A DNA stretch of 64,000 nucleotides from NCBI GenBank assembly GCA_032159565.1, contig JAVHWR010000038.1. The stretch is one strand, 5' to 3'. A program made the position numbers and the translations under genes. This document shows, piece by piece, positions 1 through 64,000 of the stretch. The notes beneath the pieces are model-generated. The model was not told where the DNA came from. It worked only from the letters and a program-made list of their open reading frames with translations, and made no database searches. Positions within the stretch are counted from its first letter, which is position 1, and each line of letters starts with the position of its first letter. This DNA is from Mycobacterium sp. GTDB taxonomy: Bacteria > Actinomycetota > Actinomycetes > Mycobacteriales > Mycobacteriaceae.

Positions 1-1221
1 AATGGGTACCTCGCGCAGGTCGAGGACGAAGTGCGCCACACGAACCAGCTTGGCTATCTGAAGAAGTACTTCGCTTCCCAGTACTACGATCCGGCCGGAT
101 TCACCGGTGCCCGCGGTCACCGTCATGGCAACCCGCTGTTCGGAAACAACCGCCAACAGGCATGCGAGACCTTCGTTTCCGGCGATCCGGTGCTGATCTC
201 GCTCAACCTCCAGATGGTTGCCGAGGCGTGCTTCACGAACCCGCTCGTGGTCGCAATGACCGAGTGGGCCGCCGCGAACGGTGATGAGGTCACCCCGACC
301 GTGTTTCTCTCGATTCAGTCCGACGAGCTGCGTCACATGGCCAATGGCTACCAGACGATCGTCTCGGTCATCGAGAACGACCACAACATGCAGTACCTGC
401 AGACCGACCTCGAGAACGCCTTCTGGATCCAGCACCGCGGATTCAGTTCGATGGTCGGACGGGCCTTCGAGTATGGCGCGGTCAACCGCGCCGAACCGTG
501 GGCGCAGACCTGGAACGACTGGGTAATCGAGGACTGGGGCGGCATCTGGATGGGCAGGTTCTCGAAGTTCGGTTTGGACTCACCGAGAAACCTGGCCGAT
601 GCGAGCCGCGACGCGTATTGGGCCCACCACGACTCCTTCGGCATCGCCTATGCCCTGTGGCCGTTCCTCGGCTACCGCCTCGAGCTGCCGAACGACACCG
701 ACAAGGAATGGTTCGAGAGGCACTACCCGGGCTGGTACACCTCGATCGGATCCACCTTCGACAGGTGGCGGGAGATCGGTGTCGAGGATCCGGGCAATCG
801 CACGAGCCCGGTTGAGCACCTCATCGAGCTCGGCAAGGTCCTGCATATCTGCCGTGTCTGTCAGTCGCCGCTCTTGAGCCTGCGCAAAACCGAAGAGCAT
901 GACGTGCAGCGGAACTCGTCCATCACCACTCGAATCATCTCCTACGGCGGTCGCAAGCACGCATTGTGCTCGGACTGGTGCGAGCGGATGTATCTGCAGG
1001 AGCCGGAACGCTACACCGGTCAGAACTTCCTGGAGATCTTCGACGGGTGGGAATTGTCCGAAATCGTCCGCGCCACAGGTGGTGTGCGCAGCGACGGGAA
1101 AACCCTGGTATCGCAACCCCATTTGAACAGCGAACGACTCTGGACGCTTGACGATCTCGCCGGCTGCGGCGTGACGGTTCGTGATCCGCATGTCGCAGGC
1201 GTCAGCTTCGAGAAGGTCTGA
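1..1221 (+). CDS. Soluble di-iron monooxygenase hydroxylase alpha subunit, MmoX/BmoX-like (5' end outside window)
   Basis: Frame 1 is open from base 1 (NGYLAQVEDEVRHTNQ). Both DExRH iron-binding motifs are present (DEVRH nt 25-39, DELRH nt 322-336), plus EACFTNPL, WAAANGDE, EDWGGIW, AYWAHHD, YPGWY and RSDGKTL, colinear with MmoX as recalled. Confidence 0.96.
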   Translation, partial: NGYLAQVEDEVRHTNQLGYLKKYFASQYYDPAGFTGARGHRHGNPLFGNNRQQACETFVSGDPVLISLNLQMVAEACFTNPLVVAMTEWAAANGDEVTPTVFLSIQSDELRHMANGYQTIVSVIENDHNMQYLQTDLENAFWIQHRGFSSMVGRAFEYGAVNRAEPWAQTWNDWVIEDWGGIWMGRFSKFGLDSPRNLADASRDAYWAHHDSFGIAYALWPFLGYRLELPNDTDKEWFERHYPGWYTSIGSTFDRWREIGVEDPGNRTSPVEHLIELGKVLHICRVCQSPLLSLRKTEEHDVQRNSSITTRIISYGGRKHALCSDWCERMYLQEPERYTGQNFLEIFDGWELSEIVRATGGVRSDGKTLVSQPHLNSERLWTLDDLAGCGVTVRDPHVAGVSFEKV

Positions 1222-1230
1222 GACACCGAC

Positions 1231-2394
1231 GTGTCCACTTCCTACCGTCGAAGTCTGCTGAACCCGGAGCACGACCAAGAGCGTGAACCGCTCGAAACTC
1301 AGCGCACCGCCGTTCATTTCGCCAACCCGTACCGCAGAAGAATCTCGGAATACGAGCAGGTGCTGCTCTACGCCCAGCCCAACCCCGACTGGATCCGTGG
1401 CGGCATCGGCGTAGGAGGGTGGACCACTCGATTTCCCGGTGGACGGGGCGCGTGGGAGAACTACTTCACCGAAGCCCGATGCACCGACTGGTTCGCCTTC
1501 AGGGATCCTGAGGGTCGCTGGCAGAGGCCGTATGTCGCCGAGAAGGCCGATCAGTGGCGCACCACCGGCCGGCTGTTCTCCACCTTCTCCAGCCACGCCC
1601 TGCACCGGGGCGCCGACTCCACCTGGATAGAAACCGTCATCGGTGAGCAGCTTGGTGCACTCGTGCTGCATGACTACGGACTCTTCATGGCGCTGACCTC
1701 TCCGGTGCGTGACAGCCTCGTCGACACCCTGCGGGTGGCGATCGTCAACTGGGCGTTGGATTACCTTGACAGCGCCCAGCAGATCCAGGCCGAGAAGGTA
1801 TTCCTGGGCCAGGTCGTCTCCGAGTCGCTCGCCCTGCTGGATCCGGCGAAGCAGCGATGGCTCAACGATCCGGCGTTCGCAGGCGCCAGAGGATTCGTCG
1901 AGCATCTCTGGCGCGACGGCTATGACCACATCGAAGTAGTCTTCGCCCTCGCGTTGATCTATGAACCGCTCTTCGGACGCTTTGTTCGCCAGGAGTACTT
2001 CTACCGGCTTGCGCCGCTGCACGGTGACCACCTAACCCAACAGATTCTTTGGCCGTCACTACGCTCCGCCGAAGCCGCCAACACCTGGACGCGTGAACTT
2101 TTCGACCGGATCCTCGGCGCGGATGCCGAATTCGGCACCTACAACCACCAACTGATGGCGTGGTGGTCCCATCGATGGCTGCCTCGCGCAGTCGACGCGA
2201 TCGCAGACATCTCGGCGCTGTTCGCGTCGACAGAGCTGTTGCGAAAGAGCCAGACGGAAACGCCTCGACAGCTCTTCGGAGAACTGGCGAACGACTGGGT
2301 CCGCGACGTCGCTCCCATATGGGGATCGGACTTCACGACGGAAAGCCTTCTCCGTCTCTATGACAACCGCCTATCCCGCGGAGGCTTGGGATGA
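1231..2394 (+). CDS. SDIMO hydroxylase beta subunit (MmoY-like)
   Basis: SEYEQVLLYAQPNPDWIRGG, TDWFAFRDP and PYVAEKADQW match the MmoY N-terminal pattern; 387 aa; GTG start. Confidence 0.93.
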   Translation: MSTSYRRSLLNPEHDQEREPLETQRTAVHFANPYRRRISEYEQVLLYAQPNPDWIRGGIGVGGWTTRFPGGRGAWENYFTEARCTDWFAFRDPEGRWQRPYVAEKADQWRTTGRLFSTFSSHALHRGADSTWIETVIGEQLGALVLHDYGLFMALTSPVRDSLVDTLRVAIVNWALDYLDSAQQIQAEKVFLGQVVSESLALLDPAKQRWLNDPAFAGARGFVEHLWRDGYDHIEVVFALALIYEPLFGRFVRQEYFYRLAPLHGDHLTQQILWPSLRSAEAANTWTRELFDRILGADAEFGTYNHQLMAWWSHRWLPRAVDAIADISALFASTELLRKSQTETPRQLFGELANDWVRDVAPIWGSDFTTESLLRLYDNRLSRGGLG

Positions 2395-2816
2395 CGGAAA
2401 TCCCTGTCACCGCCCAGAACTCACACCAGGCGGACGTGGACCGACGTATCTCGCGGGTGGACGCGCAGCAGTCGCGCGCCAACCTGTTCAGTGAGAACGG
2501 CGTGGTCGAGAGCCGTCGCGTGGTGCTGACCCTCACCAAGGCCGATGAGATCGAGGCGACCGTGGAGTGGCTCGCCGAACGGTACGCCGACGAGCCGAGT
2601 TTCACGATCCAGGACAGCGGAACCTACTACCGGATCGACTGCCTCGAAGGTTTCGAGATCGACGCCGAGGAGATAGCGGAACTCCTTGGCCGGCCCTTCT
2701 CCGTCTACGACCTCTTGGTGAACGTTTCCACCACGATCGGCCGGGCCTATGTGAACGGCGAGATATTCGCCATCACCACCGATCTCATCGGCTGGGAGCG
2801 CGAGGTGCCCCGATGA
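2391..2816 (+). CDS. SDIMO coupling/regulatory protein (MmoB-like) with N-terminal extension
   Basis: VVLTLTKADEI, EIAELLGRPFSVYDLLVNVSTTIGRAY and ITTDLIG match the MmoB/DmpM fold; ATGA overlap with the beta stop. Confidence 0.93.
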   Translation: MTEIPVTAQNSHQADVDRRISRVDAQQSRANLFSENGVVESRRVVLTLTKADEIEATVEWLAERYADEPSFTIQDSGTYYRIDCLEGFEIDAEEIAELLGRPFSVYDLLVNVSTTIGRAYVNGEIFAITTDLIGWEREVPR

Positions 2817-3838
2817 CCGAGTACAAGGTCGCGCTGACATTCGAGGGAGCCGACCGCGTCGACATCGCCTGCCGAGGTGACGAGGACGTCATCACTGCCG
2901 CTCTGAGACAGGGGTACCTACTCCTGAGCGACTGCCGCGAGGGCAGTTGTTCCACGTGCCGCGGGTTCCTGGTGGACGGCGACTATGACCAGTTGCTCAC
3001 CCACAGCCCCCACGCCCTCACCGAAGCCGAGGAGGACGACGGCCTGATCCTCGCCTGCCGCCTTCAGCCGGCGAGCGACCTGGAGATCGACTTCGACTAC
3101 CCAGCCGACCGCGTCGGGCGTTACGAGGAGGGCACGCGAACCGGGCAGATCGTGGAGGCCGAGCGCCTGTCGGAAACCGTCGCCCGGATCGTCGTTCGCA
3201 CCAACGCGGCTCAGGATCCACTCGATTGGGATCCCGGCCAATACGTTCAGGTCACTTTGCCTGCGCTCGGGGTCACCCGCGCCTACTCGATGTCAAAACC
3301 CGCAGACGGAAGCCGTCAACTGGAGTTCTTGATCCGACTACTGGCGGATGGCAAGTTCTCCGGTCATGTCGCCGCCGGGCTGGCGAAGGGTGAGCCGGTC
3401 CGGGTGCGAGGACCTCACGGTCAGTTCATCTTTCGCGGCGATCCGAAACCGGTGTTCATCGCCGGCGGGACGGGCGTCGCGCCGATCCTCGCGATTCTGC
3501 GGTCGTTGGCGCAGACCGCGCCCGACACCGAGGCAGGGGTGGTTTTCGGCGTTGGTACCGAAGCCGAACTGTTCGGCGTAGACGAGCTCTCCGAGCTGAG
3601 GCGTGTCCTGCCGAATCTCGACGTGGTGATCACCGTTGAGCGCCCGACATCGTCCTGGTCGGGTGCCGTCGGGCGAGTGACCGATCACCTCGGCGCCGAC
3701 GACCCCGCTAAGTCTTATTACCTCTGCGGGCCATCGGGGATGGCCAGCGCCGCCGAGGAACTCCTCGCAGCCGACGGAGTGGCCCGTGACCGCATCCATA
3801 TCGAACGGTTTCTCGAGACCGGAGAAGACCAGTCATGA
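2813..3838 (+). CDS. SDIMO reductase (2Fe-2S ferredoxin + FAD/NAD domains, MmoC-like)
   Basis: Start taken at ATG 2813 (ATGA overlap). DCREGSCSTC...LACR cluster ligands, RAYS and GKFS FAD motifs, FIAGGTGVAP and YLCGP NAD motifs, C-terminal ERF. Confidence 0.95.
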   Translation: MTEYKVALTFEGADRVDIACRGDEDVITAALRQGYLLLSDCREGSCSTCRGFLVDGDYDQLLTHSPHALTEAEEDDGLILACRLQPASDLEIDFDYPADRVGRYEEGTRTGQIVEAERLSETVARIVVRTNAAQDPLDWDPGQYVQVTLPALGVTRAYSMSKPADGSRQLEFLIRLLADGKFSGHVAAGLAKGEPVRVRGPHGQFIFRGDPKPVFIAGGTGVAPILAILRSLAQTAPDTEAGVVFGVGTEAELFGVDELSELRRVLPNLDVVITVERPTSSWSGAVGRVTDHLGADDPAKSYYLCGPSGMASAAEELLAADGVARDRIHIERFLETGEDQS

Positions 3839-4389
3839 CGCGAAATAGCAACGCCTCCGCGGGTGCAACGCCGCGGACCGAATACCCGCCGTTCGGAAAC
3901 CAGGCGTTGCGCCACGAGTGGACCGATCGCCTGGCACAGCTCTCGACACTCGATTCGGCACTCGCGCTTCTGCTCGATTGGCGACGCAGCCGTGAAGTCA
4001 ACGTCCTCGAAGAGGCGGACTTCCTGTGGATCGAGGCGCGCATCGAAGACCGGGTCGCAGTCCTCCGATTCGCCGAACTGTCAGGCGAGTACATCGATAC
4101 GACGGCACTCACCGGCGTTCCGATCTCGCAGGTCTGCGACACTGCACTGGCCGACGCGAGGGCGGCCGCCGACGTCCCGACACTCGAGACGGTCGTGAAC
4201 GCCTTCCGTCGCAACTTCAAGCCGCCGGTGATTCCCACTGTGCCGTTCATGCGCACCGAGACCGAGCTTGCCGAACTGCTGATGCTGCGCCGCTCCAAAG
4301 GGTGGTACGACGAGCCGCTTGACGAATTGCGACGCCGCCGCGCGGCCGTCCTGGTCCTCGAAGGAGCAGCAGGCGAACACGACAAGTAG
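3835..4389 (+). CDS. SDIMO hydroxylase gamma subunit (MmoZ-like)
   Basis: RHEWTDRLAQLSTL, DFLWIEARIEDRVAVL, FRRNFKPPVIP and WYDEPLDELRRRR align in order with recalled MmoZ motifs (DYLWIEAKLEEKVAVL, YKPPIMP, YYDTPLEELRKQR); ATGA overlap. Confidence 0.9.
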   Translation: MTRNSNASAGATPRTEYPPFGNQALRHEWTDRLAQLSTLDSALALLLDWRRSREVNVLEEADFLWIEARIEDRVAVLRFAELSGEYIDTTALTGVPISQVCDTALADARAAADVPTLETVVNAFRRNFKPPVIPTVPFMRTETELAELLMLRRSKGWYDEPLDELRRRRAAVLVLEGAAGEHDK

Positions 4390-4434
4390 ACCCGGAACCA
4401 ACCCACTTCCTCACTCGTACCAAGGAGACCGATC

Positions 4435-6003
4435 ATGCCCAACCTCGAATTCATCCAGCAATCAGGCGCATTGGGATATGCGCTTCTCTTCGGCCCGGGA
4501 ATCGTGCTGCTGCTCATCGCCCTTGCCGTCAAGGGAGCCGTCAAGACGACGCACAACTTCGTGATCTCCGGGCGGCTTCTCGGCTTCGGATTCGGTGTCG
4601 CGTCGCTCATCTCGGTGTGGACGTGGTCGATGGCGGTGATGCTGTCGTCCGCGCAGGCCTACACCTGGGGCACTTCAGGACTGGTCTGGTTCATCGTGCC
4701 CAACGGGCTCGCCGTGATCATCATGGTGCCGTTCGCCCTCAAACTTCGCCAGAAGATGCCTTCCGGCTATACCCTCGCGGAGTTCATTCGCGCACGGTTC
4801 CGGAACGGAATCAGCAGTGTGGCGACGCTGATCTTTCTGATCGGTGCTCTGCTCGGCGTCATCATGATCAACCTCGCCGGACTGGTACTGGTCATGAACA
4901 AGATCTTCGGCCTCACCCCGGTCAGCATCGTCATCACCGGCATCATCGTCGTCACCGTGTATTCCTACTTCGGTGGGCTGACCACATCCGCCGTGACCGG
5001 AACCTTGAACACTCTCCTTCTCGGTGTCGGGTCCTCGGTGGTCGTGCTCTACGCCTTGGCCAAGGCGGGCGGCGCAGAACTGGTGTTCAATGAGGTCCAC
5101 GCTCTCGGTGACCAGCACCTGAACCCCTTCAACCCGGTCACCGCCGCGAGCTTCGGCCTCGCGTTGGCTCTCGGACTACTCACGAATGTCATTGCCGACC
5201 AGTCATTCTGGCAGCGCGTATGGGCAATCAGGCCCAAGGATCTCGGCCGCAGCTTCCTGTGGGCAGGCGTGTGGTTCTACCCGATTCCTCTGGCGCTGGG
5301 CCTGCTTGGCTTCATCGGTGTCGCCTACGGCGTGACGCCCGAACAGCTGGGTTCGCTGGGGGCAGGTGCGATCGGCCCACACGTCATCGCCAGCCTCGGC
5401 CTGCCGATATTCATCATCGCCCTTTACACCCTTGTGGTCGTCAACGCGTGCTTCGCGGCCATCGACGGGGCACTGTCCGGCGTGACCTCGCTGGTCGCTG
5501 TCGACATCGTCCATCGCTACTGGCCTCAGGTGTCTGAGCGCAAGCTGCTCACCATCACCAAGACCAGCATGATCGTCGCGGCCGTAGTCGCCGGTGGTGT
5601 GGTGCTGACAGGTATCGACTACGTGAATCTCGTTACGACGGTGTACTTCTACGGCACAAGCCTTCTGATTCCGGTGACGCTCAGCATCTTCTGGTCGCGG
5701 ATGACCGGAACAGGGTACGTCGCGGGTGTGCTCGCGGGCATAGTCGTCGGTGGTCCTCTGCGCGAGACGCTCGGGCCCACGTACGGACCGCTCTTCGGAA
5801 TCATCGGGTTGATCGCTGCGTCGGCAATCGTCTCGGTGGTCGTCAGCCTGCGCGCCGACACCCAGTTCGACTTCGGCAGCTTGGCGGAAGGCAAGGCGGC
5901 GCTTCTGGAACGTGGAAACGGTGCGGCGCCGAAGAAACAAGCCGCGACGCCCGAGGCACTCGATGCCGACGACGCACGCAGCGAGCCCGCCGGACAGCAG
6001 TAA
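4435..6003 (+). CDS. Sodium:solute symporter family transporter, DUR3 (urea/polyamine)-like
   Basis: 522 aa with about 13 hydrophobic segments; ASLISVWTWSMAVMLSSAQAYTWG, GYTLAEFIRARF, YSYFGGL and DQSFWQR; AAGGAG SD upstream. Confidence 0.85.
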   Translation: MPNLEFIQQSGALGYALLFGPGIVLLLIALAVKGAVKTTHNFVISGRLLGFGFGVASLISVWTWSMAVMLSSAQAYTWGTSGLVWFIVPNGLAVIIMVPFALKLRQKMPSGYTLAEFIRARFRNGISSVATLIFLIGALLGVIMINLAGLVLVMNKIFGLTPVSIVITGIIVVTVYSYFGGLTTSAVTGTLNTLLLGVGSSVVVLYALAKAGGAELVFNEVHALGDQHLNPFNPVTAASFGLALALGLLTNVIADQSFWQRVWAIRPKDLGRSFLWAGVWFYPIPLALGLLGFIGVAYGVTPEQLGSLGAGAIGPHVIASLGLPIFIIALYTLVVVNACFAAIDGALSGVTSLVAVDIVHRYWPQVSERKLLTITKTSMIVAAVVAGGVVLTGIDYVNLVTTVYFYGTSLLIPVTLSIFWSRMTGTGYVAGVLAGIVVGGPLRETLGPTYGPLFGIIGLIAASAIVSVVVSLRADTQFDFGSLAEGKAALLERGNGAAPKKQAATPEALDADDARSEPAGQQ

Positions 6004-6030
6004 TACCCAGAACAGTAGAAAGGCACTCTC

Positions 6031-6369
6031 GTGGTCATCTTTTACATCGGCGCAACCATCGGCTTGGTTCTCGCCGTCCTCTATCTGATCGTCGGCGCCC
6101 TCAGCTTTCTCCGGATCCGGCGAGAGTTGGTGGCAGGCAACAGTGTGGTTCTGGGGGAAGAGACAGACTCCTCCGAGATCGCCCTTGTGCCCGGCTTCAC
6201 ATGGAAGGCGACCTTGGCCGTCCTGACGTCGTTCGTCTTACTGGTCATCGCTTCCTACAGCGGCGTGTTCTGGTACGTGCTCGCGTTGAGCGGACTCGGT
6301 ACAGCAGCGGCGGTAATCGTTGCCTTCGTTCTCGAGCTGCGTGGCGACCGCACCGGGACCGCCGCGTGA
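6031..6369 (+). CDS. Small membrane protein (about 3 TM helices), unknown function
   Basis: 112 aa, hydrophobic; GAAAGG SD before the GTG; its stop overlaps the next start (GTGA); fills the gap within the operon. Confidence 0.75.
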   Translation: MVIFYIGATIGLVLAVLYLIVGALSFLRIRRELVAGNSVVLGEETDSSEIALVPGFTWKATLAVLTSFVLLVIASYSGVFWYVLALSGLGTAAAVIVAFVLELRGDRTGTAA

Positions 6370-7685
6370 CCAAGAAAAAGGCGCACCTTCTGGGTTTCGT
6401 TCAGCACGGTGTGATGAACCACGCGTCGACGATGTGGGCGCATCCGCGCGACAAGGTCGGCTATCACTGGTCGCGGCCGGAGTATTGGCGCGATCTCGGC
6501 GGGATCATGGAGCGTGGCCTGTTCGACGCGATGTTCATCGCCGACGAGTTGGCCCCGTACACCACCTATAAGGGCAACTCGGATCCGGTCGTGAAGTATG
6601 CCGGACAGTGTCCGGTGCACGAGCCCGCAACTCTGGTGCCGATCATCGGGGCGTTCACCAAACACCTCGGGATCGGCATCACGCTGTCGACATCGTTTGT
6701 GCCGCCGTACATGATGGCCCGCCACCTGTCCTCGCTCGACCACCTGACCAACGGCCGGGTCGGCTGGAACATTGTGACGTCGTACTCCAAGAGCGAGTTC
6801 CAGGCGATGGGCAAGGACAACCTCACGCCTCGGGACAAGCGTTACGAAGTGGTCGAGGAGTACATGCAACTGCTGTACCAGCTGTGGGACTCCTGGGATG
6901 ACGACGCGATCGTCTACGACCGCGAGAATGGGATCTTCGCCGATCCCTCGAAGGTGCGCGAAGTCGACTTCCAAGGCGAGTTCTTCAAGTCGAAGGGGCG
7001 CCACTTCGTCGCACCGTCACCGCAGAAGCGGCCGGTGCTGTGGCAGGCCGGCTCCTCGGATCAGGGCCGCGATTTCGCCTCCAAACACGCGGAATCCGTG
7101 TTCGGCATCTTCCCTACCCCCAAGAGCATGCGGGCCTATGCCGACGACATCCGCACCCGAGCCGACGACCACGGACGCGATCCCGATTCGGTGAAGCTGA
7201 TCTACGGTCTGCAGACCATCATCGATCGGGACAAATCCCGCGCGAACGACAAGTACGCCGAGTTCGTCGAGAAGGTGCAGATCGAGAGCGCACTGGGAAT
7301 CCTTTCTGGCCATACGGGATTCGACTTCTCCACACTCGGCCTAGACGACAACGTCGTCGATGCGGACGTGCAGGGTATCCGCGGTCTGTTCGACGCCATC
7401 CTGGAGGCCAAGGACGGCGCACCGGTGACCGTCCGTGAGGCCGCGCAGATCTATGGAGTCTCGATGGGCGCGCCGGTCGCGGTTGGCACACCCTTGGACG
7501 TCGCCGACCAGATGGAGCAGTACCTCGACGACGGCGGCTGCAACGGCTTCATGTTGCTTGCCACCGATACGCCCGGCTGCTTCAACGACGTGACCGAGCT
7601 GCTGGTGCCCGAACTTCAGCGGCGCGGACGGTACCGGACGCGCTATCCCGGAACGACTTTGCGGGAAAGCCTGCAGGAGTATTAG
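6366..7685 (+). CDS. NtaA/SnaA/DszA/DmoA-family FMN-dependent (LLM class) monooxygenase
   Basis: Start GTG 6366. FDAMFIAD, HEPATLV, TKHLGIGITLSTS, SSLDHLTNGRVGWNIVTS, QAGSSDQGRDFASKHAE and LVPELQRRG. Confidence 0.92.
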   Translation: MTKKKAHLLGFVQHGVMNHASTMWAHPRDKVGYHWSRPEYWRDLGGIMERGLFDAMFIADELAPYTTYKGNSDPVVKYAGQCPVHEPATLVPIIGAFTKHLGIGITLSTSFVPPYMMARHLSSLDHLTNGRVGWNIVTSYSKSEFQAMGKDNLTPRDKRYEVVEEYMQLLYQLWDSWDDDAIVYDRENGIFADPSKVREVDFQGEFFKSKGRHFVAPSPQKRPVLWQAGSSDQGRDFASKHAESVFGIFPTPKSMRAYADDIRTRADDHGRDPDSVKLIYGLQTIIDRDKSRANDKYAEFVEKVQIESALGILSGHTGFDFSTLGLDDNVVDADVQGIRGLFDAILEAKDGAPVTVREAAQIYGVSMGAPVAVGTPLDVADQMEQYLDDGGCNGFMLLATDTPGCFNDVTELLVPELQRRGRYRTRYPGTTLRESLQEY

Positions 7686-9190
7686 CAGTCGTCGTGTCTG
7701 GCTTCGCGCCAGGCCCGCTCGAACGGCAGCCGCCATGCGTTGGGCGCGATCAGCTGGTGAATCGCGTTGGGCCCCCACGTGCCCTGCGGGTACGACTTGA
7801 CCGCCGGCGGGTCGGACAGCAGGCTCTCCGAACGCTCCCACAGCGACTCGATGCCCTCCGCGGTGGTGAACAGTGTGTGATCGCCGCGCATCGCGTCGAG
7901 GATCAGGCGCTCGTAGGCCTCGAGCACGTCGTTCATGGTGTCGGTCTCTTGAGTCGAGAACTGCATCGAGAGCTTGTCGAGCTTCATCCCGGGTCCTGGG
8001 CGCTTGCCGTAGAAGGACAGCGACACCTTGGAGTTGTCGGCGAGATCGAAGGTGAGGTGGTCGGGGCCTTGGGAACCGACGCCCGAGCCCGACGGGAACA
8101 TGGACCGCGGCGCCTCTTTGAACGCAATGGAGATGACGCGAATGCCCTCGGCCATACGCTTTCCCGTGCGGAGGTAGATCGGTACCCCGGCCCAACGCCA
8201 GTTGTCGATACCCACCTTGAGCGCGATGAACGTCTCGGTATCGGAATCGCGGGCGACACCTTTATTCTTGCGGTACCCCACGTACTGCCCTCGGACAACT
8301 TTGGCCGGGTCGACAGGCAACATCGAGCGGAACACCTTGTTCTTCTCTTCGCTGATGGCGCGGGGTTCGAGTGCCGTCGGCGGCTCCATCACGACGAACG
8401 CCATCACCTGGAAAAGGTGGGTGACCACCATGTCCTTGTAGGCGCCGGTGCTCTCGTAGAAGTTGGCCCGTTCGTCCAGCCCCAGGGTCTCCGGGATGTC
8501 GATCTGGATATGGTCGATGAAGTTGCGGTTCCAGATCGGCTCGAACAGACCGTTGGCGAACCTGAAGGCCAGGATGTTCTGCGCGGCCTCCTTGCCGAGA
8601 AAGTGGTCGATGCGGAAGATCTGACTTTCGTCAAACGTCTCGTGGACGAAGTCGTTGAGTTCGACGGCGCTCTCCAAGTCGGTGCCGAACGGCTTCTCCA
8701 TGACGACCCGCGATCGCTCCACCAGCTTCGCGTCACGCAGCATGGTGATGACCGCGCGGGCGGCTTTCGGCGGTACCGACAGATAGTGGAGACGGCGGAC
8801 GTCCGGCCCCAGCTTTTCCTCGGCTTCCTCGACGGCGGCTGCAAGTGCCTCGGGACCCGTGCTCTGAGGGACGTAGGTGACCCTCTCGGCGAACCGGGCC
8901 CACTGTTCCTCGGTGAGCTTGTGCGTTCCGAAGTCGTCGATTGCCTCTTTGGCGACTTCGAGGAACTCGTCTCGGGAAATCTCCTCCAGCGACGTCGCGA
9001 CGATCTCGATGTTGGGTGCGAGTTCGGACTGGCCGAGATAGGCGAGCCCGGGAATCAATTTCCGTCTCGCAAGGTCACCGGTCGCGCCGAACAACACGAC
9101 GACGTGCGGATCGACCGCGAAGTCGTCGTTACGGCGTGCGCGCGCGCCCGGCCCCGGGTAGGAGATCGTCTGCGGTTTGCTTGTCGCCAC
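7682..9190 (-). CDS. zwf: Glucose-6-phosphate 1-dehydrogenase
   Basis: GATGDLARRKL, RVVMEKPFG, RIDHFLGKE, WAGVPIYLRTGKR and AYERLI. GTG 9190 has a GGAAGG SD; ATG 9199 is the alternative start. Confidence 0.95.
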   Translation of the reverse strand: MATSKPQTISYPGPGARARRNDDFAVDPHVVVLFGATGDLARRKLIPGLAYLGQSELAPNIEIVATSLEEISRDEFLEVAKEAIDDFGTHKLTEEQWARFAERVTYVPQSTGPEALAAAVEEAEEKLGPDVRRLHYLSVPPKAARAVITMLRDAKLVERSRVVMEKPFGTDLESAVELNDFVHETFDESQIFRIDHFLGKEAAQNILAFRFANGLFEPIWNRNFIDHIQIDIPETLGLDERANFYESTGAYKDMVVTHLFQVMAFVVMEPPTALEPRAISEEKNKVFRSMLPVDPAKVVRGQYVGYRKNKGVARDSDTETFIALKVGIDNWRWAGVPIYLRTGKRMAEGIRVISIAFKEAPRSMFPSGSGVGSQGPDHLTFDLADNSKVSLSFYGKRPGPGMKLDKLSMQFSTQETDTMNDVLEAYERLILDAMRGDHTLFTTAEGIESLWERSESLLSDPPAVKSYPQGTWGPNAIHQLIAPNAWRLPFERAWREARHDDC

Positions 9191-9419
9191 GCTCGGCATC
9201 CTTCCACCGCCGGATTCTTCACGCACGCTTTGCCGCCCTCCGCCACCGCGCAGTCACAAGCCAGACAACCTATCGTTACCCCTGATCGGCGCCGGCCAAT
9301 CGTCTCGTGCCTGGTACTGCCACCGCCGTCAATTTCTCAGCAACCCAATATGCAACCGGTGTACTCTCCGGGCGGTTGGGGACCACGCGGCGACGCACCT
9401 ACCGGGACGAGGCTGTGCC

Positions 9420-11771
9420 ATGGCAACCGAATTCAACGGCAAAATCGAGCTGGACATCCGCGATTCCGAGCCGGACTGGGGGCCCTACGCCGCACCCACC
9501 GCACCCGAAGGCTCGCCCAACATCCTCTATCTCGTGTGGGACGACACCGGCATCGCGACCTGGGATTGCTTCGGTGGCCTGGTGGAGATGCCGACGATGA
9601 GCCGCATCGCTGAACGCGGTGTGCGGCTCTCGCAGTTCCACACCACTGCGCTGTGCTCGCCGACGCGCGCCTCGCTGCTGACCGGACGCAACGCCACCAC
9701 CGTCGGCATGGCCACCATCGAGGAGTTCACCGACGGGTTCCCCAACTGTAACGGCCGCATCCCGGCGGACACCGCGCTGCTGTCAGAGGTGTTGAACGAG
9801 CGGGGCTACAACACCTACTGCGTCGGCAAATGGCATCTGACACCGTTGGAAGAGTCGAATCTCGCTGCCACCCGGCGTCATTGGCCGCTGTCTCGCGGGT
9901 TCGAGAGGTTCTACGGCTTCATGGGCGGCGAGACCGACCAGTGGTACCCGGACCTGGTATACGACAACCATCAGGTCGCACCGCCGGCGACGCCGGAAGA
10001 GGGCTATCACCTGTCGAAGGACCTCGCCGACAAGACAATCGAGTTCATCCGCGACGCCAAGGTGATCGCCCCCGACAAGCCGTGGTTCAGCTATGTCTGT
10101 CCCGGTGCCGGGCATGCCCCACACCACGTCTTCAAGGAGTGGGCGGACAAGTACGCAGGCAAGTTCGACATGGGTTACGAGCGCTACCGCGAGATCGTGC
10201 TCGAGAACCAGAAGAAGCTCGGCATCGTGCCGCCCGACACCGAATTGTCGCCTGTCAACCCGTATCTCGACGTCAAGGGTCCCAATGGAGAAGCGTGGCC
10301 ATATCAGGACACGGTGCGGCCGTGGGAGGGACTCAACGACGAGGAGAAGCGCCTCTTCAGCCGGATGGCAGAGGTGTTCGCCGGATTCCTGTCCTACACC
10401 GACGCCCAGATCGGGCGCGTCCTGGACTATCTCGAGGAGTCCGGGCAATTGGACGACACGATCATCGTGGTGATCTCCGACAACGGCGCCAGCGGTGAGG
10501 GCGGCCCGAACGGGTCGGTCAACGAGGTGAAGTTCTTCAACGGCTACATCGACACGGCCGAGGACGGCATGGCCTACATCGACCACCTCGGCGGACCGGA
10601 GACCTACAACCACTATCCGATCGGCTGGGCGATGGCGTTCAACACGCCCTACAAGCTGTTCAAGCGCTACGCCTCGCATGAGGGCGGCATCGCCGACACC
10701 GCAATCGTCAGCTGGCCCAACGGAATCAAGGCGCACGGCGAGGTACGCGACAATTACGTCAACGTCTGCGACATCACCCCGACAGTTTACGACCTGCTCG
10801 GTATCACCCCGCCCGCAGAAGTCGGCGGTATCGCACAGAAGCCGCTCGACGGCGTGAGTTTCAAAGCCGCCCTGGACAATCCGTCCGTCGAGACCGGCAA
10901 AGACACCCAGTTCTACACGATGCTCGGCACCCGGGGCATCTGGCACAAGGGCTGGTTCGCCAACACCGTTCACGCCGCCACCCCGGCGGGCTGGTCTCAC
11001 TTCGAGCAGGACCGGTGGGAGCTGTACAACATCGAGGCGGACCGCAGTCAGTGTCATGACCTCGCCGCCGACGAACCGGACAAACTCGACGAGATGAAGA
11101 AGCTCTGGTTCGACGAGGCCGCGAAGTACAACGGGCTTCCGCTGGCCGATCTCAACATCTTCGAGACGATGACGCGCTTTCGGCCGTATCTCGTCGCCGA
11201 CCGGAAGAACTTCACGTACTACCCGGACAACTCCGACGTCGGCCTCGGCGCGGCACCGGAGCTGCGAGGCCAGTCGTTCTCCGTGCTGGCCGAGGTCACC
11301 GTCGACACGCCCGGCGCGGAGGGAGTGCTCTACAAGCAGGGCGCGGGGCACGGCGGCCACGTGTTGTTCGTCCAGGACGGCCGGTTGCACTACATCTACA
11401 ACTTCATGGGGGAGGACGAGCAGAAGTTGTCCGCGCCTGACCCGCTGCCGTTGGGCGATCATGTCTTCGGTGTGCGCTATGACCGCACCGGCACGGTTGA
11501 AGGCAGTCATACGCCGCTGGGCGACGTCTCGCTCTACGTCGACGGTGCCCCGGTGGCGACGATGCCGGGAGTGCGCACCCACCCCGCGAGCTTCGGCCTT
11601 TCGGGCGGCGGCGTGGCCGTCGGACGCAACACCGGCCAGGCAGTGTCGAGCAGCTACAAAGCCCCATACCCGTTTACCGGTGGGACCATCGCCAAGGTCG
11701 TCGTCGACATCTCGGGCACGCCCTACCTGGACGTCGAACGGGAATTGGCGCAAGCCTTCTCAAAAGACTGA
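9420..11771 (+). CDS. atsA: Arylsulfatase (type I, formylglycine-dependent)
   Basis: NILYLVWDD, CSPTRASLLTGR (CxPxR), GKWHL and SDNG; 783 aa; next to an FGE gene and upstream of rplN as in M. tuberculosis Rv0711. Confidence 0.93.
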   Translation: MATEFNGKIELDIRDSEPDWGPYAAPTAPEGSPNILYLVWDDTGIATWDCFGGLVEMPTMSRIAERGVRLSQFHTTALCSPTRASLLTGRNATTVGMATIEEFTDGFPNCNGRIPADTALLSEVLNERGYNTYCVGKWHLTPLEESNLAATRRHWPLSRGFERFYGFMGGETDQWYPDLVYDNHQVAPPATPEEGYHLSKDLADKTIEFIRDAKVIAPDKPWFSYVCPGAGHAPHHVFKEWADKYAGKFDMGYERYREIVLENQKKLGIVPPDTELSPVNPYLDVKGPNGEAWPYQDTVRPWEGLNDEEKRLFSRMAEVFAGFLSYTDAQIGRVLDYLEESGQLDDTIIVVISDNGASGEGGPNGSVNEVKFFNGYIDTAEDGMAYIDHLGGPETYNHYPIGWAMAFNTPYKLFKRYASHEGGIADTAIVSWPNGIKAHGEVRDNYVNVCDITPTVYDLLGITPPAEVGGIAQKPLDGVSFKAALDNPSVETGKDTQFYTMLGTRGIWHKGWFANTVHAATPAGWSHFEQDRWELYNIEADRSQCHDLAADEPDKLDEMKKLWFDEAAKYNGLPLADLNIFETMTRFRPYLVADRKNFTYYPDNSDVGLGAAPELRGQSFSVLAEVTVDTPGAEGVLYKQGAGHGGHVLFVQDGRLHYIYNFMGEDEQKLSAPDPLPLGDHVFGVRYDRTGTVEGSHTPLGDVSLYVDGAPVATMPGVRTHPASFGLSGGGVAVGRNTGQAVSSSYKAPYPFTGGTIAKVVVDISGTPYLDVERELAQAFSKD

Positions 11772-11781
11772 TGATGTTCCG

Positions 11782-12477
11782 GTGAAGCGGTTCGGTCGCG
11801 CGACGTGGGTCCTGCTGACTCTGGTCGCTGTGCTGGTCTCGGCGTGCGTGCGGACCGACGAAGGCGTGGCGATCCGTGGCGAGGATGCCGCGACGTCCAC
11901 CAGCGCGCGACCTCAACCCACAAAGCCGACGGAGGATGCCGGGCCTCCGGCACCCGGCGTCGTTGTCACAACGCAAACGCCGATTCCGGCGAACACCGTC
12001 AGCTGCCCGGAACCGGTCAAACCTGCCGTCTCGGCCGTCGCGCAGGTCACCGATCCGGCCGCTCCCAAGATCACCGTGGCTGTCCCCGACGGCTGGTCGG
12101 TGCGGCCGGGCTCCGGTGACGTCGGCCTCCGCATGCAGGGACCCGACGGCATGTTCGCGACGGTGACCATCGGGCAGACGAAGCTCGATCCCGCTGCGGC
12201 GTTCATGGAATACGCCGACAAGGTGATGGCCGTGTCCGCGGTCAGCAGCGTGAGCGTGCTGCCCGCCGAACTGTGCGGGTACAGCGGACAAAAGCTGATG
12301 GGCGCGTGGTCGGACACGCCGCAACAGTCGGTCGAGTTCCTCGATCGGATTGCACACATACCGACGAACTCGAACAACTATCTGGTCGCCATCCACGTGC
12401 AGGCACCGGCCGCCACCGACGGATTCGAAGCAGCATCAACGGTGCTCATCGAGGACTTCGCCGTCGGCATACCCTGA
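11782..12477 (+). CDS. Lipoprotein, LpqN/LpqT-like
   Basis: GTG start; basic N-region, hydrophobic core and lipobox LVSAC; Pro/Thr-rich linker; C-terminal domain with ITVAVPDGW. Confidence 0.75.
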   Translation: MKRFGRATWVLLTLVAVLVSACVRTDEGVAIRGEDAATSTSARPQPTKPTEDAGPPAPGVVVTTQTPIPANTVSCPEPVKPAVSAVAQVTDPAAPKITVAVPDGWSVRPGSGDVGLRMQGPDGMFATVTIGQTKLDPAAAFMEYADKVMAVSAVSSVSVLPAELCGYSGQKLMGAWSDTPQQSVEFLDRIAHIPTNSNNYLVAIHVQAPAATDGFEAASTVLIEDFAVGIP

Positions 12478-12481
12478 AGTC

Positions 12482-13366
12482 ATGCTCACTGAGCTCGTCG
12501 AGGTGCCCGGCGGGTCGTTTCGGATGGGCTCGACGAGCTTCTATCCGGAAGAGGCGCCGATACACACGGTGCAGATGGCCGGGTTCGCGATCGAACGGCA
12601 TCCGGTCACCAACGCGCAGTTCGCCGAGTTCGTCGACGAGACGGGCCATGTCACCGTCGCCGAGCGCGACATCGATCCGGTGTTGTATCCGGAGGCGAAT
12701 CCGGCCGATCTGGTGCCGGGCGCACTGGTGTTCTCGCCGACGTCCGGGCCGGTGGATCTGCGGGACTGGCGGCAGTGGTGGGAATGGACACCCGGCGCCA
12801 GTTGGCGTCATCCCTTCGGTCCCGACAGTGGCATCGAAACCCTTGCCGATCATCCGGTCGTGCAGGTGGCCTATCCCGACGCGGCCGCTTACGCGCGCTG
12901 GGCGGGGCGCCACCTGCCGAGCGAGGCCGAATGGGAGTACGCGGCGCGCGGCGGCAGCAGTGCGACGTACGCGTGGGGCGCCGAGGCGGCGCCGGACGGG
13001 CGGCTGATGGCCAACACCTGGCAGGGCCGGTTCCCGTACCGGAATCTCGGTGCACTGGGGTGGACGGGCACGTCGCCGGTCGGGACGTTTCCGCCGAACG
13101 GCTACGGCCTCGCCGACATGATCGGCAACGTCTGGGAGTGGACGACGACGGAATTCGCCGGCCACCACCGGCTGGATGCTCCGGCCCATGGATGTTGTCC
13201 GGCGAGTGATGAGGGCGACCCCTCGGTCAGCCAGGCGCTCAAGGGGGGCTCACATCTGTGCGCGCCGGAATACTGCCACCGCTACCGGCCGGCTGCACGC
13301 TCGCCGCAGTCACAGGACAGCGCGACCACGCATATCGGATTCCGTTGCGTGGCTGATATCGCCTGA
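12482..13366 (+). CDS. Formylglycine-generating enzyme (sulfatase-modifying factor)
   Basis: HPVVQVAYPDA, LPSEAEWEYAARGG, NGYGLADMIGNVWEW and KGGSHLCAPEYCHRYRPAAR (CxxxxC active site). Confidence 0.95.
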   Translation: MLTELVEVPGGSFRMGSTSFYPEEAPIHTVQMAGFAIERHPVTNAQFAEFVDETGHVTVAERDIDPVLYPEANPADLVPGALVFSPTSGPVDLRDWRQWWEWTPGASWRHPFGPDSGIETLADHPVVQVAYPDAAAYARWAGRHLPSEAEWEYAARGGSSATYAWGAEAAPDGRLMANTWQGRFPYRNLGALGWTGTSPVGTFPPNGYGLADMIGNVWEWTTTEFAGHHRLDAPAHGCCPASDEGDPSVSQALKGGSHLCAPEYCHRYRPAARSPQSQDSATTHIGFRCVADIA

Positions 13367-13391
13367 CGGCAGACGCGCATCGTCGATCGGC

Positions 13392-13453
13392 GCCGAGCGT
13401 GCACGCAACGACGACTTCCTGCGGCGTGTCGTGTACAGACACGCCCCCTCGCG
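13392..13453. repeat. 62-nt palindromic (REP-like) intergenic element, copy 1
   Basis: Imperfect terminal inverted repeats; its last 32 nt differ at only 4 positions from the copy at 34714-34775. Confidence 0.75.
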
Positions 13454-13505
13454 AGGGGGAGGTGGCCCAGTTCGGGGAGTGGGGTGACTGCTGACCAGGG
13501 GTGAT

Positions 13506-13534
13506 TTGGCGCATCGCCGGTCGTCGCCTAGAAT
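13506..13534 (+). promoter_or_regulatory. Putative SigA promoter of the spc operon
   Basis: TTGGCG-N17-TAGAAT about 130 nt upstream of rplN. Confidence 0.65.
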
Positions 13535-13662
13535 TCACTGGTTGCCTTGGGCAGACCTCGGCCAGCCGTCCCGGCAGGCCCTGCGTGCTCTTCGGTGACG
13601 CAAGACCGCGCACGTCAGGTCGGTATCTGCCGTGCAAACATAAACCAGGTCGAGGAGATCGA

Positions 13663-14031
13663 GTGATTCAGCAGGAATCGCGGGTGAAGGTCGCCGACAA
13701 CACGGGCGCCAAGGAGATCTTGTGCATCCGTGTGCTCGGTGGCTCGGCGCGGCGCTATGCCGGCATCGGCGACATCATCGTCGCCACCGTGAAGGACGCC
13801 ATCCCCGGCGGCAACATCAAGCGCGGCGAGGTGGTCAAGGCCGTCATCGTGCGCACCGTCAAGGAGCGCCGTCGCGCTGATGGCAGCTACATCAAGTTCG
13901 ACGAGAACGCCGCTGTCATCATCAAGCCGGACAACGATCCGCGCGGCACGCGCATCTTCGGCCCGGTCGGCCGCGAACTGCGCGAGAAGCGCTTCATGAA
14001 AATCGTTTCGCTCGCTCCGGAGGTGTTGTAG
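13663..14031 (+). CDS. rplN: 50S ribosomal protein L14
   Basis: [17 protein letters not shown]...IVSLAPEVL, 122 aa; GAGGAG SD. Confidence 0.99.
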
Positions 14032-14349
14032 ATGAAGGTCCACAAGGGCGACACGGTGCTAGTCGTCTCCGGCAAGGACAAGGGCGCGAAAGGCAAGGTG
14101 CTGCAGGCCTTTCCGACCCGCAACAAGATCCTCGTCGAAGGCGTCAACCGCATCAAGAAGCACACCCCGATATCCCGCACCGAGCGCGGTGCGTCCTCGG
14201 GCGGCATCGTCACCCAGGAAGCGGCGATTCACGTGTCCAACGTGATGGTGGTCGACTCCGACGGCAAGCCGACCCGCATCGGCTACCGGAAAGACGAAGA
14301 GAGCGGCAAGAACGTCCGCATCGCCAAGACCAACGGCAAGGACATCTGA
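14032..14349 (+). CDS. rplX: 50S ribosomal protein L24
   Basis: [18 protein letters not shown] (KOW motif), [10 protein letters not shown]. Confidence 0.99.
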
Positions 14350-14350
14350 G

Positions 14351-14923
14351 ATGACCACGGCTGAGAAGACAGAAAAGACGCTGCCCCGCCTGAAGCAGCG
14401 CTACCGCGAGGAAATTCGCGAAGCGCTGCAGAAGGAATTCAGCTACGCCAACGTGATGCAGATTCCGGGCGTGGTGAAGGTCGTCGTGAACATGGGCGTC
14501 GGCGACGCCGCCCGTGACGCCAAGCTGATCAACGGCGCCGTCAACGATCTGGCGCTGATCACCGGCCAGAAGCCCGAGGTGCGCAAGGCGACGAAGTCGA
14601 TCGCTCAGTTCAAGCTGCGCGAGGGCATGCCGATCGGCGCCCGCGTGACGCTGCGGGGCGACCGCATGTGGGAGTTCCTGGACCGGCTGATCTCGATTGC
14701 GCTGCCGCGTATCCGTGACTTCCGCGGACTGGGGCCCAAGCAATTCGACGGCCGCGGCAACTACACCTTCGGGCTGTCCGAGCAATCGGTGTTCCACGAG
14801 ATCGACGTGGACTCCATCGACCGGCCCCGTGGCATGGACATCACCGTCGTCACCACGGCGACGAACGACGACGAAGGACGAGCGCTGTTGCGGGCCCTCG
14901 GCTTTCCGTTCAAGGAGAACTGA
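14351..14923 (+). CDS. rplE: 50S ribosomal protein L5
   Basis: [25 protein letters not shown] and PRIRDFRG. Confidence 0.99.
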
Positions 14924-14927
14924 ACAG

Positions 14928-15113
14928 ATGGCAAAGAAGGCTCTGGTCAACAAGGCCAATAAGAAGCCCAAGTTCAAGGTGCGCGGCTACACCCGCTGCC
15001 AAAGGTGCGGTCGTCCGCATGCGGTCTTCCGCAAGTTCGGCCTCTGCCGCATCTGCCTGCGCGAAATGGCACACGCCGGCGAACTGCCGGGTGTGCAGAA
15101 GTCCAGCTGGTAG
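14928..15113 (+). CDS. rpsN: 30S ribosomal protein S14, zinc-binding (C+) type
   Basis: 61 aa, MAKKAL...RCQRCGRP...CRICLRE. Confidence 0.98.
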
Positions 15114-15209
15114 CAGCGAAATAGACCACAACATCGGAACAGGTTGCGGCAGGCCCACTCCAAAATCTTTGGGGCTGGGAACCGCCGCGAGGAAGGTGAA
15201 CCGGCTGTC

Positions 15210-15608
15210 ATGACCATGACGGACCCGATCGCAGACTTCTTGACACGTCTGCGCAACGCCAATTCGGCGTACCACGACGAGGTGTCCCTGCCGCACAGCA
15301 AGATCAAGGCGAACATCGCCTCGATCCTCAAGGCGGAGGGCTACATCACCGATTTCCGCACCGAGGATGCTCGGGTGGGCAAGTCGCTGGTCGTCGAACT
15401 GAAATACGGCCCCAGCCGCGAGCGAAGCATCGCGGGCCTGCGCCGGGTGTCGAAGCCCGGTCTGCGGGTGTACGCGAAATCCACCAATCTGCCGCGGGTG
15501 CTCGGCGGCCTCGGCGTGGCGATCATCTCCACGTCCGGAGGGCTGCTCACCGACCGTCAGGCAGCACGACAAGGCGTGGGCGGCGAAGTCCTCGCGTATG
15601 TCTGGTGA
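15210..15608 (+). CDS. rpsH: 30S ribosomal protein S8
   Basis: [34 protein letters not shown]; 132 aa. Confidence 0.99.
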
Positions 15609-15620
15609 GGGGGATTAGCC

Positions 15621-16160
15621 ATGTCGCGCATTGGTAAGCAGCCGGTTCCGGTACCCACCGGAGTCGACGTGACGATCGACGGCCAGCACGTCTCGGTCAC
15701 GGGGCCCAAGGGCAGCCTGAACCTGGCGGTCGCCGAGCCGATCAAGGTGGCCCGCGATGACGACGGCGCCATCGTGGTGACCCGGCCCGACGACGAGCGG
15801 CGCAACCGCTCACTGCACGGGCTGTCGCGCACCCTGGTGGCCAACCTCGTCACCGGCGTCACCGATGGTTACACCGTCAAGATGGAGATCTTCGGCGTCG
15901 GCTACCGCGTGGTGGCCAGAGGCAGCGACCTCGAATTCGCCCTGGGTTACAGCCACCCGGTGCTGATCACCGCCCCGGAGGGCGTCACCTTCGCGGTGGA
16001 GACACCGACGAAGTTCTCGATCACCGGTATCGACAAGCAGAAGGTCGGCCAGATTGCGGCCAACATCCGTCGTCTGCGGAAGAGCGACCCCTATAAGGGC
16101 AAGGGCATCCGCTACGAAGGTGAGCAGATCCGCCGCAAGGTCGGAAAGACAGGTAAGTAG
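15621..16160 (+). CDS. rplF: 50S ribosomal protein L6
   Basis: [22 protein letters not shown]. Confidence 0.99.
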
Positions 16161-16162
16161 CA

Positions 16163-16570
16163 ATGGCTCAAGCCCAGAAAGCAACAGGCGCACCGAAGCA
16201 GGCCGGGCAGAGCGTGTCGGCGGCCCGCCGCACTTCGCGGCTGCGCAGGCACGCCCGGCTGCGCAAGAAGATCGAGGGGACGGCCGAGCGGCCGCGCCTG
16301 GTGGTCAACCGCTCCGCGCGGCACATCCACGTCCAGCTGGTCGACGACCTGAACGGCACAACGCTGGCCGCCGCGTCGTCCATCGAAGCCGATGTGCGCG
16401 GGGTGGACGGCGACAAGAAGGCCCACAGCACGCGGGTCGGTCAGCTGATCGCCGAGCGAGCCAAGGCCGCCGGGATCGAGACCGTCGTGTTCGACCGGGG
16501 TGGCTACACCTACGGCGGACGGCTCGCTGCGCTGGCCGACGCGGCACGCGAAGGTGGGCTGAAGTTCTAA
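16163..16570 (+). CDS. rplR: 50S ribosomal protein L18
   Basis: [38 protein letters not shown]. Confidence 0.98.
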
Positions 16571-16607
16571 TGACGAATGACCTCAAAACAATCGGAAGGA
16601 CTGCGTA

Positions 16608-17291
16608 ATGGCCGAGCAGGCAGCAGGAGCCGCCGGGCCTTCGAGTTCGGACGGAAGGCCGGCCCGCGGTGACCGCGAGGGCCGGGGCCGTCGTGACGAT
16701 CGTGGCGGTCGTCGCGACCGCGACGGCGGTGAGAAGAGTAACTACCTCGAGCGTGTCGTCACGATCAACCGCGTTTCCAAGGTGGTCAAGGGGGGGCGGC
16801 GCTTCAGCTTCACCGCGCTGGTCATCGTCGGCGACGGCAACGGCATGGTCGGTGTCGGCTACGGCAAGGCCAAGGAAGTTCCGGCCGCGATCGCCAAGGG
16901 CGTCGAGGAGGCACGCAAGGGCTTCTTCCGCGTTCCGCTGATCGGCCGCACCATCACGCACCCGGTGCAGGGTGAGGCGGCCGCTGGTGTGGTCATGCTG
17001 CGCCCGGCCAGCCCCGGCACCGGTGTGATCGCCGGTGGCGCGGCGCGTGCGGTGCTGGAATGCGCCGGCGTGCACGACATCCTGGCCAAGTCGCTGGGCA
17101 GTGACAACGCGATCAACGTGGTGCACGCCACCGTTGCCGCGCTGAAGCTGCTGCAGCGTCCCGAAGAGGTCGCGGCCCGCCGTGGCCTGCCCATCGAGGA
17201 CGTGGCGCCTGCCCGCATGCTCAGGGCCCGCCGTGAGGCCGACGCGTTGGCCGCAACCGCCAACGCCGCCGCACGCGAAGGATCGGCATAG
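16608..17291 (+). CDS. rpsE: 30S ribosomal protein S5
   Basis: [28 protein letters not shown]. Confidence 0.99.
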
Positions 17292-17293
17292 CC

Positions 17294-17482
17294 ATGGCAG
17301 AGCTGAAGATCACCCAGGTACGCAGCACGATCGGTGCCCGGTGGAAGCAGAGGGAAAGCCTGCGTTCGTTGGGACTGCGCAAGATCCGTCAGTCGGTCGT
17401 CCGTGAGGACAACGCGCAGACCCGCGGGCTCATCAACACGGTGCACCACCTCATCAAAGTAGAAGCGGTTGAAGGCGACTAA
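17294..17482 (+). CDS. rpmD: 50S ribosomal protein L30
   Basis: [25 protein letters not shown]. Confidence 0.98.
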
Positions 17483-17485
17483 ATC

Positions 17486-17929
17486 ATGACGATCAAACTG
17501 CACGACCTGCGCCCGGCGCCGGGGTCGAAGACCGCCAAGACCCGCGTGGGCCGCGGCGAGGGCTCCAAGGGCAAGACCGCCGGTCGCGGTACGAAGGGTA
17601 CCAAGGCCCGCAAGAACGTCCCCGCGACGTTCGAGGGTGGCCAGATGCCCATTCACATGCGGCTGCCGAAGCTCAAGGGCTTCCGCAACCGGTTCCGCAC
17701 CTCCTACGAGGTTGTCAATGTGGGCGACCTGAACAGGCTGTTCCCCAAGGGCGGCGACGTCGGTGTCGACGAACTGGTGGCCGCCGGTGCGGTCCGGAAG
17801 AACTCGCTGGTCAAGGTGCTCGGCGACGGCAAGCTGACCGTGAAGGTCAACGTCACCGCGCACAAGTTCAGTGGCAGCGCGAAGGAAAAGATCTCGGCCG
17901 CAGGCGGTTCGGCGACCGAGGCCTCCTAA
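17486..17929 (+). CDS. rplO: 50S ribosomal protein L15
   Basis: [29 protein letters not shown]. Confidence 0.99.
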
Positions 17930-17948
17930 CTCCCCCGACAAGACGCAG

Positions 17949-17981
17949 AAGCCCCCGACACGCTAGCCGTGCGGGGGCTTT
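17949..17981. terminator. Intrinsic terminator hairpin between convergent rplO and the LLM gene
   Basis: AAGCCCCCG...CGGGGGCTT stem with an inner CACG/CGTG pair, followed by T residues. Confidence 0.8.
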
Positions 17982-17988
17982 CGCGATT

Positions 17989-18915
17989 TCACTGCAGTTG
18001 CGGGATCACTTCGGCGGCAAGCCGTTCCATCTGCTCGCGGTCTTCGGCAACGGCAGCGCCGACCGGATTCAGCAGCACCATCTCCGCGCCCGCGTCGATC
18101 ACCTCGCGAACCCCGCGCACGACGTCGTCGGGCGTACCCGAGACGGGAACATCCTCGATCCCCGGCATGTCTCCGTAGATGCGGTGCAGTCCGGCGACGA
18201 CGCGCTCGCGGGCCCGTCGAGCGTCGTCATCGACGGTCAGATAGACGCGCTTGGCGATGGTGAATCGCGTTGCGTCTTTGCCTTGTATATCGAGTTCGCG
18301 ACGGACGATCTTGACGGCTTCGGCGAAGGTCGCGGTCGTCGACGAGCCTGCTCCCAGAAAGTGGTCGGCGATCCGTACGCCGCGCGCAAGAGCCTTCGGC
18401 GCGGTGCCGCCGATCCACAGCGGAGGGTGTGGACGCTGTACCGGCTTGGGTTGGATCGGCAGGCCGTCGACGTCGCGGAATCGGCCGTGGAACGTCACCG
18501 TCGGCTCGTCGGACCATGCCGCCTTCATCAGCTCGATGCCCTCGGTGAAATAGCTGACAAAGGTCTCCTTCTGCACGCCGAAGGCCGCGAACGGCCTGCG
18601 TTTGCCGCCATGGCCGACGCCGACATCCAGCCGGCCGTGGCTCAGGCGGTCGACCGCGGCGATGGCCCACGCCAGCTGCAGCGGGTCATGCAGCGACGTG
18701 ATGAGCACCGCTACCCCGAGGCGCAAGCGGGTCGTACACGCCGCGGCGTAGGCGAGCATGGCCAGTGGTGCGATCTGCGGCGAGTCGCCGACGACCTGCT
18801 CCATCGTCCAGCCGCCTTCGAAGCCGAGTTCTTCGGCGCGCGCGAGATAGTCCTTCACTCCGGCGTCGTCGAAGCCGTCGTAGTCCAACTGAGGGATCGA
18901 TATCGAGAACCGCAC
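17989..18915 (-). CDS. LLM-class flavin/F420-dependent oxidoreductase
   Basis: AEELGFEGGW, AAACTTRLRLGVAVL, DRLSHGRLDVGVG and PKPVQRPHPPLWIGG. Confidence 0.9.
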   Translation of the reverse strand: MRFSISIPQLDYDGFDDAGVKDYLARAEELGFEGGWTMEQVVGDSPQIAPLAMLAYAAACTTRLRLGVAVLITSLHDPLQLAWAIAAVDRLSHGRLDVGVGHGGKRRPFAAFGVQKETFVSYFTEGIELMKAAWSDEPTVTFHGRFRDVDGLPIQPKPVQRPHPPLWIGGTAPKALARGVRIADHFLGAGSSTTATFAEAVKIVRRELDIQGKDATRFTIAKRVYLTVDDDARRARERVVAGLHRIYGDMPGIEDVPVSGTPDDVVRGVREVIDAGAEMVLLNPVGAAVAEDREQMERLAAEVIPQLQ

Positions 18916-18959
18916 ACAACCACGTTAGGCGTCGAATGCAGACGTGGTGTGATTGGCCG

Positions 18960-19310
18960 ATGGCAGGCATCGTGGAGCGCTATCTCGATGCAATCGTCTC
19001 GCACGATTGGGATGTGGTGGGCGAGTGCGTCGCCGACGACATCATCCGCGTCGGCCCGTACGGCGATCGGTTCGACGGGAAGGACGACTACCTCGCCTAC
19101 ATCTCCGACACGATGCCCAAGCTCGAGGGCTACTCGATGCAGCTTCACCGGGTGACCTACGTCGACGACGGGGTGGCCTTCGCCGAACTCAGCGAGACGG
19201 TTGCTGTCGGAGGCAACCCGATGCGCACGCCGGAGGTGCTCGTTTTCGAATTCGACGGTGAGCGGCGCATCTCCCGGGTCGACATCTTCATTCAGACTCT
19301 GCCGCGGTAA
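18960..19310 (+). CDS. NTF2/SnoaL-like domain protein
   Basis: 116 aa; VERYLDAI..HDWD, VADD, FEFDGERRISRVDIF. Confidence 0.8.
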   Translation: MAGIVERYLDAIVSHDWDVVGECVADDIIRVGPYGDRFDGKDDYLAYISDTMPKLEGYSMQLHRVTYVDDGVAFAELSETVAVGGNPMRTPEVLVFEFDGERRISRVDIFIQTLPR

Positions 19311-19437
19311 CGCTCAGCGCGGCGGGGTGGGTTCAATGAAGAGCAGTTCTACACAGGAATTATCGGCGTCGTCAATTGTCCATTAGTGACCGCAAGCGAA
19401 TCGTCTGGTGAGGCCCGCTGCTCGGTAGGCTCGAATT

Positions 19438-21234
19438 ATGTTCAGTTTCTTGCCCGGCATCCCCGGCGCCGACGATCTGCGGGGTCTAGCCCGCAAAGTG
19501 GATACCGCCCGCCATCACGGTGTGCCCCACGGCTGTGTGCTCGAGCTCGATCTACTGACGGCGCCGCCCGAGACCACGGGCTTCAACCCGATGGCGATCA
19601 TCAGCGGCAACAGGCCGCTGGTGCTACGCGAGGCCGTTGCGGCAATTCACCGGGCCGCCGAGGACAAGCGCGTCGCAGGCCTGATCGCGCGGGTGCAGAT
19701 TCCTGCCGCGGCGCCCGGGCCTGTTCAGGAACTGCGGGACGCGATCGCCGCCTTCAGTGACGTCAAGCCGTCGCTGGCGTGGGCCGAGACCTATCCCGGC
19801 ACGCTGTCGTACTACCTGGCTTCGGCATTCCGTGAGATTTGGATGCAGCCGTCCGGAACGGTCGGGCTGGTCGGCTTCGCGACCAACGCGCTGTTCCTCC
19901 GCGACGCGCTCGACAAGGCCGGCGTAGAGCCGCAATACATCACTCGCGGCGAATACAAGGTCGCCACGAATCGTTTCACGCAGACCCGGTATACCGATGC
20001 CCACCGCGAGGCGGACAACCGCCTGCTGGAAAGCCTGCACGATCAGGTGTGGCGGGCAATCGCGACGTGCAGGCAAATCGATTCGGCCGCCATCGACGAG
20101 ATGGCGAATCGGGCACCGCTGCTGCGCGACGAGGCTGTGGCCGGACGCCTGATCGACCGGATCGGGTTCCGCGACGAGGCGTACGCGCGTATCGGCGAAC
20201 TCGTTGGATCACCGGGTAATTCACCGAATATCGGTGACGCCGATAATGATCCCGACGCACCGCCGCGGCTCTACTTGTCGCGTTATGCCAAGGCCAGCGC
20301 GAGCCGGCCAGGTCCGCAGCTGCCGTCGATCCCCGGCCGCAAGTCCGATCCGACGATTGCCGTCGTCACCGTGGACGGCATGATCGTCAGTGGCCGCGGC
20401 GGCCCCCAGGTGTTGCCGCTCGGAAACTCGAGCGCAGGCGGGGATACCATCGCCGCCGCCCTCCGCGAGGCGGCCGCCGACGACTCCGTGTCGGCAATCG
20501 TGCTGAGGGTCGACAGCCCCGGCGGCTCTGTCACCGGATCGGAAACCATTTGGCGGGAAGTGAATCGGATTCGAACCAGCGACACGCCGATTGTTGCATC
20601 GATGGGTGCGGTGGCCGCCTCCGGCGGCTACTACGTCTCGATGTGCGCCGATGCGATCGTCGCCAATGCCGGCACGATCACAGGATCCATCGGAGTACTG
20701 ACCGGCAAGATGATAGCCCGTGAGCTCAAAGAGCGGCTTGGTGTCAGCTCAGATTCGTTGCGCACCAACGACAACGCAGACGTGTGGTCGATCGACAAGC
20801 CGTTCACCGATGAGCAGCGCGCTCGTATCGAGGCAGAGGCCGACCTCAGCTATCGGGACTTCATCGAGCGCGTCGCCGCGGGCCGCGAGCTCAGCTTCGA
20901 GGATGTCGAGGAGGTTGCCCGCGGCAGGGTGTGGACCGGTGCCGACGCGCTCGAGCGGGGCCTTGTCGACGAACTCGGCGGCCTGCGGACCGCGATCGAC
21001 CGGGCCAAGGTGCTGGCCGGTCACGAGAAAGACGCCGACGTCCGCATTGTCAGCTTCCCCGGCTCTTCGTTCCTGGACTTCCTCCGACCCAAGCCTTCAT
21101 CGCAGCCGGCTGCGGCATCGCTGCCCGAGGCCGTCGGCGCATTGCTCGGCCGATCGGTCAAGGAGGTGTTCGTCCAGGCCGAGCGGTCGTTGACCGGCGT
21201 CAGCGCGTTGTGGCTGGGCGACTACCGCTTCTAG
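19438..21234 (+). CDS. sppA: Signal peptide peptidase SppA (protease IV)
   Basis: 598 aa with tandem S49 domains; GEYK, VLRVDSPGGS, ASGGYY, TGSIGV and GRVWTG. Confidence 0.95.
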   Translation: MFSFLPGIPGADDLRGLARKVDTARHHGVPHGCVLELDLLTAPPETTGFNPMAIISGNRPLVLREAVAAIHRAAEDKRVAGLIARVQIPAAAPGPVQELRDAIAAFSDVKPSLAWAETYPGTLSYYLASAFREIWMQPSGTVGLVGFATNALFLRDALDKAGVEPQYITRGEYKVATNRFTQTRYTDAHREADNRLLESLHDQVWRAIATCRQIDSAAIDEMANRAPLLRDEAVAGRLIDRIGFRDEAYARIGELVGSPGNSPNIGDADNDPDAPPRLYLSRYAKASASRPGPQLPSIPGRKSDPTIAVVTVDGMIVSGRGGPQVLPLGNSSAGGDTIAAALREAAADDSVSAIVLRVDSPGGSVTGSETIWREVNRIRTSDTPIVASMGAVAASGGYYVSMCADAIVANAGTITGSIGVLTGKMIARELKERLGVSSDSLRTNDNADVWSIDKPFTDEQRARIEAEADLSYRDFIERVAAGRELSFEDVEEVARGRVWTGADALERGLVDELGGLRTAIDRAKVLAGHEKDADVRIVSFPGSSFLDFLRPKPSSQPAAASLPEAVGALLGRSVKEVFVQAERSLTGVSALWLGDYRF

Positions 21235-21323
21235 CACCCCAGGCTCCCGTTTGGCGTCCAGCTGAGCTGGGTAGTTCATCGTCGTCATCTCTTGATGTTC
21301 ATGATCGACTTTGACTAGTGTCG

Positions 21324-21337
21324 GATTGTCAACAAAA
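21324..21337. promoter_or_regulatory. Putative GntR/FadR operator, copy 1 (upstream of MFS gene)
   Basis: GATTGTCAACAAAA; the core TTGTYRACAA recurs at 24203, 27158 and 31671. Confidence 0.65.
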
Positions 21338-21438
21338 CTACGACCTGACCCCGAGGCCGTGCACAACCTGCCCGTCGTGAGTGTGGGAGCCGGCCCGGGG
21401 AAGTGTCCGACAGTGTCATTGACACGAGGAGGCTCCCG

Positions 21439-22827
21439 ATGGGCAGCCCTGATCAACCTCCACACTCGACCGTCAGCACCGAAGACGTACCGCCCGATGT
21501 GCTGAAGAAGGCCGTCGCGGCCTCGGCCATCGGCAACGCGACGGAATGGTTCGACTACGGGATCTACGCATACGGCGTCACCTACATATCGGCGGCGATT
21601 TTCCCCGGGGACACCGAGAGCGCCACGTTGTTGGCGTTGATGACGTTCGCGGTGTCGTTCCTCGTCAGGCCTATCGGCGGGCTGGTATGGGGTCCGCTCG
21701 GCGACCGGATCGGGCGTCGGTCGGTGCTGGCCATCACGATCCTGATGATGTCCGGCGCCACGCTGTGCGTTGGTCTCATCCCGTCCTACGCGATGATCGG
21801 GTTCTGGGCGCCGGTGCTGATGGTGCTGCTGCGCATGATCCAGGGCTTCTCGACCGGCGGCGAGTACGGCGGTGCCGCCACCTTCATGGCGGAATACGCT
21901 CCGCCCCGCAGGCGCGGATTCTTCGGCAGCTTCCTGGAGTTCGGCACGCTGGCGGGGTTCTCGCTCGGTGCACTGCTGATGCTCGGTTTCTCGTTGGTGC
22001 TCAACGACGATCAGATGAGCACCTGGGGGTGGCGGCTGCCCTTCCTCGTTGCAGCCCCTCTCGGCCTGGTCGGTGTCTACCTGCGGTCGCGGCTGGAGGA
22101 CACACCGATCTTCCGCGAACTGGCAGAGTCCGGTGAAACGGAGGAGCGCACCGCCACCCAGTTCAAGGATCTGCTCAGCCGTTACTGGGGGCCGATCCTG
22201 CGGTTGGGCGGCGTTGTCGTCGCACTCAACGTGGTGAACTACACCCTGCTGAGCTATATGCCGACCTACCTCGAGCAGTCGATAGGCCTGTCCGCCACCA
22301 TGTCATTGTTGGTGCCGATCATCGGCATGCTCGCGATGATGGTGTTCCTGCCGATCGCAGGCGGCCTATCGGATCGCGTTGGGCGCAAACCGATGTGGTG
22401 GTTCTCGTTGATCGGCCTCTTCATCGCAGGCATCCCAATGTTCATGTTGATGGGCACCAACGTGGTGGGCGCGGTGATCGGTTTCGCGGTCCTCGGCCTG
22501 CTGTACGTGCCGCAACTAGCCACGATTTCGGCCATGTTCCCGGCCATGTTCCCCACCCATGTGCGCTACGCCGGATTCGCCATCGCGTACAACGTGTCGA
22601 CGTCGATCTTCGGCGGCACCGCGCCTGCGGTGAACGAATGGCTCGTCAACAAGACCGGCGACAATCTGGTGCCCGCCTATTACATGATGGCCGCGTGCGT
22701 CATCGGTGCGATCGCCCTGATCAAGGTGCCCGAGACGACACGCTGCCCGATGAACGGAACGGAGATGCCTGGCACCCCGGAGGCGCCGCCGCAGCTGGAA
22801 TACGAGAAGCAGCCCGGCGCCGTCTGA
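21439..22827 (+). CDS. MFS transporter, MHS/ProP-like
   Basis: IGNATEWFDYGIY, VRPIGG...GPLGDRIGRR, QGFSTGGEYGG and WGWRLPF; GAGGAGG SD. Confidence 0.92.
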   Translation: MGSPDQPPHSTVSTEDVPPDVLKKAVAASAIGNATEWFDYGIYAYGVTYISAAIFPGDTESATLLALMTFAVSFLVRPIGGLVWGPLGDRIGRRSVLAITILMMSGATLCVGLIPSYAMIGFWAPVLMVLLRMIQGFSTGGEYGGAATFMAEYAPPRRRGFFGSFLEFGTLAGFSLGALLMLGFSLVLNDDQMSTWGWRLPFLVAAPLGLVGVYLRSRLEDTPIFRELAESGETEERTATQFKDLLSRYWGPILRLGGVVVALNVVNYTLLSYMPTYLEQSIGLSATMSLLVPIIGMLAMMVFLPIAGGLSDRVGRKPMWWFSLIGLFIAGIPMFMLMGTNVVGAVIGFAVLGLLYVPQLATISAMFPAMFPTHVRYAGFAIAYNVSTSIFGGTAPAVNEWLVNKTGDNLVPAYYMMAACVIGAIALIKVPETTRCPMNGTEMPGTPEAPPQLEYEKQPGAV

Positions 22828-22835
22828 GAAGTTCC

Positions 22836-22897
22836 CGCGAACGTTCCGTACCGGTTCAGATTTTCGGCGAACTATCGCGGGTTGAGGAACGTTCGCG
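22836..22897. repeat. 62-nt palindromic (REP-like) element, copy 2
   Basis: Perfect 12-bp inverted repeat CGCGAACGTTCC/GGAACGTTCGCG; same length as copies 1 and 3; lies between convergent genes. Confidence 0.65.
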
Positions 22898-22908
22898 CGG
22901 GCTCGGGC

Positions 22909-24174
22909 TCACCCCGGGACGACGGCGCCGACGGCGTCGGCCCAGATGCTCGCGGCTTCGTCGACCTGATCACCGGTCACCACCAGTGCCGGGATGAAGC
23001 GCACGACCTGGCCCCACGCGCCACAGGTCAGCAACAGCAGGCCGCGGCGAGCCGCCTCCTGCTGGGCGGCGGCGGCGGTGACCGGATCGGGCTTTCCGTC
23101 GGCGTCACGGAACTCGTTGCCGATCATCAGCCCGAGGCCGCGTACGTCGGCGATCTGGTCGTGCTTGTCGGCCACCATTTGCAGCGCCTCCTTCAGCTGC
23201 GCCCCACGCTGCGCTGAGTTGTCGACGAGCCCTTCATCGCGGATTACGTCGAGGGTCGCCAGCGCGGCAGCACAGGCAACCGCGTTGGCGCCGTACGTGC
23301 CGCCCTGGGATCCCGGCCATGCCTTGGCCATCAGCTCAGACGACGCGGCGATTGCCGACAGCGGGAATCCGGAGGCAAGGCCCTTGGCGGTGATGAGGAC
23401 GTCGGGTTCGGCGTTGAAATGCTCACCGCCCCAGAACTTTCCGGTTCGTCCGAAGCCGGTCTGCACCTCGTCGACCACCAGCAGGATGCCGTGCTGGTCG
23501 GCGCGTTCCCGCAGTCCGGCGAAGAACCGGTCGTTGGCGGGCACATAGCCGCCCTCGCCGAGTACCGGCTCGACGAGGAACGCGGCGGTGTCGGCGGGCG
23601 ATGTCAGCGTCTGCAGGATGTAGTCGAGCTGGCCGAGCGCGAAATCGGTGGCCTGCTCGACCGGCCAGCCGAAGTGGGTGGGATCGGGGAACGGTGCGAC
23701 GTGGACGCCTGCCATCAACGGAGAGAAGCCGGAACGGAACTTCGTTCCGGACGTGGTCAGTGAAGCGGCCGCCACCGTGCGACCGTGGAAGCCGCCGTGG
23801 AAGACGATGACATTCGGCCGTCCGGTCGCCTGCCGGCTCAATCGCAGCGCCGCTTCGACGGCCTCACTGCCCGAGTTCGCGAAGAAGATGCGGTCCAAGC
23901 CCTGCGGCAGCACTTCGCCCAGCCGGTCAACGAGCGCCAGCAGCGGGCGGTGCATGACGGTGGTGTACTGGCCGTGGATGAGCGTGCCGACCTGGCGTTG
24001 TGCGGCCTCGACCACTCGAGGGTGACAGTGCCCGGTACTGGTCACGCCGATGCCCGCGGTGAAGTCGAGGTATCTGCGGTCGTCTTCGTCGTACAGCAGC
24101 ACACCCTCTCCGCGGGCAGCGATGACGCCGGTCGCTTGTTTGAGGACCTGTGAGAGCTGTGCGGACGCGGCCAC
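22909..24174 (-). CDS. Class III PLP aminotransferase (GabT/DoeD-like, diaminobutyrate or 4-aminobutyrate type)
   Basis: DFTAGIG, GFHGRT, VDEVQTGFGRTG, ITAKGL and GGTYG; GTG 24174 with a purine-rich SD. Confidence 0.92.
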   Translation of the reverse strand: MAASAQLSQVLKQATGVIAARGEGVLLYDEDDRRYLDFTAGIGVTSTGHCHPRVVEAAQRQVGTLIHGQYTTVMHRPLLALVDRLGEVLPQGLDRIFFANSGSEAVEAALRLSRQATGRPNVIVFHGGFHGRTVAAASLTTSGTKFRSGFSPLMAGVHVAPFPDPTHFGWPVEQATDFALGQLDYILQTLTSPADTAAFLVEPVLGEGGYVPANDRFFAGLRERADQHGILLVVDEVQTGFGRTGKFWGGEHFNAEPDVLITAKGLASGFPLSAIAASSELMAKAWPGSQGGTYGANAVACAAALATLDVIRDEGLVDNSAQRGAQLKEALQMVADKHDQIADVRGLGLMIGNEFRDADGKPDPVTAAAAQQEAARRGLLLLTCGAWGQVVRFIPALVVTGDQVDEAASIWADAVGAVVPG

Positions 24175-24202
24175 GCTTCTTTCCCTTGCCTGTTGATTGG
24201 TA

Positions 24203-24216
24203 GATTGTCGACAATC
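24203..24216. promoter_or_regulatory. Putative GntR/FadR operator, copy 2 (divergent promoter)
   Basis: Perfect palindrome GATTGTCGACAATC overlapping TANNNT -10 candidates on both strands. Confidence 0.8.
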
Positions 24217-24255
24217 AGCGTATCGGACGGACCGGCGTACGGCGAAGGGGTAGCG

Positions 24256-25722
24256 GTGAGCGAGCACGACGAGGCGAGGGTCGTCCAGACCGTCGAGAAG
24301 CGACTGTTCATCGACGGCAAGTGGCTCGACGCATCCGAGGGACGGACCTTCGACGTCGTCGATCCCGCCACCGGAAGGACCCTCTGTTCGGTCGCCGAGG
24401 CGTCCCCGGCAGACGGCAGGGCCGCACTCGACGCGGCCGTCGCCGCCCAGCCGGACTTCGCGGCGGTTTCACCACGCGAGCGCGCAAACATACTGACCCG
24501 CTCTTACGAGCTGCTGCACGAGCGGATCGACAACCTTGCGCTGTTGATGACGTTGGAGATGGGCAAACCGGTCGCCGAAGCACGAGGGGAGATCGCCTAT
24601 GCCGCAGAATTCTTCCGCCACTTCGCCGAAGAGGCCGTGCGCATCGACGGCGGTTACCAGACGGCGCCTGCAGGCGGAGCGCGCTTCCTGATCGCGCGCC
24701 AACCCGTCGGCCCGTGCCTGCTGATCACGCCGTGGAATTTCCCGATGGCGATGGGCACCCGCAAGCTGGGCCCGGCCATCGCCGCCGGGTGCACCAGTGT
24801 GATCAAGCCCGCTCCTCAGACACCGCTGTCGATGCTGGCGCTGATGGACATCCTGGCCGAGGCCGGGCTGCCCGCGGGCGTCGTCAACTGCATCACCGTC
24901 ACGGAAGCCGGCCCGGTCATGGAGCCGCTGATCCGGTCGGGCCTGGCCCGGAAACTCTCCTTCACCGGCTCCACCCAGGTCGGTCGGCTGCTGTTGGAAC
25001 AGTGCGCCGAGAAGGTCCTGCGGACCTCGATGGAACTCGGCGGGAACGCGCCGTTCATCGTGTTCGACGACGCCGACCTCGACGAGGCCGTCGAGGGTGC
25101 GATCGCGGCCAAGATGCGCAACATGGGGGAGGCGTGCACCGCGGCCAACAGGATGTATGTGCAATCCTCGGTCATCGATGAATTCGGACGCCGGCTGGCC
25201 GCGCGGATGGCTTCGTTGTCGGTGGGCCGTGGCACCAACGATGGTGTCGCCGTCGGTCCCCTCATCGATAAGGCCGCGCTCAACAAGGTCGAGACGCTCG
25301 TCGCCGATGCCGTCGGGCGCGGCGCGACCGTCCTCACCGGGGGATCGGCGCCCGGTGGCGATGGCTTCTTCTATCCGCCCACCGTGCTCACCGGTGTGCC
25401 ACGCGACGCCGAGATGTGCGATCAGGAGATCTTCGGTCCGGTGGCGCCGCTGACGGCCTTCGAGACGGAGGCCGAGGCGGTCGCGGCCGCCAACGACACC
25501 GAATACGGCCTTGTCTCCTACGTTTTCACCAACGACCTGAGGCGTGCATTGCGGGTTGCGGAAGCCCTGGAGAGCGGCATGGTCGGGCTCAACCAGGGCG
25601 TGGTGTCAAATCCGGCAGCGCCGTTCGGCGGCATCAAGCAGTCGGGTCTGGGCCGCGAAGGTGGCTTGGTCGGAATCGACGAGTTCCTCGAGACCAAATA
25701 CATCGGCATAGCGATGCGGTGA
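24256..25722 (+). CDS. NAD(P)-dependent semialdehyde dehydrogenase (GabD/DoeC-like)
   Basis: ITPWNFP, FTGSTQVG, MELGGNAP, catalytic GEAC, EIFGP and PFGGIKQSGLGREG. Confidence 0.93.
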   Translation: MSEHDEARVVQTVEKRLFIDGKWLDASEGRTFDVVDPATGRTLCSVAEASPADGRAALDAAVAAQPDFAAVSPRERANILTRSYELLHERIDNLALLMTLEMGKPVAEARGEIAYAAEFFRHFAEEAVRIDGGYQTAPAGGARFLIARQPVGPCLLITPWNFPMAMGTRKLGPAIAAGCTSVIKPAPQTPLSMLALMDILAEAGLPAGVVNCITVTEAGPVMEPLIRSGLARKLSFTGSTQVGRLLLEQCAEKVLRTSMELGGNAPFIVFDDADLDEAVEGAIAAKMRNMGEACTAANRMYVQSSVIDEFGRRLAARMASLSVGRGTNDGVAVGPLIDKAALNKVETLVADAVGRGATVLTGGSAPGGDGFFYPPTVLTGVPRDAEMCDQEIFGPVAPLTAFETEAEAVAAANDTEYGLVSYVFTNDLRRALRVAEALESGMVGLNQGVVSNPAAPFGGIKQSGLGREGGLVGIDEFLETKYIGIAMR

Positions 25723-25727
25723 CGCCC

Positions 25728-26405
25728 CTAGATGCCGACGTGTTCGGCTCCGTCGACTGTCTTTTCGAGCGTGAGCCGATTGACGGCATCGTCCATGTGG
25801 GCGGCCAGCAACCGGTCGACGAGTTCGCGGTCGCCTTTGCGGATCGCGTTCGCCAGCGCCCGGTGCTCCTTGTCGCGAACCTCGGATCTGGCGTAGGTCT
25901 CGTCGAGGGCATGGATGCACATCCGGGTTTCGGTGATGAAGGTCTGGTGCATCCGGGAGAGCCGCGGGCTCTTGGCGAGCTTCAACAGCCGCTCATGGAA
26001 GGCGATATCCAGCTCGCTGACATCGGCGGGAGTCTCTGCTTCGGCCATCTGGTCGACGATCCCCAGCAGCTCCTTGCCCGCCGTCCGGTGGTCACCGTCG
26101 AGGATTCTGCGGGCGGCCGCTCGTTCGATCGCTTCGCGCGCGCTGTACATGTCGCGGACGTCGTCGGGGGTCATGTCGATCACGAACAACCCGCGGTTGC
26201 GGATCGACACCAGGAGTCCCTCCTGGGTGAGGCGCTGCATGCCCTCCCGCAATGGGCCGCGGCTGACTCCGAGCTTGCGCGCCAACTCGGCTTCGCCCAA
26301 CTGTGCGCCGGGCTTCAGCTCGCCGTGAGCGATCGCCTGGCGCAGCTTCTCGGCGATGATGCTGGGCGTCGACTCCTGAACGAGCGGCCCGATGAAGCTG
26401 CTCAT
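25728..26405 (-). CDS. GntR-family regulator (FadR subfamily, FCD domain)
   Basis: GELKPGAQLGEAELARKLGVSRGPLRE HTH; ELDIAFHE and EHRAL FCD motifs; ATGA overlap with the upstream racemase gene. Confidence 0.93.
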   Translation of the reverse strand: MSSFIGPLVQESTPSIIAEKLRQAIAHGELKPGAQLGEAELARKLGVSRGPLREGMQRLTQEGLLVSIRNRGLFVIDMTPDDVRDMYSAREAIERAAARRILDGDHRTAGKELLGIVDQMAEAETPADVSELDIAFHERLLKLAKSPRLSRMHQTFITETRMCIHALDETYARSEVRDKEHRALANAIRKGDRELVDRLLAAHMDDAVNRLTLEKTVDGAEHVGI

Positions 26406-27121
26406 CGGCGCGCCTCGAACACCGCGCCCAGCCCGGGAAGCACCGGTGGGGAGCCGAGCAGTTCGAGTCCTTTCCACACGGTGACTTGGTTCGCCGTGAG
26501 CACGGGCTTGCCGACGGCCGCTTCCAGCTTGTCGACGATCGCCAGCGTGTGCATCGCGGTGTCCGGGACGAGCACTGCCTCGGCCCTCGGATGATCGGCG
26601 GCAGCCACCATCGCGAGCACCTGCTCGGGGCGAAGAGTGCCCACCTCGGCTGCGGTGTAAATGCCGTGGCTACCCATCGAGACAACCTCGGCGCCCCCTG
26701 CGGTCAGGAAGGCGACGAAGTGCTGCGCTACGTCGTCGGGGTAGGACGCCGCCACCGCGACCCGGCTGATGCCGAGATGCCGCAGCGCGTCGACGAAGGC
26801 GATCGAGGTCGACGACGCGGGGACCCCTGCCGCGGCCTCGACGGCCGACGCCTGCGCCGACGCGCCCTGCGGACCGAACACGAAGCTGCCCGAGGTGCAC
26901 GCCCACATCACGGCGTCCGGCTTCTCGACGGCCAACAGGGCCGCGCCGTCGGCGAGCCGTGCTTGGCTGCCGAGGTCGAGCAGGGCATCGACACGATGTG
27001 CGTCCTCGCCGACCGACGTGATCGCCACCGGCAAACGCACGGCGCCGTCGATGCGCGCCTCGAGGGCGGGAAAGTCGTCCTCGGCACTGTGGCCGGGGTA
27101 GAGCAGGCCAACCGTTGGCAT
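26402..27121 (-). CDS. Asp/Glu racemase / maleate isomerase superfamily protein (Cys/Asp variant)
   Basis: WACTSGSF, PASSTS, GKPVLTANQ; the second catalytic site reads PDTAM rather than SCTN. Confidence 0.85.
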   Translation of the reverse strand: MPTVGLLYPGHSAEDDFPALEARIDGAVRLPVAITSVGEDAHRVDALLDLGSQARLADGAALLAVEKPDAVMWACTSGSFVFGPQGASAQASAVEAAAGVPASSTSIAFVDALRHLGISRVAVAASYPDDVAQHFVAFLTAGGAEVVSMGSHGIYTAAEVGTLRPEQVLAMVAAADHPRAEAVLVPDTAMHTLAIVDKLEAAVGKPVLTANQVTVWKGLELLGSPPVLPGLGAVFEARR

Positions 27122-27157
27122 GTCATCTCCCTTGGATCACGCTGACCGGAATAGGTA

Positions 27158-27171
27158 GATTGTTGACAATG
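27158..27171. promoter_or_regulatory. Putative GntR/FadR operator, copy 3
   Basis: GATTGTTGACAATG, preceded by GGTA as in copy 2; overlaps a minus-strand TAACAT -10 (27169-27174). Confidence 0.78.
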
Positions 27172-27251
27172 TTAGCCCGCGCGAGCTACGACGCGGGACA
27201 CCTCGCCGAACTGCTCGCCGACGCTTCATCTCGGTAACCCCCTCCCGCCGT

Positions 27252-28526
27252 TCACGCGGACTTGTCAGGGGCCAACAGTCGTAGCGCCGTCAGCGTGTAG
27301 GTCCTGGCCGCAACGATCAATTCCTCGAGCGCCACTGACTCGTCGGGACGGTGCGCCTGCTCCGCGACCGATCCAGGCCCGAGGACGACCACCGGCACGT
27401 CGAGGTCGCGGGCGACGAACCCGCCGTCACACGCAGCGGTCCAACCGCCGGGCGCCAAGGTGGGCCCTCCCGCATCGGCGACTGCCGCGCCGACGGTGCG
27501 CGCCAGCGGCGACTCCGACGGCGTCTCGAAGGCCGGCATCTCCATCGGCATCGAGACCTCCACGGTCAGGCCGCGGTCGGCCAGACGCAGCGCCTCGATC
27601 CGCGCACGCAGGTCGTCGAGCACAGTCGCGGCCGACTCGCCCGGCAGGATCCGGCGATCGGCGACCACGGCGCATTCGGCAGGCACCACGCTGCCGCTGT
27701 TCCCACCCTTGATCTGGCCGACGCTCCACGTCGCGGGACCCAGCAAGGGGTGGGGACGGTCCGCCAGTTGGGCGTGCATGCGTTCGATCTCGGCCACCAC
27801 GGCGGCCGCGCCGTAGATTGCGTTGGCGCCATCGCCGGGATTGCCTGCGTGACAAGCAGTTCCGTGAACATGCACCCGCAGGTACGAGGCTCCGCGCGCG
27901 CCGACGATGGTCTGCAGGTCGGTGGGCTCGGCGGTGATGCATCCGGCGAACGACGCCTGTACCGAGGACACATAGGCGCGGATACCGGTCCCGTTCTCCT
28001 CTTCATCCACCAGTGCAGCCAGTTCGACGGGACCGCTCAAACCGGCGCCGCGAAGTGCCGCCATCGCCGAAACGCACGCTGCCAAACCACCTTTCATATC
28101 GGCGGCACCACGCCCGTATATGCGGCCGCCCTCGACGGCAGCGCCGAACGGGTCCTTCGTCCAGCCCTCGCCGACGGGAACGACGTCGGTGTGGCCGAGC
28201 AGCAGAAAACCAGGGCCCTCGCCTGGTGGCCCCGCCTGTCCCGCTCCTCGCGTGCGCCCTGCCTGTCCCGCTCCTCGCGTGCGCCCTGCCTGTCCCGCTC
28301 CTCGCGTGCGCAGTGTGACGCGCAGGTTGTTGCGGCCCGGCGTCACCGGCTCCTCATGAACGGCGAGCCCGAGTTCCGCGGCGGCTGCGGCGAGTACGGC
28401 GACCGTGGCCGCCTCCTCCCCGGGCGGGTTCTGCCCGTCGGCCCGCACCAACGACCGGGTCAGCTCGATCAGATGGTGCTCGTCGATCTTGTCCAGCACA
28501 GACCGTTCGGCGGCGGACACGCCCAT
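27252..28526 (-). CDS. M20 family (ArgE/DapE-like) metallo-deacylase
   Basis: GHTDVVP, GRGAADMKGG, VDEEE, AEPT and AHRPDE metal and catalytic motifs; ATG 28526. Confidence 0.92.
   Translation of the reverse strand: MGVSAAERSVLDKIDEHHLIELTRSLVRADGQNPPGEEAATVAVLAAAAAELGLAVHEEPVTPGRNNLRVTLRTRGAGQAGRTRGAGQAGRTRGAGQAGPPGEGPGFLLLGHTDVVPVGEGWTKDPFGAAVEGGRIYGRGAADMKGGLAACVSAMAALRGAGLSGPVELAALVDEEENGTGIRAYVSSVQASFAGCITAEPTDLQTIVGARGASYLRVHVHGTACHAGNPGDGANAIYGAAAVVAEIERMHAQLADRPHPLLGPATWSVGQIKGGNSGSVVPAECAVVADRRILPGESAATVLDDLRARIEALRLADRGLTVEVSMPMEMPAFETPSESPLARTVGAAVADAGGPTLAPGGWTAACDGGFVARDLDVPVVVLGPGSVAEQAHRPDESVALEELIVAARTYTLTALRLLAPDKSA
28234..28310. repeat. In-frame 27-nt tandem repeat (about 2.9 copies) inside the M20 gene
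   Basis: Unit GCCTGTCCCGCTCCTCGCGTGCGCCCT; encodes RTRGAGQAG x3 on the minus strand. Confidence 0.95.
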
Positions 28527-28531
28527 GCCGG

Positions 28532-29731
28532 TCAGCCCTTTGCGAGCAGATCGACGGCGCGGCGCAGCCGGGCGACCCCCTGGTGGATCCGGTCGGGCGG
28601 CGTCGAGGCGAAACACAGCCGCAGCGCATCACCGAACCGGCCGGACGGTGAGAACGCCGAGCCGGGGATGAACGCGACACCTTCGGCAAGGGCAGGCTCG
28701 AAAAGCGCTGCGCTGTCGACATTGTCGAGAGTGACCCAGCAGAAGAAGCCGCCTTGGGGATCAGTCCACCGGGCGCGGTCGCTGAAGTGTTCGCGTAACG
28801 CCGCGTGCATCGCCTCCTTGCGCCGCCGGTATTCGGCGCGCTGGGTCACCAGATGGTGGTCGAGATGTCCGCCGGTGAGAAAGCCCGCGAGCAGGCGTTG
28901 CGCAGGCAGGTTCGTGCACGTGTCCATCGCCTGCTTGGCGTTGATCAGCAGCGGCTGCAGCTCGGGAACGGTGTCGACCCAGCCGACCCGCAGCCCCGGC
29001 GCGACGATCTTCGAGAAGGTGCGGACCGCGAACACCAGCGGGTCGCCACCTCCGAGTTCGCGCAGCGTCGGCAGCGGCTCGCCCGCAAACCGCAACAAAC
29101 CGTAGGGGTCGTCGTCGATCACCATCGACCCCCATTCACGGGCAAGCTCGAGGAGCCGCAGCCGGCGCTCCAACGACAGCGTCACCCCCGAAGGGTTCTG
29201 GAAGGTCGGGATCGTATAGATCGCCTTGGGGGTGCGCCCGGCTTCGCCGACCAGGCGCTCGAGCTCGACGATGTCCATCCCGTCGTCGTCGACCGGGACC
29301 TCCAGCAGTGTCGCCCCGTAGGACAGAGCGGTCGCGCTGCCGTTGGTGTAGGTGGGCGATTCGACGGTGACGAGATCGCCTGGGTCGACGAAGATCTTGC
29401 AGAACAGATCGAGACCCTGCATGCCGCCCGCCGTGATCGTCAGGCGCTCGGCAGTGGTCTCATCGCTGGTTCCGCGCAGCATCTCCAGCAGCGCGGCGTG
29501 CAGCGGCGGATCGCCTTCCGTCGCGGCATAGTCATAGGCGTCGGGGGAACTCAGTTCGACGGCCGCGATGCCGGCCAGGATCTCCGACGGCACGGCCTCG
29601 GCCGCCGGACTGCCCATCGCGAGCCGGACCACGTCGTGCGATTGCTTCTGCAGCAGTGACGTGCTCGAGTCGATGACCGATCCGACCAGCCCGGCGGCGC
29701 GGGCGGCGAACGGAAGTGTGGATGTGGTCAC
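28532..29731 (-). CDS. Class I PLP aminotransferase (2-aminoadipate/MocR-like domain, no HTH)
   Basis: YTIPTFQNPSG, IDDDPY, TFSKIVAPGLRVGW and LRLCFA. Confidence 0.92.
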   Translation of the reverse strand: MTTSTLPFAARAAGLVGSVIDSSTSLLQKQSHDVVRLAMGSPAAEAVPSEILAGIAAVELSSPDAYDYAATEGDPPLHAALLEMLRGTSDETTAERLTITAGGMQGLDLFCKIFVDPGDLVTVESPTYTNGSATALSYGATLLEVPVDDDGMDIVELERLVGEAGRTPKAIYTIPTFQNPSGVTLSLERRLRLLELAREWGSMVIDDDPYGLLRFAGEPLPTLRELGGGDPLVFAVRTFSKIVAPGLRVGWVDTVPELQPLLINAKQAMDTCTNLPAQRLLAGFLTGGHLDHHLVTQRAEYRRRKEAMHAALREHFSDRARWTDPQGGFFCWVTLDNVDSAALFEPALAEGVAFIPGSAFSPSGRFGDALRLCFASTPPDRIHQGVARLRRAVDLLAKG

Positions 29732-29734
29732 GGG

Positions 29735-30907
29735 TTACCTCCAGACCGTGAGTTCCTGTGGCAGACCTGTCAGGCGCTCGGCGCCTGCGTCGGTGACCAC
29801 CACCGGCTCGGACAATTCGTAGCCCCAGTCGTCGTTCCAGATACCGAGAATGACGTGAAACGCCATGCCTGCGACGAGTTCGGTGGTCTCACCTGGGCGC
29901 AGGCTCACGGTTCGCTCACCCCAATCGGGCGGATACCCGATGCCGATCGAATAGCCGATCCGGGACTCCTTCTGCAGCCCATGGGGTTTGATCACCCGGT
30001 CGAACGCCCGATGCACGGCGCTGCCGTCCGCGCCGGGCCGGATGGCCGTCAGCGTGGCTTCCATGGCATCGGCGACCACCTTCGCGGTGTCGGTGAGCCG
30101 GGACGGCGGTTCACCGAGCATCACTGTTCGCGCCAGCGGCGCGTGGTAGCGGCCGAACACTCCGGCCAGCTCGATCGTGGTGGCTTCGCCGAGTTGAAAG
30201 GTGTGTTCGGACCAGGTCAGATGAGGGGTGCCTGCGGCCTTTCCGGTCGGCAGCATCGGAACAACCGCCGGGTAGTCACCGCCGTGCTCGGCTGTGCCGC
30301 AGGCCTGCGCCGCCATGATCTCGGCGACGACATCGCATTGCCGCCTGCCTGGGCGTACCCCCTCGCACGCGGCGCGCATCGCCTTTTCGGCAATCGTGCC
30401 CGCTATACGCAACTGCTGTATCTCGAAGGCGGACTTGACGACTCGTACCCAGTTGACCAACTCGCCTGCGTCGACCAGCCGGTTTGAGTGCAGTCCGTGC
30501 TCCAACGCCTGATACCCGCGTGGAGAGAAGAAGTGCGAGTCGGCTTCGACGCCGACTGCTTCGCCCGCGGGTACGAGCCCGCGTACCTCTTCGGCGATCC
30601 AGTCGAACGGATGCACATCCCGCCGGTGCACCAACTCTTCGGGGTATCCGTGGATGTGGTCATCGTGGAGGTTGGCGGTGAAGCCCGCGCCTGCGGCGTC
30701 CATCGCCCTGGTGAACAGATGCGGCGGGCCGTCGGCGCCGACCAGCAAGCACTGCGGCGTGTAGAACGACCATGCGTTGTAGCCGGTGAGATAGAACAGA
30801 TTCGCCGGATCGCACACGATCAGAGCGGCAAAGTCCTTCTGCGCCATGGCTTCCCGCACACACCCCAACCGGTCGGTGTACTCCACGTTGATCGCACCGT
30901 CCGGCAT
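29735..30907 (-). CDS. Ectoine hydrolase EutD/DoeA-like (M24 pita-bread fold)
   Basis: LTGYNAWSFY, VNWVRVVKS, GGDYPAVVPMLPTG, PHLTW, IELAG, RYHAPLART and GYPPDWGERTVSLRP closely match recalled EutD/DoeA motifs. Alternative start GTG 30913. Confidence 0.85.
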   Translation of the reverse strand: MPDGAINVEYTDRLGCVREAMAQKDFAALIVCDPANLFYLTGYNAWSFYTPQCLLVGADGPPHLFTRAMDAAGAGFTANLHDDHIHGYPEELVHRRDVHPFDWIAEEVRGLVPAGEAVGVEADSHFFSPRGYQALEHGLHSNRLVDAGELVNWVRVVKSAFEIQQLRIAGTIAEKAMRAACEGVRPGRRQCDVVAEIMAAQACGTAEHGGDYPAVVPMLPTGKAAGTPHLTWSEHTFQLGEATTIELAGVFGRYHAPLARTVMLGEPPSRLTDTAKVVADAMEATLTAIRPGADGSAVHRAFDRVIKPHGLQKESRIGYSIGIGYPPDWGERTVSLRPGETTELVAGMAFHVILGIWNDDWGYELSEPVVVTDAGAERLTGLPQELTVWR

Positions 30908-30909
30908 CT

Positions 30910-31632
30910 TCACCGCTCCAGCAGCTGCTGGCCGGGGCCGACCGCCTTGCGCCCGAGGACGCGTAGCGCCGACCACACGGTCACCTGGTTGGCGGTCAGC
31001 ACCGGTTTGCCCAGCTCGCGTTCCAGCGTCGCGATGACGTCATAGGTCGGCAGATTGGTGCAGCTGATGAAGACGGCCTGCGCATCGGCGTTGTCGGTGT
31101 CGCGCACGAGCCCGGCGGTGACGTCGTAGGGCACCGTCCAGATGTCGGAGGTCAATCCCAGTCCTGCGGCGGCGACCACCTCGATCCCGGCTTCGGCCAG
31201 GTAGGCGGTCAGGCCCACGGTCAGCTCGGCGATGTAGGGCGTGACGGTGGCGATGTGGGCGATGTCGAGGTGGTGCAGCGCCTCCAGCAGCGCGCCGCTG
31301 GTTGTCACGGCTGCGGGCGCACCGGCCTCCGTCATGGCGGCCACCAATGCGGCCTGACCCTCGAGGCCGCCGATGAAGCTGCCCGATGTGCACGCATACG
31401 CCATCACCAGCGGCGAGACCGCGCGAACGTCGTCGAACCCCTTGGCGACCAGGGCCGGGTCGGAGATGTGCACAGCCATTTCGAGCGTCGCAGGCATCGG
31501 CGCATACGCCATGCGGGTGATGTGCAGGCTGACGTCGTCGGGCATCCATCGCCAGAGCTCCCTGTCGAGCGCGAAGTCGAACGGTGTGACGACTCCTATC
31601 CCGGCTTGCTCGACCGACGGGGAATGGCCCAT
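30910..31632 (-). CDS. Asp/Glu racemase / maleate isomerase superfamily protein (Cys/Cys, EutA-like)
   Basis: YACTSGSF and ISCTNL both retain Cys; GKPVLTANQ. Confidence 0.88.
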   Translation of the reverse strand: MGHSPSVEQAGIGVVTPFDFALDRELWRWMPDDVSLHITRMAYAPMPATLEMAVHISDPALVAKGFDDVRAVSPLVMAYACTSGSFIGGLEGQAALVAAMTEAGAPAAVTTSGALLEALHHLDIAHIATVTPYIAELTVGLTAYLAEAGIEVVAAAGLGLTSDIWTVPYDVTAGLVRDTDNADAQAVFISCTNLPTYDVIATLERELGKPVLTANQVTVWSALRVLGRKAVGPGQQLLER

Positions 31633-31670
31633 GGCCCCAGTCTGGGGGGACGGTGTGGCGACCGCAAGCC

Positions 31671-31684
31671 GATTGTTGACAATC
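31671..31684. promoter_or_regulatory. Putative GntR/FadR operator, copy 4 (divergent promoter)
   Basis: GATTGTTGACAATC contains TTGACA (31676-81), with TAGCCT at 31700-05 on the plus strand and TACGAT on the minus strand. Confidence 0.8.
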
Positions 31685-31712
31685 GTACGGTTTCGTTCCT
31701 AGCCTCGGACCC

Positions 31713-32750
31713 GTGCCTCGAACACGACCGGTTGTCGCGGTCCTGTGCGAGAAGGCGACCGACCGTCCACCCGGTCTCGACGGCCTCGAGGTGGAGTTCC
31801 GCTACTGCGCGGCCGACGGCTTGGCAGACGCTGTCCACGGGGCGCAGGCACTCTTGCTCTGGGACTTCTTCTCGAAGGCCGTGAGCGACGTCTGGGCCGA
31901 GGCCGACCAGCTCGAGTGGATCCACATCACCGCCGCGGGCGTTGACACCCTTCTGTTCGATGAGCTACGGAACTCCGACGTCGTGGTGACCAACGCGCGC
32001 GGAATATTCGACCGGCCGCTGGCCGAATACGTGCTCGGCGCCGTGATCGCCAACGCCAAGGACAGCTTGACGAGCTTCGACCTGCAGCGCCGCCATGAGT
32101 GGCGGCACCGCGAAACCCGCAGCATCACCGGCGCCACTGCTCTGGTGGTGGGTACTGGCGGCATCGGGCGCGAAATCGCGAAGCTGCTGCGGGCGGCAGG
32201 CATGGTCGTTCGGGGCGCAGGCCGCCGTGCCGTCGCAGACGACCCCGACTTCGGCGAGATCGTCGACAGCGCCGACCTGGCGGCGGAAGCGGGCTGGTGC
32301 GATCACCTGATCCTGGCCGCGCCGCTGACCGCAGCGACGCGTGGCCTCGTCGACGCGCGCGTTCTATCTGCCATGAAGCCCGACGCGCATCTGGTCAACA
32401 TCGCCAGGGGGCCGATGGTCGACGAGGTCGCTTTGCTGGACGCGCTGACACAGGGAAGCATCGGCGGGGCGACCCTCGACGTGTTCGACACCGAACCGCT
32501 GCCTGCCGGTCACCCGTTGTGGGACGCGCCGAATGTGACGGTCACCGCGCACATGTCGGCCGACGCCGTCGGCTGGCGCGAGACCCTCGCCAGCCAGTTC
32601 GCGACGAACGTCCGGCACTGGCTGGCCGGCGAGCCGATGATCAATGTGGTGGACAAGAAGCTCGGGTACGTGTCCGGAGCCGGAGGGCCGGCGACATCAA
32701 GACCCGGAGCCGGAGGGCCGGCGACATCAGGACCCGGAGCCGCGCGATGA
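31713..32750 (+). CDS. D-2-hydroxyacid dehydrogenase family protein
   Basis: TAAGVD, TNARG, VVGTGGIG, VNIARG, DVFDTEP and TAHMS (Arg/Glu/His triad). Confidence 0.93.
   Translation: MPRTRPVVAVLCEKATDRPPGLDGLEVEFRYCAADGLADAVHGAQALLLWDFFSKAVSDVWAEADQLEWIHITAAGVDTLLFDELRNSDVVVTNARGIFDRPLAEYVLGAVIANAKDSLTSFDLQRRHEWRHRETRSITGATALVVGTGGIGREIAKLLRAAGMVVRGAGRRAVADDPDFGEIVDSADLAAEAGWCDHLILAAPLTAATRGLVDARVLSAMKPDAHLVNIARGPMVDEVALLDALTQGSIGGATLDVFDTEPLPAGHPLWDAPNVTVTAHMSADAVGWRETLASQFATNVRHWLAGEPMINVVDKKLGYVSGAGGPATSRPGAGGPATSGPGAAR
32674..32742. repeat. In-frame 30-nt tandem repeat at the dehydrogenase C-terminus
   Basis: CCGGAGCCGGAGGGCCGGCGACATCARGAC x2 plus a partial copy; encodes GAGGPATSRP/GAGGPATSGP. 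Confidence 0.92.
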
Positions 32751-34153
32751 TCGCGTCGGCGACGGAACTGGTCGAGGGCTACCGGAAAAAGACGATCTCG
32801 CCCGTCGAGGCGGCGGAGGCCGCGCTGAAGGCCATCGACACCTACGACGGCCGGGTGAACGCCTTCGTCCTGGTCGATCGCGACGGCGCACTGGCCGCCG
32901 CGAAGGATTCGGAGGAGCGTTGGCAGTCCGGGGAGCCGCTTGGACCCGGCGACGGTGTGCCGACCTCGATCAAGGACGCGTTGTGGACGCGCGGATGGCC
33001 GACGCTGCGCGGCAGCGAACTGATCGATGCGGCGGGACCGTGGGACGAGGATGCGCCGTGTGTGGCGCGGCTGCGCGAGACGGGCGCCGTCATCCTCGGC
33101 AAGACCACGACGCCGGAGTACTCGTGGAAGGGAGTCACCGACTCCCGACGACACGGCGTAACGGGTAACCCGTGGGATCCGGCGATGACGTCAGGTGGAT
33201 CCAGCGGAGGCAGCGCTACGGCGGTGGGGCTTGGCATGGGCCCGTGGTCGGTCGGTACGGACGGCGGCGGGTCGGTTCGCATCCCTGCGGGGTTCACCGG
33301 AACGGTCGCGCTGAAGCCGACATACGGCCTGATTCCGTTTTATCCGCCGAGCCCGTTCGGCACGCTGTCGCACGCCGGGCCGATGACCCGGACCGTGCGG
33401 GACGCCGCCGCTCTGATGGACGTGATCACCGGATTCGACGCGCGCGACTGGGCGGCCATGCCGACGCCGGTGACATCGTTCCTGTCTGGACTCGACGACG
33501 GGGTGGCCGGACTGCGCGTCGGTTACTCATCCGATCTCGGCTTCGTCCGAAACGATCCTGAGGTCGATGTCGCCGTCCGCGCAGCCGTCGACGTCCTGGC
33601 GAGCGCCGGGGCCGAGGTGGAGGAGGTCGACCCGGGGTTCAGCGACCCGGTGGATGCCTTCCACGTCCTGTGGTTCGCCGGCGAGGCCAAGGTGTTGTCG
33701 TCCTACGGGGCCATCGACGACCTCGCCGACCGGATCGATACCGGACTGCACCGCACCGCGCTGATCGGATTGCGCTACTCGGCGTCGGACTATTTGGACG
33801 CCATGGCGGTCCGGATGTCGCTGGGCGGGCTGATGGGGCGGTTCCACCAGCGCTACGACGTGCTCGTGACGCCGACGCTGCCGCTGCCCGCGTTCCCCGT
33901 CGGCATAGATGTGCCGGGTGGGTCGGTGTCGCCGGACTGGACGAGTTGGACGCCGTACACCTACCCCTTCAACCTGACACAGCAGCCCGCGCTCAGCGTG
34001 CCGTGCGGGTTCACCGGCGCCGGATTGCCGATCGGATTGCAGATCGTCGGCGCCCGGCACACCGACGCACTGGTGTTGCGTGTTGGCCAGGCCTACCAGT
34101 CAGCGACCGACTGGCACCAGCGCACACCGGCACTTCTGGCCGAGGAGGTTTGA
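32747..34153 (+). CDS. Amidase signature family enzyme
   Basis: GVPTSIKD, GKTTTPE, GGSSGGS, GTDGGGSVRIPA; ATGA overlap. Confidence 0.94.
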   Translation: MIASATELVEGYRKKTISPVEAAEAALKAIDTYDGRVNAFVLVDRDGALAAAKDSEERWQSGEPLGPGDGVPTSIKDALWTRGWPTLRGSELIDAAGPWDEDAPCVARLRETGAVILGKTTTPEYSWKGVTDSRRHGVTGNPWDPAMTSGGSSGGSATAVGLGMGPWSVGTDGGGSVRIPAGFTGTVALKPTYGLIPFYPPSPFGTLSHAGPMTRTVRDAAALMDVITGFDARDWAAMPTPVTSFLSGLDDGVAGLRVGYSSDLGFVRNDPEVDVAVRAAVDVLASAGAEVEEVDPGFSDPVDAFHVLWFAGEAKVLSSYGAIDDLADRIDTGLHRTALIGLRYSASDYLDAMAVRMSLGGLMGRFHQRYDVLVTPTLPLPAFPVGIDVPGGSVSPDWTSWTPYTYPFNLTQQPALSVPCGFTGAGLPIGLQIVGARHTDALVLRVGQAYQSATDWHQRTPALLAEEV

Positions 34154-34154
34154 G

Positions 34155-34655
34155 ATGAGCAGGTTGATCACGGTGTCGCTGGACAAGCGCGGAGTGAGTT
34201 GCGTTGCCCGGATGCTCGACGACGAGGCACCCCGGACCAGCGCCGCGGTGTGGGACGCGCTTCCGCTGTCGGCGCCGGTGTTTCACGGCAAGTACGCCAG
34301 AAACGAGATCTACACGCTGCTGCCTGCGTTCGCGGCCGCCGACCCCGGGAAGGAGAACACCACGATCACGCCGATTCCGGGCGACCTGTGCTGGTTCTCG
34401 TTCGACTCCGATGTCCTCGGCAATCCGGCGTACGGCTACGAAAACACCACCGGCACAGGGACAACCGGTGCCATCGTCGACCTTGCGTTGTTTTACGGGC
34501 GGAACAACCTATTGATCAACGGGGACCAGGGCTGGGTGCCTGGCAATGTCTTCGGCGCGGTGGTCGAGGGACTCGACGAGATGGCTGAGGCGTGCCAGGA
34601 CCTGTGGATGGGCGGCGCACGCGGCGAGACACTGAGCTTTCAGCGCCGCGACTGA
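34155..34655 (+). CDS. DUF3830-like (cyclophilin-like fold) protein
   Basis: 166 aa; APRTSAAVWDALP, HGKYARNEIY, ENTTITPIPGDL and LFYGRNN. Family recognised from memory. Confidence 0.78.
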   Translation: MSRLITVSLDKRGVSCVARMLDDEAPRTSAAVWDALPLSAPVFHGKYARNEIYTLLPAFAAADPGKENTTITPIPGDLCWFSFDSDVLGNPAYGYENTTGTGTTGAIVDLALFYGRNNLLINGDQGWVPGNVFGAVVEGLDEMAEACQDLWMGGARGETLSFQRRD

Positions 34656-34713
34656 CGGCGGGGGCCACGTGCTGCTTCCGGCTATGACCTGCTTACCCGC
34701 CTCTTCGTCGCCG

Positions 34714-34775
34714 CGCGAGCGTGCGCAATTGCACGAAATGTGACGGCGAGTCGCGTGCAGACACGCCCGCTCGCG
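34714..34775. repeat. 62-nt palindromic (REP-like) element, copy 3
   Basis: CGCGAGCGTGCG...CACGCCCGCTCGCG; lies between convergent genes. Confidence 0.8.
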
Positions 34776-34815
34776 GTGCGAGGTTACAGCGGGTTTTCGG
34801 GGGCGGGGGAAATCC

Positions 34816-35715
34816 CTAGCGCTTGATCGCGCTCAGGTAGCTCATTTCGGTGAAGAAGCCGATGGCTCCGTCCTCGGGAAACTCGAAACCGTTGTCGGCA
34901 TATGCATCCGCCATCTTTCGCGCCGACACATCCCAGCCGTGACCCTTGAGGTACTCGATGACGTCATTGCGTTTCTCGTGATAGATGAGGTCGCCCATCT
35001 CGAAGTCGTGGCCGTACTGCTTCAGCCGATCCGAGATCAGCTGCGACCGCTCGTCGGAGAACATGCTGACATCGGGGATGTGCTCGGTGGCCAGCCGACT
35101 GCCCGGCGCACTGAGCTCGTCGATCCTGTCGAACAACAGGTCCTGGGCCTCCGACGGAAGATAGATGAGCAGGCCCTCGGCAATCCATGCGGTGGGCTGC
35201 GACGGGTCGAAGCCGTTGTCCCGCAATGCTTTCGGCCAGTCGTCGCGAAGGTCGATCGCGACGGTGCGTCGGTCGGCCGTTGGCTGCGCGCCGAGGTCGG
35301 CGAGCGTCGTGGACTTGAAGTCGATCACCTCCGGTTGATCGACCTCGAACACTGTCGTTTCGTCCGGCCACGGCAATCGATAGGCCCGAGCGTCCAAGCC
35401 CGCCGCCAGAATCACCGCCTGACGTACCCCTGCAGCCGCCGCATCGGTGAACAACCTGTCGAAATGGCGGGTGCGGACCGCCATGCCCTCTGCGGCGCGC
35501 TGAATGTTGAATCGCGGATCGATGTCCTCCAGCGTGATCTCGCCGTCAAGCGCCTTAGTGAAGACGTCCAGGCCGACCGCACGCACTAACGGCTCGGCGT
35601 ACGGATCGTCGATCAACCCCTCGCGATCGGCCAGCACGCGCTGCGCGGCCACCATCGTGGCGGTGGCGCCGACGCTGGACGCGAGATCCCACGAGTCGTT
35701 GTCGGTGCGGGCCAT
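34816..35715 (-). CDS. SAM-dependent methyltransferase, mycobacterial LCM-like family (Rv0726c/Rv0731c type), copy 1
   Basis: [50 protein letters not shown] and EGLLIY. Confidence 0.93.
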   Translation of the reverse strand: MARTDNDSWDLASSVGATATMVAAQRVLADREGLIDDPYAEPLVRAVGLDVFTKALDGEITLEDIDPRFNIQRAAEGMAVRTRHFDRLFTDAAAAGVRQAVILAAGLDARAYRLPWPDETTVFEVDQPEVIDFKSTTLADLGAQPTADRRTVAIDLRDDWPKALRDNGFDPSQPTAWIAEGLLIYLPSEAQDLLFDRIDELSAPGSRLATEHIPDVSMFSDERSQLISDRLKQYGHDFEMGDLIYHEKRNDVIEYLKGHGWDVSARKMADAYADNGFEFPEDGAIGFFTEMSYLSAIKR

Positions 35716-35723
35716 CATGCTCC

Positions 35724-36617
35724 TTACAGGGTTGCCGTGAGGTAGCCGGAGTCGCCGATGAACCTGATGAGCTCGTCGTCCGGCACCTCGAAACCGTTGG
35801 CGGCGAACGCCTCCGCGGTTGAGATAGTAGACACTTGCCAGCGGTGCGAGGACAGGTATTCACGGGCCGTATTGCGGTCGCCTGAGTAGAACAACTCCGA
35901 CAACTTGATGTCCGAGCCGGCCCGACGCGATCGTTCGTCCAGCTTTTCTGTCCAGTCAGCCGGCATGGACGTCATGTCCATGTGTTCGGTGGCCAACCGA
36001 CTGCCAGGGGCGGACAGCGCGGTGACGTTGTCCAGGAGACAATCCTGCGCATCCGGTGGCAGATAGACCAAAAGGCCCTCGGCGATCCACGCGGTGGGCC
36101 GGGTCGGGTCGAAGCCCGCCTCGCGTAATGCGGCCGGCCAATCGTCGCGCAGGTCGATGGCGACCGTCTTGCGGGTGGCTCTCGGAAGCGCACCGAGGCC
36201 GTCGAGCGTCGTTGTCTTGAACTCGATGACTTGCGGTTGATCGACTTCGAAGACCACCGTGCCCGCCGGCCATGGAAGCCGGTAGCCGCGGGTGTCCAGT
36301 CCCGCCGCCAGAATCACCGCCTGCCGAATCCCGGCTTCGGAAGCGGCAAGGAAGAAGTCATCGAAAAACCGTGTCCTGACCGCGATCTGCTCACTCATCG
36401 CCTTGCGGTTCATCACCGGGTTGCCGTTGAACGCCTCGCCGTCGACGATCCTGATGAAACTGTCCACGCCGACCGCGCGGACCAGCGGCTCGGCGAACGG
36501 ATCGTCGAGTAGCGGGTCGGGCCCCCGAGAGGCCACCGCTCGAGAGGCCGCCACAGCGGTGGCGGTAGCGCCAACGCTCGAGGCCAGGTCCCAGGTGTCG
36601 TTGTCTGTTCGTGCCAT
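35724..36617 (-). CDS. SAM-dependent methyltransferase, same family, copy 2
   Basis: Same motif set ([21 protein letters not shown]). Confidence 0.93.
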
Positions 36618-36624
36618 CGAATGC

Positions 36625-37644
36625 CTACTGTCGTGTCGCGGTGACGGCCAGCGAATCTCGCATCGGTGCGAGGTCGTCGCCGTCGGGGAATTTACGGCCG
36701 TACGTCTCGAACATCTCGGGCCGGGCGCGCGCAGTCACCTGCCACCCTTGTCCGGCCAGGTAATCGACGACCGGATTGCGCTCGCCCGGGTAGAAGAGGT
36801 CGGCGAGGTTGATGTCGAACCCGTGTTTTTTCCACCGCTCGCCGATCGCCTGTGCGCGCTCACCGATGCTCGCCCCCGGATTGGGGTGATACTCGGTGGC
36901 CAGCCTGCTGCCCGGGGCGCTGAGCGCGGTGATGTCGTCGAACAGCCGGTCCTGAGCCTCCGGAGGCAGGTACACCAGAAGCCCTTCGGCGATCCATGCC
37001 GTCGGCCGAGTGTCGTCGAATCCGTTGCGCCGCAATGCGGCAGGCCAATCGTCGCGTAGATCGATGCTCACGGTGCGGCGCTCCGCGGTGGGCGCCGCAC
37101 CGATCGACGACATCGTCGCGTTCTTGAACTCGATCACCTTCGGCTGGTCGATCTCGTAGACGACGGTGCCTGCGGGCCAGTCCAGGCGGTATGCGCGGGC
37201 ATCGAGGCCCGACGCGAGGATCACCGCCTGGCTCGGGCCGGCGGATGCCGTGCCTGATGTCGCCGCCGGAGCGGCTCCGGGGCCTGATGCCGCCGCCGGA
37301 GCGGCTCCGGGGCCTGATGTCGCCGCCGGAGCGGCTCTGGGGCCTGATGCCGCCGCCGGAGCGGCTCCGGTGAAGAAGTCGTCGAAGAACCGGGTCCGCA
37401 CCGCCATCACGTCGACCATCAGCCGGGTCGCGTCAGCGCCTTCGCCCTCGACCAAACCGATCTCGCCGTCGAGCAGACGGTTGAAGAAGTCTAATCCGAC
37501 GGCGCGCACCAACGGCTCAGCGAACGGGTCATCGATGATCGCGTGCGGTTCCTTGCTGGCGATCGCCCGCGCCGCGGCGACCATCGTGGCGGTCGCGCCG
37601 ACGCTGGACGCGATGTCCCAGCTGTCGGCGTCGGCTCGTGTCAT
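36625..37644 (-). CDS. SAM-dependent methyltransferase, same family, copy 3 (with repeat insertion)
   Basis: Same motifs; about 40 extra low-complexity residues between FFDDFF and [10 protein letters not shown]. Confidence 0.92.
37252..37370. repeat. In-frame 30-nt tandem repeat, four copies
   Basis: Unit GCCTGATGYCGCCGCCGGAGCGGCTCYGGG with T/C alternating between copies; encodes GAAPAA(A/T)SG(P/T)-type units. Confidence 0.95.
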
Positions 37645-37648
37645 GGTT

Positions 37649-37711
37649 TCATTCCTCGGCTCCCGCTCGCTCCGGTCCTCGCTTCGCCGCGATCCTCACT
37701 CGCACTCCCTT
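37649..37711 (-). repeat. MIRU-like intergenic unit carrying a mini-ORF
   Basis: AAGGGA SD, then GTG...GAA TGA (MRIAAKRGPERAGAEE), ending 4 nt before the next ATG. Confidence 0.55.
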
Positions 37712-38641
37712 TCAGTGATTGCCGAAGGTGCCGCTGATGTAACGCAAATCGGCGAACGGGGTGTCGCCGTCGAACGGCGGAAAGCCGTTGGCGGTCAGCA
37801 GCTCATTGACGTTGCTGCCGTCGGTGTTCCAGCCGCGCTCGGTGAGATAGGCGGCCGGCTCGTTGCGGTCGCCGAGGTAGACGAGGTTGGCCCAGTCGAG
37901 GTCATAGCCGTGCTCCCGCCACCGCTCGGCAGCCGTCTGCATCTTCTTCATCGCCTCGTCGGCGTCGTCCTGATTGATAGGTGGTGTGCTTTCGGTGGCC
38001 AACCAGCTTCCCGGCGCACTCAACTCGGTCATGGTGTCCAGCAGTCGGTCCTGGGCATCGGGAGGCAGATAACCGAGGAGTCCTTCAGCGCTCCACGCCG
38101 TCGGCTGGTCGGGGTCGAATCCGGCCTCCTTGAGCGCGGCAGGCCAGTCGAAGCGCAGATCGATCGCCACGACCCGGCGGTCGCAGGTCGGCTCGGCGCC
38201 GATCTCGGCGAGCGCCCGCGTCTTGAACGCGATCACCTCGGGCTGGTCCACCTCGTAGACGACGGTGCCCGCGGGCCACTGCAACCGGTACGCGCGCGAA
38301 TCCAGGCCGGACGCGAGGATCACCACCTGCCGGACGCCCGCCACCGTCGCGTCGGTGAAGAAGTCGTCGAAGAACTTCGTCCGGACCGCCATGTTGTCGA
38401 CCATGCGATCCATCCCGGCGTTCGTGTCGTCATCGATGTTGAACACCGAGGGGTCCAGCTCGCCAGTGGCCAGCCGGGTGAACACGTCGACGCCGACGGC
38501 CCGCACCAGGGGTTCGGCGTAGGGGTCGCTGATCAACGCGCCGTCGATCCTGGTCCCCATCGCGCGGGCGGCCGCCACCATCGTCGCCGTCGCTCCCACG
38601 CTGGAGGCCAGATCCCAGGTGTCGTTGTCTGTCCGTGCCAT
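37712..38641 (-). CDS. SAM-dependent methyltransferase, same family, copy 4
   Basis: Same motifs; divergent from secY like Rv0731c. Confidence 0.93.
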
Positions 38642-38948
38642 GAAGAAAACCCCTGTCGTTAGGCTATCCGTCAATTACTTAGCTGATGTAACGAGCTGTC
38701 ACCGACTCTACGCTTTTATCCTGAAAAGTCGTCTGACCTCAGTGCCTGCACCAGCGGATGCGGAGTAGACAACCACCAACTGTTACTCTCGTAGACTGCG
38801 TGACTCCACAGGCTGGGAGCAGGTCAGATGGCCTGGGCCGACAAGCACCCAGGCTGCCCGGGGCACTCGCACACGACTTAACCGACGCTGGTAGAGACCA
38901 GCCCCATTTGGCACGCCGCGATATGAGCCCGGCTGCGCAGGAGGAAGA

Positions 38949-40274
38949 GTGCTCTCGGCTTTCATCTCATCGCTGCGGACGGCTGATCTACGGCGCAAGA
39001 TTCTCTTCACTCTGGCCATCCTGATCCTGTACCGGGTCGGCGCCTCGATCCCGTCGCCCGGTGTCAACTACGGCAACGTCGAGAAGTGCCTCACACAGCT
39101 CAGCGGTGGCGACTCGGCGCAGATCTACTCGCTGATCAACCTGTTTTCCGGCGGCGCTCTGCTGAAGCTGGCAGTGTTCGCGATCGGCATCATGCCTTAC
39201 ATCACCGCGAGCATCATCGTGCAGCTGCTCGGGGTGGTCATTCCGCGCTTCGAAGAGCTGCGCAAAGAGGGGCAAGCGGGTCAGGCCAAACTCACCCAGT
39301 ACACCCGCTACCTGTCGGTCGCGCTGGCGCTCCTGCAGGCCACCAGCATCGTGGCGCTGGCCTCCAATGGCGGGCTGCTGCAGGGCTGCAGCCTCGACAT
39401 CATCCAGAGCACGTCGATCTTCTCGCTGGCCGTCATCGTGCTCGTGATGACCGCGGGCGCGACGCTGGTGATGTGGATGGGCGAGCTGATTCAGGAACGT
39501 GGCATCGGCAACGGCATGTCGCTGATGATCTTCGCCAGCATTGCCGCCCGCATCCCGTCCGAGGGCAAGAGCATCCTCGACAGCCGCGGCCCGGTCGTCT
39601 TCACCGCGGTCTGCTTCGCCGCCCTGGTGATCATCGTCGGCGTGGTGTTCGTCGAGCAGGGCCAGCGCCGTATCCCGGTGCAGTACGCCAAGCGAATGGT
39701 CGGCCGCAAGATGTACGGCGGCACGTCGACCTATCTGCCACTGAAGGTCAACCAGGCCGGTGTCATCCCGGTGATCTTCGCGTCGTCGCTGATCTATATC
39801 CCGCACCTGATCACCCAGCTGATCCAGAGCGGGCAGGCCACCCCAGGAAACGGGTGGTGGGACAAGCTCGTCGCGAACTATCTCACCAACCCGGCCAGCC
39901 TCTCCTACATCGCGATCTACTTCGGCCTGATCGTCTTCTTCACCTATTTCTACGTCTCGGTGCAGTTCAACGTCGATGAGCGCGCCGACGAGATGAAGAA
40001 GTACGGCGGCTTCATCCCCGGTATCCGTCCGGGCAAGCCGACCGCCGACTACCTGCGCTTCGTGCTCAACAGGATCACCCTTCCCGGCTCGATCTACCTC
40101 GGCGTCATCGCCGTCCTGCCGAACCTGTTCCTCGAGATCGGCAACTCCGGAGGTGTGCAGAACTTGCCGTTCGGCGGGACAGCGGTTCTCATCATGGTTG
40201 GCGTCGGTTTGGATACGGTCAAACAGATCGAGAGCCAGCTGATGCAGCGCAACTACGAAGGGTTCCTGAAGTGA
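38949..40274 (+). CDS. secY: Preprotein translocase subunit SecY
   Basis: FALG-like [47 protein letters not shown] and GGTAVLI. Confidence 0.99.
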
Positions 40275-40819
40275 GAGTCGTTCTGCTGGGCCCGCCGGGG
40301 GCGGGCAAGGGGACACAGGCCCAGAAGCTCTCCGAGAAGCTCGGCATTCCGCAGATCTCCACCGGGGACCTCTTCCGCGAGAACATCAGCTCCGGCACAC
40401 CGCTGGGCCTCGAGGCCAAGCGCTACCTGGACGCAGGCGACCTGGTGCCCTCGGAGCTGACGAACAAATTGGTCGAGGACCGCATCGAGCAGTCGGACGC
40501 CGCCGACGGGTTCATCCTGGACGGCTACCCGCGATCGGTGGCGCAGGCCGAGGCGCTCGACGAGATGCTCAAGAACCACAACACCAAGCTCGACGCGGTG
40601 CTGGAGTTCGCGGTCTCCGAAGAGGAGCTGTTCTCGCGCCTCAAGGCCCGCGGCCGCGCCGATGACACCGAAGACGTCATCCACAACCGGATGAAGGTTT
40701 ACTCCGACGAGACCAGACCCCTGCTCGAGTACTACAGCCACAACAACCTGCAGACGGTCGACGCGGTCGGCGGTCTCGACGAGGTCTTCGCCCGCGCGCT
40801 CCGCTCCCTCGGCAAGTAG
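40271..40819 (+). CDS. adk: Adenylate kinase (short LID)
   Basis: [30 protein letters not shown]. Confidence 0.99.
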
Positions 40820-40822
40820 CCG

Positions 40823-41620
40823 ATGATCACCGTCCCGGGGCTGCGCACCCGCAAGGTCGTCGATCCGCGCACGCCAGCTGAACTCGACGCGATGGCCGCC
40901 GCAGGCGCGCTGGTCGCCGCCGCGCTGCATGCGGTGCGCAAGGCCGCCGCGCCCGGCGTATCCACGCTCGAACTCGACAACGTCGCCGAATCGGTGATCC
41001 GCGATGCCGGCGGCACCCCGTCCTTCCTGGGCTATCACGGCTTTCCCGCGAGCATCTGCTCGTCGGTGAACGACCGCGTCGTCCACGGAATCCCGGTTGC
41101 CACCGAGGTCCTCGCGGCCGGTGACCTGGTGTCCATCGACTGCGGTGCCATCCTCGACGGCTGGCACGGCGATTCGGCGATCACCTTCGGGATCGGGGCG
41201 CTCATCGGAGTCGACGAGGCGCTGTCGGCGGCCACCAGGGAGTCGATGGAGGCGGGCATCGCCGCGATGGTGCCCGGAAACCGGCTCACCGATGTCTCGC
41301 ACGCCATCGAGACCGCCACCCGGGCAGCCGAGAGGCGCTACGACCGCAGATTCGCTATCGTCGCGGGCTACGGCGGCCACGGCATAGGCAGGCGCATGCA
41401 TATGGACCCGTTTCTGCCGAACGAGGGCCAGCCGGGACGAGGGCCGCACCTGGTTGCCGGCTCCGTGCTGGCGATCGAACCGATGCTTACCCTCGGCACC
41501 TCGAAGACCGTCGTTCTCGCGGACGAGTGGACCGTTGTGACCGAAGACGGGTCGCGCGCCGCGCATTGGGAGCACACTGTTGCTGTCACCGACGGCGGAC
41601 CCCGGATTCTGACGGCCTGA
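40823..41620 (+). CDS. map: Methionine aminopeptidase type I
   Basis: CSSVND..VHGIP, SIDCG, HGDSA, GHGIG, AIEPM and AHWEHTV. Confidence 0.97.
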
Positions 41621-41623
41621 ATC

Positions 41624-41647
41624 GCCCGACTGCCCAGTTGGTCGGGC
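41624..41647 (+). terminator. Possible hairpin terminator after map
   Basis: GCCCGAC/GTCGGGC stem; no U tract. Confidence 0.4.
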
Positions 41648-41655
41648 AGAACAGG

Positions 41656-41680
41656 TGAACCCGATCGGCCTCGGCCTCGT
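41656..41680 (+). promoter_or_regulatory. SigL-type promoter of sigL (autoregulatory)
   Basis: TGAACC-N16-CGT, matching the recalled M. tuberculosis SigL consensus. Confidence 0.75.
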
Positions 41681-41699
41681 ATTAACGAGGGAGGTTGTA

Positions 41700-42212
41700 G
41701 TGGACGATCCGGAAGTCGCGCTAATGCGAGTGCTCTACCAAGAACACGGCCCAGCATTATGGCGCTATGCTGTGCGGCTTACCGGTGACCCGGCACGAGC
41801 AGAGGATGTAGTGCAAGAAACGTTGCTGCGGGCGTGGCAGCATCCAGAAGTGACCGACGGTGACCGTCCGGCGAGAGCTTGGTTGTTCACAGTCGCGCGC
41901 AATATGATCATCGACGAGCGGCGCAGCGCCAGGTTTCGAAACGAGGCCGGAACCCCGGACCCGGAAAAGACCTACGACCGCGCCGGACCGGATGAGGTGG
42001 ATTCCGCCTTGGACCGAATGTTGTTGAGCGGGGCCCTGGCACAGTTATCCGCAGAACACCGAGCGGTGGTCAAGCGGTCGTATTACCAGGGCTGGACGAC
42101 CGCCCAGATCGCTGCCGATCTTGACATTGCCGAAGGCACAGTTAAATCGAGGCTGCATTACGCTGTGCGCGCACTGCGCCTCACACTGCAGGAAATGGGG
42201 GTGACCCGATGA
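41700..42212 (+). CDS. sigL: ECF sigma factor SigL
   Basis: AEDVVQETLLRAWQH, WLFTVARN, GTVKSRLHYAVR; directly after map as in Rv0735. Confidence 0.93.
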   Translation: MDDPEVALMRVLYQEHGPALWRYAVRLTGDPARAEDVVQETLLRAWQHPEVTDGDRPARAWLFTVARNMIIDERRSARFRNEAGTPDPEKTYDRAGPDEVDSALDRMLLSGALAQLSAEHRAVVKRSYYQGWTTAQIAADLDIAEGTVKSRLHYAVRALRLTLQEMGVTR

Positions 42213-42943
42213 CGCAACCGGCGAGACGCGATGACGATCTGCGCGGCGACGACCCGTACGCGACGTGGGATGCCGCCTACGTCCTCGGTTCACTATCGGG
42301 GGCCGAACGGCGGGAGTTCGAAGCGCACCTCGCATCCTGCCCGCGGTGCAGCGCGACCGTCGCCGAACTGAGCGGCATCCCTGCGTTGTTGGCTCAGTTG
42401 TCCGCCGAAGAAGTGGAAGCACTCGACGACCCGACGACGGCGGAAACACCGCCGCTGCGTACCGAGGTCCTCGACTCGCTGCTGCAGAAGGTCCAGTGGC
42501 GACGTCGCCGCACCCGCAGGCTCAGTGTGATCACGTTGGCCGCCGCCGCCGCGGTGTTGGCCGTCGCGCTGGTCGTCGGGATCCTGCCCGGTATCCGCGG
42601 GCATGGCGACGATACCGAGATGGCGTCCGCGGTAACGATGAGCAAGGTCGCGCAGACACCGATCAACGCCGCCGTCACGATGACGGGATTCGGCTGGGGC
42701 ACCCGGATCGACATGGTCTGCACCTATGGCGACTATGCGAGCCGCGGCGATGCGACGACGGAGAATCTGTCGATGGTTCTGTTGGACCACAACGGAACTC
42801 AGAGCGAGATCGCGACGTGGGTGGGCGTGAACGGCGCCACCGCGTTGCCGAGCGGGAACACGACGATGCAGAAGGACCAGATCAAGTCCGTGCAACTCGT
42901 CGATGCCAACACACGAGCGGTGCTGTTGCAAACAGATTTGTGA
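42209..42943 (+). CDS. rslA: Zinc-binding anti-sigma factor RslA
   Basis: DAAYVLGSL and EAHLASCPRC (HxxxCxxC); single TM helix; ATGA overlap with sigL. Confidence 0.9.
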   Translation: MTQPARRDDDLRGDDPYATWDAAYVLGSLSGAERREFEAHLASCPRCSATVAELSGIPALLAQLSAEEVEALDDPTTAETPPLRTEVLDSLLQKVQWRRRRTRRLSVITLAAAAAVLAVALVVGILPGIRGHGDDTEMASAVTMSKVAQTPINAAVTMTGFGWGTRIDMVCTYGDYASRGDATTENLSMVLLDHNGTQSEIATWVGVNGATALPSGNTTMQKDQIKSVQLVDANTRAVLLQTDL

Positions 42944-42957
42944 GTCCGGTCACGGAT

Positions 42958-42985
42958 TGAACCGTGGTCGCCCGAGGGTCGTGTC
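42958..42985 (+). promoter_or_regulatory. SigL-type promoter of the ThDP enzyme operon
   Basis: TGAACC-N16-CGTGTC, 28 nt upstream of ATG 43014. Confidence 0.8.
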
Positions 42986-43013
42986 ATCTGCAGGGTTGAG
43001 AGCAGGTGAATGA

Positions 43014-44735
43014 ATGGCCAGAACGCATCGGGTGGTGGACCACATTGTCGCCTATCTGGCGGCGTGCGGAGTCGAGTACGTCTTCGGCGTCGACGGCGCG
43101 AACATCGAGGATGTCTACGACGCCGCGCACTTCTGTGACGGCATCACCGCTGTACTGGCCAAACATGAGTTCTCCGCGGCGACCATGGCCGACGGGTTCA
43201 GCCGCAGCGGTGCCGGACTCGGCGTGGTGGCCGCAACCTCCGGTGGCGGCTGCCTGAACACAGTTGCCGGGCTTGGTGAGGCGCTGGCCAGCCGGGTGCC
43301 GGTGCTGGCGCTCATCGGCCAACCCCCAACGACTCTCGACGGCCGCGGCGCCTTCCAGGACACCAGCGGCCGAAACGGTGCGCTCAACGGTGAGGCCCTG
43401 TTCTCCGCGGTTTCGGTGTTCTGCCGTCGGATTTCGGCGCCCGAGGAGATCGCAACGGCGCTGCCGCAGGCCATCGCGGCCGCCAGACGAGGGGGACCGG
43501 CCGTACTGCTTCTGCCGAAGGACATTCAGCAGGCCGCCCTTGAACTTCGTAATTCGGTGAATAGAGCCACCAACGGTGTCGCGGTTGGAAGTCAACTAGG
43601 CGATCCGCAGGTGCTCGCACGGGCGCTGAGGCGCGCCGACGGTCCGATCACGATCATCGCCGGTGAGCAGGTTGCCCGCGACGATGCACGCGCCGAACTC
43701 GCGCAGCTGCGTTCCGTGCTGCGCGCCCGAGTTTCCACCGTTCCCGATGCGAAGGATGTCGCGGGCACGCCCGGGCTGGGCTCGTCCTCGGCACTGGGGG
43801 TGAGCGGCGTGATGGGACATCCCGCTGTCGCGACGGCGATCGCAGGCAGCGCGCTGTGCCTGGTGGTCGGCACGCAGCTGAGCGTCACCGCACGCGCGGG
43901 ACTGGACGACGTGCTGGCGTCGGTGCCGACGTACTCGATCGGCTCCGCGGTGCCGTTCGTGGCGTGCACGCACGTCCATACCGAGGACCTTCGTGGGTCG
44001 CTGAAGCTGCTGACGCAGGAATTGAACGGCGATGGCCGTCCGACCGGTATGCGTGTGCCGGACGAGGTGTCGAGGACCGAGCTGCAGCCGCCACCGCACG
44101 ACGGCCCTGGTGTGCGGTACCGCGAGGCGATGGCGGTGCTGGACGCCGCGCTGCCCGATGGCGTCGACATCGTGGTCGACGCGGGGAACATCGGCGCATC
44201 GGCGATCCATTACCTTCCTGCTCGCAGGGACGGGCGGTTCGTCGTCGCTCTCGGCATGGGCGGCATGGGATACAGCTTCGGCGCCGCGCTGGGAATCGCC
44301 TTCGGGCGTAACCGCCGGACCGTGGTCATCGCGGGCGACGGCTCATTCTTCATGCACGGTATGGAGATTCACACCGCCCTGCAGTACGGCCTGCCCGTCA
44401 CGTTCCTGCTCTTCGACAACCACGCGCACGCGATGTGCGTGACCCGCGAACAGCATTTCTACAACGATGTGTACAGCTACAACCGGTTCGGCCCGAGCCG
44501 GCTGGGCGCGGGCCTGGCGGCCATGTTCCCCGGTCTGTCGGCGGTCGACGTGGACACCATCGACGATCTGCCGACGGCGTTGCGGGCCGCCCTCGATGTC
44601 GACGGGCCGTCGGTCATCGCCGTCGAGTGCTCCGCCGACGAAATCCCGCCGTTCGCGGCCTTTCTCGGCAACGCGGCCGTGAAGAAACCTGTTATCGCAG
44701 AGGAGAGCAGTCCCCATGTCGTTGCCAGCGCTTGA
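43014..44735 (+). CDS. Thiamine diphosphate-dependent enzyme (acetolactate synthase/acyloin synthase-like)
   Basis: VFGVDG, KHE (catalytic Glu), TSGGG, GGMG and GDGSF...FDN ThDP motif. Confidence 0.92.
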   Translation: MARTHRVVDHIVAYLAACGVEYVFGVDGANIEDVYDAAHFCDGITAVLAKHEFSAATMADGFSRSGAGLGVVAATSGGGCLNTVAGLGEALASRVPVLALIGQPPTTLDGRGAFQDTSGRNGALNGEALFSAVSVFCRRISAPEEIATALPQAIAAARRGGPAVLLLPKDIQQAALELRNSVNRATNGVAVGSQLGDPQVLARALRRADGPITIIAGEQVARDDARAELAQLRSVLRARVSTVPDAKDVAGTPGLGSSSALGVSGVMGHPAVATAIAGSALCLVVGTQLSVTARAGLDDVLASVPTYSIGSAVPFVACTHVHTEDLRGSLKLLTQELNGDGRPTGMRVPDEVSRTELQPPPHDGPGVRYREAMAVLDAALPDGVDIVVDAGNIGASAIHYLPARRDGRFVVALGMGGMGYSFGAALGIAFGRNRRTVVIAGDGSFFMHGMEIHTALQYGLPVTFLLFDNHAHAMCVTREQHFYNDVYSYNRFGPSRLGAGLAAMFPGLSAVDVDTIDDLPTALRAALDVDGPSVIAVECSADEIPPFAAFLGNAAVKKPVIAEESSPHVVASA

Positions 44736-45387
44736 TGACATCACCGTCCACCGAGGCACAGCCGACCCGATCGACGGAGTGATTCGCGTCGAGACGTCGC
44801 CGAGGGAGAAGGCCACACCGATCATCATGGAGATGATGCGGTCGGTCTACCCGCATTACGAGGTCTTCGGAACATATTGCACCGTAAACGATTACATCGA
44901 CTGTCCGCCCGATGAGCTGTTCGACTACATGGCTGACACCCGTTGCCTGGAGGAGTGGACATACAGCCTGCGCGGGTTCGCGCCGACGGAAGAGCCGGGT
45001 CTGTGGGTGGCCTACGACAAGCTCGGCGGCGACAAGGGAAGCCCCATCTTCACCCGCACGGTGGCCAACAAGGAGGCCCGCACGGTCGACTATCACTGCG
45101 CGTGGGACCAGGGCAAACATCTGTGGATGATCTACGTGATGCGCATCATCGACGCGCAGGTGGTTTTCGACAAGCCCGGCTCCGTCGTGCTGTGGACGAA
45201 CTGTCACCACCCGTTCTACGACGAGAATCCGTATCCCGAGACTGCGCCGCCACAGCGTCCTGTGTGGGTCGGAGACTTCTGGGACATGTTCGGACCCGGA
45301 CACCTGCTGGAACTGAAGAACCTGAAGGCGATCGTCGAATACCGGCGCCGCAATGGCCTGCCGGTCACACCGGCCTGGATGAAGTGA
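44716..45387 (+). CDS. SRPBCC/START-fold (cyclase/aromatase-like) protein
   Basis: 223 aa; CPPDELFDYMADTRCLEEWT and VDYHCAW. Fold assignment from memory. Confidence 0.7.
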   Translation: MSLPALDDITVHRGTADPIDGVIRVETSPREKATPIIMEMMRSVYPHYEVFGTYCTVNDYIDCPPDELFDYMADTRCLEEWTYSLRGFAPTEEPGLWVAYDKLGGDKGSPIFTRTVANKEARTVDYHCAWDQGKHLWMIYVMRIIDAQVVFDKPGSVVLWTNCHHPFYDENPYPETAPPQRPVWVGDFWDMFGPGHLLELKNLKAIVEYRRRNGLPVTPAWMK

Positions 45388-45424
45388 GGACCCACCATGA
45401 CGACTGCGCACGCGAGGAGCGAAA

Positions 45425-46435
45425 ATGACCGTTAGCCTGCTTGACATCTCCACGTACCTGCCCGGGGAACCGGTCAGCGCCGAGTACTACGTCGGGTTCG
45501 CCGAAACAGACGAGTTGCGCGAGAACCTGATGTTCCGGGCGCCGAAGTTCCGCCATCACGTGGCCAAGGACGAGACGGCCATCGACATGGTGGAGCGGGC
45601 GGCCGCCGGCCTCGTCGAACGCCACGGCCAGGACACCATCGCCAACGCCGATGTATTGATCACCCACGTTCAGCTGCCGGACATGCCCTTCTACGGCAGC
45701 GGTGGCGGCATCGCGCATCGCCTTGGCATGAAACCGAATTGGGTGCTCGACCTGCACAACGGCGGGTGTGCCGCGTTCGTGCTGGCGATGAAAGTGGCTC
45801 GCTCCCTGATTGATTCGGGGCAGGCGGAGACGGCGCTGATCGCGGTCGCACAGAACGCGGCGGGCACCATATTCGACCAGGAGACCATCCGCTCCAAGGC
45901 GCAGTCGTCGGTGCCCGGCGACGGAGCCGCAGTGGGCCTGCTTGCACGGTCGGACAAGTCGCCGATCCTCGACATCGAATGCCGCACCTACGGCGAGTAC
46001 GCCGGTGACATGACCATCGCCGTCGACCCGGCTCGCAAATGGTGGGAGGCCGGCACCGGAGAAGGCTGCATCGGGTTCACCGAAAGCAAGATCACCAAGG
46101 TGCTGGCGCGCGGCAACCGCCAGGTGCCCGAGGTGTCGTACGCGGTCTGCGACCGGATCGGCATCAAGCCGGCGGATCTCGACCTTCTGGTGACCAACCA
46201 GCCGAACCGGGCGTTCCTGCGGAACTGGCGCGACGCGCTGGAACTGCCGAAGGAGAAGCATCGCGACACTTTCGAGCAATGCGGCAATCTGTTCGCCGCA
46301 GGTATTCCGGTCAATCTCGAGCGGGCCATCTCCGACGGCCAACTCAAGAAGGGCGATACGGCGCTGATGGCCGCCTTCGCGCATGCGGGCGACTTCGCAG
46401 GCGCCGCCGTGCTCAAGTGGGGCGGCCGGGAGTGA
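45425..46435 (+). CDS. 3-oxoacyl-ACP synthase III-like (thiolase fold) condensing enzyme
   Basis: DLHNGGCAAF (Cys115), GDGAA, TNQPN and CGNLFAA; C-terminal GAAVLKW. Confidence 0.88.
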   Translation: MTVSLLDISTYLPGEPVSAEYYVGFAETDELRENLMFRAPKFRHHVAKDETAIDMVERAAAGLVERHGQDTIANADVLITHVQLPDMPFYGSGGGIAHRLGMKPNWVLDLHNGGCAAFVLAMKVARSLIDSGQAETALIAVAQNAAGTIFDQETIRSKAQSSVPGDGAAVGLLARSDKSPILDIECRTYGEYAGDMTIAVDPARKWWEAGTGEGCIGFTESKITKVLARGNRQVPEVSYAVCDRIGIKPADLDLLVTNQPNRAFLRNWRDALELPKEKHRDTFEQCGNLFAAGIPVNLERAISDGQLKKGDTALMAAFAHAGDFAGAAVLKWGGRE

Positions 46436-47493
46436 TAGGAACAGCGAGGAGCGGTAAAACATCAGCGAGAGCGGACCTGGCAGAGGCGGTGTCCGCGCTG
46501 CCGAGCGCGGTGAACCCGTTGGCCTTGTCGCTCAACGAGAATCCTTTCCCGCCGCTGCCCGGAGTGCGGTCTGCGCTGAGGGAGTCCGTCGATGTGGCGA
46601 ACCGGTATCCGGAGTTTCTGCCCGAGCGGCTGCGCGCTTTGATCGCGGGCCATGTCGGGGTCCGCGAGGACCAGGTGGTGATCGGCGCCGGGGCCACCGG
46701 AGTGATCATGCAGGTGTTGAGCGCAGTGACCAGTCCGGGGGACCGGATGGTGATGACGTCGCCGACGTTCGACGGCTATCCGATCTTCGCGCACATGGCC
46801 CGCCTGCTTTCGGTCACCGTGGCGCTGGACGAGCACGGCCACCACGACCTCGATGCCATGGCTGAGGCGGCCGGCCATGCACGGGTCGTGGTGGTGTGCC
46901 GTCCGCACAATCCGACCGGCACCGTCGAGCCTGCCGCGGACATCGAGTTGTTCCTGCAGCGGGTGCCGTCGGACACCGTGGTCCTGCTGGATGAGGCCTA
47001 TGTCGAATTCCTTGCTCCCGAACATCGGCTCGATGCACTCTCGCTGGTCGAGCGGTTCCCCAATGTGGTCATACTGCGCACATTTTCGAAGGCCTACGGG
47101 TTGGCCGGCCTGCGCATCGGATACGGCTTCTGCGCACCCGATCTGGCCAGGAGACTGTGGACCATGCAGTTGCCGTTCGGTATCGGCATCACCGGTCTGG
47201 TGGCGGTCGCGGCGTCCTACGATGCAGAAAGTCAGCTGCAGCAACGGATTCGGATGATCGCATCGGAGCGACGGTATCTGCGGATGCGGCTGCATTCGAT
47301 GGGGGTGTACAGCACTGACAGCCATGCGAACTTCGTGTATCTGCCTACCAACAGTCGGCCGTGGAGCCAGTTCTTCGACGACACCGGTCTGCGAATCCGC
47401 GACTACGCCAATGGCAGCGTCCGGATAACCGTCGGCAATCGTCAGTCGACCAGGGCGGTGCTGAACGCACTGGAGCCATTCGCGTCGCGCTGA
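46432..47493 (+). CDS. HisC-like class I/II PLP aminotransferase
   Basis: LSLNENP, NRYP, PHNPTG, LDEAYVEF and RTFSKAYGLAGLRIGY; GTGA overlap. The start could be further downstream. Confidence 0.9.
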   Translation: MIGTARSGKTSARADLAEAVSALPSAVNPLALSLNENPFPPLPGVRSALRESVDVANRYPEFLPERLRALIAGHVGVREDQVVIGAGATGVIMQVLSAVTSPGDRMVMTSPTFDGYPIFAHMARLLSVTVALDEHGHHDLDAMAEAAGHARVVVVCRPHNPTGTVEPAADIELFLQRVPSDTVVLLDEAYVEFLAPEHRLDALSLVERFPNVVILRTFSKAYGLAGLRIGYGFCAPDLARRLWTMQLPFGIGITGLVAVAASYDAESQLQQRIRMIASERRYLRMRLHSMGVYSTDSHANFVYLPTNSRPWSQFFDDTGLRIRDYANGSVRITVGNRQSTRAVLNALEPFASR

Positions 47494-47533
47494 AATTCGT
47501 TCACCTCGGGCGTGGGCTGCGGTATGAAGAGTC

Positions 47534-48052
47534 GTGGACTCAGAATCGCCCACGGATCCGCACAAGCGGGATCCCATCGAGCTAGCGCGTGTCAACTGGG
47601 AACGCGCCGGCTGGGGTGACGTCTCGGACGGGATGGTCGCGGTCACGTCGGTGATGCGGGCCCACCAGATCCTGCTGGCCCGCGTCGAGAACGCGTTGCG
47701 GCCGTATGACCTCAGCTTCGCACGTTACGAGCTGCTACGGCTGCTGGCGTTCAGTCGCAACGGCGCGCTGCCGATCACCAAGGCGTCCGACCGGCTGCAG
47801 GTGCACGTCACCAGCGTGACGCATGCGATCCGTCGGCTGGAAGCACACGGGCTGGTGGAGCGGCTGCCCCACCCCACCGACGGCCGCACCACGCTGGTGC
47901 AGATCACCAAGCTCGGACGTTCCACCGTCGAGGACGCGACCGTGACGCTCAACAAGGAGGTCTTCGCCGACATCGGCCTCTCCGACGACGAATCGCGGGC
48001 GCTGGCGGCATCGATCGAAACGCTACGGCGCAACGCCGGCGACTTCTCCTAG
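47534..48052 (+). CDS. MarR-family regulator (Rv0737-like)
   Basis: DPIELARVNWERAGW, LSFARYELL, HVTSVT and HPTDGRTTL. Confidence 0.9.
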   Translation: MDSESPTDPHKRDPIELARVNWERAGWGDVSDGMVAVTSVMRAHQILLARVENALRPYDLSFARYELLRLLAFSRNGALPITKASDRLQVHVTSVTHAIRRLEAHGLVERLPHPTDGRTTLVQITKLGRSTVEDATVTLNKEVFADIGLSDDESRALAASIETLRRNAGDFS

Positions 48053-49278
48053 TCCGCGACGTTGGGCAGCGGGATCGTCGCCGTGACGGCCGTCCCCGCG
48101 CCGGGTCGCGATCTGATGTTGAGCCTGCCGCCGACGATCTCGGCGCGTTCGGCCATCGACAGCAAGCCGTAGCCGCCCATCTCGTCGCTGCCCAGGGGGT
48201 GCTCGAATGTGTCGAAGCCGACCCCGTCGTCGACGATCTCCAGTCGCGCCGTGTCGTCGTCGACCGCGAACATCAGCCGCGCCGTCGACGCACCGGCGTG
48301 TTTGACGACGTTTTGCAGGCATTCCTGCGCGATGCGATACAGCGCGAGTTCGACGTGGTCGGGCAACCGCTTCTCAGCGAGTTCGACCTTGACTTCGATC
48401 TGCCCTATCGAGCGCGCCAGGCTGGCCAGCCCACCCGCCAGGCCGAGGTCGTCGAGCACCGGCGGCCGCAGGCCGCTGATCGCCGCGCGCGCTTCCTGCA
48501 GTGTCAGATCGACGAGTTCCCTTGCGATGTCCAGCTGTTCAGCCATCGCCGTAGAGTCGGTTTGCGCGACGCGCGAAGCCGCGTCGAGCCGATAGGACAG
48601 GGTGATCAGCCGCTGCGAGATGCCATCGTGGATGTCGGCCGCCAAGCGGCGACGCTCGAGCTCCTGGGCCTCGATGACCTGCTCGACGAAATTCTCGTGC
48701 GCGCGTTCGCGAGCGACCAGTTGCCGGTGCAGGCGCGCCTGGTGCAGCGCTCCGGCGATCAACCGACCGATCACCAACAGCAATTCCACATCGCCGGAGG
48801 TGAACTCGCGCCGCGCGACGGTGTGCACGTTGAGCACACCGACCAGACCGCCGGGATCGGTTTCCATCGGCACCGACACCATCGACGTGAAATCTGAACC
48901 GCGAAGCGACTGGAACGGCATGTACCGCGGATCGGATTCCTTGTCGTGGGTGATGACGACCGGCTCCCGATGGCTGGCCACCCAGCCGGAGACACCCGAA
49001 CCGAGCGGAAGCCGGATCTTGCCGACCTCGCTGTCGAACGGCGGCGTCGCCCCGGCAAGGGTCAGCGACCGGTCGCTGTCGTCGAGGACGTGCACAAAGC
49101 AGACGTCGGTGGCGGTGGCCGCGGTGATCATCTTGGCGGCTGCCGCGGCGAGCGGTTCGACGCCGGGGCCGCTGGACGCCGCCTGGATCAGTTCACGCAA
49201 CAGCGCGAGCTCGCGGTCGGCGTCGACGAGATCGCGAACCGCGTTCGGCCGCAACGGGCCTCCACCAACTGGAGTCAT
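48049..49278 (-). CDS. GAF-domain sensor histidine kinase (HisKA_3)
   Basis: N-terminal GAF; ERRRLAADIHD H-box; QECLQNVVKHA, DDGVGF and YGLLSM. Confidence 0.92.
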   Translation of the reverse strand: MTPVGGGPLRPNAVRDLVDADRELALLRELIQAASSGPGVEPLAAAAAKMITAATATDVCFVHVLDDSDRSLTLAGATPPFDSEVGKIRLPLGSGVSGWVASHREPVVITHDKESDPRYMPFQSLRGSDFTSMVSVPMETDPGGLVGVLNVHTVARREFTSGDVELLLVIGRLIAGALHQARLHRQLVARERAHENFVEQVIEAQELERRRLAADIHDGISQRLITLSYRLDAASRVAQTDSTAMAEQLDIARELVDLTLQEARAAISGLRPPVLDDLGLAGGLASLARSIGQIEVKVELAEKRLPDHVELALYRIAQECLQNVVKHAGASTARLMFAVDDDTARLEIVDDGVGFDTFEHPLGSDEMGGYGLLSMAERAEIVGGRLNIRSRPGAGTAVTATIPLPNVAD

Positions 49279-49952
49279 TGGAAGATTCCCTCGCGCAGTG
49301 CGGTGGCGACGGCGCCGGTGCGGTCACTGACGCCGAGCTTGCGGTAGATCGACCGCAGGTGCGTCTTCACTGTCTCGTCGCCGATGACCAGCTTGCCTGC
49401 GATGCCCCGGTTGGACAGGCCGTTGACGACGAGCGAAAGAATCTCGCTCTCGCGCTGGGTGAGCCCTTGCCGTGCCCCCGGCCAGAACTCGTCGCGCTGC
49501 ATCCTGGCCGCCGTGTCGGCTGCCCTGGCGGCCATGCCCGGATCGATGGCGGTCGCGCCCCGGTGCGCGAATTCGAGCTGGCGCACCAGTTCGTCGCTGC
49601 TGATGCTCTTCAAGAGGTATCCCGCTGCGCCGACCCGCAAAGCCTGAAAGAGGTATTGCTCGTCGTCGTAGACCGACAACATGACGACCTTTCGATCCGA
49701 TCGGCGCTCGCGCAGCGTCTGACACAGGTCAAGGCCGCTTGAACCCTGCATTCGAACGTCGGACAGCACGATGTCGGGATCGAGTTCGTCGACCACGCTG
49801 AGCGCTCGCTCAGCGCCGATGGCCTGCCCTACCACCGCCACCCGGTCGGAGAACGCAGCGAGCATCGCCTTGAGACCCTCGATGACCATTTCATGGTCGT
49901 CCACCAAGACGATTCGTACTGGTCTGGAGGCGAGCGGGTTGTCGGACGCCAT
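49275..49952 (-). CDS. NarL/LuxR-family response regulator
   Basis: LVDDH, SDVRM, YLLKS; LTQRESEIL...TVKTH HTH. Confidence 0.94.
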   Translation of the reverse strand: MASDNPLASRPVRIVLVDDHEMVIEGLKAMLAAFSDRVAVVGQAIGAERALSVVDELDPDIVLSDVRMQGSSGLDLCQTLRERRSDRKVVMLSVYDDEQYLFQALRVGAAGYLLKSISSDELVRQLEFAHRGATAIDPGMAARAADTAARMQRDEFWPGARQGLTQRESEILSLVVNGLSNRGIAGKLVIGDETVKTHLRSIYRKLGVSDRTGAVATALREGIFQ

Positions 49953-50005
49953 GGCAATACCTTAGAGCCGGGGTAGGAAGGCGCTCCGCAACTTGGCCTG
50001 GCCAA

Positions 50006-50021
50006 TCCCCCTAATGGGGGA
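50006..50021. promoter_or_regulatory. Palindromic site in the response regulator/HAD divergent region
   Basis: TCCCCC-TAAT-GGGGGA immediately upstream of TTGACA (50025-30). Confidence 0.5.
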
Positions 50022-50050
50022 GGCTTGACACCTGTGGTCTGGGCCACTCT

Positions 50051-50863
50051 TTGAACGTGCCTACGACACAGCAAAAGACTTGGCGTGCGGGTCGGTTCTG
50101 GTGGGACTGCGCCTCACCACTCGGCGCCAACGTGGATTCCCTCCGTGCACTGGTGTTTGACCTCGACGCGCTGGCCGACGTCGAATGCGGGGGGCATCGC
50201 GTTGCCTATAACGCCGCCTTCGCCGCTCACGGCATGAGCTTCGAGTGGTCCGTCGCGCGGTACCGGCAACTGCTGGCACTCTCCGATGAGCGTCAGCGAG
50301 TCTCGGCCGAACTGCGCAAGCGCAGCGTCTCCACCGAGTCCGATGTGCTGACCCGGTTGCTCGCCGACGACATCTATACGACCAAGACGATGGTGCTGGA
50401 CGAGATGATCCTCGACGCCGACCTGACGCCGCGGCCGGGACTGGTCGACCTCGTCATGGAGGCCTTCACCGCAGGCGTCGCGGTAGCCGTGGTCACAGGT
50501 GGCCAGCGAAGCTGGGCCGAGCCGTTGGTGCGTCAACTGATCGGCGACGGGATCGTCGAGACGGTGGTGACCGCCGACGACGTCAAGAAGCCCATGCCGG
50601 ATCCCGAAGCTTTCCGGACCGCACTGTGGGAGCTCGGGATACCCGCGGAGAATGCGCTCGCCGTCACGGGTTCCGCTTCGGGACTGCGCGCGGCTACCTC
50701 CACGGGTCTGGCCACCGCGGTCATCACCGGCGACGGTGCGCCCGAAATCCCCGCCGCGGTATCGGTCAGGCCCGACTATGCAGGCAGCGAGCCGATGCGG
50801 ATTGCGGATTGCCAACGGCTGCATCGCCGTTTCTGGGCCGGGCAGAAAGTGTCAGCGGCGTAA
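50051..50863 (+). CDS. HAD-IA (CbbY-like) hydrolase-fold protein
   Basis: LVFDLD, HRVAYNAAF, RPG, KKPMPDP; motif IV is degenerate. Start uncertain (TTG 50051 or GTG 50057). Confidence 0.8.
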   Translation: MNVPTTQQKTWRAGRFWWDCASPLGANVDSLRALVFDLDALADVECGGHRVAYNAAFAAHGMSFEWSVARYRQLLALSDERQRVSAELRKRSVSTESDVLTRLLADDIYTTKTMVLDEMILDADLTPRPGLVDLVMEAFTAGVAVAVVTGGQRSWAEPLVRQLIGDGIVETVVTADDVKKPMPDPEAFRTALWELGIPAENALAVTGSASGLRAATSTGLATAVITGDGAPEIPAAVSVRPDYAGSEPMRIADCQRLHRRFWAGQKVSAA

Positions 50864-51072
50864 ATCCGGCGACGTTCTGGTGGCGTCGCCTGTGGGCGGA
50901 ACAGCATAGCTGACGCCGCGCTGCCGGGTGCCACTTTCAGCGAACATGTAGGAAACTGTGCACATCTCTACAGATTTCGCCCTACACTGTGCCAGATCGA
51001 ATTTGCTCTAGTGTCACTTTGTCGGGGGCCATATTCGCCAATGCACACACAGGCAACCCGGGGAGGGGTCTC

Positions 51073-51933
51073 ATGACCAAAAAGCGATTTGCGCGCATCG
51101 CGACCCTGGTGGCTGGCTGCGCGCTGACCCTGACATTGACGGCGCCGGTGGCGCACGCCGACGACCTCGCCAACCTTAGAGGGATCGTCAACCGCGACCG
51201 CGCCACAACGACTTGTCAGGCATTGAAATACAACCAGACACTCCAGGACATCGGTTTCGCAATGGGCCAGTTCATCCCCGAGCCCCAAGCGTCGATTGAT
51301 CAGAAGAAGGCCCAGTACGGCGGTGATGTACTGCCTTTCATCGGTGTGGGTGATCCCATCGCCGCCGCAACAACCGATGCCTACAAGAGAGGCGCGGGAC
51401 CCGCGTTGAGCGATTGCTACTGGACCGAGTTCGGCGTGAGCTTCACCCGCTACGAAACGACCGAGACCGACTGGGTCGGCATCATATTCGGCAGGCCCGC
51501 GACGGTCACACCGCCCGTGGGTCCGGGTGTGCCGGGGGGCGCGGGCACCCCGCCCGCGGAGGAGAAAAAGGCGCTACCGCCAGTGGAGCCGAACGTAGTT
51601 TGTCCACCAGGTGGGCCGCAAAAGGAAGTTCCCCCCGGCCAAACCTGTCCGCCACCGACGAACGCCGTCACGGTGTCCTTCAATAAGCCGACATTCGGGA
51701 ACTGGACCGTGACTGTCAAGAACAACGCGGGCATCGGCGGTAGCTGCACGTACGACGCAACCCCTGTTGGCTTTGGGTTGTCAGTCCACGAGGACTTCGA
51801 CATCGGACCCAACACCAGCCACAGTTTCACTGTTCTAAACCCCGGGGTCCTCAAATACGACACGGTGACGGTTTGCACCGGTACATATGACGGCAAGCAG
51901 GTTGAGTTCGGTCGCGTCAACCAAGGGGTGTAA
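51073..51933 (+). CDS. Secreted protein of unknown function (Pro-rich linker, Cys-containing domains)
   Basis: Signal peptide MTKKRFARIATLVAGCALTLTLTAPVAHA; GGGAGG SD; own terminator. Confidence 0.8.
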   Translation: MTKKRFARIATLVAGCALTLTLTAPVAHADDLANLRGIVNRDRATTTCQALKYNQTLQDIGFAMGQFIPEPQASIDQKKAQYGGDVLPFIGVGDPIAAATTDAYKRGAGPALSDCYWTEFGVSFTRYETTETDWVGIIFGRPATVTPPVGPGVPGGAGTPPAEEKKALPPVEPNVVCPPGGPQKEVPPGQTCPPPTNAVTVSFNKPTFGNWTVTVKNNAGIGGSCTYDATPVGFGLSVHEDFDIGPNTSHSFTVLNPGVLKYDTVTVCTGTYDGKQVEFGRVNQGV

Positions 51934-51954
51934 CAAGTAATTCCCCGTCCCCGT

Positions 51955-51988
51955 CTGCCACGGCCCGGCATTGAACGGGCCGTGGCAG
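51955..51988. terminator. Hairpin terminator between convergent genes
   Basis: 13-bp perfect stem CTGCCACGGCCCG/CGGGCCGTGGCAG. Confidence 0.75.
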
Positions 51989-52009
51989 TGGCGCTCGGCC
52001 GTCGGAAAA

Positions 52010-52885
52010 TCAGTTACCGCGTAGCAGTTCGATCACCGCGCTGAAGTCCTTGTCGGCGTGGTCGGCGTTGAACTTTGCATAGATGTCGGCTGCGTGGGTG
52101 CCCAGCGGTGCGGCTGAGCCGGTCGAGTTGACCGCGTCCATCGCCAGACCGAGATCCTTGTTCATCAGCGCCGTCGCGAAGCCCGGTTTGAAGTCGTTGT
52201 TGGCGGGCGATGTCGGCACCGGGCCGGGGACCGGGCAGTTGGTGTGCACCGACCAGCAGTTGCCGGTGGCGCCTGTCATCACATCGAAGAGCGACTGCGC
52301 GGACAGGCCGAGCTTCTCGGCCAGCACGAAAGCCTCTCCGACCGCGATCTGCTGAACCGCGAGCACCATGTTGTTGCACAGTTTGGCGCTTTGGCCATTG
52401 CCGGGGCCTCCGCAGTGAATGATTTTGCCCGCCAACGGCTCCAGTACCGGCCGCGCGCGTCCGACGGCTTCATCCTCACCGCCGACCATGAACGCAAGCG
52501 TGCCCGCGGTGGCGCCCTTGACGCCACCGGATACCGGAGCGTCGAGTTGCGCGAAACCGCGGTCCACCGCTTGCTGGTGGATTTCGCGGGCGTCGGCGAC
52601 CGATATGGTAGACGTGTCGATGAACAGGGCACCGTCCTTCGCCGCGGGCAGCACCTCGTCATAGCAGGCCATGACGACCGCGCCGTTCGGCAGTGACGTG
52701 ATCACGACGTCGGCGTCAGCGACCGCCGTCGCGCCGGTGTCGAACACCGTGACACCCTTCTCCTCTGCCGCCGACTTCAGCGCAGGCACCGGGTCGTAAC
52801 CGTGCACGGTGTGGCCGGCGGCGGCGAGGTTGGCCGCCATCGGTCCGCCCATGTTGCCAAGTCCCAAGAACGCGATGCTGGTCAT
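52010..52885 (-). CDS. mmsB: 3-hydroxyisobutyrate dehydrogenase
   Basis: FLGLGNMGGPMA, DAPVSGG, AKLCNN and FATALMNKDL. Confidence 0.95.
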   Translation of the reverse strand: MTSIAFLGLGNMGGPMAANLAAAGHTVHGYDPVPALKSAAEEKGVTVFDTGATAVADADVVITSLPNGAVVMACYDEVLPAAKDGALFIDTSTISVADAREIHQQAVDRGFAQLDAPVSGGVKGATAGTLAFMVGGEDEAVGRARPVLEPLAGKIIHCGGPGNGQSAKLCNNMVLAVQQIAVGEAFVLAEKLGLSAQSLFDVMTGATGNCWSVHTNCPVPGPVPTSPANNDFKPGFATALMNKDLGLAMDAVNSTGSAAPLGTHAADIYAKFNADHADKDFSAVIELLRGN

Positions 52886-52897
52886 TGACCCTCCCGG

Positions 52898-54100
52898 TTA
52901 AGAGGCGCGGGCACGGGCGGCTGCTGCTGAATCGCGGGCTCGGCCCGCCGCAGCCCGACCGATGACCACGCGCATGATTTCGTTGGTTCCTTCAAGGATT
53001 CGATGCACCCGCAGATCGCGGACGATCTTCTCGAGTCCGTACTCGGTGAGATAGCCATAGCCGCCATGCATTTGCAACGCCTGATCGGCGACGTCGAAGC
53101 AGGTGTCGGTGACGTACCGCTTGGCCATCGCGCACAGTTCCACCTTGTCGTGGTGGTTGCTGTCAAGCGCGGTTGCCGCACGCCACAAGATTGTTCGCGA
53201 CGTCTCCAGTGCGGTGGCCATGTCGGCCAGCGTGAACCGGATCGTCGGCTCGTCCAGCAGCGGACCACCGAATGCCTGCCGGTCGGCCAGGTAGCCGGCC
53301 GCCTTGTCGTAGGCGGCCTGGGCACCGCCGAGCGAGCACGCCGCAATGTTGATTCGGCCGCCGTTGAGTCCGTTCATCGCGATCGAGAAGCCGGTGCCTT
53401 CACCCTCGGCACCGCCGAGCATCGCATCTGCCGGGATCCGGGCGCCCTCGAAGACGACCTGCGCGGTCGGCTGGGCGTGCCAGCCCATCTTCTCCTCGTC
53501 GGCGCCGAAACTGAGCCCGGGAGTGCCCTTTTCGACGATGAAAGCCGAGATGCCGCGTGGGCCCGGCTTGGTCTCGGGGTCGCCGGTTCTGGCCATCACG
53601 ATGTACACGTCGGACGCGCCGGCCCCGGAGATGAACTGCTTGACGCCGTCGAGCACGTAATGGTCGCCGTCACGTACGGCCTTCGTGCGCAGCGCGCCGG
53701 CGTCCGATCCGGCGCCGGGTTCGGTCAGGCAGTAGCTGGCGATGGCTTCCATCGACGCGAGCTTCGGCACCCACGATTTGCGTTGTTCGTGTGTGCCGTA
53801 GGTGTCCACCATCCACGCGCACATGTTGTGGATCGACAGGAACGCCGCGACGGTGGGATCGGCGGCGGCCAGTTGCTCGAAGATCCGGACGGCGTCGATG
53901 CGACGCAGACCGCTGCCGCCGGCGTCTTCGCCGCAGTAGATCGCCGCCATGCCCAGCTCCGCAGCCTCACGGAGCTCCTCGACCGGGAAGTGATGCGACT
54001 TGTCCCACTGCAACGCATTTGGGGCAAGACGCTTCTCGGCGAACGCCGCCGCCGTCTCGGCGATGACGCGTTCGTCGTCGTCCAGACCGAAGAAATCCAT
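52898..54100 (-). CDS. fadE9: Isobutyryl-CoA/acyl-CoA dehydrogenase (FadE9-like)
   Basis: YCLTEPGAGSD, KQFISG, QMHGGYGY and ILEGTNEIMR; lies between mmsA and mmsB as in Rv0752c. Confidence 0.88.
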   Translation of the reverse strand: MDFFGLDDDERVIAETAAAFAEKRLAPNALQWDKSHHFPVEELREAAELGMAAIYCGEDAGGSGLRRIDAVRIFEQLAAADPTVAAFLSIHNMCAWMVDTYGTHEQRKSWVPKLASMEAIASYCLTEPGAGSDAGALRTKAVRDGDHYVLDGVKQFISGAGASDVYIVMARTGDPETKPGPRGISAFIVEKGTPGLSFGADEEKMGWHAQPTAQVVFEGARIPADAMLGGAEGEGTGFSIAMNGLNGGRINIAACSLGGAQAAYDKAAGYLADRQAFGGPLLDEPTIRFTLADMATALETSRTILWRAATALDSNHHDKVELCAMAKRYVTDTCFDVADQALQMHGGYGYLTEYGLEKIVRDLRVHRILEGTNEIMRVVIGRAAAGRARDSAAAARARAS

Positions 54101-54116
54101 GTGGACTACTTCAGCT

Positions 54117-55637
54117 CTATTTCATGGTCGGGATGACGAACTCGGCGCCATCCTTGATGCCGGAGGGCCACCGCTCGGTCACCGTCTTCACCTTCGTGTA
54201 GAAGATGATCGATGCGGGCCCGTGTTGGTTCAGGTCTCCGAAGCCGGACCGCTTCCAGCCGCCGAACGTGTGGTAGGCCACCGGAACGGGGATCGGGACG
54301 TTGACGCCGACCATGCCGACCTGCACCCGCGACACGAAGTCACGCGCGGTGTCGCCGTCGCGGGTGAAAACCGCGACGCCGTTGCCGTACTCATGTTCGG
54401 AGGGGAGGCGCAGGGCTTCGTCGTAGTCTTTGGCGCGCACCATGCACAACACCGGCCCGAAGATCTCGTCGGTGTAGATCGACATGTCGGAGGTGACGTG
54501 ATCGAACAGCGTTGGCCCGATGAAGTAACCCTTCGACAGGTCGGCTTCATCGAAAGTCAGCTCGTCAGTGGCGCGTTCGCGTCCGTCGACCACGGCCTCC
54601 GCGCCGGCTTCCACGCCCTGGGCGATGTAGTCGCGCACGCGCTTGAGGGCCGCTTCGGTGACCAGGGGACCGTAATCTGCCTTTGGGTCAAGGCTGTGGC
54701 CGACACGCAGCGCATTGATGCGTTCGACGAGCCTGGCGCGCAACCGGTTTGCCGTCTCTTCGCCCACGGGCACCGCGACGCTGATGGCCATGCACCGCTC
54801 GCCGGCACTGCCGTAGCCGGCACCGATCAGCGCATCGACGGCCTGATCGAGGTCGGCGTCGGGCATCACGATCATGTGGTTCTTCGCACCGCCGAAGCAC
54901 TGTGCGCGTTTTCCGTTCGCCGCGGCGTTCGAGTAGATGTACTGCGCGATGTCGGAGCTGCCGACGAAGCCGACGGCCTGGATGTCGGGATGCTCGAGTA
55001 TCGCGTCGACGGCTTCCTTATCGCCCTGCACCACCTGGAACACTCCTGGCGGCAGACCGGCCTCGACGAAGAGTTCCGCGAGCCGTAGCGGGACGGACGG
55101 GTCGCGCTCGGACGGCTTGAGGATGAACGCGTTGCCGCATGCGAGGGCGGGCCCGGCCTTCCACAGCGGAATCATCGCGGGGAAGTTGAACGGGGTAATG
55201 CCGGCGACCACCCCGAGCGGCTGGCGGAGCGAGTACACGTTGATGCCGGTGCCGGCGCCCTCGGTGAACTCGCCCTTCAGCAGGTGCGGGATGCCGATCG
55301 CGAACTCGATGACCTCGATACCGCGCTGGATGTCGCCCTTGGAGTCGGGAACCGTTTTGCCGTGCTCCATTGAGAGCAGTTCGGCCAGCTCGTCGACATT
55401 GGTGTTGACCAGCTCGACGAACTTCATCATCACGCGTGCCCGGCGCTGGGGATTCCAGGCGCCCCATTTCTTTTGAGCCTCGACGGCCGAGGCCACCGCG
55501 GTGTCGACGTCGGCGGCCGACGCCAGGAGCACCTGAGCCTGTACTTCGCCGGTGCTTGGGTTCATCACGTCGGCGGTTCGGGTCGACGCCAGGTTGCTGC
55601 GTCGCCCCTCGATGAAGTGTGGAATCTGTGTGGTCAT
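54117..55637 (-). CDS. mmsA: Methylmalonate-semialdehyde dehydrogenase (CoA-acylating)
   Basis: ITPFNFPAMIPLW, KPSERDP, GAKNH, GERCMA and GFGDL. Confidence 0.95.
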   Translation of the reverse strand: MTTQIPHFIEGRRSNLASTRTADVMNPSTGEVQAQVLLASAADVDTAVASAVEAQKKWGAWNPQRRARVMMKFVELVNTNVDELAELLSMEHGKTVPDSKGDIQRGIEVIEFAIGIPHLLKGEFTEGAGTGINVYSLRQPLGVVAGITPFNFPAMIPLWKAGPALACGNAFILKPSERDPSVPLRLAELFVEAGLPPGVFQVVQGDKEAVDAILEHPDIQAVGFVGSSDIAQYIYSNAAANGKRAQCFGGAKNHMIVMPDADLDQAVDALIGAGYGSAGERCMAISVAVPVGEETANRLRARLVERINALRVGHSLDPKADYGPLVTEAALKRVRDYIAQGVEAGAEAVVDGRERATDELTFDEADLSKGYFIGPTLFDHVTSDMSIYTDEIFGPVLCMVRAKDYDEALRLPSEHEYGNGVAVFTRDGDTARDFVSRVQVGMVGVNVPIPVPVAYHTFGGWKRSGFGDLNQHGPASIIFYTKVKTVTERWPSGIKDGAEFVIPTMK

Positions 55638-55665
55638 GACCGTGCCCTCCGGCAAGAAATTCGAA

Positions 55666-55683
55666 TACTAGGATATCCTAGTA
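55666..55683. promoter_or_regulatory. Perfect 18-bp palindrome over the mmsA promoter
   Basis: TACTAGGATATCCTAGTA, 29-46 nt upstream of the mmsA ATG. Confidence 0.75.
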
Positions 55684-55723
55684 ACGCCGAGGGGTGCTGC
55701 GCAAGGGCCCGCCGATAAAGCCG

Positions 55724-56599
55724 TTACCCGAGCCCGACGAGCTGCTGGAAGGCGGGCGCCATGCCGTCGATCCAGGCAGCCGGGGAGCCGCTGGTCGTCA
55801 TCGTGATCGCGGTCTGCACTCCCAGTTTCGCGTAGTCGGCCATCTGAGCGACGAATGCGTCGCGCGTCTCGGGAGTATGCCGAGGATTGTTGGCCATCAC
55901 CGTCTTGCGGATTTCGGCGTAATCGCGGCCGACGTCGTCGCAGTGCCGCCGCAGAACGTTGAGCTTGTGCTCAACCTCCTCGGGCGAGCTGGCGAACAGA
56001 TTGCACGCATCGCCATACTGGGCCACCAGCCGCAGCGTCTTGCGCTCACCGCTGCCGCCGATCATCACCTTGGGTCGATTGATCGGCTGCGGCGAACACA
56101 GCGTCTCCGCCAATTGATAGTGCCGGCCGGTGTAGGGGCCGTTGTTGTTCGGATCCCACATCTGATCGCAGATCTGCAGCGCCTCTTCGAGCCGTTCGAA
56201 GCGTTCGGCCAACGGCGGGTACGGCACGCCGAGCCCGCGGTGCTCACGCTCGAACCATGCGGCGCCGAGGCCAAGGACCGCGCGACCGCCCGACAGCACG
56301 TCCAAGGTGGTGACCGTCTTGGCGAGGATGCCGGGATGGCGGTAGGTCACGCCGGTGACCAGCAAGCCGAGGCTGACGGTCGAAGTATGAGCGGCGAGGA
56401 ATCCCAGCGTCGTGTAGCCCTCGAGCATGTTCGACTCTGCGGGCAGACCCGTCGGCTCGATTTGAAAGAAGTGGTCCATGAAGGACAGCCAGTTGGCACC
56501 GGAGGCCTCGACGGCGGCGCCGACCCTGGCAAGTTCACCGGCGATGGATGTGGTGCCGCCGTCGATATCGAAGATTGGCACGTGAATGCCGACGTCCAT
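55724..56599 (-). CDS. LLM-class F420-dependent oxidoreductase
   Basis: MDHFFQI, VTGVTYRHPG, DVLSGGR, LGAAWFEREH and MIGGSGERKTL. Confidence 0.9.
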   Translation of the reverse strand: MDVGIHVPIFDIDGGTTSIAGELARVGAAVEASGANWLSFMDHFFQIEPTGLPAESNMLEGYTTLGFLAAHTSTVSLGLLVTGVTYRHPGILAKTVTTLDVLSGGRAVLGLGAAWFEREHRGLGVPYPPLAERFERLEEALQICDQMWDPNNNGPYTGRHYQLAETLCSPQPINRPKVMIGGSGERKTLRLVAQYGDACNLFASSPEEVEHKLNVLRRHCDDVGRDYAEIRKTVMANNPRHTPETRDAFVAQMADYAKLGVQTAITMTTSGSPAAWIDGMAPAFQQLVGLG

Positions 56600-56757
56600 A
56601 GGAGGCTCCTGGTTGAAAGGGCACGACAGGCCTGACGGCCCGCACACTCCTACAAGTTGAATGTCCTCGGTTGAATTCCGAGTCGCAGAGTTTTCCTCGG
56701 AATCGGCACGGTGGACTCGGCGAACTGCGACGGGAGCGATCTGTGCAGTCTCGGCGC

Positions 56758-57363
56758 TCAGGAGTCGCGGCGGCGGAGCTCCTCGACAAACGCCCGAGTG
56801 TCGTCCCACGTCGGGAGGAGGCCCGCGGCCTTGACCTCTTCGAGCGTCGGCGCCTCGGCGTCTCGGTCCGACAGCACATTGCCCGTGCCGGGCCAGTCAA
56901 TGGCAAGGGCGGGGTCGGTAGCCCGGATGGTGTGCTCGCGGTCCGGGTCGTATCCGGCTGAGCACATGTACATCACCGTCGAGTCGTCCTGCAGGGCAAG
57001 AAAACCGTGCGCCAGGCCCTCGCTGAGGTAAATCGAGCGGCGGTCGCGGTCGTCGAGCAGCACTGAGTCCCACTGCCCGAAAGTGGGTGAGCCGACACGA
57101 ATGTCGACAGCGACGTCGAACACCGCTCCGCGTACGCAGGTGACGTACTTGGCCTGGCTCGGGGGCAACTGCGCGAAGTGTAGACCACGGAGCACGCCGG
57201 CCGCCGAGACCGAGCAATTGGCCTGACGCAGATCCAGGCGATGTCCGGCGAATGCGCGAAATCCGGTATCGGTGAACCACTCGAAGAAGACGCCGCGATC
57301 GTCGGTGTGCTGCTTCGGCGTGATCTCCCATGCGCCGGGAACGGCGAGCTCGCGTGCCTCCAC
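56758..57363 (-). CDS. rmlC: dTDP-4-dehydrorhamnose 3,5-epimerase
   Basis: DDRGVFFE, QANCSVS..GVLRGLH, DVAVDIRVGSPTFG and GLAHGF. Confidence 0.96.
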   Translation of the reverse strand: MEARELAVPGAWEITPKQHTDDRGVFFEWFTDTGFRAFAGHRLDLRQANCSVSAAGVLRGLHFAQLPPSQAKYVTCVRGAVFDVAVDIRVGSPTFGQWDSVLLDDRDRRSIYLSEGLAHGFLALQDDSTVMYMCSAGYDPDREHTIRATDPALAIDWPGTGNVLSDRDAEAPTLEEVKAAGLLPTWDDTRAFVEELRRRDS

Positions 57364-57364
57364 G

Positions 57365-58378
<1,014 letters not shown>

Positions 58379-59230
58379 CTAGCCCTTCAGCCCCAGCGGC
58401 CCGGCCAGCTCCTTCAGTGTCGGCAGCAGCTTGTCCCAGCCGCCGAGCACCTGGATCGTCACGTGGTCGGCCCCTGCCTCCAAGTGCTCGTTGAGACGCT
58501 TGGCGATGTCGTCGGCACTGCCGTAGGCGACCACCGAGTCGATCAGCCGGTCGCTGCCGGGCTTCGCCACATCCTTGTCGGTGAAGCCGAGCCGCTTCCA
58601 GTTGTTGAGGTAGTTGCTCAGGTTCAGGTAAAAATCGACGGCCTGCCGGCCGACCTCGCGTCCCTCGTCCGCATCGTTGGTCAGCACGACCTTGTGCTCG
58701 GGCGCCAAAAACACGGTGGGACCGACCAATTCGCGGGCCGAACCGGTGTGCTCCGGTGTCGTCAGATATGGGTGGGCACCTGCGCTGCGCTGCGCCGCCA
58801 GCTTGAGCACCTTCGGCCCCAGGGCCGCCACCACGCGTCTGCTGGTCGGCACCTTGGCGGCGTCCAGCGCGTCAAGGTATTCCACCAGCACGTCGTAGGG
58901 CTTGCGGTACTCGTCGGTGTGCTCGGGGTGGCCGATGCCGACACCCAGCAAGAACCGGCCAGGGTAGGCGTTCTCGATCCGGTGGTACGCCTCTGCGACT
59001 TCACCCGCGGGCGCCGTCCAGACGTTGACGATGCCGGTCGCCACCTGCAGCGTCTCTGTCTGCTCGAGAATCGGCTCGACGTACTCGAGATTGCCCGCGG
59101 GGGAGCCGCCGATCCAGAGGGCGCCGTACCCGAGCTTTTCGACCTCGACGGCCTGTTCGGGTTTAGGGGTCCCGAAGGTCCACACTCCGTATCGGCCGAG
59201 ATCTGGCTTGAGTGAAACAGCGTCGGTCAT
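58379..59230 (-). CDS. LLM-class F420-dependent oxidoreductase (Rv3463-like), paralog 1
   Basis: VATGIVNVW, GRFLLGVGIGH, ALGPKVL and GAHPYL. Confidence 0.9.
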   Translation of the reverse strand: MTDAVSLKPDLGRYGVWTFGTPKPEQAVEVEKLGYGALWIGGSPAGNLEYVEPILEQTETLQVATGIVNVWTAPAGEVAEAYHRIENAYPGRFLLGVGIGHPEHTDEYRKPYDVLVEYLDALDAAKVPTSRRVVAALGPKVLKLAAQRSAGAHPYLTTPEHTGSARELVGPTVFLAPEHKVVLTNDADEGREVGRQAVDFYLNLSNYLNNWKRLGFTDKDVAKPGSDRLIDSVVAYGSADDIAKRLNEHLEAGADHVTIQVLGGWDKLLPTLKELAGPLGLKG

Positions 59231-60099
59231 TGCGGGTCCCCCTGTGTGTCGACTAACGAAAGGCCGAGCGGCCCGGCGAGTTCGGCGAGCGCAGGGACCA
59301 GCTTGTCAGGTCCGGTCAGCACCTGCACCGCCACATGGTCTGCGCCGGCAGTGATGTGCTCCTTCAGCCGCGCGGCGATCTCGTCGGGGGTGCCGTAGGC
59401 GACGAGGGCGTCGACCAGCCGATCGCTTCCGGGCTTCGCCACGTCTTCATCGGTGAACCCCAGCCGCTTCCAGCTGTTCAAGTAGTTGGCCAGGTTGAGG
59501 TAGATCTCGAGCGCCTTGCGTCCGACGGCGCGGGCCTTCTCCGGGTCGGTGGTCAGCACCGCCTTGTGCTCGGGCGCGAGGAGCGCCTCTGCCCCGATCA
59601 GCCCGCGCGCTTCGGCGGTGTGTTCCGGTGTCGTGAGATAGGGATGCGCTCCCGCGGCGCGTTCCGCCGACAGCTTCAACACCTTGGGGCCGAGCGCGGC
59701 CACCACGCGGCTGTTCTTGGGCACGCCGTACTCGTCGAGCTTGTCCAGATAATCGGTGAGTGCATCGATCGGTTTGCGGTACTGCTGATGCGCCTCGGGA
59801 TGCCCGACACCGATGCCGAGCAGGAAGCGCCCAGGGTGGGCCTTCTCGATGCGGTGGAACGACTCCGCGACCGGCCCCGCTTCAGCGGTCCAGATGTTGA
59901 CGATCCCGGTGGCCAGCTTCAGGTTGTCGGTCTGATCGAGGATGGGATCGACCCACGACAGTTCCGCCGCCGGTGAGCCACCCGCCCAGATGGCCCCGTA
60001 GCCGAGAGCCTCGATTTCTCGCAGTTGCTCAGGACTCAGTTGCTGCCACATCGAATGGTGACCGAACGCGCCGAACGTGCCGAGATTTGGAGTCGTCAT
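59227..60099 (-). CDS. LLM-class F420-dependent oxidoreductase (Rv3463-like), paralog 2
   Basis: Same motifs; tandem duplicate with ATGA overlap. Confidence 0.9.
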   Translation of the reverse strand: MTTPNLGTFGAFGHHSMWQQLSPEQLREIEALGYGAIWAGGSPAAELSWVDPILDQTDNLKLATGIVNIWTAEAGPVAESFHRIEKAHPGRFLLGIGVGHPEAHQQYRKPIDALTDYLDKLDEYGVPKNSRVVAALGPKVLKLSAERAAGAHPYLTTPEHTAEARGLIGAEALLAPEHKAVLTTDPEKARAVGRKALEIYLNLANYLNSWKRLGFTDEDVAKPGSDRLVDALVAYGTPDEIAARLKEHITAGADHVAVQVLTGPDKLVPALAELAGPLGLSLVDTQGDPQ

Positions 60100-60128
60100 G
60101 GTTTCTCCAACCTACGACGCGGCGCAAG

Positions 60129-61622
60129 CTATTCCGTGCCGGCCTTCGAGAGCTCACCGGGTGTCGGTGTCATCGGCGCCGGCGCCACCAAGGGCAGGCA
60201 CACGATGAACCGCGTGTCGCCCGGCTTCGATTGCACGGAGATGTTCCCGCCGTGCTTCTCGACGACGATGCGCCACGCCAAATCCAACCCGAGTCCGGTG
60301 CCCTTGCCGAACGGCTTGGTGGTGAAGAACGGAGTGAAGATTCGGTCGATGACGTCTTCGGGGATACCGGGGCCGTCGTCGCAGATCTCGACGCGAATCA
60401 TTTGATCGTTCTCGCGCGCGGTGCGAATGGTCAGGGTGCCGCGACCGTCCATCGCCTGAATCGCGTTTTCCATGATGTTGGTCCACACCTGGTTGAGATC
60501 GCCGGGGTAGCACTGCAATTCAGGCAATGTCTTGTCCATGTCCTTGACCAGCGTGACGGGCCTGCCCTTGCCCTCCATCCCGATCTTGTCGCCGAACATC
60601 ATGATCGTGCTGCGCAGCAGTTCGTGGACATCGGCGCTCCCGTAGGCGCCGCGGTCCATCTGCGAATACTGCTTGGCGCCGGCGAGCAGCGCCGAGATGC
60701 GCTTGCTGGCCTCGGCGATCTCGTTCATTCGAAGCTCGTTGTCGATGGTGTACTTCAGCCACCCGATCGCACCCTGCAGTGAGGCCGTCGCGTCGACGTC
60801 GTCGACCAACGACGAGACGCGCTCCAGCCAGTCGGTGTCCAGCCCGGCCTCCACGAACGTCGGCGCATAGTCCCAGGCGCCCGCGATCCCGTGGTCCTCG
60901 AGCCAGTCACCGATCTGGTCCTCGCGGTCGGACGCCTCGAGAGCGGTGAGTTCCACGTCCGTGTTCTTGGCCACCTGTTCAGCGACCTGGTCCTGGATGT
61001 TCACCAGAACGCGCAGTGCCTCGGGCGTGAACTTGGCCTCGGCCACCATCGCCAGCTTGTGCCGCATGTGGCCGACACCCTCGCGGAGATCGGCCACCGC
61101 GCGCGCAGTCGCAGCAGCGGGATTGTTGAGCTGATGGGTCAGCCCGGCGGTGATGGTGCCCAGAGCCAGCAGCTTCTCGCGCTGGCCGATGATCTGGCTC
61201 TGCCGCCTGCCGCCCACCTTGTGGCCCTCGAGCAGGTGCACGGCCATGGGGAACTGCGACTGCATGAACCGCGCGAAGGCGTCGGCGTCGAGGACAAAGC
61301 AGCGAGATGGCTTCGTCAGGCGTACGGAGGCCTCGTAGATGTGCTCTTCGCCGGGGACGTATGCCGACCAGGCGCCGAAATACACGCCGCGCTGCGACGT
61401 GCGACCGGTCTGGATGTCCACGCCGCCGGAGCGCTTCGACATGATCAGTTCGCCGTCGATCATCACATAGAAGCAGCTCGCAGGCTCGCCCTCGAGGCAC
61501 AGCGGACCGGCGGGGAACGTCTCGATATGACCGTAAGCGCACAGCATGTCGAGCTGCTCGTCGGACAAGTCCTCGAACAGGAACAAGGTCCGAAGCTCGT
61601 CGCGGACGCATTCGTCGCCCAT
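60129..61622 (-). CDS. Histidine kinase with N-terminal cNMP-binding-like domain
   Basis: LFEDLSDEQL...EGEPA.FYV cNMP fold; LTHQLNNP H-box; NQVWTN, DDGPGIP, FFTTKPFGKGTGLGL. Confidence 0.9.
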   Translation of the reverse strand: MGDECVRDELRTLFLFEDLSDEQLDMLCAYGHIETFPAGPLCLEGEPASCFYVMIDGELIMSKRSGGVDIQTGRTSQRGVYFGAWSAYVPGEEHIYEASVRLTKPSRCFVLDADAFARFMQSQFPMAVHLLEGHKVGGRRQSQIIGQREKLLALGTITAGLTHQLNNPAAATARAVADLREGVGHMRHKLAMVAEAKFTPEALRVLVNIQDQVAEQVAKNTDVELTALEASDREDQIGDWLEDHGIAGAWDYAPTFVEAGLDTDWLERVSSLVDDVDATASLQGAIGWLKYTIDNELRMNEIAEASKRISALLAGAKQYSQMDRGAYGSADVHELLRSTIMMFGDKIGMEGKGRPVTLVKDMDKTLPELQCYPGDLNQVWTNIMENAIQAMDGRGTLTIRTARENDQMIRVEICDDGPGIPEDVIDRIFTPFFTTKPFGKGTGLGLDLAWRIVVEKHGGNISVQSKPGDTRFIVCLPLVAPAPMTPTPGELSKAGTE

Positions 61623-61633
61623 GGTGGTCCTCT

Positions 61634-63337
61634 CTAGGCTTCCGCCAGATACCTGTGCACCAGCATCACTGCCATCGACCCTTCGCCGACGGCGGCCGCC
61701 ACCCTCTTCGCGGACTCCGAGCGCACATCTCCTGCAACAAACACACCCGGCACACTTGTTTCCAGGTGGTGAGGCGGGCGGTCCAGCATCCATCCGCTGA
61801 CCTTCATCACGTCCGGACCGGACAGGATGAAGCCGTAGTCGTCGCGGGCTACTCCCGCTTCCTCCAACCAGTCGGTGCGCGGCGTCGCGCCGATGAAGCA
61901 GCACATCCGGTCGCATGACACCGTCTCTGTTTCATCCGTCCGCTTGTCGAGGAGGACCAAACCGGACAGGTGGCCGTCCGCCGCGACGGTGTCGACGACT
62001 TCGGTGCAGGTCCGGACCGTGATGTTCGGAGTCTTGAGGATGCGATCGACCAGGTACTGCGACATGCCGGCCTCCAGCGACGGGCCGCGGATCAGCATCG
62101 TGACCGACTTGGCGGTCTGCGACATGTACATGGCGGCCTGACCCGCCGAGTTCGCACCACCGACGATGTAGACGTCCTCGCCGGCGCATTCGGTGTTGTC
62201 CGACACCGACGCCCCGTAATAAACGCCGCGGCCGATGTAGTTGCACGCCGAGTCGTCGGGATCGTCCCAGCATCCGGTGATCTGGAGCTGGCGGTACTCG
62301 ACGCCGGTGGCAAGGATGACGGCGCGCGCGCCGATGGTTTTGTCGTCGTTGAGGCGGATCGAATGGGCGGCGCCGACGCCGTTCACCTCGAGCTTGCCCG
62401 CCTCCTGAGTGGTGATGACCTCGGCGCCGAACTTCTCGGCCTGGCGGCGCGCCGACGTGGTCAGCTCGGCGCCGGAGACGCCCAACGGGAAGCCGAGGTA
62501 GTTCTCGATCTTCGAACTGCGCCCCGCCTGCCCGCCGGTGGAGGTCCGCTCGATCAGCACCGTCTCGAGTCCCTCCGATGCGCCGTACACCGCCGCGGCG
62601 AGCCCGGCCGGACCGCCGCCGATCACCGCGAGGTCGTACATCTGCAATTGCGGGCTGGTCGACAGGCCGAGCAGCGTTGCCAGCTCGACGTCCGTCGGAT
62701 CGACCAGAGTCTCGCCCTTCTCGGTGATGACGACCGGAAGCCTGCTGCCGTCGATTCCTGCGGCCTCGAGCAGTTGCTGCCCCTTCGGCTCGTCGGCATT
62801 GACTGCACGGAAGGAGTACTCGTTGCGCGCCAGAAACTGCCGCACCTCCCATGACCGGTCGTTGTACCGGTGACCGATGACCTTGGTGTACGGCATCCCG
62901 CGATCGCCCACCGCGCGCCAATCCTCGAGGAGGGCGTCGATCACCGGATAGAGCTTCTCCTCCGGCGGGTCCCACGGCTTGAGCAGGTAGTGGTCGAGGT
63001 CGACGACGTTGATGGCATCGATGGCGGCGTGGGTGTCCGCGTAGGCGGTCAGCAGCACCCGCCGCGCCAGCGGGAAGAAGTCCATCGCCTTCTCGAGAAA
63101 CTCGATGCCGCTCATCTGGGGCATGCGGTAATCGGCGACGAAGACAGCCACAGTGTCACCGCGCAGCTTGAGTTCCTTCAGCGTGTCGATCGCGTCGGCC
63201 CCGGACTCGGCGCGCACTATGCGGTACCGCTCGCCGTAGTGTCGGCGGAGGTCGCGGGCGACCGCCCGCGATACTGCGGGGTCGTCATCGACGGTGAGGA
63301 CGGCAGGTTTACGTGGCTCCACACTGGATCGCGTCAT
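61634..63337 (-). CDS. Response regulator receiver fused to a thioredoxin reductase-like FAD oxidoreductase
   Basis: VDDD/ADYRMP/LTAY/LLKPW receiver; GGGPAG, ATG, GGANSAG and GVFVAGD TrxB-fold motifs. Confidence 0.92.
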   Translation of the reverse strand: MTRSSVEPRKPAVLTVDDDPAVSRAVARDLRRHYGERYRIVRAESGADAIDTLKELKLRGDTVAVFVADYRMPQMSGIEFLEKAMDFFPLARRVLLTAYADTHAAIDAINVVDLDHYLLKPWDPPEEKLYPVIDALLEDWRAVGDRGMPYTKVIGHRYNDRSWEVRQFLARNEYSFRAVNADEPKGQQLLEAAGIDGSRLPVVITEKGETLVDPTDVELATLLGLSTSPQLQMYDLAVIGGGPAGLAAAVYGASEGLETVLIERTSTGGQAGRSSKIENYLGFPLGVSGAELTTSARRQAEKFGAEVITTQEAGKLEVNGVGAAHSIRLNDDKTIGARAVILATGVEYRQLQITGCWDDPDDSACNYIGRGVYYGASVSDNTECAGEDVYIVGGANSAGQAAMYMSQTAKSVTMLIRGPSLEAGMSQYLVDRILKTPNITVRTCTEVVDTVAADGHLSGLVLLDKRTDETETVSCDRMCCFIGATPRTDWLEEAGVARDDYGFILSGPDVMKVSGWMLDRPPHHLETSVPGVFVAGDVRSESAKRVAAAVGEGSMAVMLVHRYLAEA

Positions 63338-63412
63338 CGCGATCAATTATGCGCCGGTTGTCCAGGTAATATGAGGTCGACAAGACAGCGCTGAGGTGGC
63401 CGTTCGGCGATT

Positions 63413-63440
63413 TTGGGGCACGCCGTCGAGCAGGTAGTAT
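63413..63440 (+). promoter_or_regulatory. Possible SigA promoter of infA-rpmJ
   Basis: TTGGGG-N16-TAGTAT upstream of infA. Confidence 0.4.
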
Positions 63441-63585
63441 GGACCAACGGTGCGGTATACGCGCCGGCTCTTGCGTGCCCCAGTTCTGGAATTTCTAGCT
63501 ACCGGCTCACGTTTTGTAGTCGGAACGAATTCTGCGCCGCCAGGCGCCAAAGAACCAGAAGGACACGGAGGATCTCCGAACAACA

Positions 63586-63807
63586 ATGGCCAAGAAAGAC
63601 GGTGCCATCGAGGTCGAGGGCCGCGTGGTCGAACCCCTGCCCAATGCGATGTTCCGCATTGAGCTGGAGAACGGACACAAGGTGCTCGCCCACATCAGCG
63701 GCAAGATGCGGCAGCACTACATCCGCATCCTGCCCGAGGACCGCGTGGTGGTGGAGTTGTCTCCCTACGACCTGTCCCGGGGCCGCATCGTTTATCGGTA
63801 CAAGTAG
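63586..63807 (+). CDS. infA: Translation initiation factor IF-1
   Basis: [12 protein letters not shown]...[14 protein letters not shown]...RGRIVYRYK. Confidence 0.99.
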
Positions 63808-63849
63808 TCAGCCCGACATCACTTAAGACAAGAACAGGATCGACAAGCC

Positions 63850-63963
63850 GTGAAGGTGAACCCGAGCGTCAAGCCCATTTGCGATAAGTGCAGGGTGATC
63901 CGTCGGCATGGGCGGGTCATGGTGATCTGCTCCGATCCGCGTCACAAGCAGCGACAGGGCTGA
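63850..63963 (+). CDS. rpmJ: 50S ribosomal protein L36 (zinc ribbon)
   Basis: Read directly from the sequence (absent from the ORF track): [37 protein letters not shown]. Confidence 0.99.
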
Positions 63964-64000
63964 GCGCCACCGGCGCTTGCGCGAGGAGCAACTCGCCGAA

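Follow-up and report, generated by a model that had tools for sequence, protein, structure and literature searches.

What does a five-component diiron monooxygenase (SDIMO) oxidize when its genes lie between two ribosomal protein operons of a mycobacterial chromosome, directly followed by the gene for a solute symporter? The question is raised by the left end of a 64,000-nt stretch of Mycobacterium sp. DNA (assembly GCA_032159565.1, contig JAVHWR010000038.1), referred to here as the window, where an earlier sequence-only reading had proposed a separate SDIMO branch, perhaps with a substrate of its own. The interpretation favored here, at a probability of about 45%, is that the enzyme works within a symporter-linked operon on a small polar methyl-sulfur compound rather than on a gaseous alkane. 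Both the substrate class and the role in sulfur assimilation are inferred from gene context, as there are no expression or activity data.

Composition and extent of the operon

Pfam searches located all five SDIMO genes, in the order alpha-beta-coupling-reductase-gamma that had been read from the sequence, on the plus strand. The gene for the hydroxylase alpha subunit (MmoX/SmoX-like, 1..1221; Phenol_Hydrox) is represented only by its 3' part. Once the upstream sequence was retrieved, as had been recommended, the full gene was found to start 377 nt upstream of the window and to encode 532 aa (L003:11623-13221, corresponding to G000:C62:16485-18083). It is followed by genes for the beta subunit (MmoY-like, 387 aa, 1231..2394; Phenol_Hydrox, E=3.6e-36), the coupling or effector protein (MmoB-like, 141 aa, 2391..2816; MmoB_DmpM, residues 43-128), an NADH oxidoreductase (MmoC-like, 341 aa, 2813..3838; Fer2, FAD_binding_6 and NAD_binding_1) and the hydroxylase gamma subunit (MmoZ-like, 184 aa, 3835..4389; MeMO_Hyd_G, E=1.2e-27). 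The three ATGA overlaps previously described can be read directly at the beta/B, B/reductase and reductase/gamma junctions, and the gamma subunit is of the MmoZ type, as had been thought. The MmoB_DmpM domain begins only at residue 43 of the 141-aa effector, which confirms the N-terminal tail of about 40 residues suggested for it.

The feature originally drawn at 1-4389 does contain the five SDIMO genes, but its limits need revision at both ends, because alpha is cut by the window edge and the operon runs on to 7685. Situated 45 nt past gamma, and preceded by its own AAGGAG ribosome-binding site, is the gene for a sodium:solute symporter family transporter of the DUR3-like branch (522 aa, 4435..6003, plus strand; Pfam SSF). 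After a gap of 27 nt comes an ORF for a small hydrophobic membrane protein without family assignment (112 aa, 6031..6369, plus strand), a conserved partner of the symporter for which a Pfam scan returned nothing significant. The last gene encodes an FMNH2-dependent luciferase-like monooxygenase (LLM) of the NtaA/DmoA family (439 aa, 6366..7685, plus strand; NCBIfam TIGR03860), and the sequence shows its GTG start codon in a GTGA overlap with the stop codon of the small ORF. The 45- and 27-nt gaps, the GTGA overlap and the lack of any terminator above chance level in the operon argue for one transcript. All of the genes are intact, their junctions are overlapping or closely spaced, and the operon comprises eight genes ending at 7685.

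Convergent with the end of the operon is a glucose-6-phosphate dehydrogenase paralogue (7682..9226, minus strand; Pfam G6PD_N/G6PD_C, NCBIfam zwf). Synteny indicates that it is kept beside the island in SDIMO carriers only, and a second zwf, 37% identical to it, occurs on contig C171 of the genome; whether the paralogue is a member of the SDIMO system remains uncertain. As for the wider location, the S10 operon ends with rpsQ about 0.94 kb upstream of alpha, which places the SDIMO cluster within the S10-spc gap of the chromosome. The first spc-operon gene, rplN, begins at 13501, or 9.1 kb beyond gamma, close to the 10 kb estimated earlier.

Placement within the group 3 enzymes

Several comparisons bear on the identity of the enzyme. 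The alpha subunit matches MmoX structures in the PDB at E=3e-182, while a phenol hydroxylase alpha matches it at E=5e-24 only. Against the NCBIfam models, the beta subunit scores 327 bits with MmoY, under the 700-bit cut-off, the reductase matches MmoC (E=1.9e-88) with its [2Fe-2S] ferredoxin, FAD and NAD domains in one polypeptide, and the gamma subunit matches MmoZ (E=2.4e-29). The six iron ligands (E114, E144, H147, E209, E243 and H246 in MmoX numbering) are invariant in the window alpha and in all 70 aligned relatives, and by sequence the diiron centre is intact. The features of a group 3 SDIMO are all present, namely a diiron alpha, an MmoZ-type gamma, an MmoB-type effector and a single-polypeptide reductase. 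Membership in the group required that the alpha subunit share at least 50% identity with other members (cut-off from PMC11825192) and fall within the group once the tree is rooted. The window alpha is 51-64% identical to MmoX, BmoX and SmoX (about 51% to MmoX), and in an IQ-TREE analysis of 71 alpha subunits group 3 was monophyletic at 100/100 relative to group 4-6-like outgroups. On sequence evidence, then, the enzyme is a chromosomal group 3 SDIMO of the sMMO/BMO/Smo lineage, with an alpha-beta-gamma hydroxylase and XYBCZ gene order, and the tree and the gene order together bear out the NBB4-like group 3 assignment made at the outset.

Within that tree, the window alpha falls in a clade of 23 sequences (clade III; support 100/100, stem length 0.24). 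The characterized Smo clade (clade II; 12 rows, 100/100) holds NBB4, ZPP, ENV421 and Candidatus Mycobacterium methanotrophicum, and the window alpha stands outside it and beside it, in one actinobacterial supergroup (95/95). Identities are 61% to NBB4 SmoX, 62% to ZPP and 58% to Ca. M. methanotrophicum, so that the nearest characterized member is 61-62% identical. Judged by its alpha subunits, clade III is a distinct, uncharacterized group 3 branch, sister to the NBB4/ZPP Smo clade. The separate branch predicted by the sequence-only reading is thus recovered, and the high-identity nesting in a characterized clade that would have refuted it was not found. The description of the subunits as clearly diverged is apt only in relative terms: identity to the Smo clade is 61-64%, and the 50% criterion for group 3 is still met. 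Clade III loci are known from both Actinomycetota and Proteobacteria.

Four traits define clade III, and the window locus has all of them: an adjacent DUR3-like symporter with the small membrane protein, the pocket residues S117/L151/N184/A188/V217, the want of alcohol or aldehyde dehydrogenase neighbors, and the lack of MmoD. Regarding the last of these, tblastn with four MmoD-like queries found no MmoD-like ORF in 14/14 clade III loci or anywhere in the genome, and the gene overlaps leave no gap for one, in agreement with the initial reading. An MmoD-like ORF was found in all clade II loci, in the clade I locus L108, and in BMO and sMMO; NBB4-type clusters carry theirs, hitherto unannotated, between the effector and reductase genes.

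This placement lends weight to a rival explanation, in which the enzyme is an ordinary C2-C4 alkane or alkene monooxygenase like NBB4 SmoXYB1C1Z, serving carbon and energy supply, with the symporter and LLM as unrelated neighbors. The closest characterized enzymes, NBB4 Smo and ZPP, oxidize C2-C4 alkanes and alkenes (PMC11825192), and the window enzyme shares with them the subunit set, the XYBCZ order, the supergroup and an alpha identity of 61-64%. Also, sMMO-type pockets are promiscuous, which makes alkane activity likely, at least in vitro. The evidence that follows makes such a role less likely than the methyl-sulfur reading, although it is not excluded.

Pocket residues, the symporter module and the probable substrate

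The substrate pocket provides one line of evidence. Relative to MmoX, it carries the changes A117S, C151L, M184N, F188A and I217V, and the resulting residues are invariant in 23/23 clade III alphas. S117, N184, A188 and V217 were not found in the other group 3 clades sampled, while L151 also occurs in 4/10 clade I sequences. This signature opens the F188 gate and adds polar side chains, and the presence of F188A, M184N and A117S throughout clade III speaks against an ordinary alkane enzyme. On the other side, the window alpha keeps L110, F192, T213 and F282 of the hydrophobic pocket, a point in favor of an alkane monooxygenase. Facultative methanotrophy based on a true methane monooxygenase, like that of Ca. 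M. methanotrophicum or strain MM-1, would draw on the same retention, given that F282, L110 and F192 are the same as in sMMO and that mycobacterial methanotrophs relying on sMMO only are known (PMC12366331). It is nevertheless very improbable, considering that sMMO residues C151, M184, F188 and G208 are all replaced (the last by A208), that MmoD is missing, that the alpha is just 58% identical to the clade II enzyme of Ca. M. methanotrophicum, and that a symporter link has no place in methane oxidation.

Gene context provides the other line. The survey of homologous neighborhoods suggested earlier revealed the symporter and small membrane protein at every clade III locus reaching far enough (eight mycobacterial or MAG loci and five independent environmental contexts), up- or downstream of the SDIMO in three arrangements. 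The symporter was absent from all of the approximately 70 group 3 loci outside clade III. In the environmental loci, the symporter is followed by an ORF of 102-118 aa without a significant Pfam family, three of which were aligned, and tblastn recovered homologues of the 112-aa protein in 21 metagenome loci. No ADH, ALDH or GroEL genes occur at any clade III locus, so the early remark on the absence of alcohol and aldehyde dehydrogenases downstream is borne out and can be generalized. Clade I and II loci, by contrast, carry Zn-ADH/ALDH genes and an MmoD-like ORF, and Rhodococcus ZPP likewise has ADH/ALDH neighbors. A linkage conserved in three arrangements across two phyla, the absence of dehydrogenases and chaperonin, and the close spacing that favors a single transcript are all difficult to reconcile with unrelated neighbors around an alkane enzyme. 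In its favor, the symporter module is widespread without any SDIMO, including in other species of the genus, and since it presumably works in that state, linkage need not imply a shared substrate.

The company kept by the module is informative. Without an SDIMO, its partners are SfnG-like and DmoA-like monooxygenases, a flavin reductase and cysteine synthase, and the mycobacterial modules of this kind open with a CysK-like gene. Among 80 metagenome loci of the symporter subfamily, NtaA/DmoA-type LLMs, an SfnG-like LLM, a flavin reductase and a LysR regulator are recurrent; the SfnG-like LLM occurs in 24 of the 80, with dimethylsulfone monooxygenase as its best NCBIfam match (E=1e-55). Clade III neighbors elsewhere include TauD (two loci), TauE, cysteine synthase and 1-Cys peroxiredoxin. 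The SfnG-like proteins score 189 bits where the cut-off is 383, and the TauD matches likewise fall under curated equivalog cut-offs, so the sulfur assignment amounts to family resemblance. The LLM of the window exceeds the cut-off of TIGR03860 (E=5e-148) and finds its best PDB match in the dimethyl-sulfide monooxygenase DmoA (6ak1, E=6.7e-98); with LadA and DszA scoring almost as high, however, orthology to DmoA is not demonstrated.

Conceivably, the module could instead supply a small polar nitrogen compound (a urea or amide derivative, a methylated amine or a ureide), whose oxidative dealkylation, after uptake through the symporter, would fall to the SDIMO together with the NtaA-type monooxygenase. 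DUR3 urea symporters are the best PDB matches and the only clear structural relatives of the transporter (E=6e-17); these relatives transport urea and could equally indicate nitrogen compounds. The NtaA/DmoA family includes the C-N cleaving NtaA and EmoA, and the SfnG-like LLM and flavin reductase give weaker matches to RutA and RutF. Still, the SfnG score is twice that of RutA, the neighbors annotated here include no gene for an amidase, a urease, an amine dehydrogenase or ammonium assimilation, and the recurrent extra neighbors (cysteine synthase, TauD, TauE and 1-Cys peroxiredoxin) are of the sulfur type, which leaves a nitrogen substrate rather improbable.

Clade III SDIMOs are always found beside a solute importer and sulfur-compound oxygenases and not beside alcohol-oxidizing genes, which makes an imported polar substrate probable and gaseous alkanes less so. 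That the substrate differs from those of the known Smo enzymes is not demonstrated; the inference rests on pocket residues and gene context alone. Under the methyl-sulfur reading, electrons from NADH would pass through the reductase to the hydroxylase, as inferred from sMMO, and the substrate would be imported by the symporter module or be metabolically connected with it. Methylated organosulfur compounds in the DMS/DMSO/dimethylsulfone/methanesulfonate series would be the most probable candidates. The SDIMO would S-oxygenate the substrate or hydroxylate a methyl group, the LLM would cut the C-S bond, and the sulfur set free would go to cysteine synthesis. Among the points against this reading are that DMS itself needs no transporter and that alpha shows no Cys/Met depletion, unlike some sulfate-starvation proteins. 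No flavin reductase gene lies within the window's operon.

Comparison with known systems

The nearest known systems are NBB4 SmoXYB1C1Z (Mycolicibacterium chubuense, plasmid pMYCCH.01) and its homologue in Rhodococcus sp. ZPP (plasmid pRZP1), which belong to subgroup A of the group 3 SDIMOs. Shared with them are the five component types, the alpha-beta-B-reductase-gamma order, an actinobacterial host and E240Q. Theirs are plasmid-borne, whereas the window cluster sits in the chromosomal S10-spc gap; NBB4-type clusters place an MmoD-like ORF between B and reductase, where the window has an ATGA overlap; and in place of ADH, ALDH and GroEL neighbors, the window operon is joined to the symporter, the small membrane protein and the DmoA-like LLM. 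In the pocket, the window alpha differs by A117S, T/V151L, F188A and I217V, with F282 kept.

The sMMO enzymes MmoXYBZDC of Methylococcus capsulatus Bath and Methylosinus trichosporium OB3b share the fold, diiron ligands, gamma subunit, long-tailed MmoB and MmoC-type reductase. They differ in that the window reductase precedes gamma, MmoD is lacking, MmoG and MmoR are not nearby, the pocket has L151, N184, A188 and A208 in place of C151, M184, F188 and G208, and the window's host, unlike theirs, is no methanotrophic proteobacterium.

For function, a relevant system is DsoABCDEF of Acinetobacter sp. 20B, a phenol-hydroxylase-like group 2 SDIMO, and so of a different SDIMO group, that assimilates sulfur by oxidizing DMS, with DMSO and dimethylsulfone as products (PMC13352529). 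It has six components, no MmoZ-type gamma and no reported symporter link. The likeness is a precedent for an SDIMO in methyl-sulfur assimilation rather than carbon catabolism, and serves as a functional hypothesis only. Finally, DmoA, the DMS monooxygenase of Hyphomicrobium sulfonivorans, is the best solved relative of the operon's last gene product, and enzymes like SfnG, the dimethylsulfone monooxygenase of Pseudomonas, recur along with flavin reductase beside the symporter module in metagenomes.

An insertion between the S10 and spc operons

The window corresponds to G000:C62:16863-80862, on contig C62 of its own genome (G000), and the DNA upstream of it was taken as locus L003, whose coordinates become window positions on subtraction of 12000. 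The sequence-only reading had placed a five-gene soluble di-iron monooxygenase (SDIMO) cluster at 1-4389, with three ATGA overlaps and a long N-terminal tail on the MmoB-type protein. All five components were recovered by Pfam, but the window opens inside the alpha gene and the cluster runs on past 4389. In full, alpha is a 532-aa ORF (L003:11623-13221) with a clear Pfam match, and it is followed by beta (1231-2394), a 141-aa MmoB-type protein (2391-2816), a Fer2-FAD-NAD reductase (2813-3838) and an MmoZ-type gamma subunit (3835-4389). These last four, unlike alpha, are also matched by NCBIfam sMMO-subunit models, all below the equivalog cut-offs. The three overlaps were read in the sequence, and the MmoB domain begins only at residue 43 of 141, so the tail is real.

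Beyond gamma, the operon continues with a sodium:solute symporter 45 nt downstream (4435-6003), a hydrophobic 112-aa ORF after another 27 nt (6031-6369) and, through a GTGA overlap, a 439-aa luciferase-like monooxygenase (LLM) of the NtaA/DmoA family (6366-7685). It is established that an intact five-component group 3 SDIMO, from a separate and uncharacterised clade, lies within an eight-gene operon. No terminator-like or promoter sites above shuffled expectation were found in window 1-9400. On the minus strand, a zwf (glucose-6-phosphate dehydrogenase) paralogue (7682-9226) converges on the end of the operon and shares 37% identity with the second zwf of the genome, on contig C171. This paralogue may supply reductant, or may merely be part of the inserted island; it is kept beside the island in SDIMO-carrying loci L004, L005, L007, L012, L114, L120 and L142, and is missing beside symporter modules without an SDIMO.

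Past zwf come the arylsulfatase and formylglycine-generating-enzyme (FGE)-like genes, and then rplN at 13501. With the end of rpsQ about 0.94 kb before alpha and rplN downstream, the whole cluster is an insertion in the chromosomal gap between the S10 and spc operons, a gap that in M. tuberculosis presumably holds atsA and an FGE gene. Between rpsQ and alpha there is also a 105-aa ORF without a family match (L003:11033-11350, window -967 to -650). Two relatives carry an ORF of 683-685 aa after rpsQ (L005:7722-9773 and L007:2644-4701), of which the 105-aa ORF may be a remnant, although the two have not been aligned.

The island does not always occupy this gap. Compared with loci L004 and L021 and the window, M. 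stellerae carries it after cysS and a SpoU methylase gene, outside the S10-spc gap, and strain RTGN6 has different upstream genes again (L010, L011); the island has therefore moved or been inserted more than once. In M. elephantis DSM 44368 (L008, 64-5580), only the island's alpha remains, as an intact ORF 88% identical to the window's, followed by a TetR regulator, a DUF2306 protein and an arylsulfatase. With everything from beta to zwf missing, the island of this species has apparently decayed.

Upstream of alpha, no riboswitch or known RNA element was detected by Rfam in 1.6 kb at E<=1. Two motifs there are conserved among carriers and unique in the 6.2-Mb genome: TCAnnnCGAGnCAAAC, about 85 nt before the alpha ATG (L003:11535-11550), and GCTCAyCGTGATTGCAA, about 280 nt before it (L003:11340-11356). 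Both are candidate operator or promoter elements. The idea of a shared operator was dropped: neither motif occurs elsewhere in the genome or upstream of SDIMO-less symporter modules, so the pair is uninformative on a regulon. No regulator gene is present within the window's island; in strain 2YAF39, a divergent GAF-domain gene stands upstream of alpha.

Alpha-subunit clades, MmoD and the substrate pocket

Group 3 SDIMOs hydroxylate methane and short alkanes, and are prized biocatalysts that are hard to express. The window's alpha aligned with MmoX crystal-structure sequences at E=3e-182 and with phenol hydroxylase at 5e-24, and by sequence the enzyme is a group 3 SDIMO. In a homologue scan using one genome per species, alpha genes 87-91% identical were found in Mycolicibacterium moriokaense GAS496, M. 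elephantis DSM 44368, M. stellerae CECT 8783, Mycobacterium sp. 2YAF39, Mycobacterium sp. RTGN6 and five MAGs, while two MAGs binned as Piscinibacter and Oscillatoriales gave 74-79%. Identity then fell to 64% for Mycobacterium sp. ENV421, 58% for Candidatus M. methanotrophicum and 50-55% for BMO and sMMO hosts. The plasmid-borne relatives, NBB4 SmoX (61%) and the Rhodococcus ZPP enzyme (62%), share the XYBCZ gene order with the window.

With group 4-6-like sequences as the root, a maximum-likelihood tree built from 71 alpha subunits recovered group 3 with support of 100/100 and, inside it, an actinobacterial supergroup (95/95) of three clades. Clade I consists of metagenomic sequences and one MAG. 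Clade II (100/100) unites NBB4 and ZPP, which are every characterised Smo-type enzyme, with those of ENV421 and Ca. M. methanotrophicum. Clade III (100/100, stem length 0.24) holds the window together with ten Mycolicibacterium-type and twelve environmental sequences. The window's alpha is thus nested in no characterised clade, as expected from the earlier proposal of a separate SDIMO branch. Both soil metagenomes and several cultured Mycolicibacterium species conserve clade III, and only 1 of 48 sampled genomes of the same genus, the window's own, has such an alpha. That genome also has a second SDIMO alpha-gene fragment at the end of a short contig (G000:C144:2-1042, minus strand), 33% identical to the window's alpha and probably from a group 5 or 6 type enzyme.

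The sequence-only reading had also noted the lack of an mmoD-like ORF between the genes, and a wider search agreed: tblastn found none in 14 clade III loci and none anywhere in the window's genome. In one clade I and one clade II locus, precomputed annotation gave a weak MmoD match for a small ORF that separates the effector gene from the reductase gene. On the NBB4 plasmid pMYCCH.01, an unannotated ORF in the smoB1-smoC1 gap (L084:12401-12751), with an ATGA overlap with smoC1, matched M. capsulatus MmoD over 53 aligned residues (BLASTP, E=2e-6). By tblastn, MmoD-like ORFs occur in all clade II loci, including that of Ca. M. methanotrophicum, in BMO and sMMO loci, in the clade I locus L108 and in L020; loci with a counterpart of the NBB4 ORF include L014, L016, L017, L018, L085 and L109. 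A Pfam scan of the NBB4, L108 and L109 small ORFs gave no MmoD match, the local Pfam copy apparently lacking PF27775. As MmoD occurs in clade II and not in clade III, its absence is a derived feature of clade III and not a shared Smo trait. In the literature, Smo is said to have no accessory protein.

Within the substrate pocket (MmoX numbering), the six iron ligands are conserved, as are L110, F192, T213, N214 and F282. Among the group 3 clades sampled, S117, N184, A188 and V217 occur in clade III alone, and L151 is found in all 23 clade III sequences and elsewhere only in 4 of 10 from clade I; sMMO has A117, C151, M184, F188 and I217 at these positions. F188 of sMMO is one of the gate residues that separate the active-site cavity from the adjoining one, and its replacement by Ala, with the added Ser and Asn, is inferred to make the pocket more open and more polar. 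Methane oxidation is very hard to reconcile with these pocket changes, the missing MmoD and the placement of the mycobacterial methanotroph's enzyme in clade II. Sulfur economy was considered as support for a role in sulfur metabolism and rejected, for Cys/Met content in clade III alpha subunits is not below that of sMMO.

The symporter module and its neighbours

A Zn-alcohol dehydrogenase, an aldehyde dehydrogenase or GroEL is encoded at the loci of clade I, clade II and ZPP, and none of these occurs in any clade III locus. A symporter is instead found in every clade III locus of sufficient extent (eight from mycobacteria or MAGs, plus five independent environmental contexts), and no such symporter lies within 10 kb in about 70 other group 3 loci. 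Three placements were seen: downstream of gamma, downstream of gamma past an Fe/Mn superoxide dismutase, and directly upstream of alpha. In gene-order terms, clade III SDIMOs appear to have been recruited to the symporter module more than once. In environmental loci, the symporter is followed by a 102-118 aa ORF of no significant Pfam family. Further clade III neighbours include two instances of TauD (one scoring 292 bits where the taurine dioxygenase cut-off is 313), a TauE sulfite-exporter family protein, a 1-Cys peroxiredoxin and a cysteine synthase above cut-off, the last fitting sulfur assimilation. In some environmental operons, the reductase is shortened to a 113-aa ferredoxin-only protein or a 230-aa protein (L086:13192-13533, L087:9105-9446, L088:8364-9056), so electrons must come from a separate reductase; near the reduced reductase in L086 are a Flavin_Reduct gene and a TIGR03862 flavoprotein.

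The module also exists alone. Among the 48 same-genus genomes, an orthologous symporter of 90-94% identity occurs in three others and a 50% variant in four; the small ORF follows in 7 of 7, the same DmoA-like LLM (93-95% identical) comes next in 6 of 7, and an SDIMO accompanies none. In two SDIMO-less species, a CysK-like cysteine synthase and another LLM precede the module. Loci L104-L107, compared with window 4435-7685, combine an LLM 93-95% identical with a symporter only about 50% and a small ORF 31-37% identical; the conservation of the LLM beside such diverged partners indicates that the transporter pair comes in two types separated by deep divergence. Scanning metagenomes with an alignment of the symporter yielded 80 loci, in which a tblastn panel and ORF clustering revealed a recurrent core. 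Besides the symporter and its small ORF, this core comprises a flavin reductase, a divergent LysR regulator in 16 loci and two kinds of LLM. One, present in 24 loci, is about 360 aa long and has dimethylsulfone monooxygenase SfnG as its best NCBIfam match (E=1e-55, short of the equivalog cut-off); the other belongs to the NtaA/DmoA family, with matches to the window type in 26 loci and to a second type in 34. SDIMO genes were attached in only nine loci of this sample, all mycobacterial-type. This independent existence, along with the promiscuity of the family, leaves room for an ordinary C2-C4 alkane or alkene monooxygenase with unrelated neighbours, a reading that is unlikely and still to be taken seriously.

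Among solved structures, the LLM is closest to the dimethylsulfide (DMS) monooxygenase DmoA (E=6.7e-98), with LadA, DszA and YtnJ next. Membership in the family of Dms1-3, newly described DMS/DMSO oxygenases of Acinetobacter baylyi, was excluded, as those are group D flavin monooxygenases; in the same study, DMS was oxidised by none of the screened group C enzymes. For the symporter, the only solved structures with a clear relationship are those of DUR3 urea symporters (E=6e-17). That relationship, with weaker RutA/RutF-like matches, could also suggest a nitrogen-containing polar substrate, which is considered improbable.

A methyl-sulfur reading and its comparison with known systems

Judged by its gene context, the symporter module resembles a system that takes up a small polar methyl-sulfur compound and cleaves its C-S bond. 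Candidate substrates are inferred to be of the dimethylsulfone, DMSO, DMS or methanesulfonate type, with dimethylsulfone or DMSO favoured because either would suit a relative of urea transporters as well as the SfnG/DmoA-like partners. SDIMO involvement in a methyl-sulfur pathway has a published precedent in DsoABCDEF of Acinetobacter sp. 20B, a phenol-hydroxylase-like enzyme that converts DMS to DMSO and dimethylsulfone (PMC13352529). The window's SDIMO might perform S-oxygenations as DsoABCDEF does, or might hydroxylate the methyl group beside the sulfur, and together with the DmoA-like flavin monooxygenase it would free sulfur for cysteine synthesis. A methyl-sulfur role for module and SDIMO together falls a little short of an even chance, with gene context its only support. 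The fuller reading makes clade III a branch of the sMMO lineage that is coupled to a transporter, acting on the imported or a related small polar methyl-sulfur compound and not on a hydrocarbon gas, with sulfur passing to cysteine by way of the DmoA-like enzyme; it is put at a probability of roughly 0.4. The loss of MmoD, the more polar pocket and the constant link to an importer all point to a different physiological substrate class, possibly with a role in sulfur assimilation.

A literature search returned no paper joining an SDIMO with a solute symporter or describing a function for clade III, and one on the symporter with dimethylsulfone, methanesulfonate or DmoA returned nothing relevant to this system. 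We know of no characterised group 3 SDIMO that does not act on hydrophobic gases. If true, the methyl-sulfur reading would provide the first non-hydrocarbon physiological role for such an enzyme and add a route to the terrestrial sulfur cycle. It would then also broaden the range of chemistry and ecology ascribed to the sMMO lineage, and would bear on the evolution of methane activity from Smo-like ancestors. The window's enzyme, chromosomal and mycobacterial, could also realistically be expressed in M. smegmatis, so far the sole generalist host to have produced a group 3 SDIMO according to a 2025 review (PMC11825192). The enzyme probably belongs to subgroup A of that review, which mentions uncharacterised Mycobacterium sequences there and limits its discussion to Smo-type alkane oxidation (PMC11825192). 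Clade III may already stand in the subgroup A tree. Set against known systems, the group 3 enzyme machinery is familiar; what differs is the absence of MmoD, the coupling to a transporter, the pocket and, as a functional claim drawn from the surrounding genes only, the probable substrate class.

Follow-up and report, generated by a model that had tools for sequence, protein, structure and literature searches.

Group 3 of the SDIMOs is described purely as methane and gaseous-alkane enzymes, with transporters and sulfur unmentioned, in a 2025 review that sees the main gap in the unknown substrates of SDIMOs known from sequence only (PMC11825192). The sMMO operons of this group have the gene order mmoXYBZDC and include MmoD and the GroEL-like MmoG. 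A second type, encoded by the five-gene SmoXYB1C1Z operon of M. chubuense NBB4 and the Smo operon of Rhodococcus ZPP, oxidizes C2-C4 alkanes and alkenes and has no MmoD. To our knowledge, no group-3 SDIMO other than NBB4 Smo, for which M. smegmatis mc2-155 was used, has yet been produced in a general laboratory host, so a close Mycolicibacterium relative is likely to be experimentally tractable. The group 5 and 6 enzymes—PrmABCD, MimABCD, and ThmADBC, including PrmA of M. dioxanotrophicus PH-06—are four-component systems with another gene order and no gamma subunit, and they accept the polar substrates acetone, THF, dioxane, and NDMA. Sulfur use by an SDIMO is known from group 2, in which DsoABCDEF of Acinetobacter sp. 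20B converts DMS to DMSO and DMSO2 (PMC13352529).

The window analyzed here, a 64,000-nucleotide stretch of a Mycobacterium sp. contig, opens inside an SDIMO hydroxylase alpha gene; all window features given below are on the + strand. Frame 1 of positions 1 to 1221 encodes the last 406 residues of P0002, a protein of 532 aa (PF02332, E = 5e-41) whose gene begins 377 nt upstream of the window (C62:16485-18080). The operon is intact and specifies an SDIMO of five components (alpha, beta, an MmoB-like protein, a reductase, and gamma), and this segment encodes the greater part of the catalytic alpha subunit. A phmmer search of PDB chains matched P0002 to MmoX of M. capsulatus Bath (4gam_A, 1fyz_A) with E = 3e-182 and 54.0% identity. 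Residues 12 to 420 pair with MmoX residues 20 to 428 over 409 columns and zero gaps, and MmoX numbering (window residue + 134) is used throughout. The AlphaFold model (pLDDT 88.6) gave TM scores of 0.90 to 0.94 against MMOH alpha, and P0002 has the same fold and iron ligands as MmoX of M. capsulatus Bath and M. trichosporium OB3b, with a gamma subunit in both systems.

The alpha gene is followed by those for the hydroxylase beta subunit (1231 to 2394; 387 aa; PF02332, E = 4e-36; MmoY model, 327 bits), an MmoB/DmpM-type coupling protein (2391 to 2816; 141 aa; PF02406, E = 6e-19), a reductase with Fer2, FAD_binding_6, and NAD_binding_1 domains (2813 to 3838; 341 aa from the ATG at 2813; MmoC model, 297 bits), and an MmoZ-type gamma subunit (3835 to 4389; 184 aa; PF02964, E = 1e-27). 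The five genes are contiguous and open, in the order X-Y-B-C-Z, and the beta-MmoB and reductase-gamma junctions overlap. This is the gene order of the NBB4 and ZPP Smo operons and not that of sMMO. No MmoD homologue was found anywhere in the genome and no MmoG or MmoR near the operon, and the only two GroEL copies in the genome are both on contigs other than the operon's. Unlike Smo, which is carried on a catabolic plasmid and followed by GroEL and aldehyde dehydrogenase genes, the P0002 operon is chromosomal, sits between the ribosomal S10 and spc operons, and has a transporter gene and a flavin monooxygenase gene downstream.

An alpha identity of at least 50% to group-3 members delimits group 3 (PMC11825192), and P0002, at 54% to MmoX Bath, lies within that limit. 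Its operon has the group-3 gene set (MmoZ-type gamma, MmoB-type protein, and Fer2-FAD-NAD reductase), and P0002 itself has the six-ligand carboxylate-bridged di-iron site and four-helix bundle of an SDIMO alpha subunit. Phylogenetic analysis placed P0002 within the group-3 node, with group-5/6-like outgroups split off at 100/100 support. The P0002 clade, which includes M. moriokaense, M. elephantis, and M. stellerae, was monophyletic (support 100/100; stem length 0.28) and nested in a 99/98 node in common with the Smo clade of NBB4, ZPP, and ENV421. Alpha identity to the NBB4 and ZPP enzymes of this subgroup is 61 to 62%. With five genes, no MmoD, and a place in the subgroup-A node, P0002 is assigned by sequence to SDIMO group 3, subgroup A ("Smo" type), in a distinct, uncharacterized sub-clade. 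In comparison, identity to group 5/6 enzymes is only about 40%, and the match to a phenol hydroxylase alpha subunit reaches only E = 5e-24. In a third, sister clade E240 is kept, C151 often so, and the sampled operons include MmoD.

All six iron ligands (E114, E144, H147, E209, E243, and H246) are kept in P0002, as are T213 and N214. A sequence-only reading of the window had compared its pocket with MmoX, and in the gap-free alignment every residue call of that reading was correct: the retention of E144/H147/E209/E243/H246 and T213/N214, the changes C151L, M184N, F188A, G208A, and E240Q at their codons, and the replacement of MmoX 181-191 (WKGMKRVFSDG) by FGNNRQQACET. L110 and the sixth ligand, E114, were found in the part of the gene upstream of the window (query L102 and E106). 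The E144-x-x-H147 ligand motif (EVRH) lies at positions 28 to 39, L151 (codon CTT) at 49 to 51, helix D with N184-R185-Q186-Q187-A188-C189 at 148 to 165 (N184, AAC, 148 to 150; A188, GCA, 160 to 162), A208-E209-A-C-F-T213-N214 at 220 to 240 (A208, GCC, 220 to 222), and Q240-S-D-E243-L-R-H246 at 316 to 336 (Q240, CAG, 316 to 318). Phe188 and Leu110 act as a gate in sMMO (PMC13045389), and the loss of this Phe gate, also part of the sequence-only reading, is borne out by A188. E240 gates a hydrophilic passage, and F282 is a tunnel gate (PMC8674909). Other MmoX residues kept are L110, F192, L204, F236, I239, and F282.

The description of this pocket as remodelled from an MmoX baseline did not survive the wider alignment, in which four of these five substitutions are the default in non-methane relatives and most of the list proved standard in characterized short-chain alkane SDIMOs. 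A208 and Q240, which had been likened to propane monooxygenases, do occur in group 5/6 enzymes such as the group-6 PrmA of PH-06, together with a small residue at 188. They are also present in the C2-C4 alkane enzymes SmoX of NBB4 and ZPP, along with L110, T213, N214, and all iron ligands; group-4 EtnC of JS614 has Q240 but L208. Across NBB4, ZPP, PrmA, and EtnC, position 151 is occupied by T, V, or E and position 184 by T, A, or L; group 5/6 enzymes differ from P0002 in having E or Q at 151 and F at 217. Judged from these sequences, C151, M184, G208, and E240 are peculiar to the methanotroph sMMO branch and do not form a baseline for P0002. A small residue at 188 is usual in SDIMO groups 4 to 6, and the group-3 enzymes NBB4 and ZPP keep F188. 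In this alignment, A188 is the sole change on the earlier list that separates P0002 from the characterized group-3 enzymes compared.

Several diagnostic residues were absent from that list: S117, Q187, V217, F105, K155, C189, G281, M285, and R288. Signature residues were found blind, without reference to the pocket, by comparing 23 clade rows with 41 other group-3 rows. Ten were unique to the P0002 clade (F105, S117, K155, N184, Q187, C189, V217, G281, M285, and R288), and two, L151 (23/23 versus 4/41 rows) and A188, were nearly so. K155 (Asn in sMMO; positions 61 to 63) is one helix turn from residue 151 and two from H147. V217 (247 to 249) replaces the Ile of 39 of the 41 other rows, a residue of the substrate pocket (PMC5812538), and G281, M285, and R288 surround the kept F282 in G281-F282-S-S-M285-V-G-R288 (439 to 462). 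All ten strict signature residues fall within MmoX 105-288 and, as mapped onto MmoX, sit on pocket or channel helices; 4 of the 18 strict and relaxed positions are on a 15-residue textbook list of pocket and gate residues (hypergeometric P = 0.0012).

Relative to NBB4 and ZPP Smo, P0002 falls in its separate 100/100 clade with A188 (F188 in Smo) and F282 (Ala in Smo) and carries S117, L151, N184, Q187, V217, G281, M285, and R288. Relative to the MmoX signature of A117, C151, M184, V187, F188, G208, I217, and E240, it has S, L, N, Q, A, A, V, and Q. This eight-residue signature (SLNQAAVQ) was identical in 19/19 metagenomic clade loci; the sMMO-type loci in the census have ACMVFGIE at the same positions in essentially all cases, one having R at 208. 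The pattern is not due to chance: the pocket residues of P0002 are invariant in the 23 clade sequences, which share 69 to 100% identity and in which only 53% of columns are invariant. Such invariance over deep divergence points to purifying selection.

A larger, more polar pocket for a non-methane substrate had also been proposed. Its polar-substrate part gains independent backing from the gene context described below, and its size part finds little support. By a crude measure, the side-chain volumes at 12 cavity-1 positions of P0002 add up to about 41 cubic angstroms less than in MmoX, a deficit that grows to about 107 once channel positions are counted. C151L and G208A add bulk, F188A and I217V remove it, and the net volume change is small, for which reasons an enlarged pocket was dropped as the main message. 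C151L also puts a hydrophobic side chain beside the iron site, which counts against the polar-substrate reading.

Downstream of the operon lie a sodium/solute-symporter-family (SSS) transporter gene (4435 to 6003; 522 aa), whose only meaningful solved relatives are DUR3 urea symporters, and a small hydrophobic ORF (6031 to 6369; 112 aa; about three membrane segments) that always comes after the SSS gene. An NtaA/DmoA-family FMN-dependent monooxygenase (LLM) follows (6366 to 7685; TIGR03860, E = 5e-148). Among solved structures it is nearest to DmoA, the dimethyl-sulfide monooxygenase (6ak1; 2e-98), followed by LadA (8e-96) and DszA (8e-81). The SSS gene and small ORF adjoin the SDIMO at all clade loci whose flanks are long enough, including all such mycobacterial loci and the distant members L016/17/53, L018, L020, L021, L022, L048, L051, and L058. 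This linkage spans at least two gene orders, different phyla, and 69 to 100% identity. Neither gene was found in about 60 sMMO, BMO, and other Smo loci or in NBB4, ZPP, L024, L025, and L026, and non-clade group-3 loci carry GroEL, MmoD, ADH, or ALDH in their place (Fisher P = 1e-10 for the SSS linkage, which overstates independence, clade loci being phylogenetically related). An NtaA/DmoA-type flavin monooxygenase is usually present at clade loci, and no clade member has a gene for an alcohol dehydrogenase, an aldehyde dehydrogenase, a dedicated GroEL, or MmoD beside it. Across the class, the SSS family had no independent context outside its own genus (1/174 genera).

From gene identity, clade, signature residues, and gene linkage we infer, with a probability of roughly 45%, a Smo-type enzyme whose substrate is small, polar, and imported, probably an organosulfur compound, and not a gaseous alkane. 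The di-iron site, L110, T213, and F282, conserved in the clade, would support ordinary SDIMO chemistry, in which NAD(P)H electrons would pass through the reductase to the di-iron centre for oxygen activation and insertion. Ala takes the place of the Phe188 gate between cavities 1 and 2, and the predicted pocket and channel helix faces present clade-specific, mostly polar residues (S117, K155, N184, Q187, C189, and R288) together with the further lining residues V217, L151, F105, G281, and M285. The substrate would be small, polar, and water-soluble, imported by the DUR3-like symporter and its small membrane partner; methylated or short-chain organosulfur compounds (dimethyl sulfide, DMSO, dimethylsulfone, or a short alkanesulfonate) are the most likely class. 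Oxidation may serve sulfur acquisition, with the adjacent DmoA/DszA-type flavin monooxygenase taking the neighboring C-S cleavage step. DsoABCDEF offers a precedent for such a function, a functional analogy at most; it is a six-component enzyme of the phenol-hydroxylase type.

Sulfur-specific genes neighbor clade members in about four independent contexts only. One is L047, where two SfnG genes (548 and 513 bits; cutoff, 383), SfnB (600 bits; cutoff, 431), a DszC-like gene, and two NtaA-type LLMs lie directly upstream of alpha on the same strand. At L018, encapsulin 2A and cysteine synthase A (446 bits; cutoff, 387) flank the module, and a TauD-like gene (292 bits; cutoff, 313) is present at L021. 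A CysK-like gene (335 bits; cutoff, 351) precedes SSS in the SDIMO-less genome G031. SfnG is also encoded in the window's own genome (636 bits), so dimethylsulfone can be processed further. Five other contexts have only a LysR regulator and two have Rrf2; L046, L048, L050, L051, and L058, with just such regulators and unrelated genes, are uninformative on substrate. Clade alphas showed no Cys+Met depletion relative to other group-3 alphas (4.12% versus 4.22%), a weak test of sulfur starvation.

The same neighbors could serve a small polar substrate lacking sulfur—urea-like, N-methylated, or a ketone such as acetone—that enters through the DUR3-like carrier and is then cleaved at a C-N bond by the NtaA-type enzyme. 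The transporter's kinship with urea symporters suits this reading, as does the C-N bond cleavage of the NtaA, EmoA, and RutA relatives of the flavin enzyme, and acetone, NDMA, and ethers are substrates of group-5 SDIMOs that carry A188, A208, and Q240 (PMC11825192). Most contexts, moreover, are without a sulfur-specific gene. We nevertheless consider it unlikely, given that no nitrogen-metabolism gene (urease, amidase, or amine dehydrogenase) was seen beside any clade member, that the specific neighbors that do occur are SfnG, SfnB, CysK, TauD-like, and encapsulin 2A genes, and that the partner enzyme is closest to DmoA among solved structures. Quite unlikely is an ordinary gaseous C2-C4 alkane or alkene monooxygenase, with a pocket tuned to chain length or regioselectivity beside an unrelated transporter and flavin monooxygenase. 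The SSS-small ORF linkage, kept across gene orders and phyla, is absent from about 65 non-clade loci; the genes that adjoin other group-3 operons are missing beside clade members, and the clade-specific residues are mostly polar. Against the organosulfur reading, LadA, itself an alkane monooxygenase, scores almost as high as DmoA. The alkane interpretation draws on the gene order and 61 to 62% identity in common with NBB4 and ZPP, on the shared A208 and Q240, on the small residue at 188 that is normal in propane monooxygenases, and on the occurrence of SSS-small-LLM alone at the same chromosomal site in the same genus.

That the host is a facultative methanotroph and this its methane monooxygenase, comparable to the divergent sMMO reported for Ca. 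M. methanotrophicum and strain MM-1, is very improbable. Methanotrophic mycobacteria do have only an sMMO, in a distinct mycobacterial group (PMC12366331), but the methanotroph-type loci of the census all keep C151, M184, V187, F188, I217, and E240, and all but one G208, none of which P0002 has. The sister clade looks more sMMO-like, and neither an alcohol dehydrogenase nor C1-assimilation genes were found in linkage. For M. moriokaense, M. elephantis, and M. stellerae, which also carry members of the P0002 clade, we know of no report of growth on methane. A decaying or inactive relic would be in keeping with M. elephantis, which retains just alpha and a 30-residue beta stub, and with the six congeners without an SDIMO; the open and overlapping genes of this operon, the six iron ligands, and the invariant clade residues leave that idea hardly any probability.

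Organosulfur use by P0002 would carry a wider consequence, which we put forward tentatively: a branch of the methane-monooxygenase lineage may have been recruited from hydrocarbon oxidation to nutrient scavenging, as a dedicated oxygenase that acts on imported methylated sulfur compounds (DMS, DMSO, dimethylsulfone, or methanesulfonate) alongside a DUR3-like importer and a C-S-cleaving flavoenzyme of the DmoA/DszA type. If so, it would be the first member of group 3 whose physiological substrate is not a hydrocarbon. New here are a tightly conserved, unstudied sub-clade, its predicted polar, un-gated channel, and its constant linkage to a putative small-solute transporter. An imported polar compound as the substrate of this clade would broaden what is known of sMMO-lineage chemistry, and the clade would then be a natural example of the Phe188 gate and channel lining setting substrate class, useful for engineering sMMO-type catalysts. 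Were the substrate DMS or DMSO, the enzyme would be a new type for the terrestrial DMS-to-sulfite pathway, which was completed genetically only in 2026 (PMC13352529).

Obligate co-inheritance of the SDIMO with SSS and LLM was considered and rejected. Six genomes of the same genus carry SSS-small-LLM without an SDIMO, which makes the SDIMO optional for that module and counts against the organosulfur reading. One of them has SSS-small-LLM at the same chromosomal site after rpsQ. A conserved regulatory-looking element, located upstream at window -465, is common to the loci with an SDIMO and the SDIMO-less rpsQ-SSS-small-LLM locus of G138.

The window opens within a soluble di-iron monooxygenase (SDIMO) operon: nucleotides 1 to 1221, read in frame 1, encode the C-terminal 406 residues of an alpha subunit 532 residues long, and the whole gene was read after adding DNA upstream of the window. 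Genes for a beta subunit, an MmoB/DmpM coupling protein, a Fer2-FAD-NAD reductase, and an MmoZ-type gamma subunit follow, and then a sodium/solute-symporter-family (SSS) transporter (4435 to 6003), a 112-residue hydrophobic open reading frame (ORF; 6031 to 6369), and an NtaA/DmoA-family FMN monooxygenase (6366 to 7685; TIGR03860, E = 5e-148). Beyond this block lie zwf (7682 to 9226, minus strand), an arylsulfatase gene (9177 to 11771), and a formylglycine-generating enzyme gene (12350 to 13366) followed by rplN. With rpsQ, the end of the S10 operon, on its other flank, the block thus sits between the S10 and spc ribosomal operons; atsA occupies the corresponding position on the M. tuberculosis map. 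The source organism, represented by a 6.2-Mb assembly of 235 contigs in which the window spans C62:16863-80862, is a Mycolicibacterium or Mycobacterium, and its closest genomic relatives (alpha identity, 87 to 91%) are M. moriokaense, M. elephantis, M. stellerae, and several genomes and MAGs assigned to Mycobacterium sp. About 1 kb upstream of S10-operon rplC lies a gene for a tyrosine recombinase of the phage-integrase family (window −8857 to −7724; L003:1143-2276, minus strand). Two more SDIMO alpha genes occur in the same genome (C144:2-1042 and C163:24256-25446); one is truncated at a contig end, with 33% identity and residues Q151, A208, and Q240, and the other has 24% identity.

A phmmer search against all PDB chains aligned residues 12 to 420 of the query gap-free to residues 20 to 428 of M. 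capsulatus Bath MmoX (E = 3e-182; 54.0% identity), with MmoX letters taken from the printed alignment and numbering confirmed on 14 landmark residues. This alignment and the codons, read directly, bore out every residue and codon listed in the sequence-only reading, which had reported retained di-iron ligands alongside C151L, M184N, F188A, G208A, and E240Q and had proposed a larger, more polar pocket. L110 and the sixth ligand, E114, are present in the upstream part of the protein, outside the window. We tabulated 37 pocket, gate, and pore positions across 114 homologues, adding SmoX of M. chubuense NBB4 and Rhodococcus ZPP (characterized group 3 "Smo" enzymes, from plasmids), group 6 PrmA of M. 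dioxanotrophicus PH-06, and group 4 EtnC of Nocardioides JS614. A208 was found in the characterized Smo enzymes and PrmA, and Q240 in these and EtnC; across the four additions, T, V, or E occupies position 151 and T, A, or L occupies position 184. A metagenomic census covering 80 loci showed A117, C151, M184, V187, F188, G208, I217, and E240 in essentially every locus of the methanotroph type. C151, M184, G208, and E240 are therefore hallmarks of the sMMO branch, and four of the five listed changes are simply the default state, so that this part of the proposal falls on its own terms. F188A does differ from the characterized group 3 enzymes in the comparison (Phe188 is retained in NBB4 and ZPP), although groups 4 to 6 commonly have a small residue there. 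Overall, remodeling runs in the opposite direction for most residues on the list, but the intuition of a polar substrate gains support from the evidence below.

In a maximum-likelihood tree (LG+C20), the alpha subunit fell in a 23-row clade (100/100 support; stem length, 0.28) forming one arm of an unresolved trichotomy under a 99/98 node; one other arm is the NBB4/ZPP/ENV421 Smo clade, and the third is a clade in which the operons sampled include MmoD. The node matches subgroup A in Yang, Kertesz, and Coleman 2025 (PMC11825192). A signature scan blind to any pocket list, which retained columns invariant in the clade with a residue absent from all 41 other group 3 rows, returned ten: V105F, A117S, N155K, M184N, V187Q, S189C, I217V, Y281G, V285M, and M288R. 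C151L and F188A were near-unique to the clade. All ten columns lie within MmoX 105 to 288, in helices B, C, D, and E and the 261-to-293 helix of the predicted model, and their helical spacing (147-151-155; 184-187-188; 281-285-288) means that they share helix faces with H147 and the F188/F282 gates. Four of 18 strict and relaxed positions fall within a 15-residue textbook pocket/gate list based on the Rosenzweig/Lippard structures (P = 0.0012). Gate roles have been described for Phe188/Leu110, F282, and E240 (PMC13045389, PMC8674909), and I217 and F192 are pocket residues (PMC5812538). The signature was identical in 19 of 19 metagenomic clade loci scored, and a Polyangiaceae MAG fragment has G281/M285/R288, so the clade reaches beyond Actinomycetota. 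We put at roughly 90% the probability that the enzyme belongs to a separate Smo sub-clade whose channel has been re-lined. Most clade-specific residues are polar, and side-chain volume shows little net change (−41 cubic angstroms for cavity 1; −107 with channel positions included).

Other mycobacterial loci have the same arrangement as the window's block. In distant clade members (69 to 77% alpha identity, different genomic backgrounds), the SSS gene and a 102- to 118-residue small ORF are again adjacent, downstream of gamma in loci L016/17/53, L020, L022, L048, and L051, often behind an Fe/Mn superoxide dismutase gene, and upstream of alpha in L018, L021, and L058; an NtaA-type gene occurs in L016/17/53, L018, L051, and L058. 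The SSS gene was found in 0 of ~60 non-clade group 3 loci in the census, which show GroEL and MmoD, and in neither the characterized NBB4 and ZPP operons nor three sister-clade contigs. Because the clade loci are mutually related, a Fisher P of 1e-10 for this linkage overstates independence; we argue for a functional link because the SSS/SDIMO pairing survives gene-order rearrangement. A 2025 SDIMO review makes no mention of transporter linkage or sulfur for group 3 (PMC11825192). The superoxide dismutase gene lies directly between gamma and SSS at L016:14168-14809, L017:10080-10721, L020:6854-7477, L022:5998-6621, L048:9424-10047, and L051:14770-15393, all in non-mycobacterial clade members, and a homologue was not found in the window's genome.

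Among 301 family genomes sampled, the clade SDIMO was found only in the window's genome. Six congeners lacking this SDIMO have the flavin monooxygenase (92 to 94% identity) and SSS (52 to 94% identity), and one of the six has rpsQ, SSS, the small ORF, and the flavin monooxygenase, in that order, at the same site with no SDIMO. The transporter module can thus stand alone, with the SDIMO as an optional partner never seen without SSS and the small ORF. A diverged module in some congeners (L038:11221-15747 of G282; G094) comprises SSS (52 to 53% identity), a small ORF, and a tandem pair of NtaA/DmoA-type monooxygenases (92% and 55 to 56% identity). A conserved ~28-nt element (GTTCG-N2-TCA-N4-GA-N2-CAAA-N2-CTTA), outside the window at −465 (C62:16397; L003:9535) and single in the genome, lies ~80 to 100 nt upstream of the alpha start in each of eight mycobacterial loci, and the same element sits ahead of SSS in an SDIMO-less congener (L037:11631). 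Its two placements suggest that the SDIMO genes lie inside one regulated unit, and the element probably serves the entire block as a promoter or operator.

The only meaningful solved relatives of the SSS transporter are DUR3 urea symporters, carriers of small polar neutral solutes. Judging from gene context and residues, the substrate is likely an imported polar compound, and the evidence supports a channel suited to a polar, not a gaseous, substrate. An ordinary gaseous-alkane Smo with unrelated neighbors, for which the stand-alone transporter modules leave some room, appears unlikely given a pairing that survives rearrangement. Methane oxidation of the kind known from a recently isolated methanotrophic Mycobacterium is highly improbable, since the window's alpha subunit lacks every residue of the methanotroph signature. 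A relic is barely credible here; in M. elephantis DSM 44368 (L008:94-1788), alpha is intact, beta is reduced to its first 30 codons, and the arylsulfatase gene comes next, indicating deletion of the rest of the operon, SSS, the flavin monooxygenase, and zwf.

As to the kind of polar compound, the flavin enzyme has its best match among solved structures in dimethyl-sulfide monooxygenase DmoA (E = 2e-98), with LadA and DszA next. Directly upstream of alpha in L047, on the same strand, are two dimethylsulfone monooxygenases (SfnG) and SfnB, each scoring above its curated cutoff, along with a DszC-like protein, two NtaA-type enzymes, and AhpD/OsmC-type genes. The L018 module is bracketed by a family 2A encapsulin and cysteine synthase A (above cutoff), a TauD-like gene in L021 scores just under cutoff, and the module of SDIMO-less G031 comes after a CysK-like gene. 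Together, these neighbors point toward sulfur acquisition, and a clear SfnG is encoded elsewhere in the window's genome (C233:~8950-10088; 636 bits versus a cutoff of 383). A soil pathway runs from DMS through DMSO, DMSO2, methanesulfinate, and methanesulfonate to sulfite, and its only known di-iron enzyme is group 2 DsoABCDEF (PMC13352529). Against sulfur, five contexts show a LysR regulator only and two an Rrf2 regulator only, a Cys/Met-depletion test for a sulfur link was negative, and NtaA-family enzymes also cleave C-N bonds. An organosulfur compound is the leading, though tentative, candidate substrate, and a polar substrate other than a sulfur compound seems less likely. SfnB-like and SsuD-like genes, below curated cutoffs, also occur in the window's genome (C121:30215-32541 and 39529-40746). 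In three distant clade operons, the reductase slot holds only a ferredoxin-domain protein of 113 to 230 residues without FAD and NAD domains (L016:13192-13533, L017:9105-9446, and L018:8364-9056), so electrons must come from elsewhere there.

Follow-up and report, generated by a model that had tools for sequence, protein, structure and literature searches.

An sMMO-like monooxygenase cassette behind the promoter of a symporter and flavin monooxygenase module of Mycobacterium, with a possible role in sulfur scavenging

The window analysed here, a stretch of 64,000 nt from Mycobacterium sp. (contig JAVHWR010000038.1), opens inside an eight-gene locus in which an SDIMO cassette with the order smoXYBCZ is followed, after a 45-nt spacer, by genes for an SSS symporter, a small protein with three TM helices and an NtaA/DmoA-type luciferase-like monooxygenase (LLM) (Table 1). 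The alpha gene begins 378 nt before the window, at G000:C62:16485 (complete ORF L001:16485-18083). The gamma stop codon occupies 4387-4389 and the SSS ATG lies at 4435, the small TM ORF begins 27 nt after SSS, and a GTGA overlap at 6366-6369 joins it to the LLM gene. An earlier sequence-only reading of positions 4435-7685 had described the spacer and this overlap correctly, but the interval holds three genes rather than the two it had named. The convergent zwf gene, present at only part of the SDIMO-linked loci, lies outside the operon and delimits its 3' end. A minus-strand ORF upstream of smoX (ORF155) is of low complexity, has no Pfam match and is probably not a gene.

Table 1. Features of the eight-gene locus and its 3' boundary (window positions).
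Position	Strand	Feature	Evidence
1..1221	+	smoX/mmoX-like SDIMO hydroxylase alpha, C-terminal 406/532 aa in window	Pfam Phenol_Hydrox; 610 bits to MmoX structures
1231..2394	+	SDIMO hydroxylase beta (MmoY-like), 387 aa	Pfam Phenol_Hydrox 125 bits; NCBIfam MmoY 327 bits, under equivalog cut-off
2391..2816	+	MmoB/DmpM coupling protein, 141 aa, ATGA overlap with beta	PF02406 68.5 bits
2813..3838	+	MmoC-like NADH oxidoreductase, 341 aa, [2Fe-2S] ferredoxin, FAD and NAD domains	Fer2, FAD_binding_6, NAD_binding_1; MmoC model 297 bits
3835..4389	+	SDIMO gamma (MmoZ-like), 184 aa	PF02964 MeMO_Hyd_G 97 bits
4390..4434	+	gamma-SSS spacer, 45 nt, AAGGAG Shine-Dalgarno site	
4435..6003	+	DUR3-like sodium:solute symporter family transporter (SSS), 522 aa	PF00474; DUR3 nearest PDB match; orthologues in 74 loci
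6031..6369	+	112-aa small membrane protein with 3 predicted TM helices	conserved between SSS and LLM, ~50 loci
6366..7685	+	NtaA/DmoA/DszA-type FMNH2-dependent luciferase-like monooxygenase (LLM), 439 aa, GTG start	TIGR03860 494 bits
7682..9226	-	zwf (glucose-6-phosphate dehydrogenase), convergent, 4-nt overlap with LLM stop	TIGR00871 445 bits

By domain content and gene order, the five-gene cassette is an sMMO-like group 3 SDIMO. Alpha and beta both match Pfam Phenol_Hydrox, a di-iron carboxylate domain, and alpha is of the MmoX type, its full-length sequence scoring 610 bits against MmoX structures versus 88 bits against phenol hydroxylase. Gamma (MmoZ; PF02964, 97 bits), the MmoB coupling protein (PF02406, 68.5 bits) and an MmoC-type reductase (Fer2/FAD/NAD) all reside in the same cluster. 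We do not regard these components as sMMO orthologues, because all NCBIfam scores fall under the equivalog cut-offs. Like the group 3 enzymes SmoXYB1C1Z of Mycobacterium sp. NBB4 and MmoXYBZDC (sMMO), the cassette has five components including gamma, and its alpha-beta-coupling-reductase-gamma order is the one implied by the name smoXYB1C1Z. It is distinguished by having no MmoD or MmoG gene in the region examined and no ADH or ALDH gene nearby, and by its ssu/tauD-type operator, its depletion in methionine and the SSS-TM-LLM genes downstream.

The SSS protein matches Pfam SSF (PF00474) at 59.3 bits (gathering score 22.8) and TIGR00813 at 102.7 bits, under the cut-off of 184. Its nearest solved structures are those of plant DUR3 (E = 6e-17, 65 bits, the best stretch being the N-terminal 200 residues), versus 7e-4 and 22 bits for vSGLT, and some automatic pipelines give close relatives the name 'urea-proton symporter'. 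The small TM protein, for which Pfam and NCBIfam searches returned no match, contains neither cysteine nor methionine and is likely to be an accessory subunit of the symporter. The LLM exceeds the TIGR03860 (NtaA/DmoA family) cut-off, with 494 bits versus 279.7 over residues 11-434. The structures nearest to it are DmoA (2e-98; 333 bits) and LadA (8e-96), then DszA (275 bits), with NtaA and EmoA scoring far lower; identity to DmoA and LadA, as estimated from printed alignments, is about 45%. Neither the operon nor the conserved neighbours of the module at 73 loci include a flavin reductase gene, so the reductase of the LLM must come in trans. The operon also has no gene for a desulfinase or for sulfite handling.

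As judged by their distribution, the SSS, small TM and LLM genes form a widespread, autonomous module that is older than its linkage to the SDIMO. The module occurs at about 70 loci in Actinomycetota, Proteobacteria and Cyanobacteria, most of which (about 60) lack any SDIMO, and these three genes are the only ones universally conserved across the 73 loci compared. At the DNA level, the window is homologous to SDIMO-less loci from 4403-4422 through 7681-7684, so that the homology starts inside the gamma-SSS spacer. Across the genus, the LLM is 92-98% identical, equally so with or without an SDIMO. Neighbour clustering over the 73 loci brought out no conserved accessory enzyme from which the substrate might be identified. 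The variable neighbours include LysR, enolase-superfamily, aldo-keto reductase, FAD monooxygenase, formamidase, MFS and SDR genes, and the module has no conserved amidase, deaminase or amine dehydrogenase in its vicinity. Sister module loci start with a cysK-like gene (345 bits), and a Hansschlegelia locus carries an SfnG-like LLM. A formamidase/acetamidase gene adjoins the module in one Rhizobium locus; like the nearness of SSS to urea/polyamine carriers, this is a point against a role in sulfur metabolism.

An operator at C62:16390-16417 and a -10 box (TACCAT) at C62:16438-16443 lie upstream of the window. In all SDIMO-linked loci, the corresponding element, GTTCnnnTCAnnnCGAnnCAAAnnnTTA with a TAnnnT box 20 nt downstream, precedes smoX by about 90 nt, and in six SDIMO-less loci the same element precedes SSS by 90-175 nt. 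The 300 nt before SSS in SDIMO-linked loci, which take in the gamma-SSS spacer, contain no site of this type. There is no terminator-like site in this spacer, and its predicted fold is weak (-7.7 kcal/mol, z = +1.3), being less structured than shuffles. Rfam gives no match to a SAM riboswitch or other known RNA element in the region upstream of smoX. With a short, unstructured spacer and a sole conserved promoter/operator that precedes smoX here and directly precedes SSS in SDIMO-less relatives, the eight genes very probably constitute a single transcription unit, as the sequence-only reading had proposed.

We envisage that the three-gene module existed first, under its own operator and promoter, and that in one Mycobacterium lineage an SDIMO cassette came to sit exactly between the promoter/leader and the SSS start codon. 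Because of this position, the SDIMO would have no conserved promoter of its own and would be transcribed with the module. An SDIMO precedes the module in about 10 Mycobacterium species only, between rpsQ and atsA, and every intact member found of this SDIMO clade keeps all eight genes, which bears out the co-occurrence that the earlier reading had suggested checking. The nearest SDIMOs beyond the clade (alpha 58-64%) lie in clusters without the transporter and LLM, a situation that the earlier reading had named among those that would refute it. No operator was found at these outgroup SDIMOs, the single site of G462 being at ssuCBA. The closest of them, in G453, has ADH and ALDH neighbours; ADH or ALDH homologues were not found alongside the other two.

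The opposite change is seen in M. pulveris. Its genome lacks exactly 4,759 bp, corresponding to smoXYBCZ, that are present in the sister genome G781 (DNA tree support 100/100), and the crossover falls within two (T)AGGAG Shine-Dalgarno sites, such that the smoX leader is fused to SSS. The breakpoint indicates that M. pulveris lost the cassette through recombination between Shine-Dalgarno sites and kept the module. Given this retention, and the roughly 60 SDIMO-less loci, there is no need to suppose, as the earlier reading did, that the SDIMO substrate enters through the symporter. The module of the window does not cluster with other SDIMO-linked modules in the tree, and a second origin of the linkage was therefore considered; a single clade is not rejected (AU p = 0.38), and an independent origin is not established. 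Since the linkage may stem from one event, its conservation alone is weak evidence.

Whether the two parts of the operon work together at all may also be questioned. The SDIMO might be an ordinary short-chain alkane/alkene monooxygenase that serves carbon metabolism, like SmoXYB1C1Z, and that happens to lie upstream of an unrelated transporter-LLM operon, with read-through of no functional meaning. An ancient and autonomous module, a linkage that may go back to a single event at a single place in the chromosome, the loss of the SDIMO alone in M. pulveris, the indifference of LLM conservation to the SDIMO and the ADH and ALDH genes flanking the closest outgroup SDIMO all speak for this view. 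However, the cassette lacks a conserved promoter of its own, lying instead behind an operator common to ssu/tauD operons; it has specifically shed some two thirds of its methionines compared with outgroups that match it in GC content; the window's copy has no ADH or ALDH genes nearby; and the eight genes are intact in about 10 species. On balance, we consider accidental juxtaposition improbable.

The operator bears on the physiological role of the unit. A weight matrix was built from the operator sites and used to scan the window's genome. The second-best match, at 28 bits, precedes a tauD-ssuC-ssuB-ssuA-tauD operon by 94 nt, and a third site lies before ssuCB; operator and -10 box recur with the same spacing upstream of smoX and of both these operons. 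In 151 genomes of the genus, the operator pattern yielded 32 matches, versus 7 for a reversed control. SsuC-type operons are located directly downstream of 13 of the 23 non-module matches, as well as of those in G022 and G032. Apart from the window's genome, 15 genomes of the genus bear the operator upstream of SsuC-type operons; about 10 of the 23 checked matches do not adjoin SsuC-type genes. When the matrix is derived from ssu/tauD sites alone, module upstream regions score 24-37 bits (background fraction <=0.0007). We regard the motif as a candidate mycobacterial sulfur-regulon operator and, because it also precedes tauD-ssuCBA operons, we infer that the unit belongs to an organosulfur/sulfur-limitation regulon. 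The arylsulfatase and FGE genes downstream were discounted as evidence of a sulfur role, since no operator copy is found there and since rpsQ-atsA-FGE belongs to the backbone conserved in mycobacteria (M. tuberculosis Rv0710-Rv0712).

The amino acid composition of the SDIMO points in the same direction. Methionine makes up 1.0% of the window's SDIMO, 1.2-2.1% of its clade relatives and 3.0-3.4% of three outgroup SDIMOs of similar GC content. Of 24 columns in which all three outgroups have methionine, the window's SDIMO retains only 7, versus 70% of other residues (Fisher p = 7e-5). By this comparison, the SDIMO has shed about two thirds of the methionines seen in the outgroups, in a residue-specific manner. 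A GC shift as the cause is ruled out (0.63 for the window's SDIMO versus 0.61-0.63 for the outgroups), and isoleucine is not depleted. Comparison of each protein's Cys+Met content with the genome is not decisive, given that alpha is average and the LLM (3.4%, 73rd percentile among the genome's ORFs) is not sulfur-poor, which is a further point against a sulfur role; the value for SSS is 1.7%. The comparison of clade with outgroup SDIMOs is the informative one.

One might argue that the motif is a real operator that answers another signal, such as redox, flavin status or general starvation, and that the unit is co-regulated with ssu/tauD genes without acquiring sulfur. The undepleted LLM and the checked matches that are not beside SsuC-type genes would fit this idea, but the operator-bearing tauD-ssu operon has the textbook composition of sulfur starvation (0-0.3% Cys+Met in its TauD proteins) and the SDIMO has lost methionine specifically, so we hold a different signal to be very unlikely.

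The sequence-only reading had hinted at a pathway of uptake and two oxygenases for a soluble nitrogen compound (an alkylamine, alkylurea or N-heterocycle), in which the DUR3-like carrier brings in the SDIMO substrate and the NtaA-type enzyme cuts a C-N bond. The structural relatives and pipeline names of SSS, the presence of the C-N cleavers NtaA and EmoA in the LLM family and the Rhizobium formamidase/acetamidase speak for such a pathway. Against it stand an operator common to sulfonate-scavenging operons rather than nitrogen genes, the cysK-like and SfnG-like partners at other loci, the structural proximity of the LLM to DmoA, LadA and DszA, and the lack of conserved nitrogen-metabolic neighbours noted above; moreover, it leaves the sulfur-sparing composition unexplained. 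A nitrogenous substrate now seems to us a slim prospect, and the shared operator, the cysK-like gene of sister loci and the methionine-depleted SDIMO instead favour an organosulfur compound, which the same reading had listed among its options.

Given an operator held in common with sulfonate-scavenging genes, the harvest of sulfur from organosulfur compounds is the most likely function, rather than the use of a nitrogen compound or of gaseous-alkane carbon. From the genomic evidence, we put the probability that the composite eight-gene operon scavenges sulfur from such compounds under sulfur starvation at roughly 0.55. The gene content, the synteny, the common operator, the exact indel and the loss of methionine are observations; the response to sulfur and the substrates are proposals. 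The symporter would import a small polar organosulfur compound when sulfur is limited, and the LLM would cleave its C-S bond, as DszA, SfnG and DmoA do, with reduced flavin from a reductase encoded elsewhere. The SDIMO would make more sulfur sources available through oxygenation of organosulfur compounds that are volatile or hydrophobic. It might, for example, convert dialkyl sulfides into sulfoxides or sulfones, much as DsoABCDEF acts on DMS, and the products could feed the LLM. More tentatively, an sMMO-lineage enzyme may have been domesticated for sulfur acquisition, with expression solely from a sulfur-limitation operator, a composition purged of methionine to spare sulfur, and oxygenation of volatiles like DMS, whose sulfur the co-transcribed LLM could then release, while the DUR3-like carrier and its small subunit import polar organosulfurs such as sulfones.

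Parts of this proposed scheme resemble known systems. The di-iron monooxygenase DsoABCDEF of Acinetobacter sp. 20B converts DMS to DMSO and then DMSO2 for sulfur use, after which LLM-type enzymes cut the C-S bond (PMC13352529). Both it and the window's SDIMO are multicomponent di-iron monooxygenases, although sulfide oxidation by the latter is only proposed by analogy; DsoABCDEF has six components and is phenol hydroxylase-like, whereas the window's enzyme is sMMO-like with a gamma subunit. The Dsz (4S) pathway and SfnG/DmoA share the proposed logic, in which oxygenation at sulfur comes first and an NtaA-family FMNH2 monooxygenase then cleaves the C-S bond. However, the Dsz oxygenase is the flavoenzyme DszC rather than a di-iron enzyme, and the operon of the window has neither a DszB-like desulfinase nor a DszD/SfnF reductase. 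The ssu/seu regulon of the actinobacterium Corynebacterium glutamicum (SsuR/CysR), which serves the use of sulfonates and sulfonate esters, responds to sulfur starvation and includes ssuCBA and FMNH2 monooxygenases, with activator sites upstream of promoters that consist of a T-rich arm, a GC-rich core and an A-rich arm (PMC2580772). The likeness of the window's operator to these SsuR/CysR sites is architectural only, and the C. glutamicum regulon is not known to include an SSS or an SDIMO. Koch et al. in 2005 reportedly placed the Seu enzymes in the NtaA/DszA family.

SDIMOs have been studied as carbon-catabolic hydrocarbon oxygenases and as biocatalysts, and we found no literature on an SDIMO together with a symporter or LLM. 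If the sulfur reading is true, a group 3 sMMO-like enzyme would have a different physiological role, the scavenging of nutrient sulfur, and unexplored SDIMO substrates such as sulfides and sulfones would be suggested. The analysis also defines a three-gene SSS/3-TM/LLM module that is widespread and previously uncharacterised and whose LLM is highly conserved, and the candidate operator makes both the regulator and the regulon directly testable. Finally, M. pulveris offers a clean natural case of operon remodelling via recombination between Shine-Dalgarno sequences.

The soluble di-iron monooxygenase (SDIMO) genes smoXYBCZ and the three genes that follow them probably form one eight-gene operon within an ssu/tauD-type regulon, a reading of sequence comparisons to which we assign a probability of roughly 0.7. 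In this 6.2-Mb, Mycobacterium-type genome (window, G000:C62:16863-80862), the smoX leader and promoter precede smoXYBCZ and then the genes for an SSS symporter, a small transmembrane (TM) protein and a luciferase-like monooxygenase (LLM), here called the module. The S10 ribosomal operon lies upstream in the contig, with rpmC and rpsQ as its last genes (to C62:15544), and arylsulfatase and formylglycine-generating enzyme genes lie beyond zwf. The sequence-only reading had described an SDIMO operon continuing across a short spacer into a transporter and an NtaA-type enzyme, and this layout was confirmed, save that the interval holds three genes rather than two. The spacer contains a Shine-Dalgarno site, no terminator was found in it, and its fold is weaker than that of shuffled sequence.

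Features of the SDIMO-module locus (window coordinates unless a contig or locus is named) and related features in other loci
Feature	Position	Strand	Remark
smoX alpha	start C62:16485, end window 1221	+	610 bits vs MmoX structures
SDIMO beta	1231-2394	+	
MmoB	2391-2816	+	
MmoC-like reductase	2813-3838	+	
MmoZ-like gamma subunit	3835-4389	+	
gamma-SSS spacer	between 4389 and 4435		45 nt
SSS transporter	4435-6003	+	
Small TM protein	6031-6369	+	112 aa, three predicted TM helices
NtaA/DmoA-type LLM	6366-7685	+	GTGA overlap with small ORF
zwf	7682-9226	-	convergent with LLM
tauD-ssuC-ssuB-ssuA-like-tauD operon	L100 (G000:C74) 5705-10374		behind operator
CTTCGATTCACCnTGCTTTTATCCGTTT sites	L012 7622, L018 7641, L022 7668, L024 7681, L025 7725		
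Precise smoXYBCZ loss	L038 (M. pulveris) 9911-10001 vs L096 (G781, reverse complement) 2325-7083		

The three downstream genes make up a module that is old and autonomous. When an SSS alignment was scanned against one genome per species, an NtaA-type LLM followed SSS in 67 of the 74 loci recovered and the small TM protein in approximately 50, the hosts being Mycobacterium, Nocardioides, Pseudonocardia, Aeromicrobium, Solirubrobacterales, Rhizobiales, Pseudomonas, one cyanobacterium and one verrucomicrobium. The SDIMO is missing from nearly all of these loci, and clustering all of their neighbouring ORFs revealed no other conserved partner genes, nor a flavin reductase as a conserved neighbour. 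Mycobacterial loci without the SDIMO are homologous to the window at the DNA level from positions 4403-4422 to 7681-7684. The shared stretch extends from the ribosome-binding site of SSS to the stop codon of the LLM, which makes the module a discrete 3.28-kb unit.

One rival explanation is that an alkane oxygenase, of the kind of SmoXYB1C1Z (reportedly expressed heterologously in M. smegmatis), has been placed by accident beside this module. Among relatives, the linkage is lineage-specific but stable. The SDIMO lies directly 5′ of the module in eight loci of the scan (L019, L033, L035 from M. moriokaense, L036, L037, L039 from M. stellerae, L078 and the partial L031), as it does in genome G781 and the window, and the unit sits between rpsQ and zwf/atsA wherever flanks are available. 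In an alpha-subunit search that sampled 400 genomes of the family and 400 of the genus, the module follows every intact alpha at 88-92% identity, and genome G542 keeps only an alpha remnant adjoining atsA. The module is missing from three clusters that are further removed (alpha 58-64%) and have the same gene order, XYBCZ; one of them has aldehyde dehydrogenase and zinc alcohol dehydrogenase genes at its flanks. Homologous SDIMO clusters lacking the transporter and LLM, which the sequence-only reading had named as evidence against itself, are therefore found among the outgroups but not within the clade.

Two incomplete loci deserve mention. In L095 (G542:C7, 8142-13625), smoX alpha stands alone at the contig end, 88% identical and approximately 1.5 kb from atsA, without beta, MmoB, reductase, gamma, SSS, TM, LLM or zwf. 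In L078/L097, from a metagenome-assembled genome, four genes (reductase, gamma, SSS and small TM) are each split into two parts in the alignments, reflecting either assembly-error frameshifts or operon decay in that lineage; ORF calls in relatives were mechanical.

The SDIMO separates SSS from the promoter/operator of the module. When the sequences preceding smoX were aligned, a conserved block emerged, GTTCnnnTCAnnnCGAnnCAAAnnnTTA, with a mycobacterial -10-like TAnnnT 20 nt past it and approximately 40 nt before the smoX ATG. A weight matrix built from this block and run on the regions upstream of SSS located the same element in six SDIMO-less loci, L038 (M. pulveris), L028, L023, L021, L029 and L020, at 90-175 nt from the gene, and weaker related elements 120-217 nt upstream of divergent ‘type 2’ SSS genes. 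In SDIMO-linked loci, the matrix found no such element within 300 nt upstream of SSS, gamma-SSS spacer included. The SDIMO cassette is thus without a conserved promoter of its own upstream.

In a DNA tree of the module, M. pulveris is sister to SDIMO-bearing G781 (100/100), inside the SDIMO-linked clade, and pairwise alignment shows that it lacks exactly 4,759 bp corresponding to smoXYBCZ; the missing stretch begins 17 nt ahead of the smoX ATG and ends 20 nt past the smoZ stop, with the junction within two (T)AGGAG Shine-Dalgarno sequences. The five genes were lost by recombination between these sequences, which fused the smoX leader to the SSS start codon, and SSS-TM-LLM in this species is therefore under the smoX leader and promoter. 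In the same tree, the window's own module branches apart from the rest of those linked to an SDIMO; a single origin is compatible with the AU test (p = 0.38).

The operator is common to the module and to tauD/ssu operons. The best matrix match in the window's genome is the smoX site itself (39 bits), and the second, a clear outlier at 28 bits in which operator and -10 box are spaced as at smoX, is found 94 nt ahead of an operon for TauD, SsuC-, SsuB- and SsuA-like ABC components and a second TauD, where the CAAAC core and the -10 box (TAACGT) are 30 nt apart, as in M. pulveris. A third, weaker site precedes ssuC-ssuB, and a 17-bit match at G000:C121:22447, inside an apparent sulfite-reductase gene (judged by eye from the translation), is probably due to chance. 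Searches allowing two or fewer mismatches gave 9 matches in 13 genomes against 0 for the reversed pattern, and 32 against 7 in 151 genomes of the genus. By permease coordinates, 13 of the 23 non-module matches are followed immediately by SsuC-type operons. Six of the 13 directly precede ssuCBA, and the other seven have the orthologous permease start 913-950 nt further on, a gap wide enough for a tauD gene. Genomes G022 and G032 add two more such sites, with binding proteins that pass the SsuA_fam cut-off. Conversely, with a matrix made from ssu/tauD sites alone, the regions upstream of the module reach 24-37 bits (≤0.07% of background windows score as high).

These matches suggest that the operator belongs to a sulfonate-scavenging regulon; the rival possibility is that it senses something other than sulfur. 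Its layout, in which a GC-rich core joins a T-rich arm to an A-rich arm that overlaps the -35 region, resembles that described for sites of the Corynebacterium glutamicum sulfur regulators SsuR and CysR (PMC2580772), a likeness that serves as a lead rather than an identification of the regulator. ROK-type proteins resembling SsuR/CysR are candidates for that regulator. A conserved variant, CTTCGATTCACCnTGCTTTTATCCGTTT, has its 5′ half in common with the operator and stands ahead of a cysK-like-LLM2-SSS-TM-LLM operon; in L012 and L022, the loci with a known start of the cysK-like gene, the distance to it is approximately 110-130 nt. At least 13 mycobacterial loci have this fused arrangement, in which the module comes after a second LLM and the cysK-like gene, the latter scoring 345 bits against the CysK model.

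Independently of the operator, the SDIMO is depleted of methionine, a signature of sulfur sparing. Methionine amounts to 1.0% over the five subunits in the window and 1.2-2.1% in seven clade relatives; the three outgroup clusters, similar in GC content (0.61-0.63 versus 0.63 in the window), have 3.0-3.4%. Isoleucine is not depleted. Where all three outgroups have methionine, the window keeps it in 7 of 24 columns (29%), whereas 70% of all other residues are retained (Fisher p = 6.7e-5); leucine and isoleucine account for most of the replacements, and cysteines, Fe-S ligands included, are kept at 87%. The TauD proteins of the operator-bearing operon contain 0-0.3% Cys+Met and its binding protein 0.8%, against a genome 5th percentile of 1.1%, which confirms a classic sulfur-starvation composition for that operon. 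The LLM is not depleted (Cys+Met 3.4%).

The sequence-only reading had hinted at a possibly nitrogen-containing substrate, with organosulfur compounds among its options, and a pathway for a nitrogen compound is a further rival explanation. The nearest solved relative of SSS is indeed DUR3, at only 65 bits, and a formamidase gene neighbours the module in one Rhizobium locus; these are the only hints towards nitrogen. The nearest solved relatives of the LLM are DmoA (2e-98), LadA (8e-96) and DszA, at an identity estimated from alignments as approximately 45%, and a Hansschlegelia locus carries an SfnG-like LLM flanked by two NtaA-type genes. We infer a sulfur pathway in which sulfur limitation would induce the operon, SSS would import a small polar organosulfur compound, the LLM would cleave a C-S bond and the SDIMO would oxygenate volatile or hydrophobic organosulfur compounds. 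The last step has a precedent in DsoABCDEF, which oxidises DMS to DMSO and DMSO2 (PMC13352529); a specific role as a sulfide oxygenase is possible but somewhat doubtful.

The module's components differ in conservation. The LLM is 92-98% identical genus-wide, even where its SSS partner is only approximately 51% identical and the adjoining small TM protein 31-38% (L040-L067), so that the transporter pair has either been swapped or changes at a far higher rate than the enzyme. A second NtaA-type paralogue (53-56% identity) is also present in many ‘type 2’ loci.

Upstream of the window, a 155-aa minus-strand ORF in the rpsQ-operator region has no Pfam match and looks spurious. The same region holds a segment of approximately 420 nt (15755-16175 in L001, the window's locus with upstream DNA) that includes a 105-aa plus-strand ORF (15895-16212), matches, at 73-77% identity, DNA lying beyond the 3′ end of the LLM gene in L019 and L038, and is probably a relocated gene fragment.

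Follow-up and report, generated by a model that had tools for sequence, protein, structure and literature searches.

A conserved palindrome in four promoter regions as the probable operator of a local FCD-type GntR regulator, and a possible actinobacterial regulon for ectoine-like solutes

Operators of the FadR-subfamily regulators are A/T-rich palindromes with TKGT and ACMA boxes, in which 2–3 nt separate GT from AC; one motif class has a 2-nt centre, and its groups include Bacillus subtilis GntR, PrpR/PmiR, HpxS, HypR, MdcY, and UxuR (PMC4494728). In proteobacterial ectoine and hydroxyectoine catabolism, regulation is exerted by EnuR, a GntR protein of the MocR/GabR type, and by AsnC/DoeX, and the ectoine consumers are described as confined to Proteobacteria (PMC5924519). 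The mycobacterial locus compared here with these systems is situated in a 64-kb stretch of DNA, the whole of which was analysed and is termed the window. The gene map agrees with the initial annotation in placing 12 genes in one site-bearing cluster, which comprises six transcription units (MFS; AT-III; ALDH; EutA-like1-GntR; EutA-like2-M24-AT-M20; HADH-amidase-DUF3830), with transcription starts and operon limits being predictions throughout. The features of the cluster are as follows.

21324–21337: site O1, GATTGTCAACAAAA, right half imperfect, upstream of the MFS transporter gene
21439–22827, plus strand: MFS metabolite:H+ symporter, ProP-like (ProP model 428 bits, below the cut-off of 544)
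22909–24174, minus strand: class-III (omega) aminotransferase (AT-III), GTG start at 24174
24203–24216: site O2, GATTGTCGACAATC, perfect palindrome, within the 81 bp that separate the divergently transcribed AT-III and ALDH genes
24256–25722, plus strand: aldehyde dehydrogenase (ALDH), succinate-semialdehyde-dehydrogenase-like
25728–26405, minus strand: GntR-family regulator with FCD domain (FadR subfamily, by Pfam), 225 aa, proposed repressor
26402–27121, minus strand: EutA-like protein 1, arylmalonate decarboxylase / Asp-Glu racemase superfamily (TIGR02990 109 bits, below the cut-off of 318)
27158–27171: site O3, GATTGTTGACAATG, proposed autoregulatory site before the EutA-like1-GntR operon
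27169–27237, plus strand: remnant of an FAD/Fe-S oxidase gene after deletion, 22 codons
27252–31632, minus strand: EutA-like2 operon, made up of the next four genes
27252–28526, minus strand: M20 ArgE/DapE-type deacylase
28532–29731, minus strand: class I/II aminotransferase
29735–30907, minus strand: M24 DoeA-like hydrolase (TIGR02993 below cut-off)
30910–31632, minus strand: EutA-like2
31671–31684: site O4, GATTGTTGACAATC, between the divergent EutA-like2 and HADH operons
31713–34655, plus strand: HADH operon, made up of the next three genes
31713–32750, plus strand: D-2-hydroxyacid dehydrogenase (HADH)
about 32807–34153, start not fixed, plus strand: amidase-signature amidase
34155–34655, plus strand: DUF3830

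The motif GATTGTYRACAAWN is present at 21324, 24203, 27158, and 31671, exactly where the initial annotation had placed its four copies, and the claim that the window holds no others also stands: these four are the only ones found, and none appears in shuffled versions of the window. With up to one mismatch, the core ATTGTNNACAAT likewise occurs only at these four places in 64 kb, against 0.35 expected. The consensus is a 14-bp palindrome, GATTGTYRACAATC, of the form ATTGT-YR-ACAAT. The four palindromes are very probably the operators of the local FCD-type GntR, which would repress these promoters, that of its own operon among them.

In its TKGT and ACMA boxes and its 2-nt centre, the palindrome has the form of a FadR-subfamily operator, and, as is typical of the subfamily, both the operon of the regulator and the operons next to it have such sites in their promoters. 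Similar to the described 2-nt-centre repressors, the local protein combines a winged helix-turn-helix (wHTH) with an all-helical FCD domain, and its A/T-rich sites are situated in divergent promoters beside the regulator gene, with an autoregulatory layout and local catabolic targets; it differs from them in its distant sequence similarity, its target genes, and its presumed effector. A literature search for the motif strings returned only primers and unrelated matches, and neither the orthologous group nor GATTGTYRACAATC was found in the searchable papers. The pair is a new example of a familiar regulator class, and the regulation is of a conventional, local kind.

The N-terminal GntR-type wHTH scores 61.4 bits against PF00392 (cut-off 27), and the C-terminal FCD domain, for effector binding and oligomerisation, scores 69.6 bits against PF07729 (cut-off 24.3). 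The wHTH residues S48, R49, G50, P51, R53, E54, R69, R71, and G72 are invariant among the orthologues; such invariance of the DNA-reading residues, matching an invariant motif, is counted as support for the pairing of GntR and operator. Simultaneously, D133, H137, H181, and H203 are invariant among the orthologues, consistent with the metal site of FCD domains. Among solved structures, the closest is 7xp0/7xp1, with the entry title "probable transcriptional regulator" and presumably the Pseudomonas aeruginosa regulator PmiR (the orthologue profile gives 111 bits against 7xp0); next comes 2hs5, entered as "putative transcriptional regulator GntR" and presumably from Rhodococcus. The EutA-like protein 1 gene is the first of the GntR operon, and the gntR start overlaps the stop of this upstream gene as ATGA.

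In a genome-wide scan, the four sites outscore every other match in the 6.24-Mb genome, with 21.6–25.7 bits; since the weight matrix was built from the four sites themselves, these values are in part circular. The fifth match (21.2 bits) lies on C18 inside a PadR-like coding sequence, the sixth (20.9 bits) on C96, and all later scores are 18.5 bits or lower. The match at C18:68864, inside the PadR-like coding sequence, was taken as chance. A candidate distal site, C96:11488, lies in front of a Liv-type ABC operon. A position at C151:56446 scores 16.1 bits. Four copies of the exact 12-mer core exist genome-wide, three of them in this cluster, against about 0.1 expected from a composition estimate.

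The four sites are all intergenic, each in a gap that needs a promoter, and the cluster has no further gap of this kind, which bears out the proposal of one site per promoter region. Overlap with -10 or -35 candidates, also part of that proposal, is upheld by alignment conservation, each site overlapping a predicted -35, a predicted -10, or a likely transcription start. An E. coli-type sigma-70 scan returned 0 promoters, as expected for mycobacterial promoters of the -10-only kind; such a scan is uninformative for mycobacterial promoters, and the -10 and -35 calls are therefore based entirely on alignment conservation. Near O1, the alignment gives a candidate -10 TAGTGT (21316–21321) and a candidate -35 TTGATG (21292–21297). 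Candidate -10 boxes flank or overlap O2, namely TAGATT (24201–24206) for ALDH and TACGCT on the minus strand (24222–24217) for AT-III. The end of O3 is overlapped by a candidate -10 TAnCAT on the minus strand (27174–27169), and its final 3 nt constitute the ATG (27169) of the oxidase remnant, at whose position relatives carry a full FAD/Fe-S oxidase gene of about 950 aa. O4 contains a predicted -35 TTGACA (31676–31681), followed by an 18-nt spacer and a predicted -10 TAGCCT (31700–31705); the GTG start of HADH at 31713 lies 7 nt past this -10, so a leaderless mRNA is predicted; at O1–O3, the starts are predicted to lie within the operator. The whole HADH layout, from the TTGACA in the operator through the spacer and TAGCCT to the start, is kept in 21/21 relatives. 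At the promoters other than HADH, TAnnnT boxes adjoin or overlap the operator. In addition, an Rfam scan of the cluster gave no match, and the MFS leader folds no better than its shuffles (z = -0.75).

Because the operators overlap -35, -10, or start, a bound protein should block RNA polymerase at these elements, which is why GntR is read as a repressor. A GntR dimer would occupy the single operator of each promoter-bearing gap, four in all, and a small-molecule effector, either the pathway substrate or an intermediate, would be expected to bind the FCD domain and release the dimer. Since two of the four gaps serve divergent promoter pairs, the four sites would cover all six units and 12 genes; repression of every unit, including its own, as the initial annotation had it, is thereby supported, with repression and autorepression deduced from site position. 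Alternatively, GntR might bind the same sites yet activate transcription, or regulate it both ways, at some promoters, such as HADH, where the operator centre lies near -35.5 and the -35 overlap would also suit a class II activator. E. coli FadR is a known dual regulator. This alternative is improbable: with a perfect TTGACA and a TAnnnT -10 of its own, the HADH promoter should need no activator, the operator lies at the -10 box or start in the other five promoters, which is a repressor position, and most catabolic regulators of the FadR subfamily repress their targets (PMC4494728).

Conservation in other genomes ties the motif to the local GntR. In relatives, the MFS gene is preceded by the same imperfect O1 sequence, O2 is kept in 15/15 and O3 in 17/17 aligned relatives, and O4 in 21/21 relatives. 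In 15 congeneric clusters, whose M24 proteins are 67–84% identical, the same gaps hold the motif while the flanks diverge. The motif also lies at the same promoters in dozens of clusters from other genera, and it is kept in 80 loci of Mycobacteriales, Pseudonocardiales, Propionibacteriales, Streptosporangiales, and Micrococcales, with GntR identity of only 47–76%. Mycolicibacterium flavescens DSM 43991 and strains of Arthrobacter and Gordonia are among the carriers of the cluster. Among 255 exact cores in 118 loci, only three are located in recognised coding sequences. The exact 13-mer occurs in 106 of 201 genomes of the family (a reversed control pattern in about 4), and a GntR orthologue in 99 of them; all 99 GntR-positive genomes carry the 13-mer, compared with 7 of the 102 GntR-negative ones (Fisher p = 2e-49). 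Furthermore, 108 of 111 actinobacterial loci, with more than 10 operon compositions, have an operator ahead of the operon that includes gntR, and the distance from site to GntR gene is below 10 kb in nearly all loci. The view of the initial annotation that the local GntR reads the motif is thus backed by genome co-occurrence, by position before the GntR operon, and by promoter conservation.

That another transcription factor reads the palindrome, the local GntR having a different target, could account for the seven genomes that carry the exact 13-mer without a detectable GntR orthologue; it is highly improbable in view of the 99/99 co-occurrence, the closeness of the sites to the GntR gene and its operon, the fit of the motif to the family consensus, and the lack of a second conserved regulator, profile searches of the cluster genes having found no second regulator gene. 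Least probable of all, the motif would be mainly a promoter element (a TTGACA -35 with flanks) of co-expressed genes without a dedicated regulator, as the presence of TTGACA on one strand in three of the four sites and the TG orientation toward HADH in 64 of 85 cases might suggest, but conservation is equal in the two half-sites, the one beyond the -35 box included, CG-centre variants (TCGACA) are common among the loci, the site lies at the -10 or start rather than the -35 at most promoters, and the motif is tightly tied to the presence of GntR.

With respect to the pathway, the cluster resembles the EnuR-controlled system in that it encodes EutA-like proteins, a hydrolase similar to DoeA/EutD, an omega-transaminase, an aldehyde dehydrogenase, and a putative uptake system, and EhuABC-type transporters lie under the same operator in other actinobacteria. 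Unlike EnuR, the regulator here is of the FCD type, without a PLP-binding aminotransferase-like domain, and scores 25.8 bits against the EhuR model (cut-off 480). The cluster also differs in containing neither an AsnC/DoeX gene nor a DoeB/EutE-family deacetylase: the succinylglutamate desuccinylase/aspartoacylase family is found in 0 of the 12 genes, and what the cluster has is an M20 ArgE/DapE-type deacylase. Neither the DoeA-like nor the EutA-like proteins reach the equivalog cut-offs; judged by its scores (TIGR02993, 404.5 bits against 613; NF038259, 185.5 bits against 575), the M24 protein is a relative of the ectoine hydrolase DoeA/EutD, not an equivalog. Moreover, the conserved core of the regulon here lacks any DoeA-like gene. 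A plain proteobacterial Doe/Eut system is rejected on three grounds: the different type of regulator, the absence of DoeB, and DoeA and EutA scores short of the equivalog cut-offs.

The link to ectoine suggested by the initial annotation is therefore kept in part. It is weakened in that the DoeA-like/M20/aminotransferase operon is accessory (37 of 201 genomes) to the wider conserved regulon, so that ectoine-related effectors are plausible candidates. It is strengthened by the equivalogs of EhuB, EhuC, and EhuA in operator-controlled operons of other actinobacterial loci, with EhuB at 218–279 bits against 190.9 (five of six tested), EhuC at 282 against 197, and EhuA at 359 against 345. In the window, the only uptake gene is that of the ProP-like MFS transporter. 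A search of the host genome for EctC (PF06339) gave no match, and the control genomes likewise gave none; no paper among the top-ranked results of an either-term literature search joined DUF3830 with ectoine. Tentatively, the pair of GATTGTYRACAATC and FCD-type GntR might mark an undescribed Actinomycetota-wide catabolic regulon for ectoine/5-hydroxyectoine-type solutes with a non-DoeA/DoeB core. This core would consist of the paired EutA-like proteins, the amidase-signature amidase, DUF3830, the D-2-hydroxyacid dehydrogenase, a YdiJ-like FAD/Fe-S oxidase, the omega-transaminase, and the aldehyde dehydrogenase, to which the DoeA-like/aminotransferase/M20 operon would be an add-on.

The operator provides a sequence-level definition of the regulon, linking the 12 genes here to one function, including the two EutA-like proteins and the DUF3830 protein and, in relatives, the FAD/Fe-S oxidase and Ehu-type transporters. 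The near-invariance of the 14-mer in several actinobacterial orders makes it usable as a genomic tag for the pathway genes, and the compact repressor/operator pair is a candidate inducible switch for mycobacteria. The real interest lies in which compound the pathway degrades. Kept across many actinobacteria, the site/repressor pair may be the mark of an unstudied pathway, possibly for ectoine-like solutes; if so, ectoine consumers would extend beyond Proteobacteria, contrary to the earlier account (PMC5924519), with an FCD-type repressor replacing EnuR.

Around the GntR gene, 12 genes are organized into six predicted transcription units with only four promoter-requiring gaps, two of them divergent, each containing one 14-mer operator:

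21324, operator GATTGTCAACAAAA, before the MFS gene
21439-22827 (+), MFS ProP-like symporter
22909-24174 (-), class-III aminotransferase
24203, operator GATTGTCGACAATC, class-III aminotransferase/aldehyde dehydrogenase gap
24256-25722 (+), SSADH-like aldehyde dehydrogenase
25728-26405 (-), GntR/FCD regulator
26402-27121 (-), EutA-like 1
27158, operator GATTGTTGACAATG, before the EutA-like 1-GntR operon
27252-28526 (-), M20 deacylase
28532-29731 (-), class I/II aminotransferase
29735-30907 (-), M24 DoeA-like hydrolase
30910-31632 (-), EutA-like 2
31671, operator GATTGTTGACAATC, EutA-like 2/D-2-hydroxyacid dehydrogenase gap
31713-32750 (+), D-2-hydroxyacid dehydrogenase
about 32807-34153 (+), amidase
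34155-34655 (+), DUF3830

The gene map bears out the initial annotation, which had counted 12 genes, six transcription units and an operator in every promoter region, and its four 14-mers are exact at 21324, 24203, 27158 and 31671. An ATGA overlap couples the GntR gene to EutA-like 1. The window lies on contig C62; the genome measures 6.24 Mb and has 66% G+C. Gene order is of the mycobacterial type (rplO, sppA, cluster, four LCM-type methyltransferases, secY), the catabolic cluster having been inserted into the rplO-sppA ... secY region, which is conserved; in the window, the LCM-type genes (leucine carboxyl methyltransferase family) form a tandem array of four at 34816-38674 (-) between the cluster and secY.

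Within the 64 kb, allowing one mismatch to the relaxed core ATTGTNNACAAT recovers the same four sites only (0.35 expected), adding no fifth site to those originally claimed, and dinucleotide-preserving shuffles of the window contain no operator matches. In the genome-wide scan that had been proposed, the four operators top the whole genome at ranks 1-4 with 21.6-25.7 bits, scores that are partly circular because the weight matrix derives from the sites themselves. Rank 5 (21.2 bits) falls within a PadR-like coding sequence, rank 6 reaches 20.9 bits, and the remainder score ≤18.5 bits; the exact 12-mer core has four copies genome-wide, three within the cluster. The sixth-best match, CATTGTCAACAAAC at 11488 of contig C96, is located outside the window, ~68 bp upstream of an operon for a Liv-type ABC transporter and exactly where homology to a congeneric genome (L168) starts, and is a possible distal regulon member.

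In the family sample, the exact 13-mer GATTGTYRACAAT occurs in 106 of 201 genomes, usually as 2-4 copies within about 15 kb, compared with about 4 genomes for its reversed control pattern. A GntR orthologue (E <= 1e-30) is present in 99 of these genomes, and the 13-mer accompanies it in 99/99, versus 7/102 GntR-negative genomes (Fisher p = 2e-49). A GntR-orthologue profile scan with one genome per species yielded 80 loci in Mycobacterium/Mycolicibacterium, Kribbella, Nonomuraea, Arthrobacter, Kocuria, Gordonia, Dietzia, Nocardia, Amycolatopsis, Saccharomonospora and others, nearly all with the identical 14-mer before the same gene families in widely varied gene orders. Just 3 of the 255 exact cores over 118 loci lie within recognised coding sequence. 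Of 111 loci, 108 have an operator before the GntR-containing operon, whose composition takes more than 10 forms. The invariant wHTH residues of the orthologues fit the invariant operator. The initial observation is confirmed, and its interpretation as a four-site regulon of the local GntR is supported by this co-occurrence and by the position upstream of the GntR operon.

The cluster of Kribbella sp. CA-245084 (L089), which also carries many additional one-mismatch motif copies, equals mycobacterial clusters in its similarity to the window's (GntR 76%, other genes ~80% identical), suggesting horizontal transfer between orders. A congeneric genome (G306, locus L177) contains a second site pair away from its main cluster, GATTGTCAACAATT and AATTGTTGACAATT, 4 kb apart at C1:133346 and 137364, which may mark a paralogous regulon.

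The substrate may be of the ectoine type. The enzyme set permits hydrolase, deacylase, transaminase and aldehyde dehydrogenase steps, and a ProP-like transporter is present. Elsewhere among actinobacteria, operons under the operator encode EhuB (5/6 tested), EhuC and EhuA above NCBIfam equivalog cut-offs; such Ehu-type operons (ectoine/hydroxyectoine ABC transporter) stand behind the same operator at loci L095, L102, L106, L121 and L158, a few of which also carry a tartrate-dehydrogenase-like gene. Several features count against a canonical ectoine system: the window's regulator is not EnuR, DoeB is missing from the cluster, and the DoeA-like and EutA-like proteins fall under equivalog cut-offs. 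The DoeA-like operon is moreover an accessory module: the M24 gene occurs in only 37 genomes of the family sample, and two congeneric genomes (L078, L079) carry the cluster but lack the M24-aminotransferase-M20 genes. Ectoine consumers have been held to be Proteobacteria only, under EnuR/AsnC control (PMC5924519).

Among 401 genus genomes searched, 16 contain the M24 gene, the window's own included, and in 18-kb regions around this gene in the 15 relatives (67-84% identity) the operator motif occupies the same gaps. Alignments of the four intergenic regions display the 14-mer as an invariant block amid diverged sequence, together with conserved TAnnnT boxes, and even the imperfect MFS-site sequence ATTGTCAACAAA is retained unchanged. 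Judged from conservation, each operator coincides with the -35 box, the -10 box or the start of a putative promoter, consistent with the overlap originally noted. At the D-2-hydroxyacid dehydrogenase promoter, the operator includes a TTGACA -35 box; 18 nt separate this box from TAGCCT, and the GTG start comes 7 nt later, a layout kept in 21/21 relatives that predicts a leaderless mRNA. Before EutA-like 1-GntR, a candidate -10 box TAnCAT shares bases with the end of the operator (17/17 relatives). Candidate boxes overlap the operator at the aldehyde dehydrogenase and oxidase genes (TAGATT), abut it at the class-III aminotransferase (TACGCT), and lie 2 nt upstream at the MFS gene (TAGTGT, 21316-21321). 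The oxidase gene, encoding a ~950-aa FAD/Fe-S protein (YdiJ/GlcD-GlcF-like), is divergent from EutA-like 1-GntR in most relatives, its ATG forming the operator's last three bases. In the window it is deleted, leaving a 22-codon remnant (MLARASYDAGHLAELLADASSR*) at 27169-27237 (+), and the site at 27158 is thus the relic of a divergent promoter pair. In the MFS leader, a 13-bp palindrome GTGTCATTGACAC (21413-21425) ends one nucleotide short of the Shine-Dalgarno sequence. The genome has no other copy, and 3/4 relatives retain it; it has no Rfam match, the leader fold is not significant, and it could be the site of a second regulator.

The regulator contains GntR and FCD domains, and the nearest solved structures to its orthologues are the FCD regulators 7xp0 and 2hs5 (about 110 bits). 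Operators of the FadR subfamily are palindromes rich in A/T that carry TKGT/ACMA boxes, and the GntR, PrpR, HpxS and UxuR groups have 2 nt between GT and AC (PMC4494728), as does the operator here. Given these operator positions, a dimeric repressor is the simplest interpretation; it would keep RNA polymerase off all six promoters, including that of its own operon, until a pathway metabolite released it. At the transporter promoter, where one half-site is weaker yet conserved, some basal uptake might persist for induction. An activator role at the D-2-hydroxyacid dehydrogenase promoter is less likely, since the consensus -35 box already there makes it unnecessary.

We found no paper containing the operator motif. 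This is very probably an ordinary local repressor/operator system of the FadR type; its conservation across Actinomycetota is unusually strong, and the pathway it serves is uncharacterised.
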